61,990 bases of DNA, from NCBI GenBank assembly GCA_964565165.1, contig CAZMDJ010000003.1, forward strand, positions 7,054 through 69,043. Reading direction: 5' to 3'. Positions 1 through 61,990 of this stretch are shown in pieces. The notes under the pieces were generated by a model. It was not told the origin of the DNA and made no database searches. It saw nothing but the letters and a program-made list of their open reading frames with translations. Origin of the DNA: an uncultured Actinomycetes bacterium. GTDB taxonomy: Bacteria; Actinomycetota; Actinomycetes; Nanopelagicales; Nanopelagicaceae. The position numbers and the translations under genes were made by a program. Within the stretch, counting starts at the first letter, position 1. Each line of letters opens with the position of its first letter.

Positions 1-605
1 ATTACTTCAGCGCCAGCGCGACGAAGTGCTTCTGGAGCTACAAAACTTGCTGCACCATTTGCACAATCAACAACAACTTTTAGACCATCGAGCTTCTGTG
101 AAACTGTTGAAAGTAAATGTTCGATATAGCGGTTAGCTGCATCTTTATCTTCAATAACGCGACCAACTCCGCGACCTGTTGGGCGCTCCCATGGCTCTGC
201 CATACGCGCTTGAATCTGATCTTCGATTGCATCATCAAGCTTTCCGCCACCGCGTGCAAATAACTTAATTCCGTTATCAGGCATTGGGTTATGAGAAGCA
301 GAGAGCATCACGCCAAGATCTGCGCCAGTTGATGCGACTAAATATGCGATTGCAGGTGTTGGCAGAACACCAACGCGATAAACATCTACGCCCGCACTTG
401 TTAAACCAGCAACGACCGCAGCTTCTAGAAACTCTCCAGAAGCGCGCGAATCGCTACCAACTATGGCTTTCGGACGATGGTCCTTTATATTTTCAACGAG
501 AATGTGCGCCGCTGCGACAGAAACATTGAGTGCAAGTTCAGCAGTTAAATCGCGATTAGCAAGGCCACGAATACCATCAGTACCGAAGAGACGCTGATCG
601 CCCAT
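1..605 (-). CDS. glmM: phosphoglucosamine mutase GlmM, N-terminal ~201 codons (3' end beyond window start)
   Basis: Absent from the ORF track because there is no stop in the window. The minus-strand ATG at 605..603 reads [26 protein letters not shown]. The in-frame active-site motif [19 protein letters not shown] lies across ~264-320. It follows rplM-rpsI, as is usual in Actinobacteria. Confidence 0.9.
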
Positions 606-618
606 AAGCGAAAGTGAA

Positions 619-1098
619 TTAACGCTTTGAGTACTGTGAACGCTTACGAGCCTTCTTTAGGCCGTACTTCTTACGTTCGATAACACGTGCATCACGAGTT
701 AGGAATCCAGCCTTCTTAAGCGCTGGACGGTTTGCATCAACATCGATTGCATTTAGCGCACGTGCGATACCAAGACGAAGTGCACCAGCTTGGCCAGAAA
801 CTCCGCCGCCATCAATGCGAGCAAAGATGTCGTACTGGTTCTCTGCACCAACTGTGCGGAATGGTTCAGAAACTAATTGTTGGTGAACCTTGTTTGGGAA
901 ATAATCTGGAAGAGCCTTGCCATTAACAATCCAACGGCCTGAACCTGGAGTTAGGCGAACGCGTGCAACAGCTTCCTTACGACGACCGGTACCTGCACCT
1001 GGCGCCTTAACTGCTGGACGGTTTGTTGCTGCTGCTGGTGTTGATGAAGAGTAAGAAGTAGGAACTACATCGTCTTCTAGCAAGTTCTTATCTGACAT
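619..1098 (-). CDS. rpsI: 30S ribosomal protein S9 (with N-terminal extension)
   Basis: The 159-aa ORF has the C-terminus [29 protein letters not shown] typical of S9 and sits downstream of rplM. Confidence 0.97.
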
Positions 1099-1111
1099 AT
1101 TTTCTTTTCCC

Positions 1112-1567
1112 TTACTTCTTTACAATCTGTGAAACTTGATCAAATACAAATGGTGTTGGTGCTTGTGCCGAGTGTGGGTGTTCTGCACCTGCGTAAACTT
1201 TTAGCTTTGAAGCTTGTGCGCGGCCAATAGAATTCTTTGGAAGCATTCCCTTGATTGCCTTCTCAACTGCACGTGTTGGATGTGTTTGTAGCATCTCGCC
1301 GTAAACAGTTGATGTTAAACCGCCTGGGAAACCTGAGTGGCGGTGTGCCATCTTCTGATTTACCTTGTTACCTGAAAGTGCGATCTTCTCTGCATTAATG
1401 ACGATTACGAAATCGCCCATGTCCATGTGTGCAGCGAATGTTGGCTTGTGCTTACCGCGTAGCAACGCTGCAGCATGAGTTGCAAGACGACCAAGAACTA
1501 CGTCCTCTGCATCGATGATGTACCACTTACGGACAGCATCGCCAGGCTTTGGGCTATATGTGCGCAC
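1112..1567 (-). CDS. rplM: 50S ribosomal protein L13
   Basis: The track ORF runs to 1630, but the conserved L13 N-terminus (V/M)[19 protein letters not shown] starts at GTG 1567. AAGGAG lies just upstream. Confidence 0.93.
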
Positions 1568-1630
1568 GCTACTTACTCCTTCAATTACTTCTGATTTTTC
1601 TAGCAGACCATGAGGTCCGGCAGAGGGCAA

Positions 1631-1659
1631 ACTTTACCTTTCGCCGTGAATAGGGTCAA
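1631..1659 (-). promoter_or_regulatory. candidate sigma-70-type promoter for rplM-rpsI-glmM
   Basis: The minus strand reads TTGACC - 17 nt - TAAAGT (-35 at 1659..1654, -10 at 1636..1631), about 65 nt upstream of the rplM GTG. A small hairpin CGGACC-TCAT-GGTCTG lies in the leader. Confidence 0.45.
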
Positions 1660-1669
1660 AACGAGCGTA

Positions 1670-3271
1670 TTAATGGTCGAATACCGGCTCATTGGACTCA
1701 TATACGTGGCCATTTGCCCCGAAAATCAGGAATCTGGTGAAGCCGCGGCAGAACCAGCGGTCGTGGGTCACAGTCAGAACGGTGCCCTCATATTGATTGA
1801 GCGCATTCTCCAAACTTTCCGCGCTAGCAAGATCTAAGTTATCTGTTGGCTCATCGAGCAATAACAAAGTATCTCCAGCTAATTCAAGTAATAAAACTTG
1901 GAATCGCGCTTGTTGTCCGCCAGATAGTTGCGAGAATTTTTGGTTGGCAGCTTGATCAATTTCGTACTTTCCTAAAACTGATTTTGCAGCGCCCAATTGC
2001 AGTGAATGTTCTTCCCAAAGAATCTCTAGAAGCGTCTTACTTTCAAACTCTGGGTGCGCGTGAGTCTGCGCGAAGTAACCAACTTCAACGCGTGCACCAT
2101 ATTTAAATTCGCCTGAATATTTAACGGTCTTATCTCCGCCGATTAATCGTAAGAAGTGAGACTTACCTGTTCCGTTCTTACCTAAAACCGCAACGCGATC
2201 ACCATAAAAGACTTCGAAATTAAACGGCTCTGTTAATCCATTAAGTGCAAAGTTTTCAAAGGTAAGTGCGCGAACACCGGTACGCCCACCTTTAAGTGCC
2301 ACGCGAACATTCTGTTCAATCGGCGGTGCAGGTGGTGCACCAAGTTCTTCGAATTTACGTAAACGAGTCTGCATCGCACGATATTTAGATGCCATATCTG
2401 GTGAAGACTTTGCTTGGTTACGTAAAGTTAAAACCAACTCTTTTAGACGAGTATGTTCCTGTTCCCAACGTAATAAAACTTCCGCAAATCGTTCGTTACG
2501 GGCACGACGAGCATCATGCCAAGTAGAGAACTTTCCGCCATGAACCCATGCGGTATTTCCGTTATGGCCTTGTTCAAGTGCAACAATCTTTGTCGCAACT
2601 TCTTCTAAAAGTTCGCGATCGTGGCTTACAAATAGAACAGTCTTCTTGGTCTCTTTAATGACTTGTTCTAACCAACGCTTTGATGGCACATCTAAATAGT
2701 TATCAGGTTCATCAAGAAGTAACGTCTCCTCAGGGCCTTCCATAAGCGCGCGAACAACTAACTTCTTCTGCTCGCCGCCAGATAAAGTATTAACTAATCG
2801 ATCTTGAACTTTATCGAATGGTTTTCCGAGCGCTTCAGTGCAGCAAGAATCCCAAATAACTTCGAAGTCATAACCGCCAGCGTCGCCCCATTCAACAATC
2901 GCTTCTGCATAAGCCATCTGATCTTTCTCTTCAGCGGTTTCATACATACGCGCTTCGGTTGTTTTAATAGCTTCAGCTGCATCGCGAATTCGCTTCGGTG
3001 CAACTGAAAGTAATAAATCGCGAACCGTTGAATCATCACGAACGCTTCCGATGAACTGGCGCATCACGCCAAGGCCACCTGTGATTGCAACGCTTCCCTC
3101 TTCGGGATCTAAATCGCCAGAGATCATCTTTAATAGAGTGGTTTTACCGGAACCATTAGGTCCAATTAACGCGACTTTATGGCCATCACCAACGCGGAAT
3201 GAAACTTCATTAAGAAGCACACGACCATCAGATAGCGAGAACTCAACACCGCTTACATCAATATGGCCCAA
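1670..3271 (-). CDS. ABC-F family ATPase (two ABC domains, no TM segments)
   Basis: The 533-aa ORF has Walker A GPNGSGKTT and GKNGTGKSH, signatures LSGGEQKK and LSGGQQAR, and a charged inter-domain linker. Confidence 0.88.
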   Translation of the reverse strand: MGHIDVSGVEFSLSDGRVLLNEVSFRVGDGHKVALIGPNGSGKTTLLKMISGDLDPEEGSVAITGGLGVMRQFIGSVRDDSTVRDLLLSVAPKRIRDAAEAIKTTEARMYETAEEKDQMAYAEAIVEWGDAGGYDFEVIWDSCCTEALGKPFDKVQDRLVNTLSGGEQKKLVVRALMEGPEETLLLDEPDNYLDVPSKRWLEQVIKETKKTVLFVSHDRELLEEVATKIVALEQGHNGNTAWVHGGKFSTWHDARRARNERFAEVLLRWEQEHTRLKELVLTLRNQAKSSPDMASKYRAMQTRLRKFEELGAPPAPPIEQNVRVALKGGRTGVRALTFENFALNGLTEPFNFEVFYGDRVAVLGKNGTGKSHFLRLIGGDKTVKYSGEFKYGARVEVGYFAQTHAHPEFESKTLLEILWEEHSLQLGAAKSVLGKYEIDQAANQKFSQLSGGQQARFQVLLLELAGDTLLLLDEPTDNLDLASAESLENALNQYEGTVLTVTHDRWFCRGFTRFLIFGANGHVYESNEPVFDH

Positions 3272-4132
3272 TTACTCTTCCTCATCTTCGTCGATATTTA
3301 GCGCTCGTCGCGCCAATACTTTCTTAAATCTTTCGACCATCTCTTCATCAGTTGGATAATCAACGCCAACGAAAGTTAAGCCATTTGCAGGGAAAACTAC
3401 TGAATCTGAAGGGCGTTCCTTCTTATCTAGAACCTCTTTAGCCCAAGAGACCGGGAATCTGCCCTCACCTATGTAAACCATCGTGCCAATTAACGCTCTA
3501 ACCATGTTGTAACAGAAGGCATCGGCTGTGATGTGCGAAATGATTACGCCATCTTCCATACGTTCAAAATCAAATCTTTGTAAATCGCGAATCGTTGTCG
3601 CATTAGCGCGGAACTTTGCGTAGCTAAAGAAATCATGTTCGCCTAATAGCGTTTTAGCTGCTTGATTCATTAAATCAATATCTAAATCGCGGTACCAAGG
3701 CGCGATATCTAAGCGCTTAATTGGTTCGACAATTCCATTGCCATCTTGAATCTTGTAGACATAGTGGCGTCGCAAAGCGCCGTAACGTGCATGGAAATTA
3801 TCGCTTGCACGTTCTACTGATTTAACGCGAACATCTTCTGGCAAGATTCGATTTAATTTATAGACCAAAGTATCTAAATCAAAACCAAAATCACCTTCAG
3901 GTAGATCCGCATGCGCTACCTGTCCGGTTGCATGGACTCCAGCATCAGTGCGGCCGGCAACAACTGTTTCTATATTTTGGCGATATAAAGTGCTTAAAAC
4001 TGATTCGAGTTCACCTTGAACTGTGCGCACATCATTTTGGCGACCCCAGCCAAAGAAGTTTGTTCCGTCGTATCCCAACAAAATGCGGACACGAAAAAAC
4101 CCACTCTCAGGTGCGAGAGTGGGTTGATTCAT
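3272..4132 (-). CDS. truA: tRNA pseudouridine(38-40) synthase TruA
   Basis: The 286-aa ORF carries the catalytic motif GRTDAGVHA and sits after rplQ, as in the conserved alpha-operon neighbourhood. Confidence 0.92.
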   Translation of the reverse strand: MNQPTLAPESGFFRVRILLGYDGTNFFGWGRQNDVRTVQGELESVLSTLYRQNIETVVAGRTDAGVHATGQVAHADLPEGDFGFDLDTLVYKLNRILPEDVRVKSVERASDNFHARYGALRRHYVYKIQDGNGIVEPIKRLDIAPWYRDLDIDLMNQAAKTLLGEHDFFSYAKFRANATTIRDLQRFDFERMEDGVIISHITADAFCYNMVRALIGTMVYIGEGRFPVSWAKEVLDKKERPSDSVVFPANGLTFVGVDYPTDEEMVERFKKVLARRALNIDEDEEE

Positions 4133-4138
4133 GACGGA

Positions 4139-4489
4139 TTAGAGAACCTCGATCACTGCCATAGGCGCGTTATCGCCTTTGCGTGGACCGATCTTTGTAA
4201 TACGTGTGTAACCGCCGTTGCGATCAGCCATGCGTGGACCAATTTCAGTAAATAGTGTGTGCACTACTGACTTGTTAGAGATCTTTGCTAGTACTTCGCG
4301 GCGTGCTGCAAGGTCTCCACGCTTTGCAAAGGTAATTAGCTTCTCTGCGTATGGGCGCAGACGCTTTGCCTTTGTCTCAGTTGTGGTGATCTTGCCGTGC
4401 TGGAATAGCTGTTCAGCGAGTGTTGCTAGAAGCAAACGCTCGTGAGCTGGACCGCTTCCGAGGCGTGGGCCTTTTGATGGTGTTGGCAT
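4139..4489 (-). CDS. rplQ: 50S ribosomal protein L17
   Basis: The 116-aa ORF begins [25 protein letters not shown] and follows rpoA. Confidence 0.97.
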
Positions 4490-4522
4490 TTTCTTTCCTT
4501 TTTACTCTTCTATTACTCGCCG

Positions 4523-5521
4523 TTATTCCGCAATCTCATCTTCATGAGCATTGTAATTTGCATGCTGAGTTGGATCGAAGCCTGCTGGGCTATCCTTCAA
4601 TGAGAGACCCATTGAAACTAGCTTTGCCTTAACTTCGTCGATCGACTTGCTTCCGAAGTTACGGATATCAAGTAGATCAGCCTCAGAACGATTAACTAGT
4701 TCGCCAACTGTGTGAATGCCTTCGCGCTTCAAGCAGTTATATGAACGAACAGTTAGATCAAGATCTTCAATTGGTAGCGCTAGGTCTGCTGCAAGAGCTG
4801 CATCCATAACAGATGGACCCATGTCGATACCTTCTGCATCAAGATTTAGTTCGCGTGCTAAACCAAATAGCTCAACCAATGTGTGGCCAGCTGATGCAAC
4901 TGCATCGCGTGGCTTCATTGATGCCTTTGTTTCAACATCGACAACTAGACGATCGAAGTCTGTACGCTGTTCAACACGTGTTGCTTCAACCTTATAAGTC
5001 ACCTTTAGAACTGGTGAATAGATTGAGTCAACCGGAATGCGACCGATCTCTGCGCCAACAGCCTTGTTCTGAACTGCAGTTACATAACCGCGTCCACGCT
5101 CGATTGTTAGTTCGATTTCTAGGTTTGCCTTGCCGTTAAGTGTTGCGATGTGAAGATCAGGGTTGTGAACTTCTACGCCAGCTGGAACTGCAACATCTGC
5201 ACCAGTAACTGCGCCAGAACCTGACTTACGGATGTAAGCAGTTGCTGGTTCGTCGTTATCTGATGAAAGAACTAGGTTCTTGATGTTAAGAACAACTTCA
5301 GTTAAATCTTCCTTTACACCTTCAAGAGTTGTGAACTCGTGAAGCGCTCCTGCAACGCGAATGCTTGTAACTGCTGCACCTGGGATAGATGAAAGCAGTG
5401 TGCGACGCATTGAGTTACCAAGTGTGTAACCAAAGCCTGGCTCAAGCGGTTCAATGATGAAACGTGAGCGGTGCTCTGAAATAACTTCTTCAGTAAGTGT
5501 TGGACGCTGTGCAATAAGCAC
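4523..5521 (-). CDS. rpoA: DNA-directed RNA polymerase alpha subunit
   Basis: The 332-aa ORF begins [48 protein letters not shown] and has the C-terminal domain [23 protein letters not shown]. Confidence 0.98.
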
Positions 5522-5591
5522 GTTTTCTCCTCTTTCCTTTGAGGGGATCCACTATTTGATCCCCGTTCTGGTCTTACGAAATTAAAAACTA

Positions 5592-6218
5592 TTACTTTGA
5601 GTAAAGTTCAACGATTAGTTGTTCTTGTACCTGTGTATCGATCACTGAACGGTTTGGTAGTCCGTGAACGATGATGCGCATCTGTGATGGAACAACTTCC
5701 ATCCAAGCTGGAACTGACTTCTCGCCGAATTCCGCACTTGCAACGATGAACGGTGTTAGGTCATGTGACTTTGGAAGAACATCAATCACATCGAATTGTG
5801 AAACGCGATATGAAGGAATGTTTACCTTCTTGCCATTAACCAAGAAATGTCCGTGACGAACAAGCTGACGTGCCATGTCGCGTGACTTTGCAAAACCTGC
5901 ACGATAAACAACGTTATCTAGACGGGTTTCCAAAAGGATAAGTAGGTTTTCACCTGTCTTACCTGCGCGGCGGTTAGCCTCTTCGTAATATGAACGGAAC
6001 TGCTTCTCTAGTACACCGTAGATACGTGCAGTCTTCTGCTTTTCACGCATCTGAAGTAGATACTCAGATTCCTTACCGCGACCACGACCATGCTGTCCTG
6101 GTGGGTATGGACGAGATTCAATAGGGCACTTTGGTCCATCGCACTTTGATCCCTTAAGGAAAAGTTTTACCTTTTCGCGACGGCAGCGCTTGCAATCTGC
6201 ACCTGTATAACGAGCCAT
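5592..6218 (-). CDS. rpsD: 30S ribosomal protein S4
   Basis: The 208-aa ORF begins [23 protein letters not shown]. Confidence 0.97.
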
Positions 6219-6234
6219 TATTTATTCAATCTCC

Positions 6235-6669
6235 TTAGACGCGACGTGGCTTGGTAGGGCGGCAACCATTGTGTGGAGCTGGAGTCACATCTGAGATTGA
6301 TCCAACTTCAAGTCCTGCTGCCTGCAATGAACGGATAGCTGTTTCGCGTCCTGAACCAGGACCCTTAACAAATACATCCACCTTCTTCAAACCATGCTCT
6401 TGTGCACGACGAGCTGCAGCTTCTGCTGCCATCTGTGCTGCGTACGGTGTTGATTTACGTGAACCTTTAAATCCAACCTGACCTGATGATGCCCATGAAA
6501 TAACTGCACCAGTTGGATCAGTAATTGAAACGATTGTGTTGTTGAAGGTGCTCTTGATGTGAGCTTGTCCTGCAGCAACGTTCTTCTTCTCTTTCTTACG
6601 AAGCTTAACTTTGCCCTTAGCGCCACCCTTTGATGGGGTTGCCGCTGCGGCTTTCTTAGGAGCAGCCAT
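6235..6669 (-). CDS. rpsK: 30S ribosomal protein S11 (Lys/Ala-rich N-terminal extension)
   Basis: The 144-aa ORF contains [19 protein letters not shown] and ends RPTKPRRV. Confidence 0.97.
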
Positions 6670-7046
6670 TACTTAGTCACCTTCTTCTTTCCTGCAATTG
6701 CTACACGTGGACCCTTACGAGTACGCGCATTTGTATGTGTGCGCTGGCCACGGACAGGAAGTCCCTTACGGTGACGAATACCTTGGTAGCTCTGAATTTC
6801 AACTTTACGACGGATATCGCCAGCGATTTCACGGCGAAGATCACCTTCGATTTTGTAATTAGCTTCGATGTATTCACGAAGCTTTGCTAGATCTGGCTCT
6901 TGTAAATCCTTAACGCGGATATCACCTGAGAGACCAGTAGCCTTTAGTGTTTCCTTCGAACGAGTTAAACCCATTCCGAAGATATAAGTTAGTGCGATCT
7001 CTAAACGCTTTTCGCGTGGAAGATCAACACCGACAAGACGTGCCAT
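6669..7046 (-). CDS. rpsM: 30S ribosomal protein S13
   Basis: The 125-aa ORF begins [26 protein letters not shown]. Confidence 0.97.
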
Positions 7047-7064
7047 CTATATTCCTTTAGTTTC

Positions 7065-7130
7065 CCGATAGGTCCTCCGCGATGCTGTCTAATGTTTCTC
7101 AACGTTAGCCCCGGCCTATCGGACCGGAGG
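7065..7130 (-). promoter_or_regulatory. candidate structured translational-operator RNA in the rpsM leader (two crossing helices)
   Basis: ccgatagg (7065-7072) is complementary to cctatcgg (7115-7122). cctccg (7074-7079) is complementary to cggagg (7125-7130). The arm order is S1-S2-S1'-S2'. The element ends 18 nt from the rpsM ATG, next to the SD AAAGGAA. Confidence 0.35.
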
Positions 7131-7192
7131 TCTTAATTAATTTCTTAATTAAGTCGCATCACGCGTACAAGTTGTTATTCGTTATTTACGAA

Positions 7193-7306
7193 TTAGCCTT
7201 GGCGCTGCTTATGGCGAAGGTTTTCGCAAATGACCATAACGCGTCCTTTGCGTCGAATGACCTTGCACTTATCGCAGATCTTCTTAACGCTTGGTTGCAC
7301 CTTCAT
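7193..7306 (-). CDS. rpmJ: 50S ribosomal protein L36 (zinc-ribbon form)
   Basis: Not in the ORF track (37 aa). Hand translation gives [37 protein letters not shown] between infA and rpsM. Confidence 0.95.
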
Positions 7307-7332
7307 TTGTTCTCCTTCTTACTTATTTACTG

Positions 7333-7554
7333 TTACTTGTAACGGTAAATAATTCGACCCTTAGTTAGGTCGTACGGACTCATTTCTACAATCACACGGT
7401 CTGCAGGAAGAATGCGAATATAATTTTTTCGCATCTTGCCACTGATGTGCGCAAGAACTTTATGTCCGTTTGATAACTCAACACGGAACATTGCGTTAGG
7501 CAAAGCTTCAGCAACAACGCCTTCCATTTCGATGGCGCTACCCTCTTTAGCCAA
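7333..7554 (-). CDS. infA: translation initiation factor IF-1
   Basis: The track ORF extends to 7587. A TTG at 7554 gives a 73-aa protein (M)[53 protein letters not shown], the canonical IF-1 length. Confidence 0.93.
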
Positions 7555-7605
7555 GACCCCGCCTGTCCCTAATTGAGTGCGCCCCAATTTGAGGCGCGAA
7601 GGGTA

Positions 7606-7634
7606 ATTCTATTTACGCGGGTGATTATCGACAA
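7606..7634 (-). promoter_or_regulatory. candidate sigma-70-type promoter for infA-rpmJ-(alpha operon)
   Basis: The minus strand reads TTGTCG - 17 nt - TAGAAT (-35 at 7634..7629, -10 at 7611..7606), about 50 nt upstream of the infA start. Confidence 0.45.
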
Positions 7635-7652
7635 ATCGAGGCATAGGCCACA

Positions 7653-8813
7653 TTATTCAGCAGCCGATGCGACCAAACTTGCGCCTAAAAGCGCTGCCAT
7701 CGACCAGAAAACTGCCCCTACTCCAGCCCCAGTAGCTAGAAGACCTGCGGCAACTGGAAGTACGAATTGGCCTAGGCGGTTACCAGTTAATCGAGCTGAA
7801 ACTGCCAATGCGCGTTCATCCGCTTTAGTTCGGTGAGAAATTAAAGCCATAGTTAGTGGCTGCCCAAATCCAGATGAGAAACCAGCAATGAAGACAAGTG
7901 CACCAAGAACTACTGGATTACTTGTGTAAACCATTCCGATACATGCAAACATTGAAACAGTAGTTGTACTTAGAAGCAGTGGGCGATCTTTTATATGTTG
8001 GCTAACTTTGCCGAGAATTAACCTTGAACCCATCGAACCTACTGCGCGAAGTGAAATTATCAAACCAATGACTGCAGGATCAATTGCGCGCTCTTTACCA
8101 AGTAAAGGCAAGAAGATAACTATAAGATCCAATGTTGAAGAAATTGCCATTGAGATAAATACTGCAAGTGAAATTTCTTTTCTGGAGAGCATTGATTTCG
8201 CCGCAGACCAGGTATTGCTCTGCTCTTCTGCTGCTTTAACTGTAGGCGCAGATTTACGCCACTTCCAAGTTGGTATTAGCGCAATTGTTGAAAGAGCAAT
8301 CGCAAAGAAGAATGCATAGTTGCTATGTCTTGGCATTCCATTTGCGAGAGATCCTGCAAGTAAGCCTGCCATTACTGGACCAAAGGTGTGGCCAAGGGAT
8401 GCGCTAAATGTGTAGTAACCAAATAATCGGTTGTAATCAGATTTAGGTGTTCGTAACGCCACCATTGTCTGTCCACCAACCATTAGTGCTAAATGTGACA
8501 GACCTGCGAAAGCTGTCGCTGCAGCAAGCGTTGCAACGTTATTTGTAAATACAAGTGATGTACATGAAGCAATTAACGAAAGCGTGCCGATTACCAGAAA
8601 CTTACCTTCGCCGTACTTTCCTACCCAGCTGCCAAATTTAAGTGCAAGTAAAACTGGAAAGAGCGCATAGATGGCTCCGATTAAACCGATTGCCGTCGCG
8701 CCCGCATCAATTTCGATTGCTCGATAAGTGATAAACGGGCGGACGACATACATGGTGGCTTGCGTGAAGGTAGAGCTAATTAATAAACGTTTAGCCCAGA
8801 CTTCAACAGCCAT
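7653..8813 (-). CDS. MFS-type transporter
   Basis: The 386-aa ORF is a highly hydrophobic protein with about 12 TM segments and two-fold-repeat architecture. Substrate unknown. Confidence 0.7.
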   Translation of the reverse strand: MAVEVWAKRLLISSTFTQATMYVVRPFITYRAIEIDAGATAIGLIGAIYALFPVLLALKFGSWVGKYGEGKFLVIGTLSLIASCTSLVFTNNVATLAAATAFAGLSHLALMVGGQTMVALRTPKSDYNRLFGYYTFSASLGHTFGPVMAGLLAGSLANGMPRHSNYAFFFAIALSTIALIPTWKWRKSAPTVKAAEEQSNTWSAAKSMLSRKEISLAVFISMAISSTLDLIVIFLPLLGKERAIDPAVIGLIISLRAVGSMGSRLILGKVSQHIKDRPLLLSTTTVSMFACIGMVYTSNPVVLGALVFIAGFSSGFGQPLTMALISHRTKADERALAVSARLTGNRLGQFVLPVAAGLLATGAGVGAVFWSMAALLGASLVASAAE

Positions 8814-8816
8814 TAA

Positions 8817-10325
8817 TTACTTCTTCTTTGGATACTTAATATCGCGCTTTTTGATTGCACGCCAGATAAATGTCGTAAATACAACGATTGCGAGAATTAT
8901 GTAAAGCACCTTTGAAAGTGGAGTTGCAAATAGCTCAGATCGTTCTCCGACACTGATTTGTAGCGCACGACGCATCTGAAGTTCGGCCATTGGTCCTAAA
9001 ATCAAACCGATAATCAACGGTGTAATTGGAACACCGTAACGACGGAAGAAGTAACCAACGACTGCAACGCCAAGTGCGATCCAGAGATCAAAAATCGCAT
9101 TATTTGCTACATATGCGCCCATCAATGCGAAGGTCGTAATACCTGCAAATAAGTATGGTTTTGGAATCTTTAATAACTTAACCCAAATCTTCACAAATGG
9201 AAGGTTGAGAATTAGTAGCAAAGTATTTCCAACGAAGAGTGCGGCAATCAATGTCCAAACTACATCTGGATTGGTTGCAAATAGCAATGGTCCTGTTTGA
9301 ATGTTGTAAGTCTGGAAAGCAACCAAGATAACTGCAGCTGTTGCTGAAGTTGGAAGGCCAAGAGCTAGAAGCGGAACTAGTGCACCAGCAGCGTTTGCAT
9401 TATTTGCAGCTTCTGGTCCGGCCACACCTTCGATAGCGCCTTTACCGAATTCATCTTTATTCTTAGATAAATTCTTCTCGACTGAATAACTTAAGAATGT
9501 TGGAACTTCAGATCCACCTGCAGGCATGATTCCGAGAGGGAAACCAATAAATGTTCCGCGAATCCAAGGCTTCCAAGAACGGCGCCAATCTTCGCGAGTC
9601 ATTAGCGCTTTGCCTTGCATCTGGATTAACGACCAACCGCTCTCCTTTGCACGACCTGCAATATAAAGAGCTTCACCAAGTGCGAAGATCGAAACAATCA
9701 CCGTAACTGTTTCGATGCCATCAATTGCGTGTAGGTTTCCGAAAGTTAAACGAACTGCGCCAGATTGAAGATCTGAACCAACTAATCCAAGGGCTAAACC
9801 AACAGATAGCGAGACCATTCCGCGAATCATTGAAGATCCAAGGAGCGAGCCAACAGTCATAAATGCAACTAACATCAGCGCGAAATAATCAGCTGCAGTC
9901 ACTGAAATTGCGACATTTGCTAGCGATGGCGCTGCAAAGGCCAAAATTCCGGTTGCGATTGTTCCGGCTACGAAGGAACCAATCGCAGCTGTGGCAAGCG
10001 CTGCTCCTGCGCGTCCGCGCTTAGCCATCTGGTGGCCTTCAAGTGCAGTAATTACCGAACCAGATTCGCCTGGTGTATTTAGCAGAATCGAAGTTGTTGA
10101 TCCGCCATACATCGCGCCGTAATAAATTGCCGCGAACATAATTAGCGCAGATGCTGGGTTAATTGAATAAGTAATTGGAAGAAGAAGCGCAATTGCTAAA
10201 GCAGGTCCGATTCCAGGTAGTACGCCAACTAAAGTTCCTAGAAGTGTTCCTAGGAGACCAAACATTAAATTGCTTAGAGTTAGCGCATTTGCGAAGCCGT
10301 GTAATAAGGACTCTACGTTATTCAT
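8817..10325 (-). CDS. tctA: tripartite tricarboxylate transporter large permease TctA
   Basis: The 502-aa polytopic protein follows small (TctB-like) and periplasmic-binding (TctC-like) genes. It contains TctA-like motifs GVLPGIGP and [14 protein letters not shown]. Confidence 0.85.
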
Positions 10326-10816
10326 AGAATTCCTTTCAAAACACCGGCAGGAAGTTCAACGCTTAAAAACTTAGTAAATGTCAGATAAACAACTAAAGCA
10401 AAGATAATTGCAATAAGTAAGTTCTTAATTAACTTGCGAGCGCCATAAGCAAAACCAACTCCGAAGAAGACCACAGTTGATGCGATTACGAAACCGGCAC
10501 TCTCAATTAAAAATGGGTAGGTAAGGACTGATGCTGAAACTGTTCCAAGTGTTTTGAAATCAGTCTTTGACTTAATCTCGCCAAATTCAGTTCCTTCAGG
10601 TTGTCCGTAATTTCCGCGGAGAACTTCAACAGCTAAGAAGAGTGCGACAACGACAATAAATGTGCCAATGATGGTTGGGAAAACTTGCGGTCCAACGCTT
10701 CCAGATCCTGGAGGCACAACCATTCTCTTGGTATCAAAGAGAACAATGAGTCCAAGCAGCAGAAGAGAGCCCGCAAATGCGAGCTCTCCCACTGCTTCTT
10801 TTTTGAATTTAATCAA
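10322..10816 (-). CDS. tctB: tripartite tricarboxylate transporter small subunit TctB
   Basis: The 164-aa protein has 4 TM segments. It shows a 4-nt ATGA overlap with tctA and is positioned between tctC and tctA. Confidence 0.75.
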
Positions 10817-10819
10817 TTT

Positions 10820-11947
10820 TTACGCAAGACCAAGGCTTACCAAAAGCTTGGTGATTGAAGTTGTCTGATCAGCGATAAATGACTTGAAATCATTGCCACG
10901 CTCATCAAGATTGGTCCAATCCTTAGCCTTCAAAGTTGCCTTCCATGCATTACCTGCACGAACAACATCTGCAACCTTTGCGAAGTTAAGACGATCAGCA
11001 GCTGAAATTGAGCCTGATACATCGAATCCACGCCAGTTACCGAAGGTCATATCAATTCCCTGCTGAATCAAAGTCTTACCCTTGATTGAAGTAAGTGGCT
11101 TTGCAGAAGAAAGTGCAAGAACGCGAAGCTTTCCAGCCTTTACATATGAAGCGAATTCAGAGGTTCCTGAAACGCCAGCTACTACCTGCTTTGATAGAAC
11201 TGAAGTTGTAACTTCTCCGCCACCTGCGTAAGGAACGTAGTTCATATCTGTTGCTTGTACGCCAGCCTTCTCAACTAGAAGACCCATGAATACGTGGTCA
11301 ACAGTTCCCTTTGAACCACCAGCAATTGGGTGACCCTTTGGATCTGCCTTGATGTCATCAAGTAGTTGATTGATTGTGCGGTACTTAGATGATGAAGGAA
11401 CAACGATTGCTTCCCACTCACGCATCAAACCTGAAATCTGTGTGTTGTCAGATAGCTTCAACTTTGACTTTGTTGATGCAACACCTGCAACCATTGCGAA
11501 ACCGTTAATGAATGCAACATCTGAACGGCTCTTCTGATCCTGGAAGTAACCAAGACCTACAGTTCCTGAACCACCAGACTTATATGAAACGGTGTAATCA
11601 CCGAGCATGCCCTCTGCCTTCATTGCATCAGCGAATGCGATTGCTGTTGTGCCGTAACCGCCGCCAACGCCAGAAGATGAAACCCATTCAAGTTTTGAAA
11701 TTGGTTTTACATCTGGGTACCACCACTTGGTTAGACCCTTTAATGTTCCAGTTGTTACAACTGTGCATGTAAGTGCAGATCCATCAACACCACGACCAGG
11801 AGCAGTTGCACCTGCGCGGATGCAATCATCGCCAACCTTCGCCTTTGATGCTGGAACCCAAGCAGCGTTTGCAGCTGGGGCGCTGCTAAGTACAAGCGTC
11901 GAAGCAGCAACAACTGCAAGTGCGCCAAAAAACTTCTTTGTTTTCAT
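10820..11947 (-). CDS. tctC: tripartite tricarboxylate transporter substrate-binding protein TctC (signal peptide plus Cys-containing N-terminal extension)
   Basis: The 375-aa ORF has the signal peptide MKTKKFFGALAVVAASTLVLSSAPAANA. Its body resembles the Bug/TctC family (GGGYGTTAIAFADAM, NYVPYAGGGE). Confidence 0.8.
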   Translation of the reverse strand: MKTKKFFGALAVVAASTLVLSSAPAANAAWVPASKAKVGDDCIRAGATAPGRGVDGSALTCTVVTTGTLKGLTKWWYPDVKPISKLEWVSSSGVGGGYGTTAIAFADAMKAEGMLGDYTVSYKSGGSGTVGLGYFQDQKSRSDVAFINGFAMVAGVASTKSKLKLSDNTQISGLMREWEAIVVPSSSKYRTINQLLDDIKADPKGHPIAGGSKGTVDHVFMGLLVEKAGVQATDMNYVPYAGGGEVTTSVLSKQVVAGVSGTSEFASYVKAGKLRVLALSSAKPLTSIKGKTLIQQGIDMTFGNWRGFDVSGSISAADRLNFAKVADVVRAGNAWKATLKAKDWTNLDERGNDFKSFIADQTTSITKLLVSLGLA

Positions 11948-11963
11948 TAGCTATATTTCCTTA

Positions 11964-11995
11964 TCCATTTCCCGAGTTTCGAGGGCGGGAATGGA
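11964..11995 (-). promoter_or_regulatory. hairpin between map stop and tctC SD
   Basis: tccatttcccg (11964-11974) pairs with cgggaatgga (11986-11995), giving a 10-bp stem with a 1-nt bulge. There is no U-tract. On the transcript its 3' arm abuts the tctC SD AAGGAA. Confidence 0.3.
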
Positions 11996-12048
11996 GAGAA
12001 CTTATATGGTTACTGCTTAGTTTTGAACTAATTTGAATAACTTTTTGA

Positions 12049-12864
12049 TTACTTATCGAAGAGGCCGGAAATCTCCACACCTAAGCGTGCAAGTTCCGCC
12101 TTGCCGCCATCAAGCGCAGTAAGTACGAAAGGCTTACCGTCAGGGGCGATGCAATAAGAATTTTCAAAATGTGACCCACGCGACTTGTCTTGGCTAATTA
12201 CTGTCCAATCATCGCCGAGCACTTTGGTTTTGTGTGTACCGCGAGTAATCATCGGCTCAATTGCTAAACAGATGCCCTCAACTAAATCTGGACCACTACC
12301 TGGTTTTCCGTAATTTAAAACGTGTGGCTCCATGTGCATTGATGTACCAATTCCATGTCCACCGTATTCACGCAAGATTCCGTACTTACCTTGAGAATTT
12401 ACATACTCTTCAATTGCATGGCCAATGTCAGAAAGCTTTCCGCCTTTTTTACCAGCCGCAATTCCGCGCCACATAGATTCTTCGCAGACATCTAACATCT
12501 TCTGATCTTCTGAATCGCCTGCACCTACTACAACAGAGAAAGCTGCATCTCCGTGCCATCCGTCAATAATCGCGCCACAATCAATTGAAACAACATCGCC
12601 TTCATGAATTACGCGATCACCAGGAATTCCGTGAACAATCTCTTCATTAACAGAGACACAGATTGTTGCTGGATAACCGTGATAGCCAAGGAAGTTTGAC
12701 TTTCCCCCACCGCGTTTGATGTTTGCCGCAGCAACTGCATCTAGTGCAGAAGTAGTCATGCCAGGTTTAATTACTTCGCGAAGAATCTGCAGAGTTTCTC
12801 CAACTAATAAACCTGCGCGACGCATGGTTTTTAATTGATCAAGAGTCTTTAGCTCGATCGCCAT
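12049..12864 (-). CDS. map: type I methionine aminopeptidase
   Basis: The 271-aa ORF carries metal-ligand motifs (DVVSIDCGAIIDGWHGD, GHGIGTSMHMEP, LAIEPM) and follows adk. Confidence 0.95.
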   Translation of the reverse strand: MAIELKTLDQLKTMRRAGLLVGETLQILREVIKPGMTTSALDAVAAANIKRGGGKSNFLGYHGYPATICVSVNEEIVHGIPGDRVIHEGDVVSIDCGAIIDGWHGDAAFSVVVGAGDSEDQKMLDVCEESMWRGIAAGKKGGKLSDIGHAIEEYVNSQGKYGILREYGGHGIGTSMHMEPHVLNYGKPGSGPDLVEGICLAIEPMITRGTHKTKVLGDDWTVISQDKSRGSHFENSYCIAPDGKPFVLTALDGGKAELARLGVEISGLFDK

Positions 12865-12869
12865 AGTTA

Positions 12870-13520
12870 CTACTTTACGCGAGAGAGAGCTGCAATCGCA
12901 GAGTCGGTAATTTCACTTACCGCACCTGTTGCAGAGATTGAGATTAATAAACCTTCGTTGCGATAGAAGGAGATGATTGGTTCAGTCTGTTCTGCGTAAA
13001 CTTCAAGGCGGCGCTTAATAACTTCTGCCTTATCGTCTTCGCGTTGAATTAACTTTCCACCGCATGAATCACAAATGCCATCAACTGCTGGCTTCTCATT
13101 AACAATGTGATACGGCTTCTGACAATCAGAACATGAACGGCGACCAGATAGTCGAGTAACAATCTCATCGTGATCAACGCTTAGTTCAAGCGCTGCATGA
13201 AGAGGTGTTCCCTTCTCTGCAAGCACTGCACGGAGAACTTCTGCCTGAGCTACGTTACGTGGATATCCATCTAGTAAAAATCCATTGCCAAGGTCGTCTT
13301 GATTTAAACGATCCTTAACCATGTCATTTGTTACTGAATCAGGAACAAGTTCGCCCTTATCCATGTACTTCTTCGCCTCTAATCCAAGCGCGGTTTCGCC
13401 CTTTAAATTAGCGCGGAAAATATCGCCAGTAGAAATATGTGGAATTGCAAAGTGCGCGGCAAGAAATTGAGCTTGTGTTCCTTTGCCTGCACCTGGTGGA
13501 CCTACCAGGACTAGTCGCAT
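12870..13520 (-). CDS. adk: adenylate kinase (Cys4 zinc lid)
   Basis: The conserved N-terminus MRLVLVGPPGAGKGTQAQ starts at ATG 13520, so the track ORF is over-extended to 13604 into secY. The lid reads CSDC...CDSC. The gene ends TAG, immediately followed by an in-frame TAA. Confidence 0.94.
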   Translation of the reverse strand: MRLVLVGPPGAGKGTQAQFLAAHFAIPHISTGDIFRANLKGETALGLEAKKYMDKGELVPDSVTNDMVKDRLNQDDLGNGFLLDGYPRNVAQAEVLRAVLAEKGTPLHAALELSVDHDEIVTRLSGRRSCSDCQKPYHIVNEKPAVDGICDSCGGKLIQREDDKAEVIKRRLEVYAEQTEPIISFYRNEGLLISISATGAVSEITDSAIAALSRVK

Positions 13521-13521
13521 T

Positions 13522-14817
13522 TTATTTAAGGAATCCCTCGTAGCTGCGCTGCTGTAGCTGTGACTCGATCTGCTTTGCAGTATCAAGACCAACACCAACC
13601 ACAATCAGAATCGCTGTACCACCGAATGGGAAGTTCTGAGTTGCTCCGAAGAGAATCAAAGCTCCGATTGGAATTACTGCAACTAGCGCAAGGTATAGAG
13701 AACCTGGCGCAGTGATGCGTGAAAGTACGTACTGTAGGTACTCCGCAGTTGGTTTACCTGCACGAATACCAGGAATAAATCCACCGTACTTCTTCATGTT
13801 ATCTGCAACCTCATCTGGATTAAATGTGATTGCTACATAGAAGTAGGTGAAGAAAATAATTAGCGCTGCATAAGTTGCAACATAAATTGGGTGATCGCCC
13901 TTCACGAAGTTACGTGAAATCCATACTGCCCAACCCGCTGTGCTATTTGTGAAGTTAACAATTAGTGATGGGATGTAAAGCAATGATGATGCGAAGATAA
14001 CTGGAATAACGCCAGCTTGGTTAACCTTAATTGGAATGTATGTGCTGGTTCCGCCATAAGTCTGGCGACCAACCATGCGCTTTGCATACTGAACAGGGAT
14101 ACGACGCTGAGCTTGCTCAACGAATACAACCGCTGCCACAACCAAAATACCTACTGCAATCACGAATAGGAATGCGAACAAGCCCTTCTGCAACTTGATG
14201 CTCCAAAGGTTTCCAGGGAAACCTGCTGCAATAGAGGTAAAAATAAGGATTGACATACCGTTACCAACACCGCGGTCAGTAATTAGCTCACCAAGCCACA
14301 TGATTACAGATGTTCCTGCAGTCATTACGAAGATCATGGTGACGATTCGCTGCCATGAAGTATCAGGAATGATTGGAAGAGTACATCCATTGATCAAGCG
14401 ACCAGTTGTACGTGCAACAGCTACCAAACTAGTTGATTGCAGAATTGCAAGACCGATTGTTAAGTAACGTGTGTACTGAGTTAACTTTGCAGTACCTGAT
14501 TGACCTTCATTCTTAAGCGCTTCAAAACGTGGAATAACCACAGTTAATAGCTGAACGATGATCGAGCTGGTGATGTAAGGCATGATGCCAAGTGCGAAAA
14601 CTGAAAGGTGTAGCAAAGCTCCACCTGAGAACAAGTTAATTAGACCGAACAATCCGCCAGTCTGAACTTGGTTTAGACACTCTTGAACGTTTGAATATGA
14701 AACGCCAGGAGTTGGCACCACTGATCCGAAACGGAAGAGCGCCATGATGGCGAGAGTAAAGAAGATCTTCTTTCGAAGGTCCGGTGTTTTAAAAGCCTTA
14801 CCAAATGCTGAAAGCAT
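13522..14817 (-). CDS. secY: preprotein translocase subunit SecY
   Basis: The 431-aa protein has 10 TM segments, begins MLSAFGKAFKTPDLRKKIFFTLAIMALFR and sits after rplO. Confidence 0.97.
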   Translation of the reverse strand: MLSAFGKAFKTPDLRKKIFFTLAIMALFRFGSVVPTPGVSYSNVQECLNQVQTGGLFGLINLFSGGALLHLSVFALGIMPYITSSIIVQLLTVVIPRFEALKNEGQSGTAKLTQYTRYLTIGLAILQSTSLVAVARTTGRLINGCTLPIIPDTSWQRIVTMIFVMTAGTSVIMWLGELITDRGVGNGMSILIFTSIAAGFPGNLWSIKLQKGLFAFLFVIAVGILVVAAVVFVEQAQRRIPVQYAKRMVGRQTYGGTSTYIPIKVNQAGVIPVIFASSLLYIPSLIVNFTNSTAGWAVWISRNFVKGDHPIYVATYAALIIFFTYFYVAITFNPDEVADNMKKYGGFIPGIRAGKPTAEYLQYVLSRITAPGSLYLALVAVIPIGALILFGATQNFPFGGTAILIVVGVGLDTAKQIESQLQQRSYEGFLK

Positions 14818-14854
14818 TAGATCTTCTCCTACTCGCTAACTTCTTTGTTATTAA

Positions 14855-15295
14855 TTACAGAGTCTTTGTTGAACCGCCTGCAGCAGCAATCTTCTCAACA
14901 GCTGATGCTGAGAATGCATGTGCAGTTACGTTTACCTTGACGCTGATATCGCCATTGCCAAGCACCTTTACAGGCAAGCTATCGCGAACAGCACCAGCGC
15001 TGATTAGATCTGCAACAGATACTTCGCCACCCTTAGGGAATAGCTCGTTAATTGTTGAGACGTTAACCGCCTGATACTCAACGCGTGCAGGATTCTTAAA
15101 TCCGCGTAGCTTTGGAAGACGCATTACAAGTGGAAGTTGTCCACCTTCGAAACCGATACGAACAACGTTACGAGCACGTGTTCCCTTACCGCCACGACCT
15201 GCAGTCTTTCCCTTAGATGCTTCACCGCGACCCTTACGAGTCTTAGCTTTCTTAGCACCTGGAGCTGGACGTAAATGATGAAGCTTTAGTGTCAT
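14855..15295 (-). CDS. rplO: 50S ribosomal protein L15
   Basis: The 146-aa ORF begins [31 protein letters not shown]. Confidence 0.96.
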
Positions 15296-15477
15296 TATTC
15301 AACCTCCTCGACCTTGATTAGATGGCGAACAGCGTGAACCATTCCGCGAATCTCAGGACGATCTTCTTTAACAACTACATCGTTGATGCGCTTTAAGCCA
15401 AGTGAACGCAATGTGTCGCGTAGCTCTGGCTTATTGCCCACCTTCGAACGAATTTGAGTAACTTTCAAACGTGGCAT
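15295..15477 (-). CDS. rpmD: 50S ribosomal protein L30
   Basis: The 60-aa ORF begins [28 protein letters not shown]. Confidence 0.95.
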
Positions 15478-16109
15478 TACGCACCGACCTTCTCTGTTGG
15501 TTGTTGCGATGCGCGAATGATCGCTGCAGGTGCAACATCTTCAAGTGGACGGTTACGACGTGCTGCAATTGCTGATGGTGCTTCAAGCTGCTTTAGAGCT
15601 ACAGCTGTTGCATGCACCATGTTGATTGCATTGTTTGAACCGAGTGACTTTGTAAGAACATCTGTAATACCTGCGCACTCAAGTACTGCACGAACTGGAC
15701 CACCAGCGATAACACCGGTACCAGGAGCAGCTGGACGAAGTAGAACAATGCCTGCAGCCTTTTCACCCTGAACTGGGTGAGGAATAGTTCCTTGAATACG
15801 AGGAACCTTGAAGAATGACTTCTTCGCTTCTTCAACAGCCTTTGAAATTGCTTGCGGAACTTCCTTTGACTTTCCGTAACCGATTCCAACTAGACCATTG
15901 CCATCGCCAACAACTACAAGAGCTGTAAACGCGAAGCGACGACCACCCTTAACAACCTTTGAAACGCGGTTGATGAATACAACGCGCTCAATGTATGGGC
16001 TCTTCTCACGTGGAGTCTCTTCGCGACGATCGCGACCGCGACCTCCGCGCTTTCCGCGTGTATCTTCTTTTGTTCCCTCTGTTGAAGGATTTGTTGCATT
16101 AACAGCCAT
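15477..16109 (-). CDS. rpsE: 30S ribosomal protein S5 (basic N-terminal extension)
   Basis: The 210-aa ORF contains [42 protein letters not shown]. Confidence 0.97.
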
Positions 16110-16486
16110 TAGAAGACCAACCCATTCTCTCGTGCGCTATCAGCAAGTGCTGCAATACGACCGTGGTACTTATTTCCACCGCGATCAAAGACAACTTCAG
16201 AAACGCCAGCATCTTTGCCACGCTTTGCAATAAGCGCGCCAACTTCCTTTGACTTTCCTGTCTTATCTGCAGATGACTTACGTAGCGCATCTTCCATGGT
16301 TGATGCGTATGCAAGTGTCTTGCCCTGTGAATCATCAACAATCTGTACGAACAAGTGACGTGCAGAGCGTGATACAACTAAACGTGGACGTGCAGCTGTT
16401 CCAGCAATCTTCTTACGAAGACGGAAGTGACGGCGAGCGCGTGCATTGGTAGACGAACCCTTACGAACCTTTACGGAGATTCCCAT
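16109..16486 (-). CDS. rplR: 50S ribosomal protein L18
   Basis: The 125-aa ORF contains [20 protein letters not shown] and [26 protein letters not shown]. Confidence 0.96.
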
Positions 16487-17025
16487 TACTTCTTACCTGC
16501 CTTTCCAGCCTTACGACGAACTGGCTCACCAAGTAGACGAAGACCCTTACCCTTGTATGGATCAGCCTTACGTAGCTTCTTGATCTTTGCAGCTGTCTCT
16601 CCGACTAACTGCTTATCGATACCAGTAATAGTTAATTCAGTCTGTGAAGGAGCCTTGAAAGTAATTCCTTCTGGAGCTGCGAAAAGAATTGGGTGTGAGT
16701 AACCAAGCTGGAACTCAAGATCCTTACCCTTTTCAGCAACACGGTAACCAACACCAACGATGTTGATCTGTAGTGAATAACCATTTGTTACGCCTTCAAT
16801 TGCGTTAGCAATTAGCGTGCGTGATAAACCATGAAGTGAACGTGATAGACGCTCGTCATTTGGACGAACAACTGTTAATACGTCGCCTTCTTGTGAAACC
16901 TTAATTGGGTCTGTGATTGCAACAGATAGTGAACCCTTTGGTCCCTTAACTGAAACGTCATTTCCCTTGATTGTTACTTCAACGCCTGAAGGAACGGTGA
17001 TTGGCTTACGACCGATACGTGACAT
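16486..17025 (-). CDS. rplF: 50S ribosomal protein L6
   Basis: The 179-aa ORF begins [31 protein letters not shown]. Confidence 0.97.
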
Positions 17026-17031
17026 CTGTAA

Positions 17032-17436
17032 TCACCATACGAAGGCGAGAACTTCTCCGCCTACGCCCTGCTTGTTGGCTTGCTTATCAGTAAGCAATCC
17101 AGATGAAGTTGAAATGATCGCAATACCTAGACCACCAAGAACCTTTGGAAGTGAAGTTGATTTTGCGTAAACGCGAAGACCTGGCTTAGAAACGCGGCGA
17201 AGACCTGCGATTGAACGTTCGCGATTTGGACCGAACTTCAAATCAAGTACAAGAGTCTTACCTACTGCATTTGCATTATCTTCAACGCGGAAACCTGCGA
17301 TGTAACCCTCACGCTGAAGAATTTCAGCGATGCGAGCTTTTACCGATGATGACGGCATTGAAACCGTGTCATGGTACGCAGCATTTGCGTTACGCAGACG
17401 TGCAAGCATGTCTGCGATTGGATCTGTCATTGTCAT
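17032..17436 (-). CDS. rpsH: 30S ribosomal protein S8
   Basis: The 134-aa ORF begins [25 protein letters not shown]. Confidence 0.97.
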
Positions 17437-17503
17437 TAGTTATTTTGTTTCTTTCTCAAGATAGTTTCCAATAAATTCTTTATTGGACTTGTCTCGTAGT
17501 TGT

Positions 17504-17689
17504 TTACCAAGAAGCCTTAGTGATACCTGGAAGTTCGCCACGGTGCGCCATTTCGCGGAAGCAGACGCGGCAGATTCCAAATTTCTGATAGACAGCATGC
17601 GGACGACCGCAACGCTGGCAACGTGTATAACCGCGAACCTTGAACTTAGGCTTACGGCTTGCCTTCACCTTTAGTGATGTTTTAGCCAT
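17504..17689 (-). CDS. rpsN: 30S ribosomal protein S14, short type-Z zinc form
   Basis: The 61-aa ORF has CQRC...CRVC zinc-ribbon cysteines and ends ...[11 protein letters not shown]. Confidence 0.96.
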
Positions 17690-17692
17690 TTT

Positions 17693-18250
17693 TTATGCCT
17701 CCTTAAATGGGAAACCAAGCAGCTTAAGAAGTGCGCGGCCCTCATCGTCGTTAGTTGCAGTTGTAACAATTGTGATGTCCATACCACGTGGACGATCTAC
17801 CTTGTCTTGTTCGATCTCTGGGAACACAACCTGCTCTGTTAAGCCGAATGTGTAGTTACCTTTTCCATCGAACTGCTTTGGTGATAAACCACGGAAGTCG
17901 CGGATACGAGGTAGTGAGATTGAAAGTAGGCGATCCATGAATTCCCACATGCGATCGTTACGTAGTGTTACGTGAGCGCCGATTGGCTGACCTTCACGAA
18001 GCTTGAACTGCGCGATTGATTTCTTTGCACGGTTAACAAGTGGCTTCTGGCCAGTGATGATTGTTAGATCGCGGATTGCACCTTCGATCAACTTTGAATC
18101 ACGAGCTGCTTCGCCAACACCCATGTTCACAACAACCTTTGAAAGTGTTGGGATCTGCATGACGTTTGCGAAGTTAAATTCCTTCTGTAACGCAGGAATT
18201 ACTTCTGCCTTGTAACGCGCCTTTAAGCGCACATCAACAGCGGTTGACAT
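17693..18250 (-). CDS. rplE: 50S ribosomal protein L5
   Basis: The 185-aa ORF contains [19 protein letters not shown] and [10 protein letters not shown]. Confidence 0.97.
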
Positions 18251-18561
18251 TAGATGTCCTTTCCGGTGCGACGTGAAATGCGCACGTTCTTGCCTTCGTC
18301 ATTCTTGCGTGAGCCGATGCGAGTTGCCTTGCCGTCGTCTCCTACAACCATGACATTTGAAATATGGATAGCTGCTTCGATGTGAAGGATTCCGCCAACC
18401 TTTGCACCGCGGTCACCTGTGGTTTCCTTGGTGTGCTTGCTTACGCGGTTGATGCCTTCAACCAAAATACGATCAGCATCTACAGATAGAACTTTGCCTG
18501 TTTGGCCCTTGTCCTTACCTGCGATTACTTGAACAGTATCGCCCTTGCGAATCTTCGCCAT
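18250..18561 (-). CDS. rplX: 50S ribosomal protein L24
   Basis: The 103-aa ORF begins [25 protein letters not shown]. Confidence 0.96.
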
Positions 18562-18929
18562 TACAACACCTCCGGTGCTAATGAGATGATCTTCATGAAT
18601 CGCTTATCGCGAAGTTCACGTGCAACTGGTCCGAAGATACGGGTACCGCGAGGTTCACCGTCAGCCTTCAAGATAACTGCTGCATTCTCATCAAAACGAA
18701 TATATGAACCATCAGCGCGACGGCTCTCTTTTACAGTGCGGACGATTACCGCTTTAACAACTTCGCCCTTCTTAACCTGTCCGCCAGGAATTGCATCCTT
18801 AACTGAACAGACGATGATGTCTCCGATGCCGGCATAGCGACGTGAAGTACCACCAAGGACGCGGATGCATAGAAGCTCTTTAGCTCCTGTGTTATCTGCG
18901 ACTCGTAGTCGAGATTCTTGCTGAATCAT
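18561..18929 (-). CDS. rplN: 50S ribosomal protein L14
   Basis: The 122-aa ORF begins [27 protein letters not shown]. Confidence 0.98.
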
Positions 18930-18957
18930 TTCTCTTCTTCCTTGTCTCTATTACCTA

Positions 18958-19221
18958 TTACTTAGCCTTCTCAAGGATCTCGACAACTCTCCAACGCTTA
19001 GTTGATGAGACTGGTCGAGTTTCCATGATCAGTACGCGATCGCCAATGCCAGCAGCATTTGCCTCATCGTGTGCCTTTAGCTTTACTGAACGTGACATAA
19101 CCTTTGAATATAAACCGTGCTTAACGCGATCATCTACGCGAACAGTTACGGTCTTATCCATCTTGTCGCTTACAACGATGCCTTCACGAGTCTTGCGGAA
19201 TCCGCGTGCTTCTGTAGTCAT
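18958..19221 (-). CDS. rpsQ: 30S ribosomal protein S17
   Basis: The 87-aa ORF contains [30 protein letters not shown]. Confidence 0.96.
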
Positions 19222-19433
19222 TATGCAGCACCTCCAATTCCTAATTCTCGTTCACGAATTACTGTGTAGATACGTGCGATCTCTTTACGCACTGCACCTA
19301 GACGGCCGTGTGATTCAAGTTGTCCTGTAGCAGCTTGGAATCGAAGGTTGAAAAGTTCTTCCTTTGATTCACGTAACTTGTTAGTTAACTCTTCTGCTGA
19401 TAACTGGCGTAGTTCTTCTGCTGTGTTAGCCAT
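19221..19433 (-). CDS. rpmC: 50S ribosomal protein L29
   Basis: The start is taken at ATG 19433 ([33 protein letters not shown]). The track extension to 19469 overlaps rplP. Confidence 0.94.
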
Positions 19434-19438
19434 TTTTA

Positions 19439-19852
19439 TTACGCCTCCTCTCGTCGAATAACTCGGCACTTCATTGGAAGCTTATGAATCGCAAGACGCA
19501 TAGCCTCTGATGCAACATCTTCTGTCACACCTGAAATTTCAAACATAACGCGACCTGGCTTTACGTTTGCAATCCACCACTCAGGAGAACCCTTACCAGA
19601 ACCCATACGAGTTTCAGCTGGCTTCTTTGTTAATGGACGATCTGGATAAATGTTGATCCAAACCTTTCCACCACGCTTGATGTGACGTGTCATTGCAATA
19701 CGTGCTGCTTCGATCTGACGGTTTGTTACGTATGCAGGCTCAAGAGCTTGGATACCGTAATCACCAAATGCGCACTGTGTTCCGCCCTTTGATGCACCAC
19801 TACGTGATGGGTGGTGCTGCTTGCGGTGCTTAACGCGACGTGGAACCAACAT
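19439..19852 (-). CDS. rplP: 50S ribosomal protein L16
   Basis: The 137-aa ORF begins [19 protein letters not shown]. Confidence 0.97.
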
Positions 19853-20631
19853 TAGTTAGCGCCTCCTTCTGCATTAGCTGCTGCAGCTGGAGCTGCATCA
19901 CGACGTGGACCACCTTCACGGCGAGGACCACGAGGTCCGCGGTTATCGCGCTGTGGCTTTGGAGCCTTTGCTGCTGCAAGTGCTGCCGCATCGCGCTCTG
20001 CACGTGAACCAATAACTTCGCCCTTGTAGATCCAAACCTTTACACCAAGGCGACCGAATGTTGTATGTGCTTCGTAGAAGCCATAATCAATATCCGCACG
20101 CAATGTGTGTAGTGGAACGCGACCTTCACGGTAGAACTCAGAACGTGACATTTCAGCGCCGCCTAGACGACCACCGCACTGAACACGGATGCCCTTTGCG
20201 CCAGCCTTAAGTGCTGATTGCATTGACTTACGCATTGCACGACGGAAAGAAACACGAGCAGCTAACTGCTCTGCAATTCCCTGTGCAACAAGTTGTGCAT
20301 CTGTCTCTGGATTCTTAACTTCAAGAATATTTAACTGAACCTGCTTACCGGTTAGCTTCTCTAAACGGATACGTAGGTTGTCTGCTTCTTGTCCGCGGCG
20401 ACCAATTACGATGCCAGGACGTGCAGTGTGAAGATCGATACGTACTCGATCACGGGTGCGCTCGATTTCAATTCGAGCAACGCCTGCGCGCTCCATATCC
20501 TTCTTCATAAGTCGACGAATTTCGACATCTTCCTTTACATAATCTTTGTAAAGCTTGTCTGCGTACCAACGTGACTTGAAATCAGTTGTGACACCAAGAC
20601 GGAAACCGTGTGGGTTTACTTTCTGACCCAT
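19852..20631 (-). CDS. rpsC: 30S ribosomal protein S3 (Ala/Arg/Pro-rich C-terminal tail)
   Basis: The 259-aa ORF begins [26 protein letters not shown]. Confidence 0.97.
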
Positions 20632-21009
20632 TTACTTTGCTCCCTTCTTGCTATCTGAAACTACGACTGTGATGTGTGATGCACGCTTATTGATGCGGAA
20701 ACCACGTCCTTGTGCACGTGGACGGAAACGCTTCATTGTCTGTCCTTCATCAACTAGCGCTTCTGTTACCCAAAGTTCTGACGCATCGCGTAGAGCTGGG
20801 TTCTTCTGCTTTGCATTTGCTACAGCTGAAGCAAGAAGTGCGTACACATCTTGACCTGGAGCTTGTGGAGCAAACTTCAAAACATTTAGCGCTTCATCAG
20901 CACGCATGCCGCGGATCAAGTCCACAACGCGTCGCGCCTTCTGAGGTGTATGACGAATGTTTGAAAGAACAGCGCGTGCTGTTGTTCCTGTTGTCTCTGT
21001 ATTAGCCAC
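20632..21009 (-). CDS. rplV: 50S ribosomal protein L22
   Basis: The L22 core is [24 protein letters not shown]. The start is chosen at GTG 21009 (8-nt overlap with the rpsS stop). The upstream track extension to 21093 is implausible. Start uncertain (alternative ATG at 21024). Confidence 0.88.
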
Positions 21010-21283
21010 GTGACGCCCTCGCATCCTGCTTAACGTGTCCCTTAAATGTACGTGTTGGTGCAAACTCTCCAAGCTTGTGTCCAACCATCGCATCAGTTAC
21101 GAAAACTGGTACGTGCTTGCGACCATCGTGCACAGCAATTGTGTGTCCGATCATTGATGGAGTGATCATTGAACGACGTGACCAAGTCTTGATCACGTTC
21201 TTAGTGTTCTTTTCGTTCTGAGCATCTACCTTCTTAGATAGATGTCCATCAACGAAAGGACCCTTCTTTAAACTACGTGGCAT
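21002..21283 (-). CDS. rpsS: 30S ribosomal protein S19
   Basis: The 93-aa ORF begins [19 protein letters not shown]. Confidence 0.97.
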
Positions 21284-21297
21284 TCGCTGATCTCCCC

Positions 21298-22131
21298 TTA
21301 TCGATTCTTATTCGATTTACGACGACGGACAATTAGCTGATCTGACGCCTTCTTCTTACGAGTGCGCTTCTCAGGCTTACCCCAAGGTGAAACTGGGTGA
21401 CGTCCACCAGAGGTACGACCTTCACCACCACCGTGTGGGTGATCAACTGGGTTCATAACAACACCGCGAACGGTTGGGCGGATGCCCTTCCAACGGTTAC
21501 GTCCAGCTTTTCCAAGATTGATATTTGATTGCTCTGCGTTTCCGACTTCACCGATTGTTGCGCGGCAACGAACATCCACGTTACGGATTTCGCCAGAAGG
21601 CATACGAAGCTGTGCCATTGAACCTTCTTTAGCAACAAGCTGTACTGATGCACCTGCAGAACGTGCAATCTTTGCACCGCCACCTGGGCGAAGTTCGATT
21701 GCGTGAACAACGGTACCTACAGGGATATTACGAAGTGGCAAGTTATTGCCAGGCTTGATATCTGCCTTTGGTCCGTTTTCGATTACATCGCCCTGCTGCA
21801 ATTTATTTGGAGCAATGATGTAACGCTTCTCGCCATCTGCGTAATGCAGAAGCGCAATGCGTGATGTGCGATTTGGATCGTATTCGATATGTGCAACCTT
21901 TGCAGTGATGCCATCCTTATCGTTACGAAGGAAATCAATTAGACGGTATGCGCGCTTGTGACCGCCACCTTGGTGACGAACTGTTACGCGACCTGATGCG
22001 TTACGACCACCCTTTGAATGAAGTGGACGAACTAGTGACTTCTCAGGTGTGGTGCGTGTGATTTCTTTGAAATCAGCAACAGATGCACCGCGACTACTTG
22101 GAGTCACTGGCTTCAATTTACGAAGTGCCAT
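21298..22131 (-). CDS. rplB: 50S ribosomal protein L2
   Basis: The 277-aa ORF contains [23 protein letters not shown]. Confidence 0.98.
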
Positions 22132-22155
22132 TTTTTATCCTCTCACCAGTTTCAA

Positions 22156-22449
22156 TTAAGAAACTGGGCCTCCAAAGATGTCGATGCGCTGACCAGCTGC
22201 AACCTTGACGATTGCGCGCTTTGTGTCCTTGCGCTTACCAATACCGAAACGTGTACGAAGTGACTTACCTTCGCGGTTAAGGGTGTTTACAGAAACAACC
22301 TTTACGTTAAATACCTTCTCAACTGCAATCTTGATTTCAGTCTTATTTGCATCTGGTGCAACGATGAAGGTGTACTTGTTCTGATCTAGCAAGCTGTATG
22401 ACTTCTCAGATACAACTGGCGCGATCAATACGTCGCGATGGTCTTTCAT
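22156..22449 (-). CDS. rplW: 50S ribosomal protein L23
   Basis: The 97-aa ORF contains [40 protein letters not shown]. Confidence 0.96.
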
Positions 22450-23120
22450 GCGTTCACCTCTTCGCCTTCACGAGCAACAGCCTTAGCGCCCTTGCCCTTT
22501 GCGCTGCCATTTAGAAGATCCTTGATTGCTGCATCTGTGAACACAACATCATCTGACTTCAAAACGTCATATGCATTTAACTGATCAGGAACTAGCAAGT
22601 GCACGTTGTCTGCATTGCGAAGTGAACGCCATGCAACATCTTCTGTGCGAGCTAGAACAACTAGAAGATTCTTACGATCGCTGAACTGACGAGCAGCTGC
22701 GATTGCAGACTTTGTATTTGGGTTTGCACCAAATGCATCAAGAACGTGAATACGTTCGTTGCGCTGACGATCTGAAAGAACTCCTGCAAGAGCAGCCTTG
22801 ATCATCTTCTTTGGTGTGCGCTGTGCGTAATCGCGTGGGCGAACTGCGTGTGCAGCGCCACCACCACGGTGAAGTGGTGAGCGAACAGAACCCTGACGCG
22901 CACGTCCGGTTCCCTTCTGCTTGAAAGGCTTCTTACCTGAACCAGAAGTTTCGCCGCGGTTCTTTGCTTTCTGTGAACCCTGACGAGCAGCTGCAAGTTG
23001 TGCAGTTACTACCTGGTGAATAAGTGGAACGTTTGTCTGTGCATCGAAAAGTTCTGCTGGAAGATCAACGCTTCCAACTTTCTTTCCTGCTGCATCTTTA
23101 ACATCAATATTTAGTGACAT
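22446..23120 (-). CDS. rplD: 50S ribosomal protein L4
   Basis: The 224-aa ORF contains [19 protein letters not shown]. Confidence 0.96.
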
Positions 23121-23121
23121 G

Positions 23122-23805
23122 TTATGCGTTCACCTCTTCAACCATTGCCTTCTTCGCTGCAGAGCGAACAAATACCAAACCACCGTCTGGACCTGGGACT
23201 GCACCCTTAATAAGAATCAAGTTACGATCCTTATCAATTGCGTGAACAGTTAAGTTCTGTGTTGTTACACGATCAGAACCCATAACACCGGCCATACGAA
23301 GACCCTTAAATACGCGACCAGGTGTAGCGCAAGCGCCGATTGAACCTGGCATACGGTGCTTCTTATCAACACCGTGTGATGCTCCGATACCACCGAAACC
23401 ATGGCGCTTCATAACACCAGCAGTTCCCTTACCGATTGTGGTTCCGGTTGCGTCAATAATTTCTCCAGCTTCGAAAACATCAGCGCCAAGTTCTTGGCCA
23501 ACTGTGTAAGAAGCTGCATTTAGCGTGCGTAGCTCTGCAACTGAACGACGTGGTGTAACACCAGCCTTTGCAAAGTGACCAGCCTGTGGCTTTGTAACCT
23601 TCTTAGGATCGATTGCACCAAATGCAATCTGAACAGCTGAGTAGCCATCCTTTTCAGGTGTACGGATCTGTGTAACTACGCATGGACCAGCTTCAATTAC
23701 TGTTACTGGAACAATTCGATTATTTGAGTCGAATACCTGAGTCATACCTAGTTTCTTACCTAGGACGCCCTTGATAGACGAGCCATAGCTTTGTGTGTTT
23801 TTCAT
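23122..23805 (-). CDS. rplC: 50S ribosomal protein L3
   Basis: The 227-aa ORF contains [30 protein letters not shown]. Confidence 0.97.
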
Positions 23806-23824
23806 TTTCGGTTCGTCCTTTCTC

Positions 23825-24133
23825 TTAGAGCTTGATCTCGATATCGACGCCTGCTGGCAAATCGAGGCGCATCAATGAATCCACTGTCTTTGGTGTTGGA
23901 TCGATGATGTCGATCAAACGCTTGTGGGTGCGCATTTCGAAGTGCTCGCGGCTGTCCTTGTACTTATGTGGAGAGCGAATAACACAGTATGTGTTCTTCT
24001 CTGTTGGTAGCGGAACTGGACCTGCGACAGTTGCACCTGTGCGCTCAACAGTTTCGACAATCTTCTTTGCCGAAGTGTCAATCACCTCATGGTCATATGC
24101 CTTGAGTCGAATGCGGATTTTCTGTCCCGCCAT
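23825..24133 (-). CDS. rpsJ: 30S ribosomal protein S10
   Basis: The 102-aa ORF begins [29 protein letters not shown]. Confidence 0.98.
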
Positions 24134-24184
24134 TTTGTGCTCTCTTTCTTCTTTTTTAAAATCTTTATTTAAATTTTTGAAGTT

Positions 24185-24214
24185 TTAAGTGGCCGGCCGT
24201 AACCGGCCACTTAA
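24185..24214 (-). terminator. GC-rich hairpin downstream of tuf (terminator or attenuator before the S10 operon)
   Basis: ttaagtggccgg (24185-24196) and ccggccacttaa (24203-24214) form a perfect 12-bp stem with a 6-nt loop. There is no clean U-tract on the minus strand; the T-run lies on the plus side. Confidence 0.5.
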
Positions 24215-24245
24215 CGACTTCTTTATTCTTTTTTTACTACTGGTA

Positions 24246-25439
24246 TTACTTGGTGATCTTTGTAACGCGACCTGCACCAACTGTGCGGCCACCTTCGCGG
24301 ATAGCGAACTTCAGACCTTCTTCCATCGCAATTGGCTGAATTAGCACAACTGAGATGTCAGTGTTATCGCCAGGCATAACCATTTCGGTGCCTGATGGAA
24401 GTGTTACAACACCAGTTACGTCAGTTGTACGGAAGTAGAACTGTGGACGGTAGTTGTTAAAGAATGGAGTGTGGCGTCCGCCTTCATCCTTTGAAAGGAT
24501 GTAAACAGAAGCTGAGAACTCTGTGTGTGGTGTGATTGAACCAGGCTTGCAAACAACCTGACCGCGCTCAACATCTTCACGCTTTGTTCCGCGAAGTAGT
24601 AGACCAACGTTCTCGCCAGCCTGACCTTCGTCAAGAAGTTTACGGAACATTTCAACGCCAGTAACAGTTGTCTTCTGTGAAGCTTCCTTGATACCAACGA
24701 TTTCAACTTCTTCGTTAACCTTGACGATACCGCGCTCGATACGACCGGTGATAACAGTTCCACGACCTGTGATTGTGAAAACGTCTTCAACTGGCATCAA
24801 GAATGGCTTATCAACATCACGTGCAGGTGTTGGGATGTAATCATCAACAGCTGTCATAAGTTCCATGATTGAGTCAACCCACTTAGCGTCGCCTTCTAGA
24901 GCCTTAAGAGCTGAGATGCGAACGATAGGTGTGTCATCGCCTGGGAATTCGTACTTAGATAGAAGTTCGCGAACTTCCATTTCAACTAGTTCAAGAATTT
25001 CTGCATCATCAACCATGTCTGACTTGTTTAGAGCAACAACGATTGATGGAACGCCAACCTGACGAGCAAGAAGCACGTGCTCCTTGGTCTGTGGCATTGG
25101 ACCGTCTGTAGCAGCAACTACAAGAATTGCGCCGTCCATCTGAGCTGCACCAGTGATCATGTTCTTGATGTAGTCAGCGTGACCTGGGCAGTCAACGTGC
25201 GCGTAGTGGCGCTTTTCGGTCTGGTATTCGATGTGCGCGATCGAGATGGTGATACCACGCTGACGCTCTTCTGGCGCCTTATCGATCTGATCGAATGGTG
25301 TGAATGGGTTTACATCTGGGTACTTCTCGTGCAACACCTTTGAGATCGCCGCAGTAAGAGTTGTCTTACCGTGGTCGATGTGACCAATGGTTCCGATGTT
25401 GACGTGTGGTTTGGTTCGTTCGAACTTTGCCTTTGCCAC
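24246..25439 (-). CDS. tuf: elongation factor Tu
   Basis: The 397-aa ORF begins [31 protein letters not shown]. Confidence 0.99.
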
Positions 25440-25506
25440 TTTGGTTCCTCTTTCTTATGAGTGCTTTTTAGTTATTAGGGATTTGGTTCTTTGTTACTTA
25501 TTAGGG

Positions 25507-27603
25507 TTATTCGCCGCGTACTTTCGCAATGATTTCCTTTGACACTGCTGCAGGAACTTCTGCATAGGTCTCGAATTCCATTGAGTAGCTTGCGCGGCCT
25601 TGTGTTCTGCTTCGAAGATCGCCGACATAGCCGAACATCTCCGATAGTGGAACTAGCGCCCTAACAACGCGGGCACCTGACCGCTCATCCATGGCCTGAA
25701 TTTGGCCACGACGACTATTTAGATCGCCGATGACATCACCCATGAAATCTTCAGGAGTGGTGACTTCAACTTTCATAACTGGTTCTAGCAAAACAGGACC
25801 AGCAAGTTTTGCTGCTTCCTTAAATGCTGCGATACCAGCAATCTTGAAGGCCAATTCAGATGAGTCAACATCGTGATAGGCGCCGTCAAGAAGAGTTACA
25901 CGTACATCTGTAAGTGGGAAGCCAGCAAGAGGACCTGCCTGCATTGCTTCTTGGCATCCATCGTCAACTGAAGGGATGTACTCCTTCGGAACGCGTCCAC
26001 CTGTAATTTTATTTACGAATTCATAGCCCTTTTCATTTTCGCCAGGTTGTAGTGGCTCAAGAGCAATTTGAATCTTCGCGAATTGACCAGAACCACCTGA
26101 TTGCTTCTTGTGGGTGTAGTCGTGGCGCGCAACTGGCTTGCGAAGTGTTTCGCGGAATGCAACCTGTGGCTTACCAACGTTCGCTTCAACTTTAAATTCG
26201 CGCTTCATACGATCAACAAGAATTTCAAGGTGAAGTTCGCCCATACCAGCGATGATTGTCTGACCTGTTTCTTCATCAGTCTTAACGCGGAATGTTGGAT
26301 CTTCTTCTGCAAGACGCTGAATCGCAATACCAAGTTTTTCCTGGTCGCCCTTTGTCTTAGGTTCAATCGCAACTTCGATAACTGGATTTGGGAATTCCAT
26401 TGATTCAAGAATTACCGGCTTATCAGTATCGCAAAGAGTCTCGCCAGTTGTGGTGTCCTTAAGACCCATAACCGCGCAGATCATGCCTGCGGTTGCCTCT
26501 TCGATTTCTTCGCGCTTGTTAGCGTGCATCTGATAAATCTTGCCGATACGTTCCTTGCGATCCTTATTTGAGTTAAGAACTGCAGAGCTGGTCTTCATTA
26601 CGCCTGAATAAACGCGGATAAATGTCAGCTTACCTAGGTGGGGATCTGTCATGATCTTGAATGCAAGAGCTGACATTGGTTCGTCATTGCTTGGCTTACG
26701 TGTTACTTCGATTGAAGAATCTGCAACGTTATGGCCAACAATCGCATCAACATCTAGAGGTGATGGAAGGTAACGAACCACAGCATCAAGCATTGGCTGA
26801 ACACCCTTGTTCTTAAAAGCAGAACCAGTTAGAACTGGAACAGCCTTTGCAGCAAGAGTTGCACGACGAATACCTGCGATGATTTCAGCTTCTGAAAGTT
26901 CAGCACCTTCAAGGTACTTCTCCATGATCTGATCATCAGATTCTGCAAGTGTTTCTAAGAATTCATGGCGAGCCTTTTCAGCTGCTTCTTTTAGATTAGC
27001 TGGAATCTCTTCGATTACGTAATCTTCGCCCTTCTTTGTTTCGCCTGGCCATACAAGAGCCTTCATTGCGATTAGATCAACAACGCCCTGGAAGTCACCT
27101 TCAAGACCAATTGGAATCTGAAGTACAAGAGCAGTTGCGTTAAGACGTGAACGAATCATGCCAACGCACATATCAAAGTTTGCACCGGTACGGTCTAACT
27201 TGTTTACGAAGCAGATACGTGGAACTGAATACTTATCAGCTTGACGCCAAACAGTTTCTGATTGTGGTTCTACACCAGCAACACCATCGAACACAGCAAC
27301 TGCACCATCAAGAACACGAAGTGAACGTTCTACTTCAACTGTGAAGTCAACGTGGCCAGGTGTATCAATGATGTTGATTGTGTGATCTTTCCAAGCACAG
27401 GTTGTAGCAGCAGAGGTAATGGTGATACCGCGCTCTTGTTCCTGCTCCATCCAGTCCATGGTTGCAGCACCTTCGTGAACTTCACCGATCTTGTAGTTGA
27501 TACCGGTGTAGAAAAGGATGCGCTCGGTTGTGGTGGTCTTACCCGCGTCGATGTGCGCCATGATTCCAATGTTGCGCACCTTGGCTAGGTCTAGTGTTGC
27601 CAC
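25507..27603 (-). CDS. fusA: elongation factor G
   Basis: The 698-aa ORF contains [26 protein letters not shown]. Confidence 0.99.
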
Positions 27604-27641
27604 TTTATATCTTCCTTATCTCTTCTTTAATTCTTCAATAA

Positions 27642-28112
27642 TTACCAGCGGTAGTGAGCAAACGCCTTGTTTGCATCCGCCATCTTGTGTGTATCTTCGC
27701 GACGCTTAACAGCAGCACCAAGGCCATTGCTTGCATCAATTAGCTCGTTTGTAAGACGTTCTGCCATTGACTTTTCGCGACGTGCGCGTGAGAAATCAAC
27801 TAACCAACGTAGAGCAAGAGTTGTTGCGCGACCTGACTTAACTTCAACAGGCACCTGGTATGTAGCTCCACCAACGCGACGAGACTTAACTTCGATCTGT
27901 GGCTTGATGTTATCTAGTGCGCGCTTAAGTGTGATGATTGGATCAACTTGTGTTTTTTCGCGAATGTTTTCCATTGCTGCATAAACAATTGCTTCAGCTG
28001 TTGAACGCTTGCCGTGCAAAAGAATCTTATTGATTAGCGCGGTAACAATTGGTGAGTTATAAACTGGATCAGCAATAACTGGTGACTTAACTGCAGGACC
28101 TTTACGTGGCAT
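27642..28112 (-). CDS. rpsG: 30S ribosomal protein S7
   Basis: The 156-aa ORF begins [29 protein letters not shown]. Confidence 0.98.
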
Positions 28113-28492
28113 TAGCTGGCCTTCTTCTCTCGCTTAGCACCGTAACGTGAACGTGCTTGCTTACGGTTCTTAACACCTTGTGTATCAAGTGAACCGCGAA
28201 TGATCTTGTAACGAACACCTGGTAGATCTTTAACACGACCACCGCGAACAAGAACGATGGAGTGCTCTTGTAAGTTGTGACCTTCGCCAGGAATGTATGC
28301 AGAAACTTCCATGCCACTTGTTAAGCGAACACGTGCAACTTTACGAAGTGCAGAGTTCGGCTTCTTTGGTGTTGTTGTGTAAACACGTGTGCAAACACCG
28401 CGACGTTGTGGACTACCTTTTAGTGCAGGTGTTTTTGTTTTGTCGCTCTTTTCAGCGCGACCACGACGCACTAACTGTTGAATCGTTGGCAT
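28112..28492 (-). CDS. rpsL: 30S ribosomal protein S12
   Basis: The 126-aa ORF begins [15 protein letters not shown] and contains [17 protein letters not shown] and [13 protein letters not shown]. Confidence 0.98.
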
Positions 28493-28769
28493 GTTTCTCC
28501 ATCTTTGTTCGTTTTAATTTTTGTCTTTCATACAAAACTTTTCCGACCCACGCGGTCGGGTGTGTTGAACCGACTACGCAAATCTTTCGCATAAAAATCT
28601 TCATGCGAAGGAAAAGCCCTATAAAAAAGGCAGGGGTTAAGCGTAAGCGAGAGGGCTCGAATCCTCCAAATCCTGCGAATCGGAGGTCTTTTACTCCTAC
28701 CCTGCCAAAGTGGCCCGCGACACGCCGATGGGCGTGTCGGATTTTAAAGGCATGGTCTACGCTGAATTT

Positions 28770-29468
28770 ATGAGCGTACATATCAGTGCCCAGAAGGGCG
28801 AAATCTCGGACAAGATCCTCCTCCCAGGAGACCCTCTCCGAGCTAAGTGGGTGGCCGAAAACTGGCTTACCGATGTCAAGCAATTTAACGCCGTCCGAAA
28901 CATGTTTGGCTTTACCGGCCTACATAAGGGTGAGCGAATCTCAGTTATGGGCACCGGAATGGGCCTTCCATCGATTTCGATCTATGTAACCGAGCTTTTT
29001 AACGAATATGACGTCCAAAAGGCGATCCGTATCGGTACCGCTGGCGGTATTCAGGACCACACCAAGGTTGGCGATGTAATTCTTGCGATGACCGCATCAA
29101 CAGATTCAAATATCAATCGCCGTTTCACCAATGGTTTGGACTTCGCACCACATGCGGACTTCCTAATGTTGCAAGCTGCATACGAAGCATCGCAGAAGCA
29201 TGGTGGCGCGCTTGTTGGTGGCGTCTCATCAATGGATTATTTCTATGATGAAACAGATGCAGCTAAGAAGTTAGTTGCACATGGTGTTCTTGCTGTTGAA
29301 ATGGAAGCTTCTGCTTTGTATTCAATCGCTGCACGAAAGAAGCGTCGCGCACTTTCAATCCTTACAGTTTCAGATCATGTCTTCACACACGAAGCTATGG
29401 ATTCTGATGCGCGCGAACGTTCTCTTAATAACATGGTTGAGATTGGCTTGACTGCTCTAAACGCGTGA
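28770..29468 (+). CDS. deoD: purine nucleoside phosphorylase, DeoD type
   Basis: From ATG 28770 the protein reads MSVHISAQKGEISDKILLPGDPLRAKWVAENWL...ISVMGTGMGLPSISIY, which is collinear with my recollection of E. coli DeoD. The track ORF starts earlier (28710). Start uncertain, with no clear SD. Confidence 0.85.
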   Translation: MSVHISAQKGEISDKILLPGDPLRAKWVAENWLTDVKQFNAVRNMFGFTGLHKGERISVMGTGMGLPSISIYVTELFNEYDVQKAIRIGTAGGIQDHTKVGDVILAMTASTDSNINRRFTNGLDFAPHADFLMLQAAYEASQKHGGALVGGVSSMDYFYDETDAAKKLVAHGVLAVEMEASALYSIAARKKRRALSILTVSDHVFTHEAMDSDARERSLNNMVEIGLTALNA

Positions 29469-31438
29469 TCCGTAAAAGATTACTCGTCGTAACTGTTTGG
29501 GTTGCGCTTGCGCTCTTTGGTTTTTATGCAAGCGCAAATATCAACTCGTTGTTAACAACTTCAATAACAGTTCCAGGTAGTCAATCAGCTAAAGCAGATG
29601 AAGTAATTGAAAGCGCCTTTGGTGAAACCACCGAAGGCGCTTTCTCTATCTTTTATGAATACAACAAGAAGTTACCAAAAGCAGATGTAGAGGCGTTGCA
29701 AGCAAGAGTTGAAAAGGCAGTTTCAACTTTGCCCGCGCTTCATGTTGTACAGAATCGTGCAATAGGCGGTGTTTTATATGCCAATATCCAAACCCCTTAT
29801 AACCTGCAGAAAGCAGCGGATTTAACTCCCCTTCTCCGCTCTGCGCTAAAGGATGCCGGGCTAAAGAGTGTAAAAGTTTCCGGTCCACCTGCAATCAAAC
29901 ATGATGTCTCCCCTGTATTAGCCGACGACTTACAGCGCGGACAATTGGTCGCAATTCTTATCGCGTTAATCTTCTTATTTATAACTTTACGATCAATCTG
30001 GTCGATGTTAATACCAATAATTGTCGCCATCACAACTATCTCGACCTCGATCGGCATCATCTATCTATTGGCGCATAAGATGTTGATGGTTCTATATATC
30101 CCAAATATCGTAGAACTAATTGGGTTAGGCCTTGCTATTGATTACTCACTACTTATGGTGCATCGCTATAAATTAGATGGTGATATTAAAAAGACCCAGA
30201 GAACCATTTTAATTTCTGGAAGTACCGTAGCAATCGCACTTTCTACATTAATTCTGGTTCCGATTCCTTTCATTCGCTCCCTTGGAATCGCGGGCGTAAT
30301 TGTGCCACTCGTTGCAATGGCCGCAGCTACAACTCTGCAACCTGCGTTACTTTCTTACATGGGCACAGATGGAGCAAAGCCTCGCTTTGCAAGTAACCAT
30401 TTCCGTGCACTTGGCGAATTTGTAGTCAAACGTCCAGTACCGGTGCTATTAATTTCTCTGGCACTTATTGCGGTACCGATTTCACAAATTACTAAGTTAG
30501 CTGTAACTCCAAGTTCGATCTCTGCAATCCCTGAAAATCTAGAATCCGCTAAGGCGATCAAAATAGTTACCAGCCGCGCCGGCGAAGGAATCATCTCTCC
30601 GATTCAGGTTGTTGTTAACTTGCCTGAAGTTACCGATGTAAATATGGCTCGCGTAAAACTTGCTGGGGAAATTGCTGCCAATAAAGATGTCTTCACCGTT
30701 GTAACTGATCGTAAGTATGTTGATAAGAGCGGCAAAGTGCTACGTATTTTTGTCATTTCGAAGAAGGATTTAGGCGAAAGCCAGCAATTAATAAGCTTTA
30801 TTCGTGCTCTCAAAAACGACTTCCCCGCAGGCACAAAAATCTATGTAGGTGGCGCTCCAGCTCAAGGTTTTGACTTAGTCCAACGGATAAAAACCACTTT
30901 CCCTATAATTGCGATATTCGCTCTGCTCATTTCATTTGCCTTACTTCGTAGATATCTAAATTCGCTTTTGATACCTATTAAGGCGATTCTCTTAGATTTA
31001 ATCTCTATTGCCGCAGCAGTTGGTACCGTAGTTTTCTTCGCCAAAAATTATTTCTATCAGCAAGACCAGATTGAAATCTGGGTCTTGTTATTTATCTTTG
31101 CAATTCTCTTTGGACTTTCAATGGATTATGAAGTCTTCATCGTCTCCAGAATGCGCGAAAGTTACTTGGAACATAAAGATAATAACCGCGCAGTTATCGA
31201 AGGGTTAGCCAATACCGGAGGTGTAGTAACTACCGCTGCCATAGTTATGGTGGGTGCGCTAACTGGATTTATCACAGGCCACTTTGCCGGGCTACAAGAA
31301 CTTGGTGTTGGATTAATTGCAGGTATTGCACTTGATGCCACAATCATCCGAATGCTTCTACTTCCAGCAACGATGGTTTTACTCGGTAAATGGAATTGGT
31401 CCCACCCCCGCTTTCGCGGGAGTAGGACCAACTTTTAA
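29465..31438 (+). CDS. MMPL/RND-superfamily membrane transporter
   Basis: The 657-aa ORF has two blocks of about 5-6 TM helices, each preceded by a soluble loop. It contains GLAIDYSLLMVHRY and GLSMDYEVFIVSRMRE motifs, typical of MMPL proteins. The GTG start overlaps the deoD stop (GTGA). Confidence 0.8.
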   Translation: MIRKRLLVVTVWVALALFGFYASANINSLLTTSITVPGSQSAKADEVIESAFGETTEGAFSIFYEYNKKLPKADVEALQARVEKAVSTLPALHVVQNRAIGGVLYANIQTPYNLQKAADLTPLLRSALKDAGLKSVKVSGPPAIKHDVSPVLADDLQRGQLVAILIALIFLFITLRSIWSMLIPIIVAITTISTSIGIIYLLAHKMLMVLYIPNIVELIGLGLAIDYSLLMVHRYKLDGDIKKTQRTILISGSTVAIALSTLILVPIPFIRSLGIAGVIVPLVAMAAATTLQPALLSYMGTDGAKPRFASNHFRALGEFVVKRPVPVLLISLALIAVPISQITKLAVTPSSISAIPENLESAKAIKIVTSRAGEGIISPIQVVVNLPEVTDVNMARVKLAGEIAANKDVFTVVTDRKYVDKSGKVLRIFVISKKDLGESQQLISFIRALKNDFPAGTKIYVGGAPAQGFDLVQRIKTTFPIIAIFALLISFALLRRYLNSLLIPIKAILLDLISIAAAVGTVVFFAKNYFYQQDQIEIWVLLFIFAILFGLSMDYEVFIVSRMRESYLEHKDNNRAVIEGLANTGGVVTTAAIVMVGALTGFITGHFAGLQELGVGLIAGIALDATIIRMLLLPATMVLLGKWNWSHPRFRGSRTNF

Positions 31439-31457
31439 GTTAGGTTCTTAGCTTTAC

Positions 31458-33110
31458 TTACTTAACAACCTTAATTGAGAAATGAATAGCCGGTAGCTGA
31501 TATCCCAATGCAATAGCTGGATTATCATTTGCATAACTTAAAATAGGAAGCATTCCATATTGAGTGTTTGCAAATGAAGGTTGATTTGTATAAAAAAGTG
31601 GATGCAAATCAATTATATGTGTTCCTGGCTTACCGACTGCAGGGAAGTGAATAACCATATAACCATTTGAATTAAAGCCACATCCATAACCAATAAAGCT
31701 ATTGTCGTATGTAACAGCCATAGTGTTATCTAGCTGAGTCCAACCTACGCCTTTTATAGCGATAGTTACTTCTTCGCCGGCTTTAAATGTGTAAGTTGGC
31801 TTGCCTGAACCATCTCGTGATTCAGGAAGTGGAGATTTATCTGCTAGAGCTACACCTGCGGATAAAGCCTTTCCATTCTTATCTTTGTAAACAAAAATAC
31901 TTGGTTTAACGTAGAACGGAATTTGAGCCTGAATCAAGTCTCCGCTTTTAACTTGGATTACATGCCAGCCGCCTAGATTATCTGGGATAGTAACTTCAGT
32001 TGAGAGATTTCCTCCGGTTGGAGTAGCTGTTCCCATTGGCACCCCGTTGTAAACCCAACAGGTACCTGAACAATTGACTCGGTTTCCAACTACAGAAGCC
32101 CAAACTATTTGATGTGCGCCAGTTGTATATAAACCAGTGACATCAAGTTTGACTTTACTTCCTACTACTGCATTGTTTACATCTACTTTGGCAACAGCTG
32201 TAGTTTTTGGATCAACCCCTTGATTAGAAAGCGTAGTTCTAAAATCGGTGGAAGGTGTTACAACTTGAGGGTATTCGATTGAGGAAGGAATCAATCCATT
32301 ATCTTTCGTAACTTTAAATGGCAACATTCCGCCTTTTGAATAGGGCACTGGGGATTGTTTTAAGTTCATATACTGAACACCGATTCCATCGGCTGCAGTT
32401 ACATAATGTGTGCCTATTTCACCTGCTGCTCGAATTTTGAATTCAGCCGTTCCACGTGTCCAAACCGCCTGGGCTTCTCCCACGTAACCGTTATCCCACA
32501 GGATAGAAATACCTCCTGTATAAAGAGTTGAACCGATTCCTGTGTATTTAATAGTTATTGGAGTACCAACAGGACCGCTGGATGGTGACATCGTAAATTT
32601 TGGATTCGTTTGGAATCCGCCTTTAGCAACGGCGGAACCATTGACCACTGCATAAATATCATGTGGTCCACCAAAATCTTCTGGCGCTTTTGTTTTAAAT
32701 ACAAACCCACCGTTTGCATCAGTCATGATTGATGCCATTTTGACTGGGTATTTAAGGTACTTAACCCCACGATAGTTAATTGAATTTGGCTGAACATCTG
32801 TCAACCATGCTCCATCTGCAGTTGACCAAGTTAAATTAACTGAAGAATTTGCTGGCAAGCCTTTTCCCGTCAACGTAAACTCTTGACCAACATAACCTTG
32901 ATTTGGTTCAGTTGTTATCATTCCTTGCAAAAGATCTGGAGTTGTGAAAGTAATTTTTTCTCCAGTGAAAGGCAGGGCAGGAACGCCTTTTAAATCTTTA
33001 GGTGCGGTCAAAGTCAGAATATTTTCTGCATCAGCCGCAATAGCAGGAGTTGCCAGGGCGGCAATTAATACTGCCGCCATGACTCCTCTTTTAATTAAAC
33101 TCTTACCCAT
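31458..33110 (-). CDS. secreted protein of unknown function with four internally repeated beta-sandwich-like modules
   Basis: The 550-aa ORF has the signal peptide MGKSLIKRGVMAAVLIAALATPAIAADA. Four modules share G-x-x-[IV]T[IL]-x-x-x-G...W/Y...G-x-H-x-[IV] (VGQEFTLTGKGL..GGPHDIYAV; VGTPITIKYTGIG..GTHYVTA; VGSKVKLDVTGL..GGWHVIQV; AGEEVTIAIKGVGW..GTHIIDL). Confidence 0.75.
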   Translation of the reverse strand: MGKSLIKRGVMAAVLIAALATPAIAADAENILTLTAPKDLKGVPALPFTGEKITFTTPDLLQGMITTEPNQGYVGQEFTLTGKGLPANSSVNLTWSTADGAWLTDVQPNSINYRGVKYLKYPVKMASIMTDANGGFVFKTKAPEDFGGPHDIYAVVNGSAVAKGGFQTNPKFTMSPSSGPVGTPITIKYTGIGSTLYTGGISILWDNGYVGEAQAVWTRGTAEFKIRAAGEIGTHYVTAADGIGVQYMNLKQSPVPYSKGGMLPFKVTKDNGLIPSSIEYPQVVTPSTDFRTTLSNQGVDPKTTAVAKVDVNNAVVGSKVKLDVTGLYTTGAHQIVWASVVGNRVNCSGTCWVYNGVPMGTATPTGGNLSTEVTIPDNLGGWHVIQVKSGDLIQAQIPFYVKPSIFVYKDKNGKALSAGVALADKSPLPESRDGSGKPTYTFKAGEEVTIAIKGVGWTQLDNTMAVTYDNSFIGYGCGFNSNGYMVIHFPAVGKPGTHIIDLHPLFYTNQPSFANTQYGMLPILSYANDNPAIALGYQLPAIHFSIKVVK

Positions 33111-33141
33111 TTTAATCTCTCCTATATATGTATTCGTTTAA

Positions 33142-34074
33142 TTATTTTGTAGGAACTGCAAAGAGTGTTAACTTTGAAGCATCCATAAAATTTGATGACC
33201 AAGTTCCTGTTGCCCCTTTAAGTGCTGGACTAACAGTCACTGAACGGTAGTAACTAACACGATCGTAAATTGTGCGACCAGTTGCAGGATCTACCTGACG
33301 TACGCCATTGACTACTTTTGGTACAAGCTTTGTTGAAAGAACCTTCATGGTCGTTGTGTCTTTAGCAACCATTGTTACTTTGTAATTAATTATTCCCAAT
33401 GTTGAATACTGTCCATTGCCTGTACCTGTGCGAAGAACGCCGGTCCAGAATGCTGCACCTGAGTGGTTGCCGTAAGTTAAAGGAATCTTTGTTGGCCAAC
33501 CAGATACTTCAATATAAGCTTGTGACGTATTAGTTGAATCCATCACTGCTCCGCCTAAATCGGCATTATTAGCATAAACACGGAAAACAATTCCTTGTCC
33601 CAATAAATATTCTGAAGTGATCGCACAGGACACTCCAAAACGTGGTGCTAACGGACCTGATGTACCAGATGCTAGAACGGTGTCTACATACATATGAATC
33701 GGTGAAATGACACCTTGCACCGGAACGCCTACTTTTACGTTTAGAGTTGGTGAATTCACCTTTGCTATCGAAGTGTCTGTAGGTGTTAACACACCAGTAA
33801 GCGGTGTTGCTCCTGCCGCAGATGGGACCCATGAACATTTTGCAACATACGGTGCAACTGAAGTTGTTGCAATCGCTTCACAACCTGAAATAACTTTACC
33901 GGCCGCTGAAAATGCCACAGTGCCTGGCAATGAGGCTGTTGCAGTAATAACTGCTGGATCTAGACCATAAACAGCGTTACCGCCTGATAGCGCTAATGAG
34001 TCTGCAGCATGCGCTGTCGACATGCCCAGTGTTGCAAATGTTGCTACTACAAAGCTTGCGATGATTTTTTTCAT
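33142..34074 (-). CDS. secreted protein of unknown function
   Basis: The 310-aa ORF has the signal peptide MKKIIASFVVATFATLGMSTAHAAD. I recognised no family motif. Confidence 0.7.
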   Translation of the reverse strand: MKKIIASFVVATFATLGMSTAHAADSLALSGGNAVYGLDPAVITATASLPGTVAFSAAGKVISGCEAIATTSVAPYVAKCSWVPSAAGATPLTGVLTPTDTSIAKVNSPTLNVKVGVPVQGVISPIHMYVDTVLASGTSGPLAPRFGVSCAITSEYLLGQGIVFRVYANNADLGGAVMDSTNTSQAYIEVSGWPTKIPLTYGNHSGAAFWTGVLRTGTGNGQYSTLGIINYKVTMVAKDTTTMKVLSTKLVPKVVNGVRQVDPATGRTIYDRVSYYRSVTVSPALKGATGTWSSNFMDASKLTLFAVPTK

Positions 34075-34108
34075 TACCTAACTCCTTTTATTTCTCTTAA
34101 ATTCTCAA

Positions 34109-34756
34109 TTACTTCGTTGTAATAGTTCCGGTTAAAGTCAATGTGACCGGTGTTGCAGGCTTTGAACCCTTTGATGCACTTGCGATTGCCCATGAACCCG
34201 TAAGAGTCAATGAACCAGTTGCCCCTGCATATTTGCCGGTACCGCTAACGATTGTTATTGGACCTTTTTTGATTGTTACAGTGGTTGGTGCATCTGCATC
34301 AGCAGAGCAAGCCATTGATCCATCTGCATACTTAACTTTCAATGTATCTGCGCCACTTCCGAGAGTGCCTTCGCCATCAAAAGGGGTGCACTGCTCTGCA
34401 GGAACAGCTGATCCCATTCCCGTTAATTTATCTAAACCGCCTGTTTCACCAGTTCCAGTTGCAGTTACATTTGTAACGTTCACATCAGCGTCGCCCCAAA
34501 GCATTGTTACGGTGCCTTTGTAGGTTGCGTTGATTTTTACTGTGCCACCTTTAGAAGTTGCTGGTGTTGATGCAGCAGCTTTTGGCTTTGTTGTTGAAAA
34601 ACCTGTTGGGCACTTTGGCTTTGCTGCGGTAACTTTCTTTACTGTTGTACCTTTGTAGCAAGTAATTGTTTTGTTAGCGGCATTAGCGCCTGCTATATTT
34701 CCTAATACGAGTCCTGCGATTGCGAGGACTGTAGCGATTTTTGTTAAAAGTTTCAT
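34109..34756 (-). CDS. secreted Thr/Gly/Lys-rich protein of unknown function
   Basis: The start is chosen at ATG 34756 (MKLLTKIATVLAIAGLVLGNIAGANA), preceded by AGGGAGAG. The track ORF extends to 34810. The protein has three Cys pairs. Confidence 0.7.
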   Translation of the reverse strand: MKLLTKIATVLAIAGLVLGNIAGANAANKTITCYKGTTVKKVTAAKPKCPTGFSTTKPKAAASTPATSKGGTVKINATYKGTVTMLWGDADVNVTNVTATGTGETGGLDKLTGMGSAVPAEQCTPFDGEGTLGSGADTLKVKYADGSMACSADADAPTTVTIKKGPITIVSGTGKYAGATGSLTLTGSWAIASASKGSKPATPVTLTLTGTITTK

Positions 34757-34882
34757 CAGTTCCATCTCTCCCTGTAACTGGTTGTTACAAGGGAATGTTT
34801 TCACTTGCAAAATAAATGAAAAGAAAAAAGGCGAGTGCCAGCCCCAGCCTGGCTATCTACTCAGTCACAGTGATATATGCAC

Positions 34883-34914
34883 AAAGGGCCACCTCTAATG
34901 AGGTGGCCCTTTTA
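34883..34914 (-). terminator. intrinsic terminator downstream of rpoC
   Basis: aaagggccacctc (34883-34895), taat, and gaggtggcccttt (34900-34912) form a perfect 13-bp stem located 20 nt after the rpoC stop. Confidence 0.65.
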
Positions 34915-34931
34915 TGACTAGTTATTTGTAC

Positions 34932-37900
34932 TTAGTTGCGAACATCCAAGTCATCTAGACGTACCGCTTCACCTGATCCAGATGAATCAAATGGTGTGAA
35001 GTCGTATTCGTCATATGACGCGTAGACCGCTGCCTTTGCCTCTTCTGTTGGCTCAACACGTACATTGCGATAACGAGCAAGTCCGGTACCAGCTGGAATC
35101 AACTTACCGATGATGACGTTCTCCTTCAGACCAAGAAGTGGATCGCTCTTCTCTGATAACGCTGCATCAGTTAGAACACGAGTTGTTTCCTGGAATGAAG
35201 CTGCTGACAACCAAGATTCAGTTGCAAGCGATGCCTTAGTGATACCCATAAGTTCTGGACGACCAGATGCAGCCTTACCACCGGTTGTAACAACGCGACG
35301 GTTCTCTGCTTCGAAGCGACCACGCTCTACAAGTTCGCCAGGAAGAAGATCTGTATCTCCAGCCTCAAGAACTGTAATGCGCTTTAGCATCTGACGAACG
35401 ATAACTTCGATGTGCTTATCGTGGATACCTACACCCTGTGAACGGTAAACCTCTTGGATTTCGTTAACCAAGTGAACCTGAGTTGCACGTGGTCCAAGAA
35501 TACGAAGAACCTGCTTAGGATCAATCGCGCCAACAACCATCTTCTGGCCGACTTCAACCTTCTGTCCTTCTTCTACAAGAAGCTTCTGGCGACGAGTAAT
35601 TGGGTAAGCAACTTCTTCTCCGCCATCTGCAGGTGTAACAACAATCTTCTTGCCCTTTGCATCCTCGCGGAATGAAACAACACCTGCTGCTTCGGCGATT
35701 GGCGCAACACCCTTAGGTGTACGAGCTTCGAATAGTTCTTGTACACGTGGAAGACCGTGAGTGATGTCATCACCTGCAACACCACCGGTGTGGAAGGTAC
35801 GCATTGTTAGCTGTGTACCTGGTTCACCGATTGATTGCGCTGCAATGATTCCGACTGCTTCACCAATATCTACACGCTTACCTGCACCAAGTGAGCGTCC
35901 GTAGCAAGCTGCGCACTGTCCGACCTTGCTATCGCAAGTTAGAACTGAGCGAACCTTAACTTCAGAAACTCCTGCTGCAATTAAGTCATCGATAACGCGA
36001 TCGCCAAGATCTTCTGCAGCTGATGCAATTACCTTGCCATCAATTACTACATCTTCAGCCAACGCACGACCGTAGATAGATGTCTCAACATGATCATCCT
36101 TAACCAATACACCGTTCTGCTTTGATGCAATTGGAAGCACTAGACCACGATCGGTTCCGCAATCTTCTTCGCGGATGATCACATCTTGTGCAACGTCGCA
36201 GAGACGACGTGTTAGGTAACCTGAGTCAGCGGTACGTAGCGCGGTATCTGCAAGACCCTTACGCGCACCGTGTGTTGAGATGAAGTACTCAAGTACAGAT
36301 AGACCTTCGCGGAAGTTTGACTTGATTGGACGAGGAATAATTTCGCCCTTTGGATTTGCCACAAGACCACGCATACCTGCGATCTGACGAATCTGCATCA
36401 AGTTACCACGAGCACCAGAGTGAACCATCATCCATACTGGGTTGATGCGAGGGAAGTTATCTTCCATCTCTTTACCAACTTCAGCAGTTGCTTGGGTCCA
36501 GATTTCAATCAATTCCTGACGACGTTCATCATCAGTGATCAAGCCCTTCTCGTACTGTGATTGGACCTTATCTGCCTTAGTTTCATAGCTCTCAAGAATT
36601 TCTTGCTTGCGAGGTGGAACTACAACATCTTCAATACCGATTGTTGCGCCAGCACGAGTTGCCCAACGGAAACCAAGTTCCTTAAGTGCATCAAGTGTTG
36701 CAGCTACAACTACCTTTGGATAGAACTCAGCAAGACGATCAACAATAGAAACAAGTTGCTTCTTTGTTACATCTGCATCAACGAATGGGAAATCAGTTGG
36801 AAGTGCATCATTAAAGATTGCGCGACCAATTGTGGTCTCCTTGATTTCACCAGCAACACGAATCTTGACTGGAGCTTGAACTGCAACGCTTCCTTGATCA
36901 AGAGCCATAATTGCTTCGGCTACGGATGTAAATGCGCGACCTTCACCCTTTTCGCCAGGACGTACCTGAGTTAAGTAGTAAAGACCAAGCACCATGTCCT
37001 GTGTTGGAATTGCAAGAGGACGACCATGTGCTGGCGACAAGATGTTGTTAGATGACAACATCAAGATACGTGCTTCAGCTTGCGCTTCTGCAGATAGAGG
37101 TAAGTGAACCGCCATCTGGTCACCGTCGAAGTCAGCGTTGAAAGCTGTACAAACAAGCGGATGTAGATGGATCGCTTTACCTTCAACCAACTGTGGTTCG
37201 AAAGCTTGGATACCTAAGCGGTGCAGGGTTGGTGCACGGTTAAGTAGAACTGGGTGTTCTGCAATAACTTCTTCAAGAACATCCCAAACAACTGGACGTG
37301 CACGTTCGACCATGCGCTTTGCGCTCTTGATGTTCTGTGCATGATTTAGATCAACAAGGCGCTTCATTACGAATGGCTTGAAGAGTTCTAGCGCCATCTG
37401 CTTTGGCAGACCGCACTGGTGCAACTTCAACTGCGGACCAGCAACAATTACGGAACGGCCAGAGTAATCAACACGCTTACCGAGCAAGTTCTGACGGAAT
37501 CGTCCCTGCTTACCCTTAAGCATGTCTGAAAGTGATTTAAGTGCACGGTTACCAGGACCGGTAACTGGGCGACCACGACGACCGTTATCGAATAGCGAGT
37601 CAACAGCTTCCTGCAACATACGCTTTTCGTTATTAACGATGATCTCTGGAGCACCAAGATCTGCAAGACGCTTCAAACGATTGTTACGGTTGATAACGCG
37701 GCGATATAGATCGTTTAGATCTGATGTCGCAAAGCGTCCACCATCAAGTTGAACCATCGGACGTAGATCAGGTGGAATAACTGGAACGCAATCAAGAACC
37801 ATTGATGCAGGTGCATTGCTTGTATTCAAGAATGAGTTAACAACCTTCAAACGCTTAATTGCGCGAGTCTTCTTTGCGCCCTTACCGTTTTCAGCGATAT

Positions 37901-38735
37901 CAGTTAACTTGTCGTATTCAGTCTTAAGATCGAAATCTTCAAGACGCTTCTTGATTGCAGCAGCGCCCATGTCTCCCTTGAAGTACATGCCATAACGGTC
38001 ACGCATTTCGCGGTATAGAGATTCGTCGCCTTCAAGATCCTGAACCTTTAGGTTCTTAAAGCGTGACCACACATCTTCAAGACGTGAGATTTCCTTGTCA
38101 GCCTTTTCACGGATCTGCTTTAGCTCGCGCTCTGCAGATTCGCGGACCTTACGCTTAACATCGCTCTTTGCATCTTCTGCTTCGAGTTCAGCCATATCAG
38201 CTTCAAGTTTCTTAGAACGAGCATCGATATCTAGATCGCGCTTGGTTTCGATCTTCTTACGATCGTTAGCAAGCTTCTTCTCGTTCTGCGCCATATCTTC
38301 TTCGCGAGCTTCTGTATCAACAGAAGTGATCATGTAGGCAGCGAAGTAGATAACTTTCTCTAGATCCTTTGGAGCTAAATCAAGTAGGTAACCGAGACGT
38401 GAAGGAACGCCCTTGAAGTACCAGATATGTGTAACTGGAGCTGCAAGTTCGATATGTCCCATACGTTCGCGACGTACCTTTGCGCGAGTAACTTCAACAC
38501 CGCAACGTTCGCAGATAATGCCCTTAAAGCGAACGCGCTTGTACTTACCGCAATAGCATTCCCAGTCACGAGTAGGTCCGAAGATCTTCTCGTCGAATAG
38601 GCCATCCTTTTCCGGCTTTAGTGTGCGGTAGTTGATGGTTTCTGGCTTCTTAACTTCGCCGAAAGACCATGCGCGGATGTGTTCTGCTGATGCAAGACCA
38701 ATACGTAGTTCATCAAAGAAATTAACATCTAACAT
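34932..38735 (-). CDS. rpoC: DNA-directed RNA polymerase beta' subunit
   Basis: The 1267-aa ORF carries the [12 protein letters not shown] active-site motif and an N-terminal zinc-binding [23 protein letters not shown]. Confidence 0.99.
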
Positions 38736-38739
38736 CTGA

Positions 38740-41700
38740 TCACACCTCTTCTACTGAGCTTGGCTCAACTCGTGACAAGTTAATTCCAAGTTCTTCTGCT
38801 GCTCGGAATACTTCATCATCTGTGTCGCGCATTTCGATTGCAACACCTTCTGAAGAAAGTACTTCAACATTTAGACATAGTGATTGCATTTCCTTAACAA
38901 GAACCTTGAATGATTCAGGGATACCTGGCTCTGGAATGTTTTCACCCTTAACGATCGCTTCGTAAACCTTTACGCGACCAAGCACGTCGTCAGACTTAAT
39001 AGTCAACAACTCCTGCAATGTGTATGCAGCGCCATAAGCTTCAAGCGCCCACACTTCCATTTCACCGAAGCGCTGACCACCGAACTGTGCCTTACCGCCA
39101 AGTGGCTGTTGAGTAATCATTGAGTAAGGACCCGTTGAACGTGCGTGAATCTTGTCGTCGACCAAGTGGTGCAGCTTCAAGATGTACATGTAACCAACTG
39201 AGATTGGTGTTGGGAATGGTTCGCCTGAACGGCCATCAAATAGATTTGCTTTACCTGATGAACCGATTAGTTGTAGACCATCACGGTTAGGAAGAGTTGC
39301 ACCTAATAGGCCAGCAACTTCTTCTTCCTTAGCGCCGTCGAATACTGGAGTTGCAACGTTTGTTCCTGGTTCTGCTTTTGCAGCACCAATCTCTTCAAGA
39401 TGCTTTGTCCAAGCTTCGCCAACACCTGAAAGATCCCAACCAGTCTTTGCAGCCCAACCCAAGTGCATTTCAAGAACCTGTCCGACGTTCATACGTCCAG
39501 GTACACCAAGTGGATTAAGGATTACATCGATTGGAGTTCCATCTTCAAGGAATGGCATATCTTCAACTGGAAGAATCTTTGAGATAACACCCTTATTACC
39601 GTGGCGACCAGCAAGCTTGTCACCAACTTGAATCTTGCGCTTCTGTGCAACGTAAACGCGAACAAGTGTGTTTACACCTGCGCCTAGTTCGTCGCCTTCT
39701 TCAGATTCAAAGACTTTAACGCCGATGATCTTGCCTGATTCACCATGAGGAACCTTTAGTGAGGTATCGCGAACTTCGCGAGCCTTCTCACCGAAGATTG
39801 CACGGAGCAAGCGCTCTTCTGGAGTTAATTCGGTTTCGCCCTTTGGAGTTACCTTTCCAACCAAGATATCGCCAGGAACAACTTCTGCACCTACGCGGAT
39901 GATGCCTCGTTCATCAAGGTCAGCAAGTACTTCTTCAGAAACGTTTGGAATATCGCGAGTGATCTCTTCTGCACCAAGCTTGGTGTCGCGAGCATCAACT
40001 TCGTATTCTTCAATGTGAATAGATGTCAGTTCGTCATCTTGTACTAGACGCTGAGAAAGAATGATCGCGTCTTCGTAGTTATGACCTTCCCATGACATGA
40101 AGGCGATTAGAAGGTTCTTACCAAGAGCCATTTCGCCCTTGTCAGTTGAAGGACCGTCAGCGATAACTGTGCCAACTTCAACCTTCTGACCATCTGCAAC
40201 CTGCACGCGCTGGTTGTATGAAGTTCCCTGGTTTGAGCGACGGAACTTAGATAGTGAGTAGTTGTCGTACTTACCATCGTTTGTCATAACTGTTACTTCA
40301 TCAGATGAAACTTCAGTTACTACACCCGCGCTCTTTGCCATGATTACATCGCCAGCATCGATTGCGTTACGCCATTCCATACCAGTTCCAACTAGTGGAG
40401 ATTCTGGACGCATTAGCGGAACAGCTTGACGCATCATGTTAGAACCCATCAACGCACGGTTAGCGTCTTCGTGCTCTAGGAATGGAATCATTGCTGTTGC
40501 AACAGAAACCATCTGACGTGGTGAAACGTCCATGTAATCAACTTCGTCTGCCGGAATGTATTCAACTTCTCCGCCACGACGACGAACAAGAACACGTGCT
40601 TCAGCAAATGTGTTATCCGCGTTTAGCGGTGCATTTGCATGAGCGATTACGTGCTCGTCTTCTTCGTCTGAAGTTAGGTAATCAAACTAATCTGAAACTT
40701 TTCCGTTAACAACTTTGCGATATGGAGTTTCGATAAATCCAAATGCAGTTACACGTGCGTATGTTGCAAGACCACCGATAAGACCAATGTTTGGACCTTC
40801 AGGAGTTTCGATTGGACACATACGTCCGTAGTGAGATGGGTGAACGTCACGAACTTCGAAGCCCGCACGGTCACGTGATAGTCCGCCAGGTCCAAGCGCT
40901 GAAAGACGACGCTTATGTGTAAGACCTGACAATGGGTTTGTTTGATCCATGAACTGTGACAACTGAGATGTTCCGAAGAATTCCTTGATTGATGCAACAA
41001 CCGGACGGATGTTGATCAATGTCTGAGGAGTAATCGCTTCGACATCTTGTGTTGTCATACGTTCGCGAACAACGCGTTCCATACGTGATAGACCGGTACG
41101 AACCTGATTCTGGATTAGTTCGCCAACTGTACGTAGACGACGGTTACCGAAGTGATCGATATCGTCAGCTTCTACGCGAACTTCCTTGCCGTAATCCATA
41201 ACTAGATCGCCACGGTGTAGCGCAACTAGGTACTTCAGTGTTGCAACGATGTCCTGAATAGTAAGCAAATTAGCTGCTAATTCTTGCTCAAGACCTAGCT
41301 TCTTATTGATCTTAAAGCGACCGACCTTGGCCAAGTCGTAACGCTTTGGATTGAAGTAATAGTTCTCAATTAAGTTCTGCGCAGCTTCCTTTGTTGGAGG
41401 CTCGCCAGGACGAAGCTTGCGGTAAATATCTAACAGCGCATCGTCTTGTGTCTTTACGTTATCTTTTTCAAGAGTCTGGCGGATTGAATCGTATTCACCG
41501 AAGTTTTCGATGATCTGTTCTTCTGTCCAACCTAGAGCCTTAAGGAAAATTGTTACAGATTGCTTACGCTTACGATCGATACGTACGCCAACCTGATCTT
41601 TCTTATCTACTTCGAATTCAAGCCATGCACCACGTGAAGGAATGATCTTCGCTGTGAATACATCTTTATCTGAACCCTTTTCAATTGAGCGTTCGAAATA

Positions 41701-42240
41701 AACACCTGGTGAACGAACAAGCTGTGAAACAACAACACGTTCGGTGCCGTTGATTACGAAAGTTCCGCGAGGTGTCATCAATGGGAAGTCGCCCATGAAA
41801 ACAGTCTGCGATTTAATTTCGCCTGTTTCGTTATTCATAAATTCCGCAGTTACGAAAAGTGGAGCTGCGTAAGTCATATCGCGCTCTTTGCACTCGTCTA
41901 CTGCGTACTTTGCAGGCTCGAAGCGATGATCACGGAATGAAAGTGACATCGATCCTTGGAAATCTTCGATTGGAGAGATCTCCTCGAAAATTTCTTCTAG
42001 ACCTGATTGTGATGGTAGTTCTCCACGAAGAGATTCCGGTGAGCTCGCCATACGCTCGCGCCACTCAGCATTACCAAGTAACCAATCAAAGCTCTCACGT
42101 TGTAGAGCAAGAAGGTTTGGTACTTCTAGTGGTTCAGAGATTTTGGCGAAAGAAATACGGCGTGGAGCAGTTTTATTCTTTGACGCGGCCAAGTTATGTC
42201 CTTCCAAGACAATTTTTAAAACATTACGTTTCACATGCAC
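38740..42240 (-). CDS. rpoB: DNA-directed RNA polymerase beta subunit, interrupted by one in-frame TAG at 40689..40687
   Basis: The two track ORFs (40687..42240 and 38740..40533) are in the same frame. The 51 codons between them are open and encode conserved beta-subunit sequence. Rif-cluster [32 protein letters not shown] is present. The N-terminal start is uncertain (GTG 42240, GTG 42234 or TTG 42207). Confidence 0.93.
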
Positions 42241-42292
42241 ACACGACTATTAGGCCGCCAGCCGCTATATGCCATGACCTAGTAAAAAAGTG

Positions 42293-42369
42293 TGAGGGAG
42301 CAGGATATCGGTGCTTGCTTTCCCATGTCTAATCGGGTAAAAGCTCTAAGCCCCGCTCCTGCTCCCTCA
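42293..42369 (-). promoter_or_regulatory. long-loop inverted repeat upstream of rpoB (terminator/attenuator-like on the minus strand)
   Basis: tgagggagcagga (42293-42305) and tcctgctccctca (42357-42369) form a perfect 13-bp inverted repeat with a 51-nt spacer. On the minus strand the stem is followed by CAC then T6 (plus-strand A6 at 42284-42289). Confidence 0.4.
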
Positions 42370-42516
42370 ATCCGGCGAGCCCACCAGGCCGGACCTTTAA
42401 GCAGAGTCTGGGGCAGATCTGTGAGAAATTCGTGTGAAGAGGGGTTCAGCTCTATAAGAAATGCTCGCGCTCACCATTTGGTAGCGGTAGCCCTATCTAC
42501 CTGCGAAACTTAAACC

Positions 42517-43191
42517 GTGAGTAAAGGGCAGATTCTCGTAGTTGATGATGAACTCGCGATCAGAGAGCTGATCACCGAAGTTCTCAATATCGCTGACTTC
42601 CAGGTCACAACTGCAGCCGATGGCCTTGAAGCGCTAAATCAGGTCCGCAAAACTAAATTCGATCTGATCCTGCTTGATGTGAATCTTCCAAAAGTTGATG
42701 GATTTGCAGTCCTTGAGAAGGTCCGCGAAAGCGCTCCGACCCAGCCAATCATCATGCTCAGCGCTCGTACCAGTAAAGATGACGTAACGCATGGCCTTCG
42801 TTTAGGTGCAGATGATTACATCCGCAAACCATTTAGCGTTGAAGAGCTGGTGCTTCGCGTTGAAAATCGATTGAAACGAAATGGCTCTGATGTGGACACC
42901 GTTTTAAGTTGCGGCCCACTCTCTTTATTTGAAGGCGAACATAAAGTTACTTTCAACGAGAAGACTATTGACCTATCTCCTACCGAATTTAATCTTTTGC
43001 AGGTTCTGCTTCAGAATCAGAATCGCGTATTAACAAAAGAGAAGTTGCTCGATCTCGTTTGGGGTCTTGATTTCGAAACCACCACCAACGTGGTCGATAC
43101 ATACATCTCTTACCTTCGTAAAAAATTACATATAAATGGATTCGAAGGAATTAAAACTGTGCGAGGCGTCGGCTTTAAGTTGGAGTGTTAA
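42517..43191 (+). CDS. OmpR/PhoB-family response regulator
   Basis: The 224-aa ORF has a receiver domain (ILVVDDE...DLILLDVNLPKVDG) and a winged-helix C-terminus (LSPTEFNLLQVL...VDTYISYLRKKL...IKTVRGVGFKL). GTG start. Confidence 0.92.
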   Translation: MSKGQILVVDDELAIRELITEVLNIADFQVTTAADGLEALNQVRKTKFDLILLDVNLPKVDGFAVLEKVRESAPTQPIIMLSARTSKDDVTHGLRLGADDYIRKPFSVEELVLRVENRLKRNGSDVDTVLSCGPLSLFEGEHKVTFNEKTIDLSPTEFNLLQVLLQNQNRVLTKEKLLDLVWGLDFETTTNVVDTYISYLRKKLHINGFEGIKTVRGVGFKLEC

Positions 43192-44339
43192 TGAAGTTAA
43201 GCACGCGCCTAGCTTTAGTTGTCTCTGCGATTCTGGCAATCACTACCATTATTTCTAGCGCTCAATCTGTAATTGTCCACAGGAACGAGAAGCTCAATAC
43301 ATATAGCGATGTACTCAATAACTTAGCTAATCAGCTCGCCTCATCTGATGAGAATGATTTAACTTTTGCGCTGTTCATTGCCGAGCAGAGCCCAATCCCA
43401 ATGTCACTTGCTTACATCTCCCCAGAAGGCCACGCTACTTATTTAACCGAAGCGGCTGGATCTGGGTTAGTTATTCCAACTAAAGAGCAGTACCAGAAAG
43501 GTTTACAAGAACCGCTTCTCTTTAGAGACATCATGGAACGTTTCTACAAAATCGGTAAGAACGAATACATTGGTTTCTACGTATCAATCACTGATTTAAA
43601 TGATGAAATTAACCGTAGCTTTAAGAAAATCCTCTTCTTTAACTTAATTATCATTCTGATCGCTGGTCTCTTAATTACTTTTATTTTCCGCCGCGACAGT
43701 AAGTTAAATAGCGCCGCTAAAGGTATGCAGGAATTTATCGGCGATGCTTCCCACGAACTCAAGACTCCGCTTACTGTTATTCGCGGTTATTCAGAGATCT
43801 TGAGTAACAATCCCGATCAAGGCGAAAAATACGCACGACGAATTCATGATGAATCCCTTCGCATGTCCAGCATCATCGATCAGTTACTAAAGATCGCAGC
43901 ACTTGATGAGGGGCATAAAGAGGAACCTGTATCGATTGATATCGCCGAATACTTAAAGTCTCACATTGAAGATATTTTGATGTTACAACCAAATCGAATG
44001 GTTTCCTTTGTTCCTGAACCATTGATGGTGAAAGCTCCATACGATTTAGTAGACACACTTCTTTCAAATGTACTTACCAATGCACGTATCCATTCACCAG
44101 AAGATGCGCCACTTCTTATCTCTATTACCGGTAAGCAAGTAACAATTGAAGATGGCGGTCCGGGGATGAAAGAGATTCCAGATAAACCATTTATGCGCTT
44201 TGATTCATCGCGTTCACGCAAGACTGGCGGCAGCGGTTTAGGTATGAGTTTGATTCAAAAGTGCGCCAAAGAACTTGGCGCAAAGTTGAACTTCGGTAAG
44301 AGCGATTTAGGCGGTTTGAAAGTAGAGATTACTTTCTAG
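43191..44339 (+). CDS. sensor histidine kinase
   Basis: The protein has two TM segments flanking a ~130-aa extracytoplasmic loop. The H-box is FIGDASHELKTPLTVIRGY, with N and G boxes (NARIHSP; DGGPGM; GGSGLGMSL). ATG 43191 overlaps the RR stop as TAATG; the alternative GTG at 43185 is used by the track. Confidence 0.9.
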   Translation: MKLSTRLALVVSAILAITTIISSAQSVIVHRNEKLNTYSDVLNNLANQLASSDENDLTFALFIAEQSPIPMSLAYISPEGHATYLTEAAGSGLVIPTKEQYQKGLQEPLLFRDIMERFYKIGKNEYIGFYVSITDLNDEINRSFKKILFFNLIIILIAGLLITFIFRRDSKLNSAAKGMQEFIGDASHELKTPLTVIRGYSEILSNNPDQGEKYARRIHDESLRMSSIIDQLLKIAALDEGHKEEPVSIDIAEYLKSHIEDILMLQPNRMVSFVPEPLMVKAPYDLVDTLLSNVLTNARIHSPEDAPLLISITGKQVTIEDGGPGMKEIPDKPFMRFDSSRSRKTGGSGLGMSLIQKCAKELGAKLNFGKSDLGGLKVEITF

Positions 44340-45985
44340 TTTCCAAACCAACCTTGAATTGCACCAACTACATCTGAACCTTTAACAATTAGCACCAAGA
44401 CAAAGTAAACGCAGATTCCAAGTAATCTATATGAATATCTGGTTAGTGCAGTTCGTTGCCAGCTAGATGCATCTCGCTCTGAATTAGCCATTGCATACAT
44501 TGCGCCGATAATCACTGTTGGGATTGTCAGAACCACAAATGCTGATCGCAAATATGTGTATGGATCTTCGATCTGTGATGCCAATACATTTGCGAAGTAG
44601 GTGCCAATTAAAATCATGATTACAGTCTTAACTGCACCGGTTGGCAAGAACTTACCTTTGAATGCAGCTTCTGGAATGTAATGGGTGTATCGCTCGATAA
44701 TTGATGGAAGTACGAATAGAGCTGTACCGATCCAAAGTTCGAGTGAGTTACCGATAAATAGCTCTGCAGTTAGATTAAAGAGAACCGCTCTAAAGACAAT
44801 GACAACTGAGGTGTGACGTGAATGCACATCCTGAGGTTCTGATTCCTCATGTAGAGCGTTTGTACGTACGGGATATCCATAAGTTACAAACTCTTCTAGC
44901 AACATGCGACCAACTAAAACGATAGCCGCAAAGATTGCAATCTTATTTGCCTCAGGCATGATGGTTACTTTGTAGCCAGATAGGCCGCCAAGTGCGTAAA
45001 CCATCTTCTGCACTCCCCAACCCATTAATAAAGCTGCAAGTGCATAGTCAGTTGCACGTTCCCAGAACGAGGCGAAATCTTTAACTTCGCGACGTAATGG
45101 ACGGAATGCACTTGCTAGAAGTCCTGGAACAAACCAGAGCATTACGTAACCGACTGTGGTTAGTAGTGAATGACGAGAATCGATATTTCCCGAAAGGAAA
45201 ACACCGCCAAAATATAGGAATGCAGCGAAGAAACCTGCATAGGCATCAAGTAGACCAATAAGAATTCCGGCCATTGTTAAACCAAGCGTTGCAGGTAGCG
45301 CTTTGAAGTGCGCTGCATGTAGTGCCTGAGAAGCGACAATGAAAGCGGCTGGATAAAGCAGGTAGCTAACTGAACCAATCATTGATCGCAGATATGTGCC
45401 GTCAATAATTAAACGGTGCATCAATGGGCTAAAACGTGAGAACTGAAATGCTGCTAATCCGAATTCGCGATCCGCTAACCCAGTTAATGGAAAGCGCCAT
45501 GTTCTTAGTCGATCTCCCCAACCAGGTTTACGTTTAATTTTCTCTAGTTCGCCTGTCTCAATCGCTTCGAGTGAGCTCTGCTCGACATCGCCTTCTGAAC
45601 TTCCAGAGGTATCTGATTCATTCTTTGAACCACCAACAGCGCCAAGAATAGAAAGCGCTGCGACTGCTAAGCCAGTTGTTCCCACTGGATCATCAGCAGG
45701 ATTAAATGGTGCCAATTCGCCAGGGCATAGGTCGTCCCACTTGATAATTCCTTTTGAAGTTTTGCAGAACTTTAATGTTTGTGTACTTACTACGCCGCTG
45801 TCATCACTAACTTCAATATCTACCTCATGATGTCCAGGCGGTACATCTGCAGGAATTTGAATATCAAGCGCTTCAGCTTCTGATGTTGTTATGCGATCAA
45901 TTAAAACTGTGTCTTTAGCCCAGGAAGGCATCGTAAGAAGCTGTAACCCCACGATTGCTGCAAGCACTAGTAACTTCTTCTTCAT
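44336..45985 (-). CDS. polytopic membrane protein of unknown function (signal peptide, small extracytoplasmic Cys-pair domain, Ser/Glu-rich linker, ~10 TM)
   Basis: The 549-aa ORF begins [25 protein letters not shown]. Its ATG overlaps the giant gene stop (TAATG). Its TAG stop overlaps the convergent kinase TAG within the palindrome CTAG (44336-44339). Confidence 0.75.
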   Translation of the reverse strand: MKKKLLVLAAIVGLQLLTMPSWAKDTVLIDRITTSEAEALDIQIPADVPPGHHEVDIEVSDDSGVVSTQTLKFCKTSKGIIKWDDLCPGELAPFNPADDPVGTTGLAVAALSILGAVGGSKNESDTSGSSEGDVEQSSLEAIETGELEKIKRKPGWGDRLRTWRFPLTGLADREFGLAAFQFSRFSPLMHRLIIDGTYLRSMIGSVSYLLYPAAFIVASQALHAAHFKALPATLGLTMAGILIGLLDAYAGFFAAFLYFGGVFLSGNIDSRHSLLTTVGYVMLWFVPGLLASAFRPLRREVKDFASFWERATDYALAALLMGWGVQKMVYALGGLSGYKVTIMPEANKIAIFAAIVLVGRMLLEEFVTYGYPVRTNALHEESEPQDVHSRHTSVVIVFRAVLFNLTAELFIGNSLELWIGTALFVLPSIIERYTHYIPEAAFKGKFLPTGAVKTVIMILIGTYFANVLASQIEDPYTYLRSAFVVLTIPTVIIGAMYAMANSERDASSWQRTALTRYSYRLLGICVYFVLVLIVKGSDVVGAIQGWFGN

Positions 45986-48900
45986 TACTTACCTTCCTTA
46001 ATTGTTACTTTAACTTTCTGTCCTGGTTTCAAATTTGTCACATTGAATTTTGCATTCGAACCAGAAGTCTTTGGCGTGATATTTACTTTCTTCGCTGCAG
46101 GTTGCCTAGCAGTACTTGCCTTGGGTGCAGCTTGTGCCTTTTCAACAATAGTTACCTTCACCTTTTGGCCAGGCTGCAAATTAGTTACGTTTACGTTTGC
46201 ACTGGTATCTGTGGTCTTAGGTTCAATCTTCACAGGTGCGCTACTTGGCTTAGTTGTTGGAGCCGATGCACTTGCAGATGGTTTAGTAGATGCTGACGCA
46301 CTTGCTGAAGGCTTCGCTGATGCAGATGCAGAGGTAGATGGTTTAGCTGTCGCACTTGCTGAAGGCTTCGCTGATGCAGAAGCGCTTGCAGATGGTTTAG
46401 CAGAAGCTGATGCGCTCGGTGAAGATGATGGCTTCGGTGAAGAAGTTGGTGATGGAGAAGATGAAGGCTTCGGAGTTGCACTCGGAGATGCACTCGGTGA
46501 AGGAGTTGGCTTCAATGTTGGCGATGCAGAAGGCGATGCACTTGGTGTCGCACTTGGTGTTGCACTCGGGGTTGCAGAAGGTGTTGGCATTACCGATGGA
46601 GTCGGTGAAGGTGACGGCGAAGCAGACGGTCTTGGCGTTGGTGTTGGTGTTGTGGGAGTTGATGGAGTTGTTGGAGCAGATGCGCCACCGCCACCGCCAC
46701 CTCCGCCACCGCCAGAGTTATTAGAAGGAGCAGCTGCAAATGTAATTGTTACTGCTGATGAAGTTACAGATCCGTAGGTGCTATCTCCTGCTTTTGTTGC
46801 AGTTGCAATACAAGTACCCGCTCCATTTGCAGTAACCGATCCGGTACTTGATACAGCGCAACCTGCCGCCGTTCCGCCAGTAATTGCGTATGTAATTGAA
46901 CCAGTTCCGCTACCACCAGAAGTTATTAGCGCAACCGGTGTACCTACAGTTGCGTTCGAACCAGTAACGCTTAACGCCGCTTGAGATTGTGCTGCTACGC
47001 CAATAGTCACAACTTTAGATACGTTCTTTACGATGCCACCAATAGTTACCGCTGCATTAATTGTGAATGAAGCAGCAGCCGAAATTGCGGTTGGAGTTCC
47101 AGAGATGGTTCCCATCGCTGGATCGAAAGTTAATCCTGCCGGAAGTGTTCCGGTCAATGAATAAACAATTGAGGACCCAGCTTCTGCCTGAATTGACGTT
47201 GAGATTGGCGTAATTGCATTTCCAACGGATCCGGTAAGAGTCGTAACTGATGTAGAAATTGCAGGATCGGTAATAAAGGTAGTTGATGTAGTTGCGCTAC
47301 CAGTTCCAGCTGAGTTAGTTGCAGTCACAACTGCGTTGTACTGAGTACCGGGCGCTAATCCTGTTAAATTCGCAGAAGTTGTTGTTGAAGTAGTTGTAAC
47401 AGTTGAGCCGGTGTTTACCGGTACCGCACTGATTGAATATTGAGTGATTGATGCTCCACCGGTATTTGTTGGCGCAGTGAAAGTTACATCAGCTGTTGAA
47501 GTGCTGCCGGTTGGCACTGATGCATTTACGCCGCTTGGTGATGATGGTGCACTTGCATTAACACCGATAGTTATTGTTGCCGTACCCGTATCAACTGTTC
47601 CACTTGGCAGAGTGGTTGAAACAGTAATCACAAATTGTGTTGGCGAAATAGCAACAGTTGGAGTTCCAGAAATTTCACCAGTATTTGGGTCCAAAGTTAA
47701 GCCCGCAGGGAGTGGCCCTGCAATTGAATAGGTTGTTCCTGTAGCGCCAAGTGCAACAATTGAAACTGTAATTGGAGTAATCGCTTGATCAATAGTTGTA
47801 GTCAAGCTATTTGTTGATGGAGTGACACCTACTGGAGTAACAATTCGAGTTGAAGCAGTTGTATCCGGGCCGGTTCCTGCTGAGTTGGTAGCTGCAACAG
47901 ATACAACATATTCAGTACCCGGTACAAGATTTGTGACAGTTACTGCTGAACCAATTACTGACGCCGATGGTGTCGCATTAATAATCGTGCCTGATGAGAC
48001 AGGTGTAATTGCAATTGCATATGTAGTGATTGTTGCGCCACCATCGTATGTAGATGCACCAATGTTTACAGCTGCCGTTGTCGCAGTTGGTGTAGTTGCA
48101 GATACTGATGCTGGTGCGCCAGGAACTACAGGATTAACGCCCAATGTAAATGTCGTTGTACCGGTAACAGTCGCACCACCAGTAACCGTTGCTGTCGCAG
48201 TAACAGTAAATGTTGTTGCGTTGATTGCGACTGTTGGTGTTCCAGAAATTTCTCCAGTTGTTGTATCAAGTGTTAATCCTGCAGGTAGCGCGCCGCTTAC
48301 AGAATATGAAACTCCTGTTGGATTAGAACCAGTAATGGCAGCAGAGATAGGCGTGATTGCCTGGCCAACAGAAGCTGTTTCACTTGATGAACTTAATGAA
48401 ACACCAAGCGGAGTTGTGAAGGTAGAACTTTGAGAAGTCGTGCCACTGCCTGAACTATTAGCTGCAGTTGATGTAACTGTGTAAGTAGTACCTGGTGCAA
48501 GTGAAGTTGTCGGTACAGATGTTGAAGTTGTGTTTTCGACAACCGGCGTACCACCGCCAACTGGCGTGAAAGTTGTTTGATAGCCAGTAATTGTTGCGCC
48601 GCCATTTGATGTTGGTGCGGTCAAAACAACTGTTGCTGCAGTTGATGAAGTTGCAGTTGCAGATTGAATTCCTGGAGCAGATGGTGGCGCTGCTGGGGTT
48701 GTAATTGAAGTTGCAGCTGATGTTGCACTTCCCTGACCAACTGCGTTAATCGCTACTGTAGATATTGAATAGGTAGTGCCTGCTGCTAGGCCACTTAATG
48801 TGACAGCGTTTGAAATATCTGCAGCGTTTACAGTTAAGTTAATAGGGGTTCCGCCACCTGTAGGTGTTGCAGTTATCTTGTAAGAAGTGATCGCAGATCC

Positions 48901-51900
48901 ACCGTCAACTGTCGCTGCACCAACCGTTACCGAAGCGGTTGAATAAGTTGGCGCAGTTGCCGAAACAGTTGCTGGAGCACCAGGTACAGTTGCAGGCGCA
49001 ACAGGTAATGAAAGCGCTGAAGCAGTTGAAGAACCCACACTGTTATTAGCAACCACTGAATATTGATAATTAGTTCCGTTTGTTAAGCCAGAGATTCGAC
49101 ATCCGACCGCTGGATCTGTTGCTGTACATGTACCGGCAGATGAACCATCTGGATTCTTCGCTGTAACTGTATAGCTGGTGATTGCAGCGCCGCCAGTTGA
49201 TGAAGGTGCGGTAAATGTAACTGTGGCAGCGGTGTTTTCAACTGTTGCTGTTGGAGAAGTTGGTACGCCAGGTGAAGTTGCTGGTGTTGAAGTTGCTGAG
49301 GTTGATGGCGCTGAAGAACCGGATGAATTCGTTGCAACAGTTGTAAATGAATATGCGGTTCCGTTAGTTAGACCTGCAATTGTGCAACTTGTTGCTGGTG
49401 AAATAACGGTGCAAGATCCGGCGGTTGATCCATCAGGATTTTTTGCAGTAACGGTGTAAGAAGTTGGTATTCCACCACTGCCACTTCCTTGGGCTACATC
49501 GATAGTTACTGAGCCATTGCCTGAAGTTAATGTCTGTGTCGGCGCATCAGGCGCAGCTGGCACCCAAACTGCAGTTAGCGTTGTGTTAGTTGTAGGAGTA
49601 ATTGTCGATTGAGGTGCAACAGTTGTAGATCCTGTTGACCAAGCTGTCAATGCAAATCGAGTTCTGGTGATACCGGTTGTCGGTGCAGTCTGAACGGTTG
49701 TACTTGGTGCAACCAATTGAGTAGATGGCGCAGTACCTGTTGTTGCACCAGCAATTGAATAAGAGACACCAATTAGCGCAGCAGACCATTGCGCAGTAAG
49801 TGTTACTGCATATGCAGGCATGGTGTACGTGCTGCCTGCAGCCATCACGTTTGTGCCGTCGCTCCAACCTAAGAAATTCTTTGTGGCATCTGTATTAGTT
49901 GGAGTTGCTGCCAATGTAAATGTTGAGCCGTACGCAGTATTTCCTTGAGTAGGTACTGAGCCAGTACCACCGGTACCCAAGTCATAAGTAACCGCATATG
50001 AAGCTGCTACCCATTTTGCAGTAAAGGTTACGTCGCGATCAGGCATTGTATAAACAGCACCGGATGCAAAAGGAGCTGCCACATCTAACCAACCATCAAA
50101 GTTGTAACCAGTTCTAGTTGGTATAACCGAAGTTACGGTTACTGAGTCGTTGTAAGAATGCGATGTAGCGCTCAAAGTTGTTGAACTAGTTCCTTGGTTT
50201 AGGTCATAAGCAACGGTGTGGGAATTTGATGTCCACTGAGCAGTAAGAGTTACACCGTTTGGATTTGCAAGTGTGTAATTGGCGCCAGCGCCATAAGTGT
50301 TTGTTCCATCGCTCCAGCCTGCAAAGGCGTAGCCAACTTTGCTAATCGCTGCCGCCAAAGTAATCGTTGTTGTAAATGCACCTGTCTGCGTACTGGTAAC
50401 CAATGTCCCGCCATTGCCTGCATATGTTGCAGTAATTGTCGCTGGTGTCCATTGTGCAGCTAAGACGTAATGGTTATCGCGAACTTGATACGCAGATGCT
50501 GCGGCAACAGTTTCGCCACTTTGATCTTTCCAATTAACAAAGTTATAGCCAGCACGAGTTGGTGTTGCATTTGTAGTGATGTTCTGAAGATCATTACACA
50601 TGTTCCCTGCATTAGCGCATTCACTATCAATATCTGATTCGGCAGGAGTTATAACTGCATGAGTGCCGCCATTTAATACGTATTTAACTACGAAACGTTT
50701 GATCCATTGCGCTGTAAATGTAGTTCCACCATCTTGCACAATATAAGTAGAACCTTCAGCATAAATAGTTCCAGACGTACTCTTCCAGCCAACAAAGGCA
50801 TATACCTGGGTATTTACGGTGACTGTTGCGGAATCAATATTTTGAAGAGTGTAATTCGAACCAAAAGCACGAGTAACCGTTGTAGTTGCAAGAGTTAGCC
50901 CTGATGAAGTGCTTCCATCTACCGTACCTGCGTTGAAGTTAAGGGTTTGATTTGCCGGTGTCCAAATTGCATAAAGAGTTGTATTAGCTGTCGGTGTATA
51001 CGAACCACTAATTACTGAACCTGTTGGAGATGTCGACCACCCAGAAAGCGAGTACCCAGTCTTTGTCATTCCAGATGCATCCGGAAGCGATAAGCCAGTA
51101 CCAGAAGTTGTATATGTTGCTGCGCCATTTGTTGCAGATCCTGTTGCACCATTTGTGTTCCAAGTGATGTTGTAAGTACCTGGAGACCATTGCGCATAAA
51201 GAGTTACAGATTGTGTAGGCGTATACAGACCGCTAATTACAGTTGAAGTTTCAGACCAACCGCTAAATACATAGCCAGCTTTCTCCATTGTTCCAACAGT
51301 TGGCAAGCTTATTGCTGAACTTCCATAAGCAAATGAATCCGATGTGCGCGATGCGGATCCTGTTGCACCGGTATTTGGGTTATAAGTAATTGTGTAAACC
51401 AATGGCGACCATTGCGCTGCAAAAGTTACGTTTGCTGTAGACATGGTGAAAGTCTGTCCAACACTGTAAATCGTTGAACCTGATGCCCAACCAGTAAATG
51501 TATAACCGGTACGAGTTAGTCCTGTTCCGGCTGCAACTGTAAAAGTCTGACCACTTGAATGCGTTGGCTCTGTTGGAACATTTCCTGTTCCGCCATTTGC
51601 ATCATATGTAACCACGTACTGAAGAGCTGTCCAGACTGCAGTCAAAGTTACATTGCTAGCCCCAACAGTGTAAGTAGAACCATATACATATGAAACATTT
51701 GCTTGATCGGTCCAGCCAGTAAATGTGTAACCGGTATTAGATAAACCAGTTCCTGCTGCTACTGAGAAGGTTTGTCCGATGGTCTTGTTGGCCTCTGTTG
51801 GGAGCGTTCCGGTGCCAGAACCGCTATTTACATAAGTAATTGTGTAGCTAACTGCGCTCCACTTTGCGAACAAAGTAAGCGCTGCAGAGGTGCTGTAGGA

Positions 51901-54900
51901 ATCGCTTGCTGCATAGTTTGTACCAGTTCCATCAGCTGCAGTATTCCAACCATTAAATGCGTAACCACTCTTAGTCATTCCCGCAGGAGGAGATGCAATT
52001 GAATAAGCAGTACCGCCAGTTACGAAAGCACCTGTTGTAGGAACGGTAGTTGAACCACCATTTGAGTTATATGTAATTGGATATGAGATTCCACTCCACT
52101 GTGCATATAAAGTGATGTTTGCAGTTGGTGAATATGCAGTTCCGTTTGGCCCAACCAAAGTTCCGCTAGATGCTGCAGTAAACCAACCATTAAATGTGTA
52201 ACCAGGTCGTGTTGGCAGCGGAAGTGTTACCGGAGTTCCTAAATTGAAGTTGGCAGATGTTGGTGAAACTGTTCCGCTATTTGCATCATAAGTAATTACG
52301 TAAGGTGCTGGAGTAACTACTGCACTTGGTGCAGATTGTGCAGAGCTTCCAGCTCCATCATTTGCAGTTGCTTTAAATGTGTAAGCAGATCCGTTAGTCA
52401 ATCCAGCAACTGTGCAAGATGTTGCAGGCGAAGTTACTGTGCAAGTTCCAACTGCATTGTTATTTGAATCGTATGCAGTAACTGTGTATGAAGTTGGTGC
52501 CGGTGCTGAAGGTGCATAAGAAAGAACAATTACACCTGAACCACCAGATGAACCTGCGCCACCACCAGATCCAGTATTGGCTGCACCTGCAGCTTGCACT
52601 CCTGGATAGGCAGTTCCATAACCATTACCACCAGCTGCATAAGTAACTGATGCGCCAGAAATACTTAACGCAAGACCTGCGCCACCAAGACCAGGAGATG
52701 TATTTCCAACAATCGGATATCCGGCAGAGATAGCACCGCCACCACCGCCGCCTTGTAGTGATGCGCTATTACCGCAACCAGGACCACCGGCATTTGCGTA
52801 CATTGCCCAATCAGTAAAAGTTGCTTGCGTTGGCGTTCCGCCAGCATTCAAAGTACACGTACCTGATGGCGCATAACCACCGCCACCAGAACCACCGCTT
52901 GTTCCACTTGCACTTCCGCCGCCACCGCCTTTAGCGGTTACAGATGCAAATACTGAATCACCACCACTTGCACCAATAGCTGTAGATGTATTTCCAGTTC
53001 CACCAGCTCCAACTGTCATCGATAAAGTCGAACCAGGCGTAACTGAATAAGAAGGATTGTAAAGAAGTCCGCCGCCGCCGCCGCCACCGGCGTTGCCTCC
53101 CCAACCACCACCGCCGCCACCGCCAACTACAAGAACCGCCATGTTTGTTACGTTGGCAGGAACTGTGACAGTTGAGCTACCGGTAGTAGTAACTTTATAA
53201 ACACAATTTCCATTTGTTAAAACGAATGGAGAAACACAAGATACTGATCCATTTGTAACTGAAACAGTCGCAGTTGTATTACCTGCAGTAGCCGAGACCG
53301 TTGGAGCCGCTGGAACCAACATAGTCCACTTTGCATAAATTGTTGTATCGCCAAATAAGGTAATAGTTGCACCATCAATATATGGAGTACCTGTTCCATT
53401 TGCTGCTGTTGTCCAGCCATCAAATGCATAACCTGCGATTGCAAAGGTTCCGATATTGATATGGAATGCCTTGCCTGCAGTAAAGGTTTGTGTCGCCATT
53501 GTGCCCGAAGCTGTTGTTCCTGCTACGGCATTTGAATTGAAGGTAAGTGTGTAGTTATTTGCATTCCAAATTGCATAAAGCGTTGTGTTACCCGTCGGGG
53601 TCAATGTTGTGATTGAAGTAGTGCCTGCAGCAGTAGTCGCCCACCCACCGAATGAATAGCCAGTCTTTGTCATAGTTCCGACTGTCGCAAAAGAGGTAAT
53701 TGCCGCACTGCCATATGTGTAATTCTGAGTAGCTACAGACGCAGTACCTGAACCGGCATTGTTTGAATAGGTAACTACATAAATCTGAGCTGTCCACTGC
53801 GCATATAAAGTAATTGCGCCATACAGTGTTACTGACTGCTTATCTGTGTAAGAAGTACCAGTTCCACCTGCAACCGTATTCCAACCATTGAAGGTATAGC
53901 CGGTGCGGGTAAATGCATTTGCATTGATTGTGAAAGCGGTACCAGCAGTAAAGCTCTGATTAGTCATGGTGCCAGCACCAGAGTTAGCGTTGAAAGTTAT
54001 GGCATATGTATTTGCGCTCCACTTTGCATAAATCGTCATTGCTGCATACAAAGTTAAAGATTGTGCATTTGTATAAGCGGCACCTGTGCCATCCGCATTA
54101 GCTGTCCAACCTGAGAATGTGTAACCAGTGCGAGCAATCTGAGTTGTGTTACTTGTTAAAGCAAGCGCTGTACCTGCTGTATATGTCTGGTTCGCAATTG
54201 TTCCAGTACCACCATTTGCATTAAAGGTAACTGCAAATGTTGTTGCCTGCCAGACTGCGTACAAAGTGATTGATCCAGTTGGTGTGTAGCTTGCACCTCC
54301 AGCATATGCTGCGGTTGTTGCAGTGCTTGTAGTCGCCCAACCTAAGAAGTTATATCCAGTCTTAACCATTGTGCCAACAGTTGCTAAATTGACAGCGTTG
54401 CTAGAAGTTAATGACATCGAAGCAACTGAAGGCGCACCCGATGACGGTGTTGATCCTAGATTTGCATTAAATGTAATTGTGAAATTCCATTGGGCATAAA
54501 GCGTGATATTTCCTGCGCCAGTGTATGAAGCACCAACCGCATAGTTGGTTCCACTGCCATCTGCTGCAGTATTCCAACCACTAAATGTGTAATTAGTTTT
54601 AGCAAGCGTTCCACTATTTGTTGCCAATGTTCCAGCGATGCTATTTACAAAGTTTGTTGGGTAAGGAATTGTTCCGCTGGTTGCGCCGTTCGCGTTGTAA
54701 GTAACTAGCGAGTTCCATTGAGCGTAAACCGTAACATTGCCTGTAGGTGAAGTTAAATATGTGTTGAAAGCTGAACCAGTTGCAGCATATGTAGGGATGG
54801 CAGGAGTTGAAGTTGTGATTCCGTACTTCTCTTTTAGGAACATCTCGACTTGCAACACTTCTGCAGCTGTTAAAGTGCTGTTATAAATCACTAAGTCAGC

Positions 54901-57900
54901 CAGTTGCCAATCTGAATATTCGCCAGAAACCCCGTTATTTACCGAAATATTGGCAGGCAAGTAAGTAATAGTTGAGGTTGCATTATTTTTTGCTAAACCG
55001 TCATAAATTAGGTTATTTCCATAATCACAAATTACATGAAAACTACTATCAGCTACGTTAGTGGATGGAGTTATCCAACCGTTGTGATACGCAACTCCAA
55101 CGTGGCCTGCATAAAAACCAGTTAGCCAATTAATGTTTGTGGCATCAATTAATCGACCTTTAGTTACTCCCGAATATCTGGCAACAAAACAAAGCGTGTA
55201 ATTCGTTAATTGGGTGTTTGGCAGAACAAAGCCAGATGTGCTCGCGCCACTTAAAACACTTATAGATTTAGAAGTTCCATTTGCAACCGCTACTGAAGCT
55301 ACCGTTGGTGTACCTCTGATTGAAGTTGAATTTCGTCCATTTCCAGATTGATCAAGCATAATTCGGTTTACTGAATCCCAAGAGTTTGCGTTGTATTGCA
55401 AATACGGCGCAGGCAACATCGGTGGATTTACGCCAAACAAAGTTCCACTGCCGGTTGCAGAAGTATTCCAACCGGAAAATGTGTAATTTAAAGTGGAATT
55501 TGTTTTGGCAAGTGAACCAACATTTCTAGATAATAGAACATCTTCTGTCGCGCCCGTTATAGTTTCAGAATTTGGAGCAGTTCCGGCTGTATTTGTATTT
55601 CCATCATATGTAAGTGTGTATGTCCACTTGGCATACAAAGTTAATGAAGAAGTTGGCGTGTAACTTGTACTTGCCGCTATGTCGGTACCACTTCCATCTG
55701 CCGCAGTGTTCCAGCCTGCAAATGTAAATCCGCTTCGAGTAGCACCTGCTGCGGTTGTGATTGCGGCATCTGGTGCACTTTGAGTAACAGTTGAATTGGT
55801 TCCTGAACCACCATTCACATCAAAAGTAACAGTTAGCGCTTTATCAAAAGCAATGATGATGGTTCCTGCGCCACCTGCACCGCCACTTGCGCTTCCGGCT
55901 GAGCCACCACCACCGCCACCACCTTGACCATCAATACCTGCAGATCCAGCAACGGCTGCTGCAATGTAATTTCCGCCATTGCCGGCGCCATTGAATAGCA
56001 CACCAGTTCCACCAAGACCAATGTGAGTTCCTGAAAATGGTGAGTTGTATCCGCCGCCACCGCCACCGGAGCCGTAAATAACTGCTTTTCCGCTAATTGA
56101 ATTTGTAGTTCCTAATAAACCATTACACATAACGCCATATTGAGCGGTCGGTCCGGCGCCACCCATTGCACCATTTGCAGTTGTTCCGGTACCACCAGCT
56201 GTCTTGCCAGGCGTAGTGCAATTTGCTGCACCATTTCCCCAAGTTGCGCCACCTGCTCCGCCAGTTGCTGAATAAGTTGTTGCGCCAACTGTAATTGTCG
56301 AAGCAGAACCTGCTGTTGCTGGAGCACCACCTGCGCCAACCGTTAAAGATAAAACTTGCCCTGGTGTAACTGAAACATTTGTAGCTGCAGTTAAGCCACC
56401 ACCACCACCACCGTTACCAACGTTCGCACCGCCACCGCCACCGCCACCAACCACCAATAAATCAATAGAAGTTACGCCTGCAGGAACCGTGTACGCGCAC
56501 GCGGCTCCTGCAGGAAATTTAATTACTTGATTACCACCACCAGTTGAAGTCGTTGGAGAACAATTCAAAGTCCAAATCGCATATAAAGTTATATTTCCAG
56601 TTGGCGTATAGCTTGAACCAGGCACATAACTTGTTCCCGATCCGTTTGCAGCCGTGTTCCAACTAGTAAACGTGTAACCAGATTTAACCATTGTGCCAAC
56701 TGTTGCAAGATTAATTGAAGCACTTGGCAAAGCAGATATGGTCGCTTGCGATGCAGTACCAGAAGTAGCGGTATTGATATTGAAAGTAACTGTCGCGGTC
56801 CACTTTGCATACAAAGTTATGTTTCCGCTAGAAACGTATGACGCACCTAAAGCATAGTTAGATCCTGATCCATCCGCCGCAGTGTTCCAACCAGATAATG
56901 TGTAACCTGTTTTTAATAACGTAGTTGGATTAGCTAAATTAAATGGAGCGGATCCTTTAGAAGTGTATACCGCTGGTACCGTACTTACTACGGAAGTATT
57001 TGTATTTCCGCTATATGTAATTGTTGAATTCCATTGAGCGTATAAAGTGATATCGCCAGGAGATGAGTATGTTGCTAAACCTGCCGCATAATTTGTGCCG
57101 CTTCCATCAGCTGCAGTATTCCAACCTGTAAATGTAAATCCGGTACGAGTTAAAGAACCTGAATTCGTGGCTAAAGTTGTAGTAGCGGCTATTCCCACTG
57201 CAGTTGTTGGATTTGGAGCCGTCCCGGCATCTGAATTATTGTCATCGTAAGTTATCGTGGAATTCCATTGGGCATATAAGGTTAAATTTCCCGTTGGGGT
57301 ATAGGTATATCCCTGTGCATAATTTGTACCAGTTCCGTTTGCCAAGGTATTCCAGCCAGTGAAGTGATAACCAGTTTTTGTGCCTGCATAATTAGATTCA
57401 ACTGTTAAATCAGAAATTGGGCTCGTTTGAGTTTGGGTTGCCGGAGCGGTACCAGTGCCACCATTTACATTGTATGCAAGTGTGAATTTAACTAACGGGG
57501 CACAACGTGCAGCCAACTGATCAAACCAAAGATTCGAATAAGTACTCTGTCCGATCATTACATCGCCGGAATTACACAACATGCTTGCAGTCAATGTTTG
57601 CGTCGTATGAGTAATCAATTTTGGCGATGCTTGAGTTGCAATCAAATCAGTCTCAGCGCCAGCATCATTTAATAAAGGTAATGTTTTGCATTTAAGACCA
57701 ATATGAATTCCACTGGAATTTATCGCTTGATATCCAACTGCGGCCATACCATCTGGACAGAAAACGTAGTTTGCAGTTGCACGTAAAGTTGCTGATAGCG
57801 GGCTGACAGTTAGATCTGCATTCAAAGGTGCACACTTATAACCATTAACCATTGGGTTTTGGTTATAAGTTATGCCTACGACTACATTGTCAGCGGCACA

Positions 57901-58074
57901 TGCGCTAGGACCGTTGTAATTGCCTCCACCAAATACATACCAGCTCGAATCGTATGCAGTGCCTAAACGAGCAGCTTTCGCACTTGGAGCGCTTATTGAA
58001 ATAAACAAGAATGGGGCTATTAAAGTTGCTACTACTAGCCTCGTTACGGTGCGGAAACGCGAGCTGGCAAGCAC
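45985..58074 (-). CDS. giant (4029 aa) secreted mosaic repeat protein, candidate cell-surface or adhesin-like protein
   Basis: A single uninterrupted 12,090-nt ORF. The GTG start is preceded by GGGGGTG. A signal peptide is followed by arrays of Listeria-Bacteroides-type (InlB B-repeat/Flg_new-like) repeats, two Gly-rich domains, a LamG-like module, FN3-like and Ig-like modules, and a Pro/Ser/Ala/Thr linker. No LPXTG or C-terminal TM was seen. Confidence 0.9.
46225..46735 (-). repeat. poly-Gly (G10) followed by a Pro/Thr/Ser/Ala/Lys low-complexity tandem-repeat linker
   Basis: [42 protein letters not shown]...[48 protein letters not shown]. At nucleotide level a 30-nt exact repeat cgcacttgctgaaggcttcgctgatgcaga occurs twice about 54 nt apart (~46298 and ~46352). 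Confidence 0.85.
46990..49560 (-). repeat. FN3-like modules (about 6 here, plus one at ~52303-52519) alternating with three Ig-like 'GxISGTPT' modules
   Basis: FN3-like example: [36 protein letters not shown]. Another: [14 protein letters not shown]...[23 protein letters not shown]. Ig-like (He_PIG-like by memory) example: [42 protein letters not shown]. Confidence 0.65.
49564..52302 (-). repeat. Flg_new-type repeat array 4 (about 12 copies, more degenerate)
   Basis: Units end LYAQW, LFAKW, LTAVW, FAAQW, LYAQW, LYAIW, FTAQW, LAAQW, LTAQW, FTAKW, LTAQW, LTAVW. Core motif G[YF]xFxGW is retained. Confidence 0.75.
52520..53240 (-). other. glycine-rich domain copy 2 (approx)
   Basis: [80 protein letters not shown]...[12 protein letters not shown] is collinear with copy 1. 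Confidence 0.55.
53320..54799 (-). repeat. Flg_new-type repeat array 3 (about 7 copies)
   Basis: Successive units end VYAQW, LYAQW, LYAVW, IYAKW, LYAQW, LYAIW, IYAKW. Confidence 0.8.
54815..55425 (-). other. LamG/concanavalin-like lectin-type module (approx)
   Basis: The segment lacks the repeat motif: [17 protein letters not shown]...[11 protein letters not shown]...[12 protein letters not shown]...[20 protein letters not shown]...[33 protein letters not shown]. The ending is typical of Laminin_G_3-like domains as I recall them. Confidence 0.5.
55431..55844 (-). repeat. Flg_new-type repeat array 2 (about 2 copies, the second truncated)
   Basis: [13 protein letters not shown]...[17 protein letters not shown]...LYAKW, then [17 protein letters not shown]...[18 protein letters not shown]. 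Confidence 0.75.
55845..56565 (-). other. glycine-rich domain copy 1 (approx)
   Basis: [79 protein letters not shown]...[13 protein letters not shown]. It resembles my recollection of the Pfam Gly_rich family (ALK/LTK-type polyglycine). Confidence 0.55.
56566..57492 (-). repeat. Flg_new/InlB-B-type repeat array 1 (4 copies, approx coordinates)
   Basis: The ~70-75-aa units begin like [TV]xYxxNGGTG and end GY[TH]F[TS]GWNTxA[ND]G[ST]GTxY...[LF]YA[QKI]W. Confidence 0.8.
57973..58074 (-). other. signal peptide of the giant protein
   Basis: [34 protein letters not shown] | ARLG has a basic n-region, a hydrophobic core and an AKA-A cleavage motif. Confidence 0.7.
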
Positions 58075-58269
58075 TTTTTCACCCCCGCGCTAGAGAAATA
58101 ATGACCGAAATTTGTCCGGCAAGTGCTCAATTCTTTTCTATAGCTCGTGCAGGTGAAAACTGAAATCACCCTTTTTGGGGTGATTAGATGGGGCGAAAAT
58201 TAACCTGCAATTTTTTGTAAATTTTCTTAATTTATAACTTTTTAACTTTTAATTTTTTTATTACAAAAG

Positions 58270-58301
58270 AAAAACCCCGACCGTGGAGGGCCGGGGTTTT
58301 T
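58270..58301 (-). terminator. intrinsic terminator downstream of rplL
   Basis: ccccgacc (58275-58282), gtggag, and ggccgggg (58289-58296) form an 8-bp stem with 1 mismatch. It is flanked by A5/T5 runs. On the minus strand the hairpin is followed by TTTTTCTTTT. Confidence 0.7.
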
Positions 58302-58348
58302 CTTTTTATCAACTTACTAGGGTGCAAGTTGAAATTTATTAAAGGTAA

Positions 58349-58735
58349 TTACTTGATTGTTACCTTTGCGCCAGCTGCTTCTAGAGCTGCCTTTGCCTTG
58401 TCTGCAGTTTCCTTGTTTGCCTTCTCAAGAAGTGTTGCAGGTGTTGCATCAACTAGATCCTTAGCTTCCTTCAAGCCAAGAGCTGAGTTAAGTGCACGTA
58501 CTTCCTTGATAACTGCAATCTTCTGTGAGCCTGCATCTTCAAGAATAACTGTGAACTCATCCTGAGCTGCAGCTGCGTCTCCGCCACCTGCTGCTCCGCC
58601 TGCTGCTGCAACTGCTACTGGAGCTGCTGCTGTTACATCGAATTCTTCTTCGAATGCCTTTACGAAATCTGATAGTTCAACAACAGTCATTTCCTTGAAT
58701 GCTGCCATTAAATCTGCTGATGATAGCTTTGCCAT
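58349..58735 (-). CDS. rplL: 50S ribosomal protein L7/L12
   Basis: The 128-aa ORF begins [34 protein letters not shown], has an Ala/Gly hinge, and ends KEAKDLVD...[11 protein letters not shown]. Confidence 0.98.
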
Positions 58736-58765
58736 TTTTATATTTTCCTTTGTTTCTTAGCTGAA

Positions 58766-59410
58766 TTACTCTGCTGGTGTTTCAGCTGCTTCTGCAACTG
58801 GTGTTTCTGTTTCGGTTGCTTCTGCAGCTGGTGCTGCTTCTGCTGGTGCAGCTTCTTCAGCAGCTGGTGCTGCCGCCTCTGCTACAGGTGCAGGTGCAGC
58901 TTCTTCAGCCTTTTCAGTTGCTGGTGCGCCTGCTTCTAGTTTGATACGTAACGCATCGAAGGTGCGAGCGGCCTTAGCCATTGTGCCCTTCATAGCGCCA
59001 GCCAACTTAGACAATAGAACTTCGCGTGATTCAAGATCAGCGAGCTTCATAATCTCTTCAGTTGAAACTACTTTGCCATCGAAGACGCCACCCTTGATAA
59101 CAAGTAGTGGATTCTCCTTCTGGAAATTCTTAAGAGCCTTAGCGGCTGCAAGTGAATCTCCCTTAATGAATGCAACTGCTGAAGGACCCTTTAGTAGAGA
59201 ATCGTCGATCTCTACGCCAGCGTTCTTTGCTGCAATCTTGGTAAGGGTGTTCTTAACAACCGCATACTTTGTTTCCATACCTAGTGAGCGACGAAGAGTC
59301 TTCATCGCACCTACGGTAAGACCGCGGTATTCGGTTAGCGCAATTGCATCCGAAGATTTGAAATCTTCAGTTAATTCAGCAACTGCCGCTGCCTTATCTG
59401 GGCGAGCCAT
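58766..59410 (-). CDS. rplJ: 50S ribosomal protein L10 with a ~50-aa Ala/Glu/Pro-rich C-terminal extension
   Basis: The start is at ATG 59410 ([33 protein letters not shown]), preceded by AAAGGTGA. The track ORF adds 3 codons. Confidence 0.95.
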
Positions 59411-59560
59411 CCGGTTCACCTTTCTTTAGTTAGTGAACTTCGCAGATTTCGCCGGCATAAAAAAATCCGTGGCGCAGAATGCGACACGGAAAAGCTTTCC
59501 CGAATCTCACCTACGCGGGGCTTCTGATCATTTCTGATCTGCCAGCGGTCTCTGGAAGAG
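59411..59560 (-). ncRNA. rplJ 5' leader (candidate L10-leader autoregulatory RNA)
   Basis: A ~150-nt untranslated, G+C-enriched leader lies between the predicted promoter and rplJ. It contains an internal hairpin followed by a U7 terminator. Confidence 0.5.
59459..59490 (-). terminator. leader attenuator/terminator upstream of rplJ
   Basis: Minus-strand UCCGUGUCGC-AUUCU-GCGCCACGGA (9 bp plus 1 mismatch, 59466-59490) is followed directly by U7 (plus-strand A7 at 59459-59465), about 50 nt before the rplJ ATG. Confidence 0.6.
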
Positions 59561-59566
59561 GGTTGA

Positions 59567-59594
59567 AGTCTAAAAGGTGTCCTCCATTTTGCAA
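59567..59594 (-). promoter_or_regulatory. candidate sigma-70-type promoter for rplJ-rplL
   Basis: The minus strand reads TTGCAA - 16 nt - TAGACT (alternatively TTTGCA with a 17-nt spacer). Confidence 0.4.
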
Positions 59595-59598
59595 AATC

Positions 59599-59663
59599 GC
59601 GGAAAGCTGAGCTCGGGAAAGGCCGCAACAGAGACGCGAGCTTTCCCTGCGCTCACTTTCCGC
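59599..59663 (-). terminator. extended ~20-bp imperfect hairpin abutting the rplJ promoter (probable terminator of the upstream membrane-protein unit)
   Basis: Pairings are gcggaaag/ctttccgc (59599-59606 with 59656-59663), tgagc/gctca, and gggaaag/ctttccc (59615-59621 with 59641-59647), with a 19-nt loop. On the minus strand it is followed by GATTTTG. Confidence 0.4.
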
Positions 59664-59825
59664 TGCGCAAAATGTCGGCCATAGACCGGGGCTATTTGGG
59701 TGCGATTAAGAAGTGGAGCCCCAGCCACCACCAGATGATCAAGATGGCGATGCGGGTAGTTCGGAAAGTCAGCAGGTGGCGGATTAATTTGGCCGATGCC
59801 GGGCGGCGCCATTGGAATATGAAAG

Positions 59826-60188
59826 CTATAGAGCTAAATTAATTTCTCGGTTATTTAGATTTTTCTGGTCGCCGCTATTTCGACGCCAAAGTGCTACGAA
59901 CATCAAAATGAAGAGCGCATAGAAAAGATATTTACCAAGATTACTTTCGCGTTTTAAGAAGATTGTAACGACACTAAAAACTGGCAGCGTATAAATTGCT
60001 ACTTTTCTGAGACCTTTAAATTCTGGAACCCAATCCAGCAATCCGACACTTTCAAGAATTACTAAAAGAAGTGCGATTCCAAAGTAGATTAAATCTGGAT
60101 TAAAACCGCGATAAAGCTGAAAAATGAAATTTACCGAAAAGACAGCAATCCATAAACTTACAGATTGAAATCTTCGTACTTGATTCAT
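59826..60188 (-). CDS. small integral membrane protein, unknown function (about 4 TM)
   Basis: The 120-aa hydrophobic ORF starts 5 nt downstream of the antiporter gene stop. Confidence 0.55.
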   Translation of the reverse strand: MNQVRRFQSVSLWIAVFSVNFIFQLYRGFNPDLIYFGIALLLVILESVGLLDWVPEFKGLRKVAIYTLPVFSVVTIFLKRESNLGKYLFYALFILMFVALWRRNSGDQKNLNNREINLAL

Positions 60189-60193
60189 TTCAA

Positions 60194-61336
60194 TTAATTT
60201 CTATGAATCATTCGAACCCAAATGGTTGAAACCACTATAGACATTACAACTGCAAGCAATACAGCAGTAAACTGACTTTGAGTTAAGGCGCCTTGTGCAA
60301 GTGCAACGCTTCCAAGTACGAATGAGAACTCTCCCACCTGAGAGATACCAACGCTCAATTGACCTGGGCGAGCACGCAATCTAGCCACACTTGAAATAAC
60401 GTATACAGGAAGAGTTTTTAGTACAAAGAGCAGCGCCATTAGTAACAAGGCAAACGGTAAAGCTCTGAGTATTGCGTTAGGGCTTATTAAAGAACCGATA
60501 ACCACAAAAAATAGGACTTGGAAGAGATCGCGAAAAGGAAGAATCGCTCTTCGAACTTGGTCTGTATCGGAATTTTGACTCAAAGTTAAACCCGCGACGA
60601 ATGCACCAAGTGCCATTGGAATTTCAAATAATTGTGTGCCAAGTGCTGCAATAAAGAGGCCGCTACCCACTGAATAAATCAAGAAAATATCATTTTCCCA
60701 ACGAATCAATCTCAGGATTCTCGGAAGTATTTTCGAAGAAATAACTGCCATGATGACGAAGGCTAAAAGGCCACCAATAGCAACTGGCAAAGATTGTTCG
60801 CTTGCTCCGAACAAGGTAAGTATTACTGCTGCGGCAGCTACACCGGTTATATCCTGCGCAACCGACCAACCAAGTAGTGCTTGTTCTGTCCCGCTATCTG
60901 TGGTTCTTTTTCCGCTCTTCGTAATATTTACAATCACCACACTAGATGAGAGCGCCAAAGAAAGTGCCAGTAAAAGTGCCCCGAGTTTTGGAATATCCAA
61001 GAATAAAAAGATTGGCGTAGCTACTGCTAATCCAATAAAGACTTGAAGCGGAGCGCCCCAAATAAGCGCCTTCTGTTCTTGTCTTAACCTTTTTAGATCG
61101 ATTTCAATTCCGACTTCAAATAATAAAAGGACGACGCCAATATCCGCCAAAATCGCAATCTGATTTTTATCAGCGATATAGCCAGGAGTGAAAGGTGAAA
61201 CCGCAAGTCCTACCAACAAATATCCGATAATTGCAGGCAGACCGATTCGACGTGCAACATATCCCGCAGTTGCTGCACCAAGCAAAACAACGCCCACATC
61301 TAATACAAGTGGCGCGGTTTCGACGACAGATGCCAT
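60194..61336 (-). CDS. monovalent cation:proton antiporter (CPA2/Kef-like membrane domain, no C-terminal KTN domain)
   Basis: The 380-aa ORF has about 11-12 TM segments and begins GLPAIIGYLLVGLAVSPFTPGYI...ILADIGVVLLLFEVGIEIDL, which is typical of Na+/H+-exchanger-family proteins. Confidence 0.75.
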   Translation of the reverse strand: MASVVETAPLVLDVGVVLLGAATAGYVARRIGLPAIIGYLLVGLAVSPFTPGYIADKNQIAILADIGVVLLLFEVGIEIDLKRLRQEQKALIWGAPLQVFIGLAVATPIFLFLDIPKLGALLLALSLALSSSVVIVNITKSGKRTTDSGTEQALLGWSVAQDITGVAAAAVILTLFGASEQSLPVAIGGLLAFVIMAVISSKILPRILRLIRWENDIFLIYSVGSGLFIAALGTQLFEIPMALGAFVAGLTLSQNSDTDQVRRAILPFRDLFQVLFFVVIGSLISPNAILRALPFALLLMALLFVLKTLPVYVISSVARLRARPGQLSVGISQVGEFSFVLGSVALAQGALTQSQFTAVLLAVVMSIVVSTIWVRMIHRN

Positions 61337-61360
61337 GTATCTATCTTATTTAAAGCAAAT

Positions 61361-61395
61361 AAAAAGAGGCTCTCCTATTTAGAGAGTCTCTTTTT
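61361..61395 (-). terminator. intrinsic terminator downstream of rplA
   Basis: gaggctctc (61366-61374), ctattta, and gagagtctc (61382-61390) form 9 bp including one G-U pair. The hairpin is flanked by A5/T5. On the minus strand it is followed by TTTTTATTT. Confidence 0.7.
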
Positions 61396-61415
61396 AAGTT
61401 TTCTAATACTTGCTA

Positions 61416-61990
61416 TTAGTTAGCAGCAGCTACCTTTGCGCCTGATGCATCAACTTGGATTCCAGGACCCATGTTTGATGACATGACTGCCTTCTTTAGG
61501 TATGTACCCTTTGAAGACGCTGGCTTTGCACGCATAACCTCATCAAGCGCTGCAGCGTAATTTTCTGCAAGTTGCTGTGCGGTAAATGATGACTTGCCGA
61601 TGATGAAGTGAAGGTTTGAGTTCTTATCAACACGGAATTCAATCTTTCCGCCCTTGATATCTGTAACAGCCTTCGCCACATCTGTTGTAACGGTACCGGT
61701 CTTTGGGTTTGGCATAAGGCCACGTGGACCAAGCACCTTACCTAGACGACCGACCTTACCCATCAAATCTGGTGTTGAAACAACTGAGTCGTAATCCAAA
61801 CGGCCTGCTTCAACTTCTGCGATCAATTCATCTGCACCAACAATGTCTGCACCTGCAGCACGAGCTGCATCTGCATTCTGGCCAGTTGCGAAAACAAGAA
61901 CGCGTGCAGTCTTACCTGTTCCGTGTGGAAGGTTTACTGTTGAGCGAATTGCTTGATCAGCCTTCTTTGGATCAACGCCAAGTAGCATCG
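61416..61990 (-). CDS. rplA: 50S ribosomal protein L1, C-terminal ~190 codons (5' end beyond window end)
   Basis: ...[32 protein letters not shown]...[19 protein letters not shown]. The reading frame is open to the window edge. Confidence 0.95.

Follow-up and report, generated by a model that had tools for sequence, protein, structure and literature searches.

A stop codon inside the gene of an RNA polymerase large subunit can be set beside several described systems. Internal-stop 'pseudogenes' of essential genes are found in MAGs and SAGs; E. coli rpoB(Am) strains live with an in-frame UAG with the help of suppressor tRNAs; and ribosomes reportedly make short hops over stops lying between matched codons, in E. 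coli (work attributed to Weiss et al. 1987), and bypass a stretch of phage T4 gene 60. RNA polymerase large subunits are also known in split form, as in archaea (B''/B') and in the beta' subunit of cyanobacteria and chloroplasts, and, according to a passage of PMC7483510 that cites Severinov et al. 1996, the beta subunit of E. coli can be split into fragments that yield an active enzyme.

Here, we describe an rpoB gene interrupted by a single in-frame TAG within a stretch of 61,990 nt from an uncultured actinobacterium (hereafter the window, also given as 62 kb), and compare it with these systems. The locus resembles the internal-stop artefacts of MAGs and SAGs in that the stop is confined to one record, interrupts an essential single-copy gene with frame and neighbours otherwise undamaged, is missing from all relatives, and falls in a conserved part of the gene at which metagenome contigs end again and again. 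It differs from them in that only substitutions (and no indels) are involved, tightly clustered and strand-biased, within an assembly that elsewhere agrees base for base with independent contigs; this combination speaks for a single bad template rather than for poor quality overall. With the E. coli rpoB(Am) strains it shares an in-frame UAG at a residue-tolerant position of rpoB, but the lineage is wild and uncultured, extra damaging replacements lie downstream, no suppressor tRNA is visible in the window and nothing in it suggests that TAG is read as sense elsewhere. As in T4 gene 60 and the short E. coli hops, matched take-off and landing codons, here GAU, flank a UAG; however, the gap is of 9 nt, no dedicated stem-loop was found and the arrangement is unconserved in relatives. 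The interruption at about mid-gene recalls the split large subunits (archaeal, cyanobacterial, chloroplast and the split E. coli beta), whereas the cut runs through the external-1 domain and not between modules, with no separate start signal and with the loss of 51 conserved codons; no split B'/B'' chain appeared among the PDB matches listed. We consider it probable (at roughly 0.7) that the TAG region is a local, unselected, strand-biased lesion of this record (a damaged template, bad reads or a dead-end molecule), and not a case of recoding.

Judging by sequence, the host is a freshwater acI (Nanopelagicaceae) actinobacterium: its protein is matched best by the RpoB of acI, 'Candidatus Planktophila' and Nanopelagicaceae, and the G+C content is 44-48%. 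The rpoB gene reads in one frame from 42192 to 38740, interrupted by a single stop, the TAG at 40689..40687 on the minus strand, which is the only gene-interrupting stop on the gene-coding strand of the window. An earlier note on this DNA had placed the TAG at these positions in the rpoB frame, and had reported that the following 153 nt (40686..40534) continue in that frame; both observations hold, the 153 nt being stop-free and encoding exactly the peptide quoted there. The features of the region are as follows.

40687..40689, minus strand: in-frame TAG, a former AAG (Lys) changed by A>T; a sense codon in all 135 relatives
40690..42192, minus strand: N-terminal rpoB frame, 501 codons with a TTG start; Pfam Rpb2 domains 1, 2 and 3
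40534..40686, minus strand: 51 rpoB codons from the TAG to the next possible start; most of the external-1 domain
38740..40533, minus strand: C-terminal rpoB frame, 597 codons from ATG 40533; Pfam Rpb2 domains 6 and 7
34932..38735: rpoC, directly downstream of rpoB
58349..58735: rplL, upstream of rpoB
58766..59419: rplJ-sized ORF, upstream of rpoB; assigned by size, not by Pfam scan

The true start of rpoB is likely TTG 42192, with a Shine-Dalgarno-like GGAAGGA 6 nt on its 5' side and a product that begins MAASKNK; the TAG is thereby residue 502, or codon 499 when counted from SKNK. The frame is otherwise open, from a stop 5' of the gene start down to the TGA at 38740, and 648 further codons follow the TAG. 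The next in-frame ATG, GTG or TTG is ATG 40533, for which no Shine-Dalgarno-like motif was present within 30 nt. When the TAG is read as Lys, the Pfam series of RpoB (Rpb2_1, _2, _3, _45, _6 and _7) is complete in one polypeptide, Rpb2_45 (external 1, PF10385) covering residues 491-557; the TAG falls at about position 12 of 66 in this domain and the next Met (residue 554) at its end. When the stop is respected, Rpb2_45 is gone from both fragments in the Pfam scan. The gene occupies the canonical neighbourhood rplJ-rplL-rpoB-rpoC. A strain-specific insertion of about 16 kb, missing in the relative L129, lies between rplL and rpoB.

The relatives to which the site was compared are 135 in number: 120 GTDB species-representative genomes, found with a degenerate DNA pattern around the TAG site, two JGI contigs, and 13 metagenome contigs found with a clade-specific DNA pattern. 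A stop at this codon was seen in none of the 135, nor in the closest database proteins, and the conservation of the stop at the same site that recoding would lead one to expect is accordingly lacking from this set. The residues found instead are Gln (81), Lys (17), Arg (9), Ala (8) and His (8), besides Ser, Thr, Asn, Glu and Asp. Most acI genomes have CAG or CAA, the 17 nearest relatives have AAG or AAA, and the nearest of all (L129, JACCDX011650731.1, 96.05% nucleotide identity over the whole of rpoB) has AAG; therefore the event is AAG>TAG, and the ancestral codon, as judged from this alignment, is AAG (Lys) and not GAG. The earlier note, reasoning from the Glu of M. tuberculosis RpoB, had assumed a change from GAG to TAG and had proposed aligning the closest rpoB genes; Glu does occupy this position in M. 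tuberculosis, which is not the relevant ancestor, and the alignment puts a Lys codon in its place.

Differences between the window and L129 over 3444 nt of rpoB were polarised with four outgroups, and 56 derived substitutions were assigned to each of the two branches. Eight of the 56 on the window branch fall within 54 nt (codons 498-515; permutation P = 4.5e-4), the largest cluster on the L129 branch having 5 changes, and four of the eight non-synonymous window-derived changes lie within 17 codons (P = 5.8e-4). The private changes in and near the patch are listed below.

40639..40692, minus strand: 54-nt patch, codons 498-515, with six window-private changes by branch polarisation
Codon 498: GAC>GAT, synonymous, window-private
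Codon 499: AAG>TAG, stop, window-private
Codon 500: GTT>TTT, V>F, window-private
Codon 505: GCA>TCA, A>S, window-private
Codon 513: ATT>ATC, synonymous, window-private
Codon 515: CAG>CAT, Q>H, window-private
Codon 572, 40468..40470, minus strand: GAC>GAA, D>E, window-private, in a universally conserved 13-residue motif

The TAG together with V500F, A505S, Q515H and D572E spans 223 nt (40468..40690). The four replacing residues (F500, S505, H515 and E572) were seen in 0 of 131-135 relatives, and the residues that they replace are conserved from E. coli to actinobacteria. D572E lies 171 nt beyond the 54-nt patch, in a universal 10-residue motif, and codon 572 specifies Asp in 133 of 133 aligned relatives (one relative being gapped); this motif, A505 and Q515 are also kept in the Mycobacterium and Streptomyces RpoB present in the PDB. 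A DNA scan for the A505S variant gave 0 hits in 241 M metagenome contigs, and a short-query protein search for the private E572 and D664 alleles returned distant short proteins only, which say nothing on either allele. The private replacements on the L129 branch are all at variable positions. Three or four synonymous variants within the patch (codons 509, 510, 512 and 514) are shared with the contig L135, and are therefore natural polymorphism. Thus, the lesion is larger than the one codon to which it had been attributed, and the 648 codons downstream, earlier taken to be perfectly conserved, include four private replacements at invariant residues; this privacy is measured against a relative of 96% identity, and not against the strain's own population.

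The two parts of the gene differ in the marks of selection. Within 40468..40690 the ratio of non-synonymous to synonymous changes is 5:2, against 3:46 in the remaining rpoB (Fisher P = 2.8e-4), corresponding to a rough dN/dS of about 0.8 in the 223-nt stretch and of about 0.02 outside it. For virtually the entire branch, then, the gene was very strongly constrained, while the 223-nt stretch looks unselected. A dN/dS raised over the whole gene, as in a pseudogene, was not observed, and neither was, within the stretch, the purifying selection on codons downstream of the TAG that would accompany read-through. Since read-through would keep these codons under selection, the private cluster weighs against a programmed event of this type. 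In the patch, five of the six changes give T when read on the coding strand, an excess over the rest of the branch (P = 0.011), and D572E is a C>A, i.e. a G>T on the opposite strand. A polymerase that inserts A opposite oxidised or abasic bases is expected to leave a one-strand pattern of anything to T, and so is a poor read. If the record came from single-cell MDA, errors to T templated by lesions would accord with that origin.

The surroundings of the stretch are clean. Over 7.7 kb, two Logan contigs match the window at 100% identity, and between 32191 and 37566 it has zero private differences from strains, 99.0-99.8% identical, of five other runs. Strains 99-100% identical to the window occur in the runs SRR14271353, -54, -59, -60 and -61, on which a literature search gave no result. 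Elsewhere in the strain comparison most differences are alleles common to other contigs, which points to recombination, and roughly 15 kb set against near-identical strains of independently made assemblies showed no anomaly like that of the rpoB stretch. The adjacent rpoC has a single private residue at a conserved site; its private replacements relative to the clade are conservative and grouped in two short stretches. With rpoC and these 15 kb clean, a generally low assembly quality is ruled out. Import of the whole patch by recombination was also rejected, as it fits only the three or four synonymous sites of the L135 type, the stop and the replacements matching no lineage; so was a chimeric per-position consensus of co-occurring strains, since TTT, TCA, CAT and GAA occur in no relative.

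Assemblies break recurrently in this part of rpoB: in four JGI samples a total of four contigs have their first base 1-16 nt ahead of the Met551 codon. Public MAGs often contain error-laden copies of rpoB, some of them as corrupt as this one or worse. Look-ups with the neighbouring 549-aa and 310-aa proteins retrieved contigs 94-100% identical to the window (one of 91%), five of which are at least 99% identical, and every contig so retrieved ends short of the TAG site; by exact-product and neighbour-protein look-ups, no same-strain contig crossing 40468..40690 was found, with or without the TAG. Exact look-ups of the 597-aa C-terminal fragment, of the 501-, 506- and 517-aa N-terminal fragments, of rpoC and of the response regulator were without match. 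Twelve edited RpoB sequences, with several starts and truncations and with either K/V/A/Q/D restored or only the stop changed to Lys, had no exact match in a collection of 15 billion proteins, identity over 597-1155 residues being a very demanding requirement.

The TAG is one of about seven substitutions confined to these 223 nt, private to the record, unfiltered by selection, and strongly strand-biased, turning A, C and G into T on the coding strand. We propose that the stretch most likely goes back to one DNA template that was damaged or poorly read. It may have arisen by the copying of oxidised or abasic bases with A, through a low-quality read or PCR-duplicate family that bridged an entangled region of high conservation in the assembly graph, or from a dead-end mutant molecule or cell; we infer a physical origin of this general sort, be it a technical error or a truly damaged or mutant molecule. 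As the window is elsewhere clean against independent contigs, overall low quality does not explain the stretch, and a single aberrant template does. In that case, the living population should have AAG (Lys) where the record has TAG, and Val, Ala, Gln and Asp at the four replaced sites; its beta subunit would be an ordinary one of full length, with no recoding, suppression or subunit splitting. Two of the alternatives listed in the earlier note, namely a base-call, assembly or minority-allele error and a very recent nonsense allele, are still the best candidates. Against a lesion of this kind it can be argued that, given the perfect agreement with independent assemblies elsewhere, a random error cluster is a priori rare. 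De Bruijn assemblers, moreover, do not as a rule accept a k-mer seen once, so the 223-nt stretch must be present in several reads or PCR duplicates. The raw reads might also give the TAG good support.

Were the TAG and the replacements real and fixed in the living acI population of at least five sequencing runs, beta of full or nearly full length would have to be made by efficient UAG suppression or by a hop from codon 498 to codon 501, and we regard such a state of affairs as unlikely. Decoding of the UAG to a full-length beta, by a CUA suppressor tRNA (of the genome or of a phage) or by near-cognate read-through, is itself improbable. It accords with a frame intact on both sides of the TAG, with the strong purifying selection on the remaining rpoB, with an assembly accurate elsewhere, and with a position at which relatives tolerate K, Q, R, A, H, S, T, N, E and D, so that almost any inserted residue would suit. 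Yet codons 500-572 would then be translated while holding four replacements at invariant residues, and a stop embedded in a private, strand-biased cluster of unselected appearance leaves the read-through or suppression allowed for in the earlier note disfavoured. Neither a tRNA gene nor any Rfam family was detected in the 62-kb window. A hairpin does lie 3' of the TAG (-40 kcal/mol, z = -1.8), but it is equally present, and often stronger, in relatives with a sense codon, and no sequence-specific stimulatory RNA structure was recognised there, the fold not being specific to the window. Still less credible, and effectively refuted for the window, is a genome-wide reassignment of TAG to an amino acid such as pyrrolysine, for which the in-frame TAG itself speaks and nothing further. 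The 64 ORF ends of the window comprise 8 TAG, 48 TAA and 8 TGA; TAG terminates adk (directly before map), the histidine kinase, the 549-aa membrane protein and other ORFs, and the Pfam matches of adk and the kinase extend to the C-terminal ends of the proteins. The scan of other conserved genes that had been suggested earlier revealed no internal TAG in the 62-kb window, and the earlier argument against reassignment, built on the same three genes, is borne out.

A ribosomal hop, in which peptidyl-tRNA-Asp leaves GAU 498 and re-pairs with GAU 501, 9 nt downstream, giving a beta that lacks K-V-D, is very improbable. The sequence GAT-TAG-TTT-GAT does place matched codons on both sides of the stop, it is the private synonymous GAC>GAT at codon 498 that makes take-off and landing codons alike, and V500F would never be translated. 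On the other hand, S505, H515 and E572 still would, the arrangement is found in no relative, no window-specific take-off stem-loop was found, the loss of three residues within the conserved external-1 domain is likely harmful, and the efficiency known for unassisted hops, about 1%, would not suffice for an essential and abundant protein. The match of codons 498 and 501 is an intriguing coincidence, but nothing else backs the hop. A frameshift around the stop was rejected on inspection of the sequence, as both alternative frames meet a TGA within 3 codons. There is similarly little to recommend a split beta, in which the N-terminal 501-aa and the C-terminal 597-aa fragments (the latter from ATG 40533) would assemble into RNA polymerase, even though the E. 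coli beta can be divided into fragments that form an active enzyme (according to the passage of PMC7483510 cited above) and F500, S505 and H515 would lie in the untranslated stretch. The break is not placed between modules but within PF10385, and with the next start at residue 554 the domain is lost; the second piece lacks a ribosome-binding motif of its own near ATG 40533, and no private change creates one; this ATG, 153 nt past the stop, is too far for coupled re-initiation; D572E would be inside the C-terminal piece; the private changes crowd into the first 48 of the 153 nt and are not scattered over them; and no relative is split. The judgement of the earlier note that a split subunit is unlikely is in this way strengthened. 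Finally, the window copy might be a young pseudogene, decaying beside an intact second rpoB elsewhere. Some actinobacteria carry rpoB paralogues, and a stop accompanied by several damaging replacements has the look of a pseudogene; this too we hold to be a very poor prospect, for the gene sits in its canonical position between rplJ-rplL and rpoC, a dN/dS of about 0.02 outside the 223 nt implies function until very recently, the damage is limited to those 223 nt, and acI genomes (1.3-1.5 Mb) are streamlined.

If the TAG region is indeed a local lesion of the record, the finding serves as a quality flag and no more: work on phylogeny, marker-gene completeness and annotation should take this rpoB to be intact, reading Lys for the TAG and Val, Ala, Gln and Asp for the four neighbouring replacements. 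It would also offer a diagnostic, in that nonsense codons in core genes should be checked for neighbouring private, strand-biased and unselected substitutions before recoding is invoked. If, in turn, reads of several samples were to support the allele, an essential gene would here be sustained in nature by stop-codon suppression or bypass, of which examples are rare, and a genome-streamlined, free-living bacterium would depend on recoding for an essential single-copy core gene.

Four JGI contigs (L138-L141), originating from four different metagenomes, start 1-16 nt before the ATG codon of Met551 (the next possible rpoB start after the in-frame TAG), which corresponds to window positions ~40534..40550, and all of them code for one identical 597-aa RpoB C-terminal product. 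There is thus a recurrent assembly break in rpoB, just downstream of the in-frame TAG. At positions that do not otherwise vary, the rpoB copies of the GTDB MAGs L025, L008, L087 and L004 carried 9-107 singleton residues, and in L008 a frameshifted stretch (TARSSRARSS) directly adjoins the TAG site. Given these singleton residues in several public copies, we conclude that deposited MAGs commonly contain corrupted rpoB.

In rpoC, two short clusters of lineage-specific, conservative replacements (I/V/L/T/S) were found, at codons 609-636 (window 36830..36911) and at codons 874-917 (window 35987..36116). As near-identical strains carry the same residues at both sites, these clusters are natural variation. 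In comparison with strains that are otherwise 99-100% identical, part of an MMPL-family gene (29663..30277) was present as a highly divergent allele, and a second, short divergent tract was located at 32118..32190. The fact that many variants of these two tracts are common to other, more distant contigs indicates that they are recombination mosaics.

The 120-aa ORF situated between the rplJ region and the Na+/H+ exchanger gene (59826..60188) is TAG-terminated and had no Pfam match.

The rplL and rpoB genes are separated by a block of ~16 kb (window 42345..58264) that is not present in the nearest relative (L129), and in which the following genes were encoded:

Genes of the ~16-kb block (window coordinates)
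42517..43191, response regulator
43185..44339, histidine kinase
44336..45985, 549-aa membrane protein, without Pfam match
45985..58074, 4029-aa giant protein with 19 Listeria-Bacteroides repeats, 7 FN3 domains and glycine-rich domains

The histidine kinase and 549-aa membrane protein genes are convergent, with a 4-nt overlap (window 44336..44339); the palindromic CTAG is common to both genes, and therefore TAG terminates both of them. Two Logan contigs (independent assemblies of the runs SRR14271359 and SRR14271353) that are 100% identical to the window terminate inside the kinase gene, precisely at position 44234; this shared, exact end suggests either a strain-variable junction or a branch in the assembly graph. 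The two-component genes were also recovered in three related sequences (L133, L086 and L131; ~72% nucleotide identity), from which the gene for the 4029-aa protein is missing. Altogether, the block looks like a strain-specific island that interrupts the rplJL-rpoBC cluster.

Follow-up and report, generated by a model that had tools for sequence, protein, structure and literature searches.

A two-gene cassette of Nanopelagicaceae pairs a giant secreted protein with a multi-pass membrane protein, its candidate anchor through a split Ig-like domain

The window analysed here, a stretch of 61,990 nt from an uncultured Actinomycetes bacterium (Nanopelagicales; Nanopelagicaceae; assembly GCA_964565165.1, contig CAZMDJ010000003.1), carries a giant gene and, directly behind it, a gene for a 549-aa membrane protein, which together form a self-contained, strain-variable two-gene cassette. 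From sequence comparison and structure models we consider it fairly probable that the 549-aa protein anchors the giant protein as a polytopic membrane platform, the two being joined by an Ig-like domain split between them. The regulator-kinase pair next to the cassette is unrelated to it. The Nanopelagicaceae (acI) are the dominant bacterioplankton of fresh waters and their genomes are tiny; even so, about 14 kb are spent here on the giant gene and its partner; we know of no explanation so far for how these wall-bearing bacteria hold giant proteins that lack a recognisable anchor.

The features of the locus are collected in Table 1. The TAA stop of the giant gene (45987..45985, minus) overlaps the ATG of the partner gene (45985..45983) as TAATG, and the TAG stops of the partner gene (44338..44336, minus) and of the kinase gene (44337..44339, plus) overlap within a common CTAG. 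Both overlaps had been described in an earlier note on this DNA and the coordinates agree; the kinase junction is also present, with zero differences, in an independent assembly (a 14,062-nt contig in runs X1 and X2). The same note had named the convergent genes an OmpR-type regulator and a histidine kinase, and the Pfam domains of both agree with this: the pair has the OmpR/PhoB-type composition of receiver plus winged-helix and HisKA plus HATPase_c, while the regulator stays below the NCBIfam equivalog cut-offs (PhoB, 200.9 vs 296.2; MtrA, 194.2 vs 300).

Table 1. Positions of the cassette, its parts and its neighbours in the window, with the residue ranges of the two proteins.
Feature	Position	Strand	Details
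OmpR-type regulator	42517..43191	plus	Response_reg + Trans_reg_C
Sensor kinase	43185..44339	plus	HisKA + HATPase_c
CTAG common to two convergent TAG stops	44336..44339		left insertion junction
Inserted cassette	44340..58265		13.9 kb; partner gene, giant gene and AT-rich 5' leader; from comparison with L096
Membrane-partner gene	44336..45985	minus	549 aa
Coupling junction, giant gene/partner gene	45983..45999	minus	Shine-Dalgarno-like AAGGAAGG at 45999..45992, then TAATG at 45987..45983
Giant secreted surface protein gene	45985..58074	minus	4029 aa
Terminal tag unit	45988..46089	minus	giant residues 3996-4029; proposed strands A-C of the split Ig-like domain
Second, internal copy of the tag unit	46138..46233	minus	giant residues 3948-3979
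Giant-gene leader	58075..58265	minus	AT-rich; presumed promoter region, within the insert
Ancestral two-way intrinsic terminator	58266..58300		hairpin 58273..58292
Partner signal peptide	residues 1-23
Partner partial Ig-like domain	residues 24-~90		invariant Cys74 and Cys87
Partner PxxxP juxtamembrane motif and TM1	residues ~91-119
Partner acidic/Ser-rich linker	residues about 118-150		low-confidence in the model
Partner GWGD..RTWR and amphipathic helices	residues 152-199		conserved
Partner polytopic domain	residues 200-549

A genome scan for the partner returned 79 loci, mostly from Nanopelagicaceae/Planktophila. At about 45 loci other than the window the partner gene is preceded by a very long ORF for a secreted protein of 1500 to >4000 aa, and many of these cargo ORFs run to the edge of the 10-kb flank, so that their length (>3300 aa) is a lower bound. 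The window shows the same arrangement, with the partner gene immediately downstream of the large secreted-protein gene, on the same strand and with a stop/start overlap. At 41 of the 45 other loci the overlap is kept, as the ATGA type in 24 and the TAATG/TGATG type in 17, and it is therefore a real feature, beyond chance. There is one partner gene per cargo gene, and some genomes hold two such cassettes. The cargo varies in size and in domain content (Big_13, He_PIG, fn3, Flg_new); it always has a signal peptide and a C-terminal tag, and lacks any wall or membrane anchor. The cassettes occupy unrelated chromosomal sites, with varied genes downstream (Peptidase_C15, 11; ABC-2, 7; response regulator, 6; DUF885, 4; others). 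The pairing of the giant gene with the 549-aa protein that the earlier note had put forward is thus upheld: the linkage, the overlap and the tag recur at these roughly 45 Nanopelagicaceae loci.

The giant protein of the window has an N-terminal Sec signal peptide (~58074..57973), long Ser/Thr/Pro-rich tracts and Pfam matches to Flg_new (21), fn3 (seven) and Gly_rich_2 (two). When 19-aa windows with a Kyte-Doolittle mean above 1.6 were sought, only two stretches passed, the signal peptide and, marginally, a window at 3664; no hydrophobic segment was found at the C-terminus, which reads ...KVTIKEGK. The sole LPXTG-like match is LALTS at residue 1304, and the cargo has no LPXTG-helix-basic tail of the kind used in sortase/LPXTG anchoring. 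The tails of the cargo proteins share the consensus ..NLKPGQK[VI]KVT[VI]K.. (in a broader form, ..[NG]LKPGQK[VI][KR]V[TIS][VI]..), a hydrophilic beta-strand motif with neither a hydrophobic helix nor a basic tail. Its core, LKPGQK, is exact in 41 of 46 partner-associated tails at 8-14 aa from the C-terminus, where it also lies in the window, and has zero occurrences in 88,536 aa of cargo bodies. A tandem copy of the tag, as in the window, is also found at L001, L007, L024, L035, L037 and L068.

The signal peptide, Cys-pair domain, acidic/Ser-rich linker and polytopic region that had been described for the 549-aa protein were all recovered, with about 11-12 membrane helices in total. An N-out model with 12 helices fits the positive-inside rule (K+R, 23 in cytoplasmic loops vs 3 in outer loops). 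In an alignment of 25 homologues (A1), the membrane domain shows invariant Asp, Arg, Glu and Asn residues, and the partner has the layout seen in the cassettes, including the RPLRR and WER.TDY motifs, with which the structure model agrees; the conserved charged (Arg/Asp) motifs are predicted to face mainly the cytoplasm. The earlier note had recognised no family for this protein, and searches of Pfam, NCBIfam, PADLOC and the PDB likewise returned no match. The giant protein matched no PADLOC defence-protein model either, so neither protein places the cassette among the anti-phage defence systems of PADLOC. Modelled alone, the partner was predicted with only moderate confidence (pLDDT 68.6): residues 18-39 fell below 50, just one hairpin was predicted and there was no Ig-like match. 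This poorly predicted N-terminus need not mean that the fold is incomplete; the alignment may have been too shallow.

A profile search of 1.84 billion representatives, with matches over TM1 plus the polytopic domain, found the partner's membrane domain in 787 cluster representatives at E <= 0.001 and in 520 at E <= 1e-30. In many of them it is the C-terminal part of proteins of 800-5995 aa, whose ectodomains include He_PIG, Big_2, fn3, Gly_rich_2, LRR_5 and DUF285 and whose sources include Frankineae, Acidimicrobiales and Microbacteriaceae. This multi-pass domain of actinobacterial surface proteins is an unannotated family, with no entry in Pfam, NCBIfam or the PDB.

Some of the fusions carry an intact Ig-like domain, the first three strands of which align with the tag and the rest with the partner N-terminus. 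An HMM of the intact domain, built from nine fused proteins, aligned without a break over the join between tail and mature N-terminus in 35 of 41 pairs, with tails always at columns ~10-38 and partner N-termini at columns 57-100. By hhalign, the partner N-terminus matched this HMM with 88% probability (E 2.9e-6) and the concatenation with 90% over 86 columns. The match of the tag alone to strands A-C was weak (E 0.019, 2.5% probability), the median tail score ranked only in the top 3.7% against decoy windows drawn from these proteins, and appending the tail lifted the profile-profile score just slightly. The AlphaFold2 model of one fused protein, P0124, contains a confident 8-strand sandwich (pLDDT 79-89), in which three strands precede the fission-equivalent point between HS and QP; its Foldseek matches are Ig-like folds, e.g. 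SoxY/Z and CARDB, at probability 1.0.

We propose that the giant protein and its partner are each exported by Sec and that the partner would anchor the giant protein in the membrane. On the outer side, the last ~35 giant residues, as three beta-strands, would complete the truncated Ig-like N-terminal domain of the partner (four to five strands), and the completed domain would tether the cargo non-covalently to a 12-helix membrane platform, while tight translational coupling may keep the two proteins near 1:1. The earlier note had left the 549-aa protein as an anchor, exporter or modifier; of the three, a dedicated anchor is the best supported.

It seems unlikely that the partner is a sorting enzyme with the tag as its recognition signal, which would cleave the tag or attach the giant protein to the wall or to a lipid in the manner of a sortase, exosortase or rhombosortase. 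Such systems share the logic of the cassette, in which cargo that varies ends in a C-terminal tag that is conserved and is encoded beside a polytopic membrane protein, and the membrane domain has invariant Asp, Arg, Glu and Asn residues; however, the covalent fusion of this domain to cargo in many relatives fits an anchor better than a turnover enzyme, and the tag is without hydrophobic helix or basic tail. Moreover, the partner matches no sortase, exosortase/EpsH, archaeosortase or rhomboid model, its conserved charged motifs face mostly the predicted cytoplasmic side, and each cargo gene has its own partner, as opposed to one enzyme for many substrates. We give even less credence to a role of the partner in exporting the giant protein, as its dedicated transporter, or in decorating it, as an enzyme of glycosylation or lipid-linked modification, although the partner is polytopic, a homologue carries the label 'MFS family permease' in one database source and the Ser/Thr/Pro-rich tracts of the giant protein could be glycosylated. 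The giant protein carries its own Sec signal peptide, the Foldseek likeness of the partner model to transporters is negligible (TM-scores up to 0.18, best E 0.12), and no Pfam transporter or GT-C match was found; the tag, the truncated Ig-like domain and the fusions would also be left unexplained.

The earlier note had further joined regulator, kinase, membrane protein and giant protein into a single module; taken as a sensor-effector unit, this would have the convergent overlap give antisense control. The genes do adjoin with a common CTAG and no terminator between them, and a different two-component system is the convergent neighbour at 6 of 50 other cassette loci, with stops overlapping as TTAA at L070. 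This module is nevertheless contradicted by synteny and we hold it to be highly improbable. Kinase orthologues of 56%, 64% and 95% identity in relatives sit with their regulator in the rpoB-rplL gap, without giant gene or partner, and one of these relatives is of the same species (98.9% nt identity in rpoB); the two-component system hence occurs independently of the cassette across kinase identities of 55-95%. The insert is absent from same-species relatives: L096 reads tactttctag followed directly by aaagaaaaaccccgaccgtggagggccggggttttt, and the two halves lie in the window at 44339 and 58266, the right edge of the insert (~58265) being ambiguous by 1-2 A residues. The left junction is also found in L100-L104 and in the X1/X2 contigs. 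In relatives the two-way terminator is directly 3' of the kinase stop, and in the window it serves only rplL. The convergent units with zero intergenic space and no terminator, which the earlier note had reported, are thus present, but they result from the exact point of insertion, which has the kinase stop on one side and this terminator on the other. Judged from these sequence comparisons, the CTAG overlap is a by-product of the insertion junction and not a selected feature, and the regulator-kinase pair is an ancestral resident of the rpoB-rplL gap, unrelated to the cassette. Furthermore, 44 of the 50 cassette loci have no two-component gene adjoining, and the system found at the other six is not orthologous to the window pair (regulator 31-36% identical; order kinase then regulator). 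The earlier note had suggested a search for regulator-binding direct repeats upstream of 58074; only low-complexity repeats were seen there, none of them convincing, and the leader gave no match to a sigma-70 consensus.

The proposed anchor shares features with several known systems. PEP-CTERM/exosortase, GlyGly-CTERM/rhombosortase and PGF-CTERM/archaeosortase tags combine a motif, a hydrophobic helix and a basic tail, and are cleaved. The cassette resembles them in the short conserved C-terminal tag on variable secreted cargo and the co-occurring dedicated multi-pass membrane protein; it differs in its hydrophilic, helix-free tag, in having one partner per cargo and in the fusion of the two in relatives, and the partner, which has no Pfam/NCBIfam match, matches none of those families. 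Donor-strand complementation in chaperone-usher pili fills an incomplete Ig-like fold with a strand of another polypeptide, which makes a very stable link, and SpyTag/SpyCatcher is an engineered split of the CnaB2 domain. Completion of an incomplete Ig-like fold by strands from a second polypeptide is what we propose for the cassette, but this has only two genes, with unrelated neighbours and neither chaperone nor usher, and so is not a chaperone-usher system; three strands would be donated instead of one, no isopeptide chemistry is evident, and its role would lie in anchoring cargo to the membrane of an actinobacterium rather than in polymerising fibres. LapA-type RTX adhesins of Gram-negative bacteria are retained N-terminally in the type I secretion outer-membrane pore. 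They too are giant repetitive surface proteins held by a dedicated, adjacently encoded membrane component, whereas cassette cargo would be exported by Sec and tethered C-terminally to a cytoplasmic-membrane protein.

In the GAIN domain of adhesion GPCRs and the microbial MAIN domain, a beta-sandwich shared between two chains keeps a large adhesive ectodomain attached, non-covalently, to a fragment tethered in the envelope, the two chains resulting from autoproteolysis at HX(S/T) before the last strand (Brogan & Rudner, bioRxiv 10.64898/2026.05.12.724683). The cassette has a similarly large ectodomain and, as proposed from sequence and model, one beta-sandwich across two polypeptides; as in adhesion GPCRs the tethered fragment runs on into a multi-pass membrane domain, and force-dependent release or signalling would be a natural consequence. 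Its chains, however, would be the products of two genes, both of which encode a signal peptide. The domain that is split is small and generically Ig-like, with the break behind strand C, and the membrane domain is not a 7TM receptor. A GAIN/MAIN autoproteolytic domain was not recognised: the Foldseek matches of the fused-relative Ig domain are generic and include no GAIN entry, and the residues at the split-equivalent point vary among fused relatives (HST, HSD, HSQ, RSD, FST, YSE).

Since conserved Arg/Asp motifs lie on its predicted cytoplasmic face, the platform may do more than anchor; it is not obvious why a passive anchor should need 12 helices and conserved charged motifs, and the multi-pass domain may have its main role elsewhere. 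By analogy, the cassette might be the genetically split counterpart of an adhesion-GPCR-like device, both tether and mechanosensor, a speculative reading to which we assign a low probability. A pull by a grazer, particle or phage would then detach the cargo, and its loss would expose the unfolded N-terminal strands of the partner, leading to a signal or gate through the conserved multi-pass domain.

The tempting regulatory link to the adjacent two-component system is corrected here as wrong. If the anchor reading is true, a widespread multi-pass anchor domain would represent a new mode of surface display, either fused to its cargo or docked via a split Ig-like domain, and the giant tag and the partner could supply a natural tag/catcher pair. 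As the cassette is present or absent within one species, it would also give access to surface differences between strains, a matter relevant to the pressure from phages and grazers. Should the mechanosensor reading also be true, the cassette would add a new class of tether and mechanosensor to the bacterial cell surface, found in the most abundant bacteria of fresh water and, as a fusion, across the Actinomycetota.

The region is bordered by rpoB and by rplL and rplJ (Pfam), and the ORF map and the sequence confirmed all the coordinates and overlaps of the earlier note, which had described a giant gene overlapping the start of a membrane protein gene that converges with a kinase. The ATG of the 549-aa ORF, whose product we call the membrane partner, is preceded at a distance of 6 nt by a AAGGAAGG run. 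The giant protein, its cargo, has a Sec signal peptide and matches Flg_new 21 times, fn3 seven times and Gly_rich_2 twice in Pfam; neither an LPXTG motif nor a C-terminal hydrophobic segment is present in it.

Features of the rplL-rpoB gap in the window
Feature	Position	Strand	Remarks	Source
Regulator	42517..43191	plus	OmpR-type, beside the kinase	Pfam
Kinase	43185..44339	plus	convergent with 549-aa ORF; HisKA/HATPase_c	Pfam
CTAG	44336..44339		common to TAG of 549-aa ORF and TAG of kinase	
549-aa ORF	44336..45985	minus	ATG overlaps giant-gene TAA as TAATG	ORF map and sequence
Giant ORF	45985..58074	minus	4029 aa, stop TAA	ORF map and sequence
Two-way intrinsic terminator	58266-58300 (contig L096, 11150-11185)		aaaaaccccgaccgtggagggccggggttttt; ends both kinase gene and rplL in relatives	

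The earlier note had placed the two-component system in one module with the giant gene and the partner, a proposal that is refuted by relatives in which the pair occurs without the giant gene. The kinase has more than 1200 homologues, and its orthologues (55-95% identity) are uniformly 382-383 aa long. On contigs with kinase orthologues at 56% and 64% identity the gene order is rpoB(-), regulator(+), kinase(+), rplL(-), rplJ(-), with neither the giant gene nor the membrane partner, and the two-component pair is likewise found without them on L096 and L097, two contigs where the kinase is 95% identical. Since its rpoB shares 98.9% nucleotide identity with that of the window, L096 belongs to the same species. 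In a base-level comparison L096 reads '...tactttctag aaagaaaaaccccgaccgtggagggccggggttttt...' and then rplL; in the window the first half of this sequence stops at 44339 and the second restarts at 58266, and the window therefore corresponds to the L096-type arrangement with a 13.9-kb insertion (44340..~58265). The insertion is placed exactly between the kinase stop codon and the two-way terminator, whose hairpin now lies at 58273..58292, and the common CTAG, the zero spacing and the absent terminator are a consequence of this junction. The kinase is parted from its terminator in the window, where it converges with the partner gene without another one between them. The same junction was found in other samples (L100-L104, kinase 96% identical) and, with zero differences from the window, in contigs of sequencing runs X1 and X2. 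As to mobile-element traces, neither a target-site duplication nor terminal repeats are visible at the junctions. The regulator-binding direct repeats that the earlier note had proposed to look for upstream of 58074 did not emerge convincingly, the search returning only AT-rich low-complexity repeats with a 42-nt spacing, and no match to the sigma-70 consensus was seen in front of the giant gene. As for antisense transcripts, none of the RNA runs searched contained the region.

What the rplL-rpoB gap contains varies within this lineage. In a relative whose RpoB is 88% identical (L069), it holds a different 763-aa secreted Ig-repeat protein on the opposite strand (L069 3652-5943). Other relatives carry a 181-aa ORF together with the two-component system in this gap (L090 8702-9247). 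Word depth in the contigs of runs X1 and X2 (window 40400-46400) was 109.6 and 71.2 for the cassette, that is, partner gene, giant gene and leader, versus 180.8 and 123.1 for rpoB, a ratio of about 0.6 in both runs; this fits a presence/absence polymorphism and points to a mixture, within one sample, of strains that have the cassette and strains that lack it. Between rplJ and rplA lie a gene for a Na+/H+ exchanger of 380 aa and an ORF of 120 aa (window 59826-61336; L096 12716-14226; L069 72-2316), and in L069 the membrane-partner gene occurs a second time, directly upstream of the exchanger gene and probably as part of a second cassette. The window rpoB (minus strand) has an in-frame TAG at 40689..40687, so that it reads as two ORFs (517 and 597 aa). 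That the gene is split or pseudogenised was nevertheless rejected in favour of a local consensus error: the contigs of runs X1, X2 and X5 and L096 read Lys-Val at this TAG, and seven rpoB differences from them are grouped within 220 nt (window 40468-40690).

The linkage of cargo and partner, which had been proposed from adjacency, is supported and considerably extended by their co-occurrence in other genomes. The 69 close homologues of the 549-aa protein are 550-590 aa long and none has a Pfam domain. A scan of one genome per species gave 79 loci, with full-length matches nearly all in Nanopelagicaceae/Planktophila and two partner-gene copies in several genomes. A very long open frame lies directly 5' of the partner gene, on the same strand, in about 45 loci, and the partner start overlaps the cargo stop in 41 of 45; complete upstream frames span 1500 to 3300 aa, and many others run to the edge of the 10-kb flank. 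Downstream of the cassette the loci have very different neighbours, namely a pyroglutamyl peptidase (11 loci), an ABC-2 permease (7), a response regulator (6), DUF885 (4) and numerous genes seen once; the cassette therefore occupies many chromosomal contexts. The six regulator-flanked loci hold another system, with a 579-aa kinase, the order kinase then regulator, and a regulator 31-36% identical to that of the window. This convergent system (regulator of ~230 aa) borders one cassette subfamily (L029, L031, L032, L036, L037, L070) and lies at about 11.7-14.2 kb in those loci; L070 adds a single-domain receiver, and a signal-peptidase-like gene and a camelysin/TasA-like gene come after its two-component system. 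In several loci (L070, L018, L029, L036, L037, L039) the 3' end of the partner gene touches or overlaps the stop of a convergent gene, and at L070 11749-11752 a TTAA is common to the stops of the partner and response regulator genes; either insertion favours the ends of genes, or these streamlined genomes have trimmed their spacers. The literature searches yielded no paper describing this cassette, and two papers on Nanopelagicales that were consulted do not mention it.

The upstream proteins vary in size and domains (Big_13, He_PIG, fn3, Flg_new, a glycine-rich domain), and the stretch before their C-terminus is PT-rich in some and Ala/Lys-rich in others, yet all of them share a terminal tag, ..a.f.[VI].[NG]LKPGQK[VI][KR]V[TIS][VI]k.., which lies 8-14 residues before the C-terminus. 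Its core, exactly LKPGQK, is present in 41 of 46 tails and absent from 88,536 residues of protein bodies; an NCBIfam search with the tag and the fused proteins described below returned noise only. The window giant protein has the unit twice, at residues 3948-3979 and 3996-4029. These tandem copies (46138-46233, 45988-46089) are separated by a 16-residue linker, and several other cargos also have two, while another subfamily has one; the doubling could reflect two partners for each cargo, or one of the copies might be a spare.

A profile built from 25 partner homologues was run against 1.84 billion cluster representatives and brought up 787 relatives; many of these are proteins of 800 to 5995 aa whose C-terminal part corresponds to the stretch from TM1 to the end of the multi-pass domain. 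The N-terminal parts of these fused relatives contain He_PIG, Big_2, fn3, Gly_rich_2, BspA-type LRR, DUF285, DUF4082 or Flg_new-like repeats, and the named examples (Frankineae bacterium MT45, Acidimicrobiales, Microbacteriaceae) are each annotated 'hypothetical'. The fusions are independent evidence that the multi-pass domain acts jointly with a large surface ectodomain and forms the membrane-embedded end of it. Fused relatives of 800-970 aa (P0084, P0087, P0088, P0091, P0092, P0096, P0102, P0103) have a common Cys-containing N-terminal domain that, judged by eye, resembles the N-terminus of the window giant protein; their ectodomain runs straight into a PxYDP juxtamembrane motif and lacks the Ig-like split domain.

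In nine fused relatives an intact domain of ~100 aa immediately precedes TM1 (for example GLTVTGDGFLPDSVAIVTLHS|TPTTLGTIAISSAGSFEQTLSLPTSLDTGVHHVEV...). The mature N-terminus of the partner aligns only with the later portion of this domain, at HMM columns 57-100 (HMMER and hhalign; hhalign probability 88%, E 2.9e-6), and the cargo tails match the missing first part in the correct register (columns ~10-38). A tail alone gives a weak match to the Ig-like domain (hhalign E 0.019); ranked among 7152 decoy windows taken from the proteins that carry the tails, the median tail score falls in the top 3.7% and the best tail in the top 0.014%. When tail and mature N-terminus were concatenated, a single alignment crossed the junction in 35 of 41 pairs, and hhalign covered 86 columns at 90% probability. 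The model of the fused protein P0124 is a confident 8-strand sandwich (pLDDT 79-89), with three strands (EIQLVL, EITISFS, NASIIM) before the split-equivalent point and five after it, and its Foldseek matches are Ig-like folds (SoxY/Z, CARDB, adhesin repeats; probability 1.0). When the 549-aa protein is modelled by itself, residues 18-39 are below pLDDT 50, one hairpin only is predicted and no Ig-like match appears in Foldseek. These structure predictions agree with a split.

The 549-aa protein has no significant match in Pfam, NCBIfam or PADLOC (only a sub-threshold DUF4625 match, E 0.0096, 16.6 bits versus a cut-off of 27), and none among PDB sequences in a profile search; a Foldseek comparison of its model with the PDB gave no credible fold either (best E 0.12, TM-score at most 0.18). 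The combination of a tag and a polytopic partner resembles exosortase and rhombosortase systems, but none of the defining features of these systems is present in the cassette. A topology of 12 helices with the N-terminus outside obeys the positive-inside rule (23 K+R in cytoplasmic loops, 3 in outer loops), and this model places the most conserved motifs (GWGD..RTWR, SPL.AR...DG.YLR, RPLRR, WER.TDY, YP.R) on the cytoplasmic face. Such a placement argues against a sortase-like extracytoplasmic active site and leaves possible a role of the multi-pass domain beyond passive anchoring.

The closest functional analogy is with the adhesion-GPCR GAIN domain and with the recently described microbial MAIN domains, where two chains share a beta-sandwich that holds a large ectodomain to an envelope tether (bioRxiv 10.64898/2026.05.12.724683). 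The cassette differs in that its chains would be separate gene products and not autoproteolytic fragments, its domain has a generic Ig-like sandwich fold, and conservation of an HX(S/T) motif is not seen at its split point. We propose that in Nanopelagicaceae the Ig-like domain has been divided between the cargo and partner products, that the partner would have taken on its own signal peptide at the break, and that the two parts would reassemble outside the membrane, by a strand donation resembling that of chaperone-usher pili. Anchoring through such a split domain is the best-supported explanation; we hold the anchor role of the membrane partner to be moderately probable and put the chances of strand complementation at about even.

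Follow-up and report, generated by a model that had tools for sequence, protein, structure and literature searches.

The window, a stretch of 61,990 nucleotides that was analysed at its full length, carries between rplL and rpoB a single reading frame of 12,090 nt, and the question it raises is whether so large a gene in such a place is genuine and, if so, how its secreted product is held on the cell. An earlier note, made from the DNA letters, had described the product as a mosaic repeat protein and had left its attachment unclear. It had also considered a streamlined actinobacterial host, in agreement with the RpoC cluster, which is named Candidatus Nanopelagicaceae, and with the genomic relatives of the partner gene described below, all of which are Nanopelagicaceae. 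The host is thus a freshwater member of this family, also known as acI.

The giant gene is real. It begins with GTG, has GGGGGTGA just upstream and contains no internal stop; by our own estimate, a frame of 4029 codons at 46% GC would stay free of stops by chance with a probability of about e^-190. The same gene was found collinear in five independent metagenome assemblies (L011-L015), with 94-98% identity across as much as 11.9 kb. All five share the junction between the giant and partner genes with the window, and L011, L014 and L015 also share the junction to the histidine kinase. We considered whether faulty assembly or binning could have produced the reading frame or its placement, or whether the gene is a decaying pseudogene. 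The rpoB gene of the same record, an essential gene, contains an in-frame stop, therefore the sequence of the record is not error-free, and many metagenome contigs end inside the giant gene. However, the 12-kb frame stays open, five assemblies agree, and the internal DNA repeats, which reach no more than 87% identity over stretches no longer than 81 nt, are too divergent to collapse. Moreover, the junction on the rplL side is a clean breakpoint at the terminator, and a different allele (L010), with a ribosome binding site and start region similar by eye to those of the giant, occupies the same site. An artefact or pseudogene is consequently very improbable.

Comparison with close relatives by blastn delimited a strain-specific, clean two-gene insertion of 13.9 kb. 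In L001, L002 and L005-L009, the position corresponding to window position 58266 directly abuts the one matching 44339, and no target-site duplication is present at the junctions. The insertion site is bounded by the rplL terminator on one side and by the stop codon of a histidine kinase on the other. In all relatives examined a two-component system separates rplL from rpoB, and the interval in the window likewise contains a histidine kinase/response regulator pair in addition to the giant gene and a gene for a membrane protein of 549 residues. Thus, the description of the giant as wedged where rplL meets rpoB was right about an insertion in this interval but not about direct adjacency of the two genes. 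The relatives that lack the giant gene are otherwise nearly identical (rplL 100%, rplJ 99.5-99.8%, rpoB 99.3-100%), which bears out the suggestion that the gene is strain-variable. Their identity drops toward the junction, from 99.3% in rpoB to 90.5% in the response regulator and 85% in the histidine kinase, with rplL at 100%. The cassette in the window is a strain-specific allele, and homologous recombination in the flanking sequences is the probable cause of its gain or loss.

The domain content of the giant protein was evaluated with Pfam and with HMMs made from its own repeats (self-HMMs). Pfam returned 21 Flg_new, five Flg_new_2, seven fn3 and two Gly_rich_2 matches. The assignment to the Listeria-Bacteroides repeats, tandem units of ~70-75 aa, is given by PF09479 (612.6 bits, 21 stretches) and TIGR02543 (265 bits, 20 stretches), and those to fn3 and Gly_rich_2 by 196.9 bits over seven stretches and 91.6 bits over two, all exceeding the family cut-offs. 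The self-HMMs resolved four Flg_new arrays with 4, 2, 6 and 12 units, 24 in all, together with seven FN3 and three He_PIG modules, and counting of motifs gave 24 cores and 24 terminal [LF]xA[QK]W motifs. The four arrays noted earlier were therefore recovered, but the approximate count of 25 repeats becomes 24. The two Gly-rich domains, the seven FN3-like modules and the three Ig-like GxISGTPT modules were all found as described, the last being He_PIG (E 8e-13, 49.1 bits for the isolated module). The translation also contains the signal peptide, which is the sole strongly hydrophobic segment of the protein, the N-terminal Cys domain of about 160 residues, the G10 tract, the linker and the duplicated C-terminal module. 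The one Cys-containing Ig-like module is present as well, its Ig identity depending on the weak Big_2 match listed in Table 1.

Some of these modules are interrupted or lack a family. The first FN3 apparently contains one of the Gly_rich_2 domains, as the self-HMM covers just model positions 12-90 (aa 1831-1918) and strand A was placed by eye at aa ~1587-1612. The second repeat of array B is split into residues 818-885, which match model positions 3-56, and 1058-1120, which reach model position 75, by a nested module that had been called LamG-like. Pfam (E<=10) and PDB searches with the single sequence and a four-sequence profile gave no LamG or Laminin_G_3 match for this module, nor any other, and its LamG identity was not borne out; it is 33-38% identical to modules of the large proteins P0175 and P0190, discussed below. 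The Cys-rich head has no Pfam match and only five, fragmentary homologs, and shares 27% identity with the N-terminus of the cargo from IMCC26077. By eye, its type of Cys repeat recurs in P0089/91/94, P0175 and P0190. The linker is composed of S49, P37, A30, T21 and K9 over 150 residues, and comparable low-complexity linkers precede the C-terminal tag at other loci.

Table 1. Location of the features in the window (position 1 is its first letter; aa, residue numbers of the encoded protein).
Feature	Position	Strand	Basis or remark
Strain-specific insertion, 13,926 bp (giant, leader, partner)	44340..58265		blastn vs close relatives
rplL terminator	58273..58292	-	insertion begins right past T-run
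AT-rich leader/promoter region of giant gene, two hairpins	58075..58265	-	
Giant cargo gene, 4029 aa	45985..58074	-	ORF, translation, Pfam; also in L011-L015
Sec-type signal peptide (aa 1-34, ...SAPSAKA/A)	57973..58074	-	translation
Cys-rich N-terminal head (aa 35-194), three C..G..hhG...C repeats, 6 Cys	57493..57972	-	
Flg_new array A, 4 repeats (aa 195-501)	56572..57492	-	Pfam, self-HMM
Gly-rich domain 1 (aa ~502-743)	55846..56571	-	Gly_rich_2; self-HMM aa 521-743
Flg_new array B, 2 repeats (aa 744-1120)	54715..55845	-	second split by nested module
Nested ~170-200-aa module (aa ~886-1057), formerly LamG-like	54904..55419	-	inside one Flg_new repeat
Flg_new array C, 6 repeats (aa 1121-1583)	53326..54714	-	self-HMM
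FN3 no. 1 (aa 1584-1918), Gly_rich_2 inside (aa 1629-1853)	52321..53325	-	Pfam, self-HMM
Flg_new array D, 12 repeats (aa 1922-2837)	49564..52311	-	self-HMM
Stalk, 6 FN3 + 3 He_PIG	47017..49560	-	Pfam, self-HMM
Stalk FN3: aa 2839-2928, 2935-3023, 3031-3122, 3131-3218, 3318-3409, 3510-3599			
Stalk He_PIG: aa 3216-3305, 3408-3497, 3597-3686			
Cys-pair Ig-like module (aa ~3690-3785)	46720..47007	-	weak Big_2 match, E 0.3
G10 tract (aa 3788-3797) + 150-aa S/P/A/T/K linker (aa 3798-3947)	46234..46713	-	
Internal tag copy (aa 3948-3979)	46138..46233	-	translation
Terminal tag module (aa 3997-4029)	45988..46086	-	motif conserved in 51/52 partner-adjacent ORFs
Partner gene, 549 aa	44336..45985	-	ATG overlaps giant's TAA (TAATG)
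Partner ecto-domain (aa ~25-95), acidic, putative incomplete Ig-like, Cys pair C74, C87	45701..45913	-	
Partner polytopic membrane domain (aa ~96-549, ~11 helices)	44339..45700	-	

The C-terminus of the giant protein was searched for known anchors. A motif and hydropathy scan and Pfam agreed with the earlier reading that it has no LPXTG signal, C-terminal transmembrane helix, choline-binding, SLH or LysM motif. LPXTG-type motifs (LPXT[GAS], LAXTG, NPQTN) are absent near the C-terminus, a lone NPNTG being internal at aa 2232, and the last 300 residues contain no hydrophobic segment (maximum hydropathy 0.89). The protein thus does not have the motif, hydrophobic helix and basic tail of a sortase substrate. 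Assignment to the exosortase, archaeosortase or rhombosortase systems was rejected as well, since the tag has no helix and the partner no Pfam or NCBIfam match. SLH, LysM, choline-binding and T9SS C-terminal anchors are missing from the whole-protein Pfam matches, and the isolated tag gave only scattered beta-hairpin matches below threshold, for example to LysM (E 0.003, 17.9 bits, cut-off 20.9).

The gene immediately downstream, overlooked earlier, probably answers the question of attachment. Its Shine-Dalgarno sequence, AAGGAAGG, sits within the last codons of the giant gene and, to judge from this arrangement, the two genes are translationally coupled. Because the partner carries a signal peptide of its own, its ecto-domain is predicted to lie outside, like the C-terminus of the giant. 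This ecto-domain, which in the window has a net charge of -8, contains H53, C74 and C87. The ecto-domains gave weak DUF4625 matches in 10 of 14 family members and Big_13 matches in 6 of 14. When the partner was modelled alone with AF2, pLDDT was 52-69 in the ecto-domain and 80-94 in the membrane part; the low confidence of the former is consistent with an incomplete domain. The membrane domain belongs to no Pfam or NCBIfam family and has no PDB fold match. Its invariant residues (D247, N267, R271, R295, R298, R299, E309, R310, D313, Y314, E364) are conserved from acI to distant Actinobacteria. Since some 11 helices with invariant charged residues exceed the needs of a passive anchor, the partner probably has a further activity, and the membrane domain may itself be catalytic or a transporter.

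The pairing of the two genes is conserved over Nanopelagicaceae, at differing chromosomal sites. A cassette was defined by three features: an ORF in which a low-complexity linker leads to a terminal [NG]LKPGQK[IV]KVT[IV]K with a short K/G tail; a partner gene immediately downstream on the same strand; and the make-up of this partner, which combines a signal peptide with an acidic PPGxHxVxIEV ecto-domain and a WERxTDYA membrane domain. All three are found in the window. When the search started from the partner, the upstream ORF ended in this motif at 51 of 52 loci, with -4 to +62 nt from the cargo stop to the start of the partner tblastn match and a partner identity of 33-97%. The tagged ORFs range from about 230 to more than 3300 residues and their N-terminal parts are unrelated; three minimal ones consist of signal peptide, linker and tag alone. 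At one locus (L030), the partner has no upstream cargo. The reverse test, which used a degenerate DNA pattern for the tag, matched 80 metagenome loci, 69 of them with true C-terminal tags, and the partner lies directly downstream of 67 of these 69. Tandems of two cargo genes and a partner occur at five loci. The linkage between tagged cargo and partner holds in both directions, and the giant ORF is rather likely to be the cargo component of a two-gene cassette for surface display, one that is specific to Nanopelagicaceae and widespread among them.

The partner family comprises 69 clusters, and a profile search retrieved 786 representative clusters, many of which are proteins of 800-5995 residues with the membrane domain at the C-terminus. 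These fused-anchor proteins carry signal peptides and FN3, Big_3_5, Gly_rich_2, LRR and RCC1 domains. In other Actinobacteria, the membrane domain is thus fused behind an intact, putative Ig-like domain of large surface proteins, and for this reason the acI arrangement is fairly probably a split version of a family of membrane-anchored surface proteins. The Ig-like domains of 25 fused proteins served as the sole input for an HMM. All 24 tags aligned at positions ~4-37, the terminal tag of the giant at 6-33, and all 24 ecto-domains aligned, mostly at ~52-95, with two starting at 35-41; that of the window covers 41-86. When tag and ecto-domain were joined, 22 of 24 pairs aligned as a single domain with roughly additive scores of up to 32 bits, the exceptions being L061 and the window's own pair. 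The scores of single tags are weak (2-11 bits) and gain weight only because of the consistent register and the shuffle control, in which 23 of 24 tags, among them that of the giant, reached p<0.05. Furthermore, the mean charge is +4.9 for the tags and -7.1 for the ecto-domains of split pairs, as against -1.0 and -3.3 for the equivalent segments of fused proteins, and the least basic tag is paired with the least acidic ecto-domain (L069). The AF2 model of a fused homolog gave a pLDDT of about 50-72 in the Ig-like region, part of it below 50. The terminal tag appears to form a basic beta-hairpin that corresponds to strands A-B in the Ig-like domain of the fused relatives.

These findings suggest, with a probability of about 0.6, that the giant protein is tied to a dedicated membrane anchor through an Ig-like domain split between the two. 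The N-terminal signal peptide would direct the giant to the Sec pathway for export, and the basic C-terminal hairpin of the giant would donate the two missing N-terminal strands to the acidic Ig-like ecto-domain of the partner, so that the complemented domain would hold the giant to the membrane. The linker would span the cell wall, and the FN3, He_PIG and Flg_new modules would form a long stalk presenting the Cys-rich head. Binding of tag to ecto-domain, passage of the linker through the wall and surface display are all deduced from sequence; as to ecology, we infer a role in adhesion or in varying the targets of phage and grazers. The wider proposal, that Nanopelagicaceae display giant surface proteins by a previously unrecognised anchoring that combines a split Ig-like domain with a membrane domain of a new family, fused elsewhere, is more tentative, at somewhat less than even odds. 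Duplicated tags also occur in L098, L105, L107, L132 and L139, and the split-domain model does not account for the role of the second copy.

The strict two-way pairing of tag and partner is also what a dedicated sorting system would produce. In that case the tag would act as a signal for sorting and the partner as an enzyme comparable to sortase, exosortase or rhombosortase, which recognises the tag and either cleaves it or attaches the giant covalently to peptidoglycan, lipid or glycan, and the many invariant polar and charged residues of the membrane domain, beyond what anchoring needs, would suit such an enzyme. However, the tag lacks the hydrophobic helix and basic tail of -CTERM and LPXTG signals, and neither Cys nor His is found among the invariant residues of the membrane domain, its only invariant Ser (183, 205 and 292) being without a His partner. 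No sortase or exosortase family was matched in Pfam or NCBIfam. Moreover, the membrane domain is fused in cis to would-be substrates, and the tag aligns with structural strands of an Ig-like domain. A sorting enzyme is therefore considered unlikely.

Still less likely is a transporter or flippase that aids the giant indirectly, for example by exporting glycan for modification of the S/T/P-rich linker, with adjacency reflecting a shared pathway and the tag serving another role. The best fold matches of the membrane domain are indeed MFS, flippase and other transporters, and a JGI record labels one member of the family 'MFS family permease', but these matches are non-significant and at noise level (E 0.03-1, TM<=0.2). 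Such a role would hardly explain the fusion to the C-terminus of surface proteins, the collinearity of tag and ecto-domain on one Ig-like domain, or complementary charges that occur only in the split forms.

Tethering through a split Ig-like domain would, if real, be undescribed. It would give a testable answer to how large actinobacterial surface proteins that have neither LPXTG nor another known anchor stay attached, the tag motif and the WERxTDYA membrane domain could serve as search handles for such proteins in freshwater metagenomes, and a natural Ig-like pair split at two strands, with complementary charge, is a possible tool for protein ligation or display.

The giant resembles fibrillar adhesin-like and other giant Gram-positive repeat proteins in its signal peptide, distal head, long stalk made of Pfam stalk-type domains, low-complexity spacer and proposed C-terminal anchoring function. 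It differs in having no LPXTG, SLH, LysM, choline-binding or single-helix anchor, a separate polytopic protein being proposed instead. A survey of fibrillar adhesins raised this gap explicitly: nearly half had no known anchor, and new anchors were suggested to await discovery (PMC8286594). The closest counterparts are the fused actinobacterial proteins (P0122, P0175, P0190 and others, annotated 'hypothetical protein'), with a homologous membrane domain (E reaching 1e-100 or lower), an Ig-like domain just ahead of it, and shared Gly_rich_2, FN3, ~200-aa module and Cys head. In the window and other Nanopelagicaceae, by contrast, the chain appears to be cut inside the Ig-like domain, with two signal peptides and complementary charges. 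LPXTG/sortase, PEP-CTERM/exosortase, GlyGly-CTERM/rhombosortase and T9SS also place a short C-terminal element on unrelated large secreted proteins and link it genetically to one dedicated membrane protein. Unlike these, the tag of the giant is a predicted hydrophilic basic beta-hairpin without a helix, the partner is unrelated in sequence, fused forms exist, and the proposed link is non-covalent strand complementation rather than transpeptidation. In chaperone-usher pili (donor-strand complementation) and in the engineered split Ig-like domains of SpyTag/SpyCatcher, a strand or hairpin of another chain completes an incomplete Ig-like fold, and the resulting link is very stable. There is no homology to either; here two strands rather than one would be donated, no isopeptide chemistry is indicated, and the accepting ecto-domain would belong to a polytopic membrane protein of a monoderm.

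Planktonic bacteria are known to carry giant genes that vary between strains and lie in genomic islands, for example Synechococcus SwmB and the giant genes of Polynucleobacter. In the acI genome literature covered, a keyword search found no mention of giant genes. The microdiversity of acI, the dominant lake and most abundant freshwater bacterioplankton, has been ascribed to cell-surface functions that vary under pressure from phages and grazers (PMC12817590). The cargo, tag and anchor probably form a portable module that carries much of this surface variability and is recombined even inside the rplJL-rpoBC core. Like SwmB and the Polynucleobacter giants, the window gene encodes a huge repeat protein in a small genome, is present or absent in near-identical strains and has mosaic allele identities, but it differs from them in its anchor partner, its tag and its place in the rplJL-rpoBC neighbourhood.

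The giant gene, an uninterrupted ORF of 4029 codons, is followed directly by a second gene that the earlier note had missed, the TAA of the former overlapping the ATG of the latter (TAATG). The 549-aa product of this second gene, referred to here as the partner, comprises a signal peptide, an acidic, Cys-pair-bearing ecto-domain of ~70 aa (aa 25-95), a first helix, a disordered acidic loop and about ten more helices. The family is well conserved, with 69 clusters at E<=1e-93 and many invariant polar residues. The Shine-Dalgarno sequence of the partner gene, AAGGAAGG, is coded by the last codons of the giant gene (K-E-G-K), after the hairpin of the short C-terminal module, or tag. Such dual coding may be the reason for the K/G-rich tails that follow the tag at other loci.

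When 60 genome loci and several metagenome loci of the partner gene were inspected, a same-strand ORF was almost always found upstream, often overlapping. These upstream ORFs, or cargos, have differing N-terminal domains and are usually giant, many being longer than 3300 aa and running past the 10-kb flank, while some measure just 230-740 aa. The ORF of 51 of the 52 loci ends in the tag, which consists of the motif [NG]-L-K-P-G-Q-K-[IV]-K-V-T-[IV]-K and a short tail and follows a low-complexity linker; three minimal cargos are a signal peptide, linker and tag alone. At the sole partner locus of the 52 without a tagged ORF upstream (L030, 8680-8900), a 484-aa ORF stops ~150 nt before the partner start codon, and the cargo may be elsewhere or lost. 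The genomic relatives of the partner gene are all from Nanopelagicaceae or Planktophila genomes or MAGs, bar a few evidently mislabelled bins. In line with this, the cluster (at least 90% identity) to which the window's RpoC belongs bears the name Candidatus Nanopelagicaceae. The cassette of cargo, tag and partner occupies different chromosomal sites in different lineages, and no viral contig was found to encode the partner. Among cultured Planktophila strains, LanE-43 has two cassettes, and IMCC26077 is a carrier as well.

The association was also examined in reverse, by searching metagenome contigs for matches to a degenerate DNA version of the tag. Eighty loci were obtained, 11 of which were unrelated proteins with an internal motif and 69 true C-terminal tags. 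The partner lay directly downstream of 67 of these 69, and a contig end or a tandem arrangement accounts for the other two. Furthermore, the motif occurs at a single position across all six reading frames of the window and the long loci. A tandem cargo-cargo-partner arrangement was seen in five loci (L089, L109, L129, L144 and L147), with a first cargo ending in ...NVRPKP or ...NVKPRP, a second of ~1540-2005 aa ending in ...NVKGK, and one partner; the contig of L129 stops 33 nt past the second tag. At such loci, two cargos may share one anchor.

A profile of the partner family was searched against 1.84 billion representative proteins, yielding 786 clusters (516 at E<=1e-30). Many of the 786 represent fusions from other Actinobacteria: the protein is 800-5995 aa long, ends in the membrane domain and carries a signal peptide and extracellular modules, for example FN3, Big_3_5, RCC1, LRR and Gly_rich_2. 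These fused proteins share with the giant protein its nested module of ~200 aa and, as judged by eye, its Cys-head repeat. As Rosetta-stone evidence, the fusions place the membrane domain at the membrane-proximal end of a surface protein. One clade is that of freshwater Rhodoluna and Aquiluna. The annotation of all members is hypothetical protein. Additionally, P0238, P0273 and about 40 other proteins of freshwater Microbacteriaceae type are ~360-380 aa long and comprise the membrane domain only; since some are encoded on long contigs (88-241 kb), their genes may encode the membrane domain on its own, with no ecto-domain.

In about two dozen fused proteins examined, an Ig-like domain with the consensus ...AGASVTVSGSGLAPGSEVEVVVHSTPVLLGSVTTDADGSFSASLELPASLEAGNHTLQVNG... 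lies directly before the membrane part. An HMM was made from 25 fused domains only and then run against the acI sequences. All 24 acI tags tested aligned to positions ~4-37, and all 24 partner ecto-domains aligned to the C-terminal part of the model, mostly to positions ~52-95 (35-86 in L022). When tag and ecto-domain were joined, 22 of the 24 pairs gave a single-domain alignment with roughly additive scores. The joined halves of the window's own pair and of L061 did not align as one domain; taken separately, the window's tag aligned to positions 6-33 and its ecto-domain to 41-86. In the five pairs for which individual columns were viewed, the match columns of the final tag residue and the initial partner residue were adjacent. 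A shuffle control, with 200 shuffles per tag, gave p<0.05 for 23 of 24 tags, the median p being the floor of the test. The mean charge of the split forms is +4.9 for tags and -7.1 for ecto-domains, as against -1.0 and -3.3 for the equivalent fused segments, and the split forms have acquired opposite charges. Where the tag is nearly uncharged, in a single lineage, the ecto-domain is nearly uncharged too. The AF2 model of a fused homolog has beta-strands in the tag- and ecto-equivalent segments, its Ig-like region being of low to moderate confidence.

Pfam and NCBIfam searches with the partner and 14 family members gave weak Ig-like matches on the ecto-domain only and none on the membrane domain; nor did the membrane domain of six fused homologs match Pfam. 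When AF2 models of the split partner and of a fused homolog were compared with the PDB by Foldseek, nothing better than E 0.03 and TM 0.2 was found, the split-partner model (pLDDT 70) having a best E of 0.03 with TM<=0.18. In the model of the partner alone the membrane part was confident and the ecto-domain was of low confidence.

The modules of the giant protein were mapped with HMMs made from its own repeats (see table). Pfam matched Flg_new in 21 stretches, Flg_new_2 in 5, fn3 in 7 and Gly_rich_2 in 2, and the NCBIfam model TIGR02543 matched 20 stretches. He_PIG was found when a single GxISGTPT module was scanned in isolation (E 8e-13). Together, these results bear out the module description in the earlier note apart from its LamG-like label, for which no support was obtained from Pfam at E<=10, PDB phmmer or a PDB profile search. 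The nested module so labelled is a real recurring unit; two further proteins of this system have modules that are 33-38% identical to it. The Cys-rich head had no Pfam match, and no useful model of it was obtained because the homolog search gave 5 fragments, which are too few. In agreement with the same note, no LPXTG-type motif lies near the C-terminus, and the last 300 aa contain no hydrophobic segment.

Coordinates of features in the window (nt) and in the giant protein (aa)
Feature	Position	Strand	Remark
MMPL-family transporter gene	29465-31438	+	in island after rpoC
Island after rpoC	~29522-34931		strain-specific
550-aa ORF	31458-33110		
rpoB	38740-42240	-	
In-frame TAG in rpoB	40687-40689		
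Response regulator/histidine kinase pair	42517-44339	+	
Partner gene	44336-45985	-	549 aa
Insertion	44340-58265		
Giant gene	45985-58074	-	
Tag end with dual coding	45985-46010		Shine-Dalgarno of partner
Hairpins in giant 5' leader	58185-58164, 58120-58104		within 58104-58185
rplL terminator	58292-58273		
Exchanger gene and two small ORFs	59570-61336		rplA-rplJ interval
Signal peptide	aa 1-34		
Cys-rich head	aa 35-194		
Flg_new x4	aa 195-501		
Gly-rich 1	aa ~502-743		
Flg_new x2	aa 744-1120		second repeat split by nested ~170-200-aa module (886-1057)
Flg_new x6	aa 1121-1583		
FN3	aa 1584-1918		apparently interrupted by Gly_rich_2 (1629-1853)
Flg_new x12	aa 1922-2837		
Six FN3 and three He_PIG	aa 2839-3686		
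Cys-pair Ig-like module	aa ~3690-3785		
G10 tract	aa 3788-3797		
S/P/A/T/K linker	aa 3798-3947		150 aa
Short module, two copies	aa 3948-3979, 3997-4029		

The GTG start codon of the giant gene lies 7 nt past GGGGGTGA. The gene is its own transcription unit, as it is preceded by the rplL terminator and then by an AT-rich leader of 190 nt. Two hairpins are present in this leader, for which a regulatory role is possible. No match to a sigma-70-like promoter was found in 57900-58800, a region including the leader, and no Rfam family or tRNA was found anywhere in the window.

The possibility was considered that the giant gene is an artefact of assembly, collapse of the repeat arrays having been raised as a concern in the earlier note. 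At the DNA level no repeat exceeds 87% identity or 81 nt, which makes collapse unlikely. Moreover, five contigs from five different assemblies, found via a 97%-identical relative of the partner protein, are collinear with the window over 6.4-11.9 kb at 94-98% identity and include the giant-partner junction. An artefact is therefore effectively excluded. A 3006-aa version of the giant in contig L012 proved to result from a 100-N scaffold gap.

The giant gene does lie between rplL and rpoB, as the earlier note has it; the two are not adjacent in this clade anyway because a two-component pair lies between them. The order in contigs with identical RplL is rplJ, rplL, histidine kinase and response regulator (opposite strand), rpoB, rpoC. 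In close relatives without the giant (L001, L002 and L005-L009), the base matching window 58266 runs straight into the base matching 44339, and the window thus holds a clean insertion of 13,926 bp. The insertion site is bounded by the T-run of the rplL terminator on one side and the stop codon of the kinase gene on the other, and the empty site reads TTTCTTT and, across the junction, CTAGAAAG. Signs of a mobile element were looked for in the insertion; there are no ORFs beyond the two genes, no target-site duplication, no tRNA and no recombinase. The identity of the giant-less relatives to the window is 100% in rplL (99.7% in L008), 99.5-99.8% in rplJ, 99.3-100% in rpoB, ~90% in the response regulator and ~85% in the histidine kinase. 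This drop towards the junction is the pattern that allele replacement by homologous recombination would leave. The two-component pair is present in all relatives and is far more diverged than rplL and rpoB; either recombination tracts end there or the sensor itself is under diversifying pressure.

Identity is mosaic in the giant-bearing contigs. The giant gene is 99.5% identical over its 3' 4 kb and 97% identical midway, with part of its 5' region at 77%; the partner gene is 93.7% identical and the covered stretches of the kinase gene are 89-100% identical. In L010, a more distantly related contig, the site after rplL is occupied by another allele (900-2129), with a PA14-like head instead of the Cys-rich one and, thereafter, Flg_new repeats very similar to those of the window. 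Its RBS and start region are similar by eye, and the allele as sequenced suggests head-domain swapping. In L074 (MAG PPR_0137; 9-1094 and 2525-7682), the partner gene ends ~1.4 kb upstream of rplJ-rplL-rpoB, so that the cassette, still in this neighbourhood, flanks rplJL on the opposite side. The giant-less relatives, the mosaic identity, the L010 allele and the L074 position establish the strain variability that the earlier note had only supposed.

Other parts of the window vary as well. The island directly after rpoC (GC 41-43%) is not in L001 or L002 and holds, besides the transporter gene, three ORFs without Pfam matches (550, 310 and 233 aa), the shortest having a signal-like hydrophobic segment at its N-terminus by eye. 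The 550-aa ORF was considered as a second partner in the window and is unrelated to the partner. The rplA-rplJ interval contains a gene for a Na+/H+ exchanger and two small ORFs of 120 and 80 aa, neither with a Pfam match; L001 has all three, L002 has the exchanger and a single 134-aa ORF, and in locus L003 rplA is followed by rplJ with none of them. These genes are another variable insertion in the ribosomal-protein neighbourhood. The rpoB gene is divided by an in-frame TAG into ORFs of 517 and 597 aa, the window reading GAT TAG TTT where relatives read GAC AAG GTT, i.e. three changes to T in 7 nt. An error in the deposited sequence is the likeliest cause; a genuine TAG would be a nonsense codon in a gene that is essential.

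The most economical reading of the cassette is that the partner tethers the giant through a split domain. The giant would be exported by Sec, and its C-terminal hairpin would complete the Ig-like ecto-domain of the partner, tethering the giant to the membrane. The S/P/A/T/K linker would span the wall, as low-complexity linkers do in other Gram-positive surface proteins, and the repeats would hold out the variable head. A function beyond anchoring is suggested for the membrane domain by its size and conservation. Tag and partner might instead form an enzyme-type sorting system, which is improbable while deserving some weight; that the partner is a transporter with an indirect link to the giant is less likely than this, and an explanation of some other kind is given an equally slim chance. 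The giant could mediate adhesion to particles or polymers, or could be a variable target of, or shield against, phages and grazers, roles suggested by the strain variability and the literature on Nanopelagicales microdiversity (PMC12817590).

The literature searched contained nothing on the tag or the partner, and no mention of giant genes was found in two acI genome papers. Neither Pfam nor NCBIfam contains the tag, the partner, their split-domain arrangement or the membrane-domain family, and the PDB has no relative of these. In a survey of fibrillar adhesins, about half were without any known anchor (PMC8286594). The giant itself is a new member of an already known class, that of giant repeat surface proteins that vary among strains. 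There is a substantial chance that experiments would prove the tag/partner system, which as dedicated surface-protein anchoring is known in kind, to be a new anchoring mechanism.
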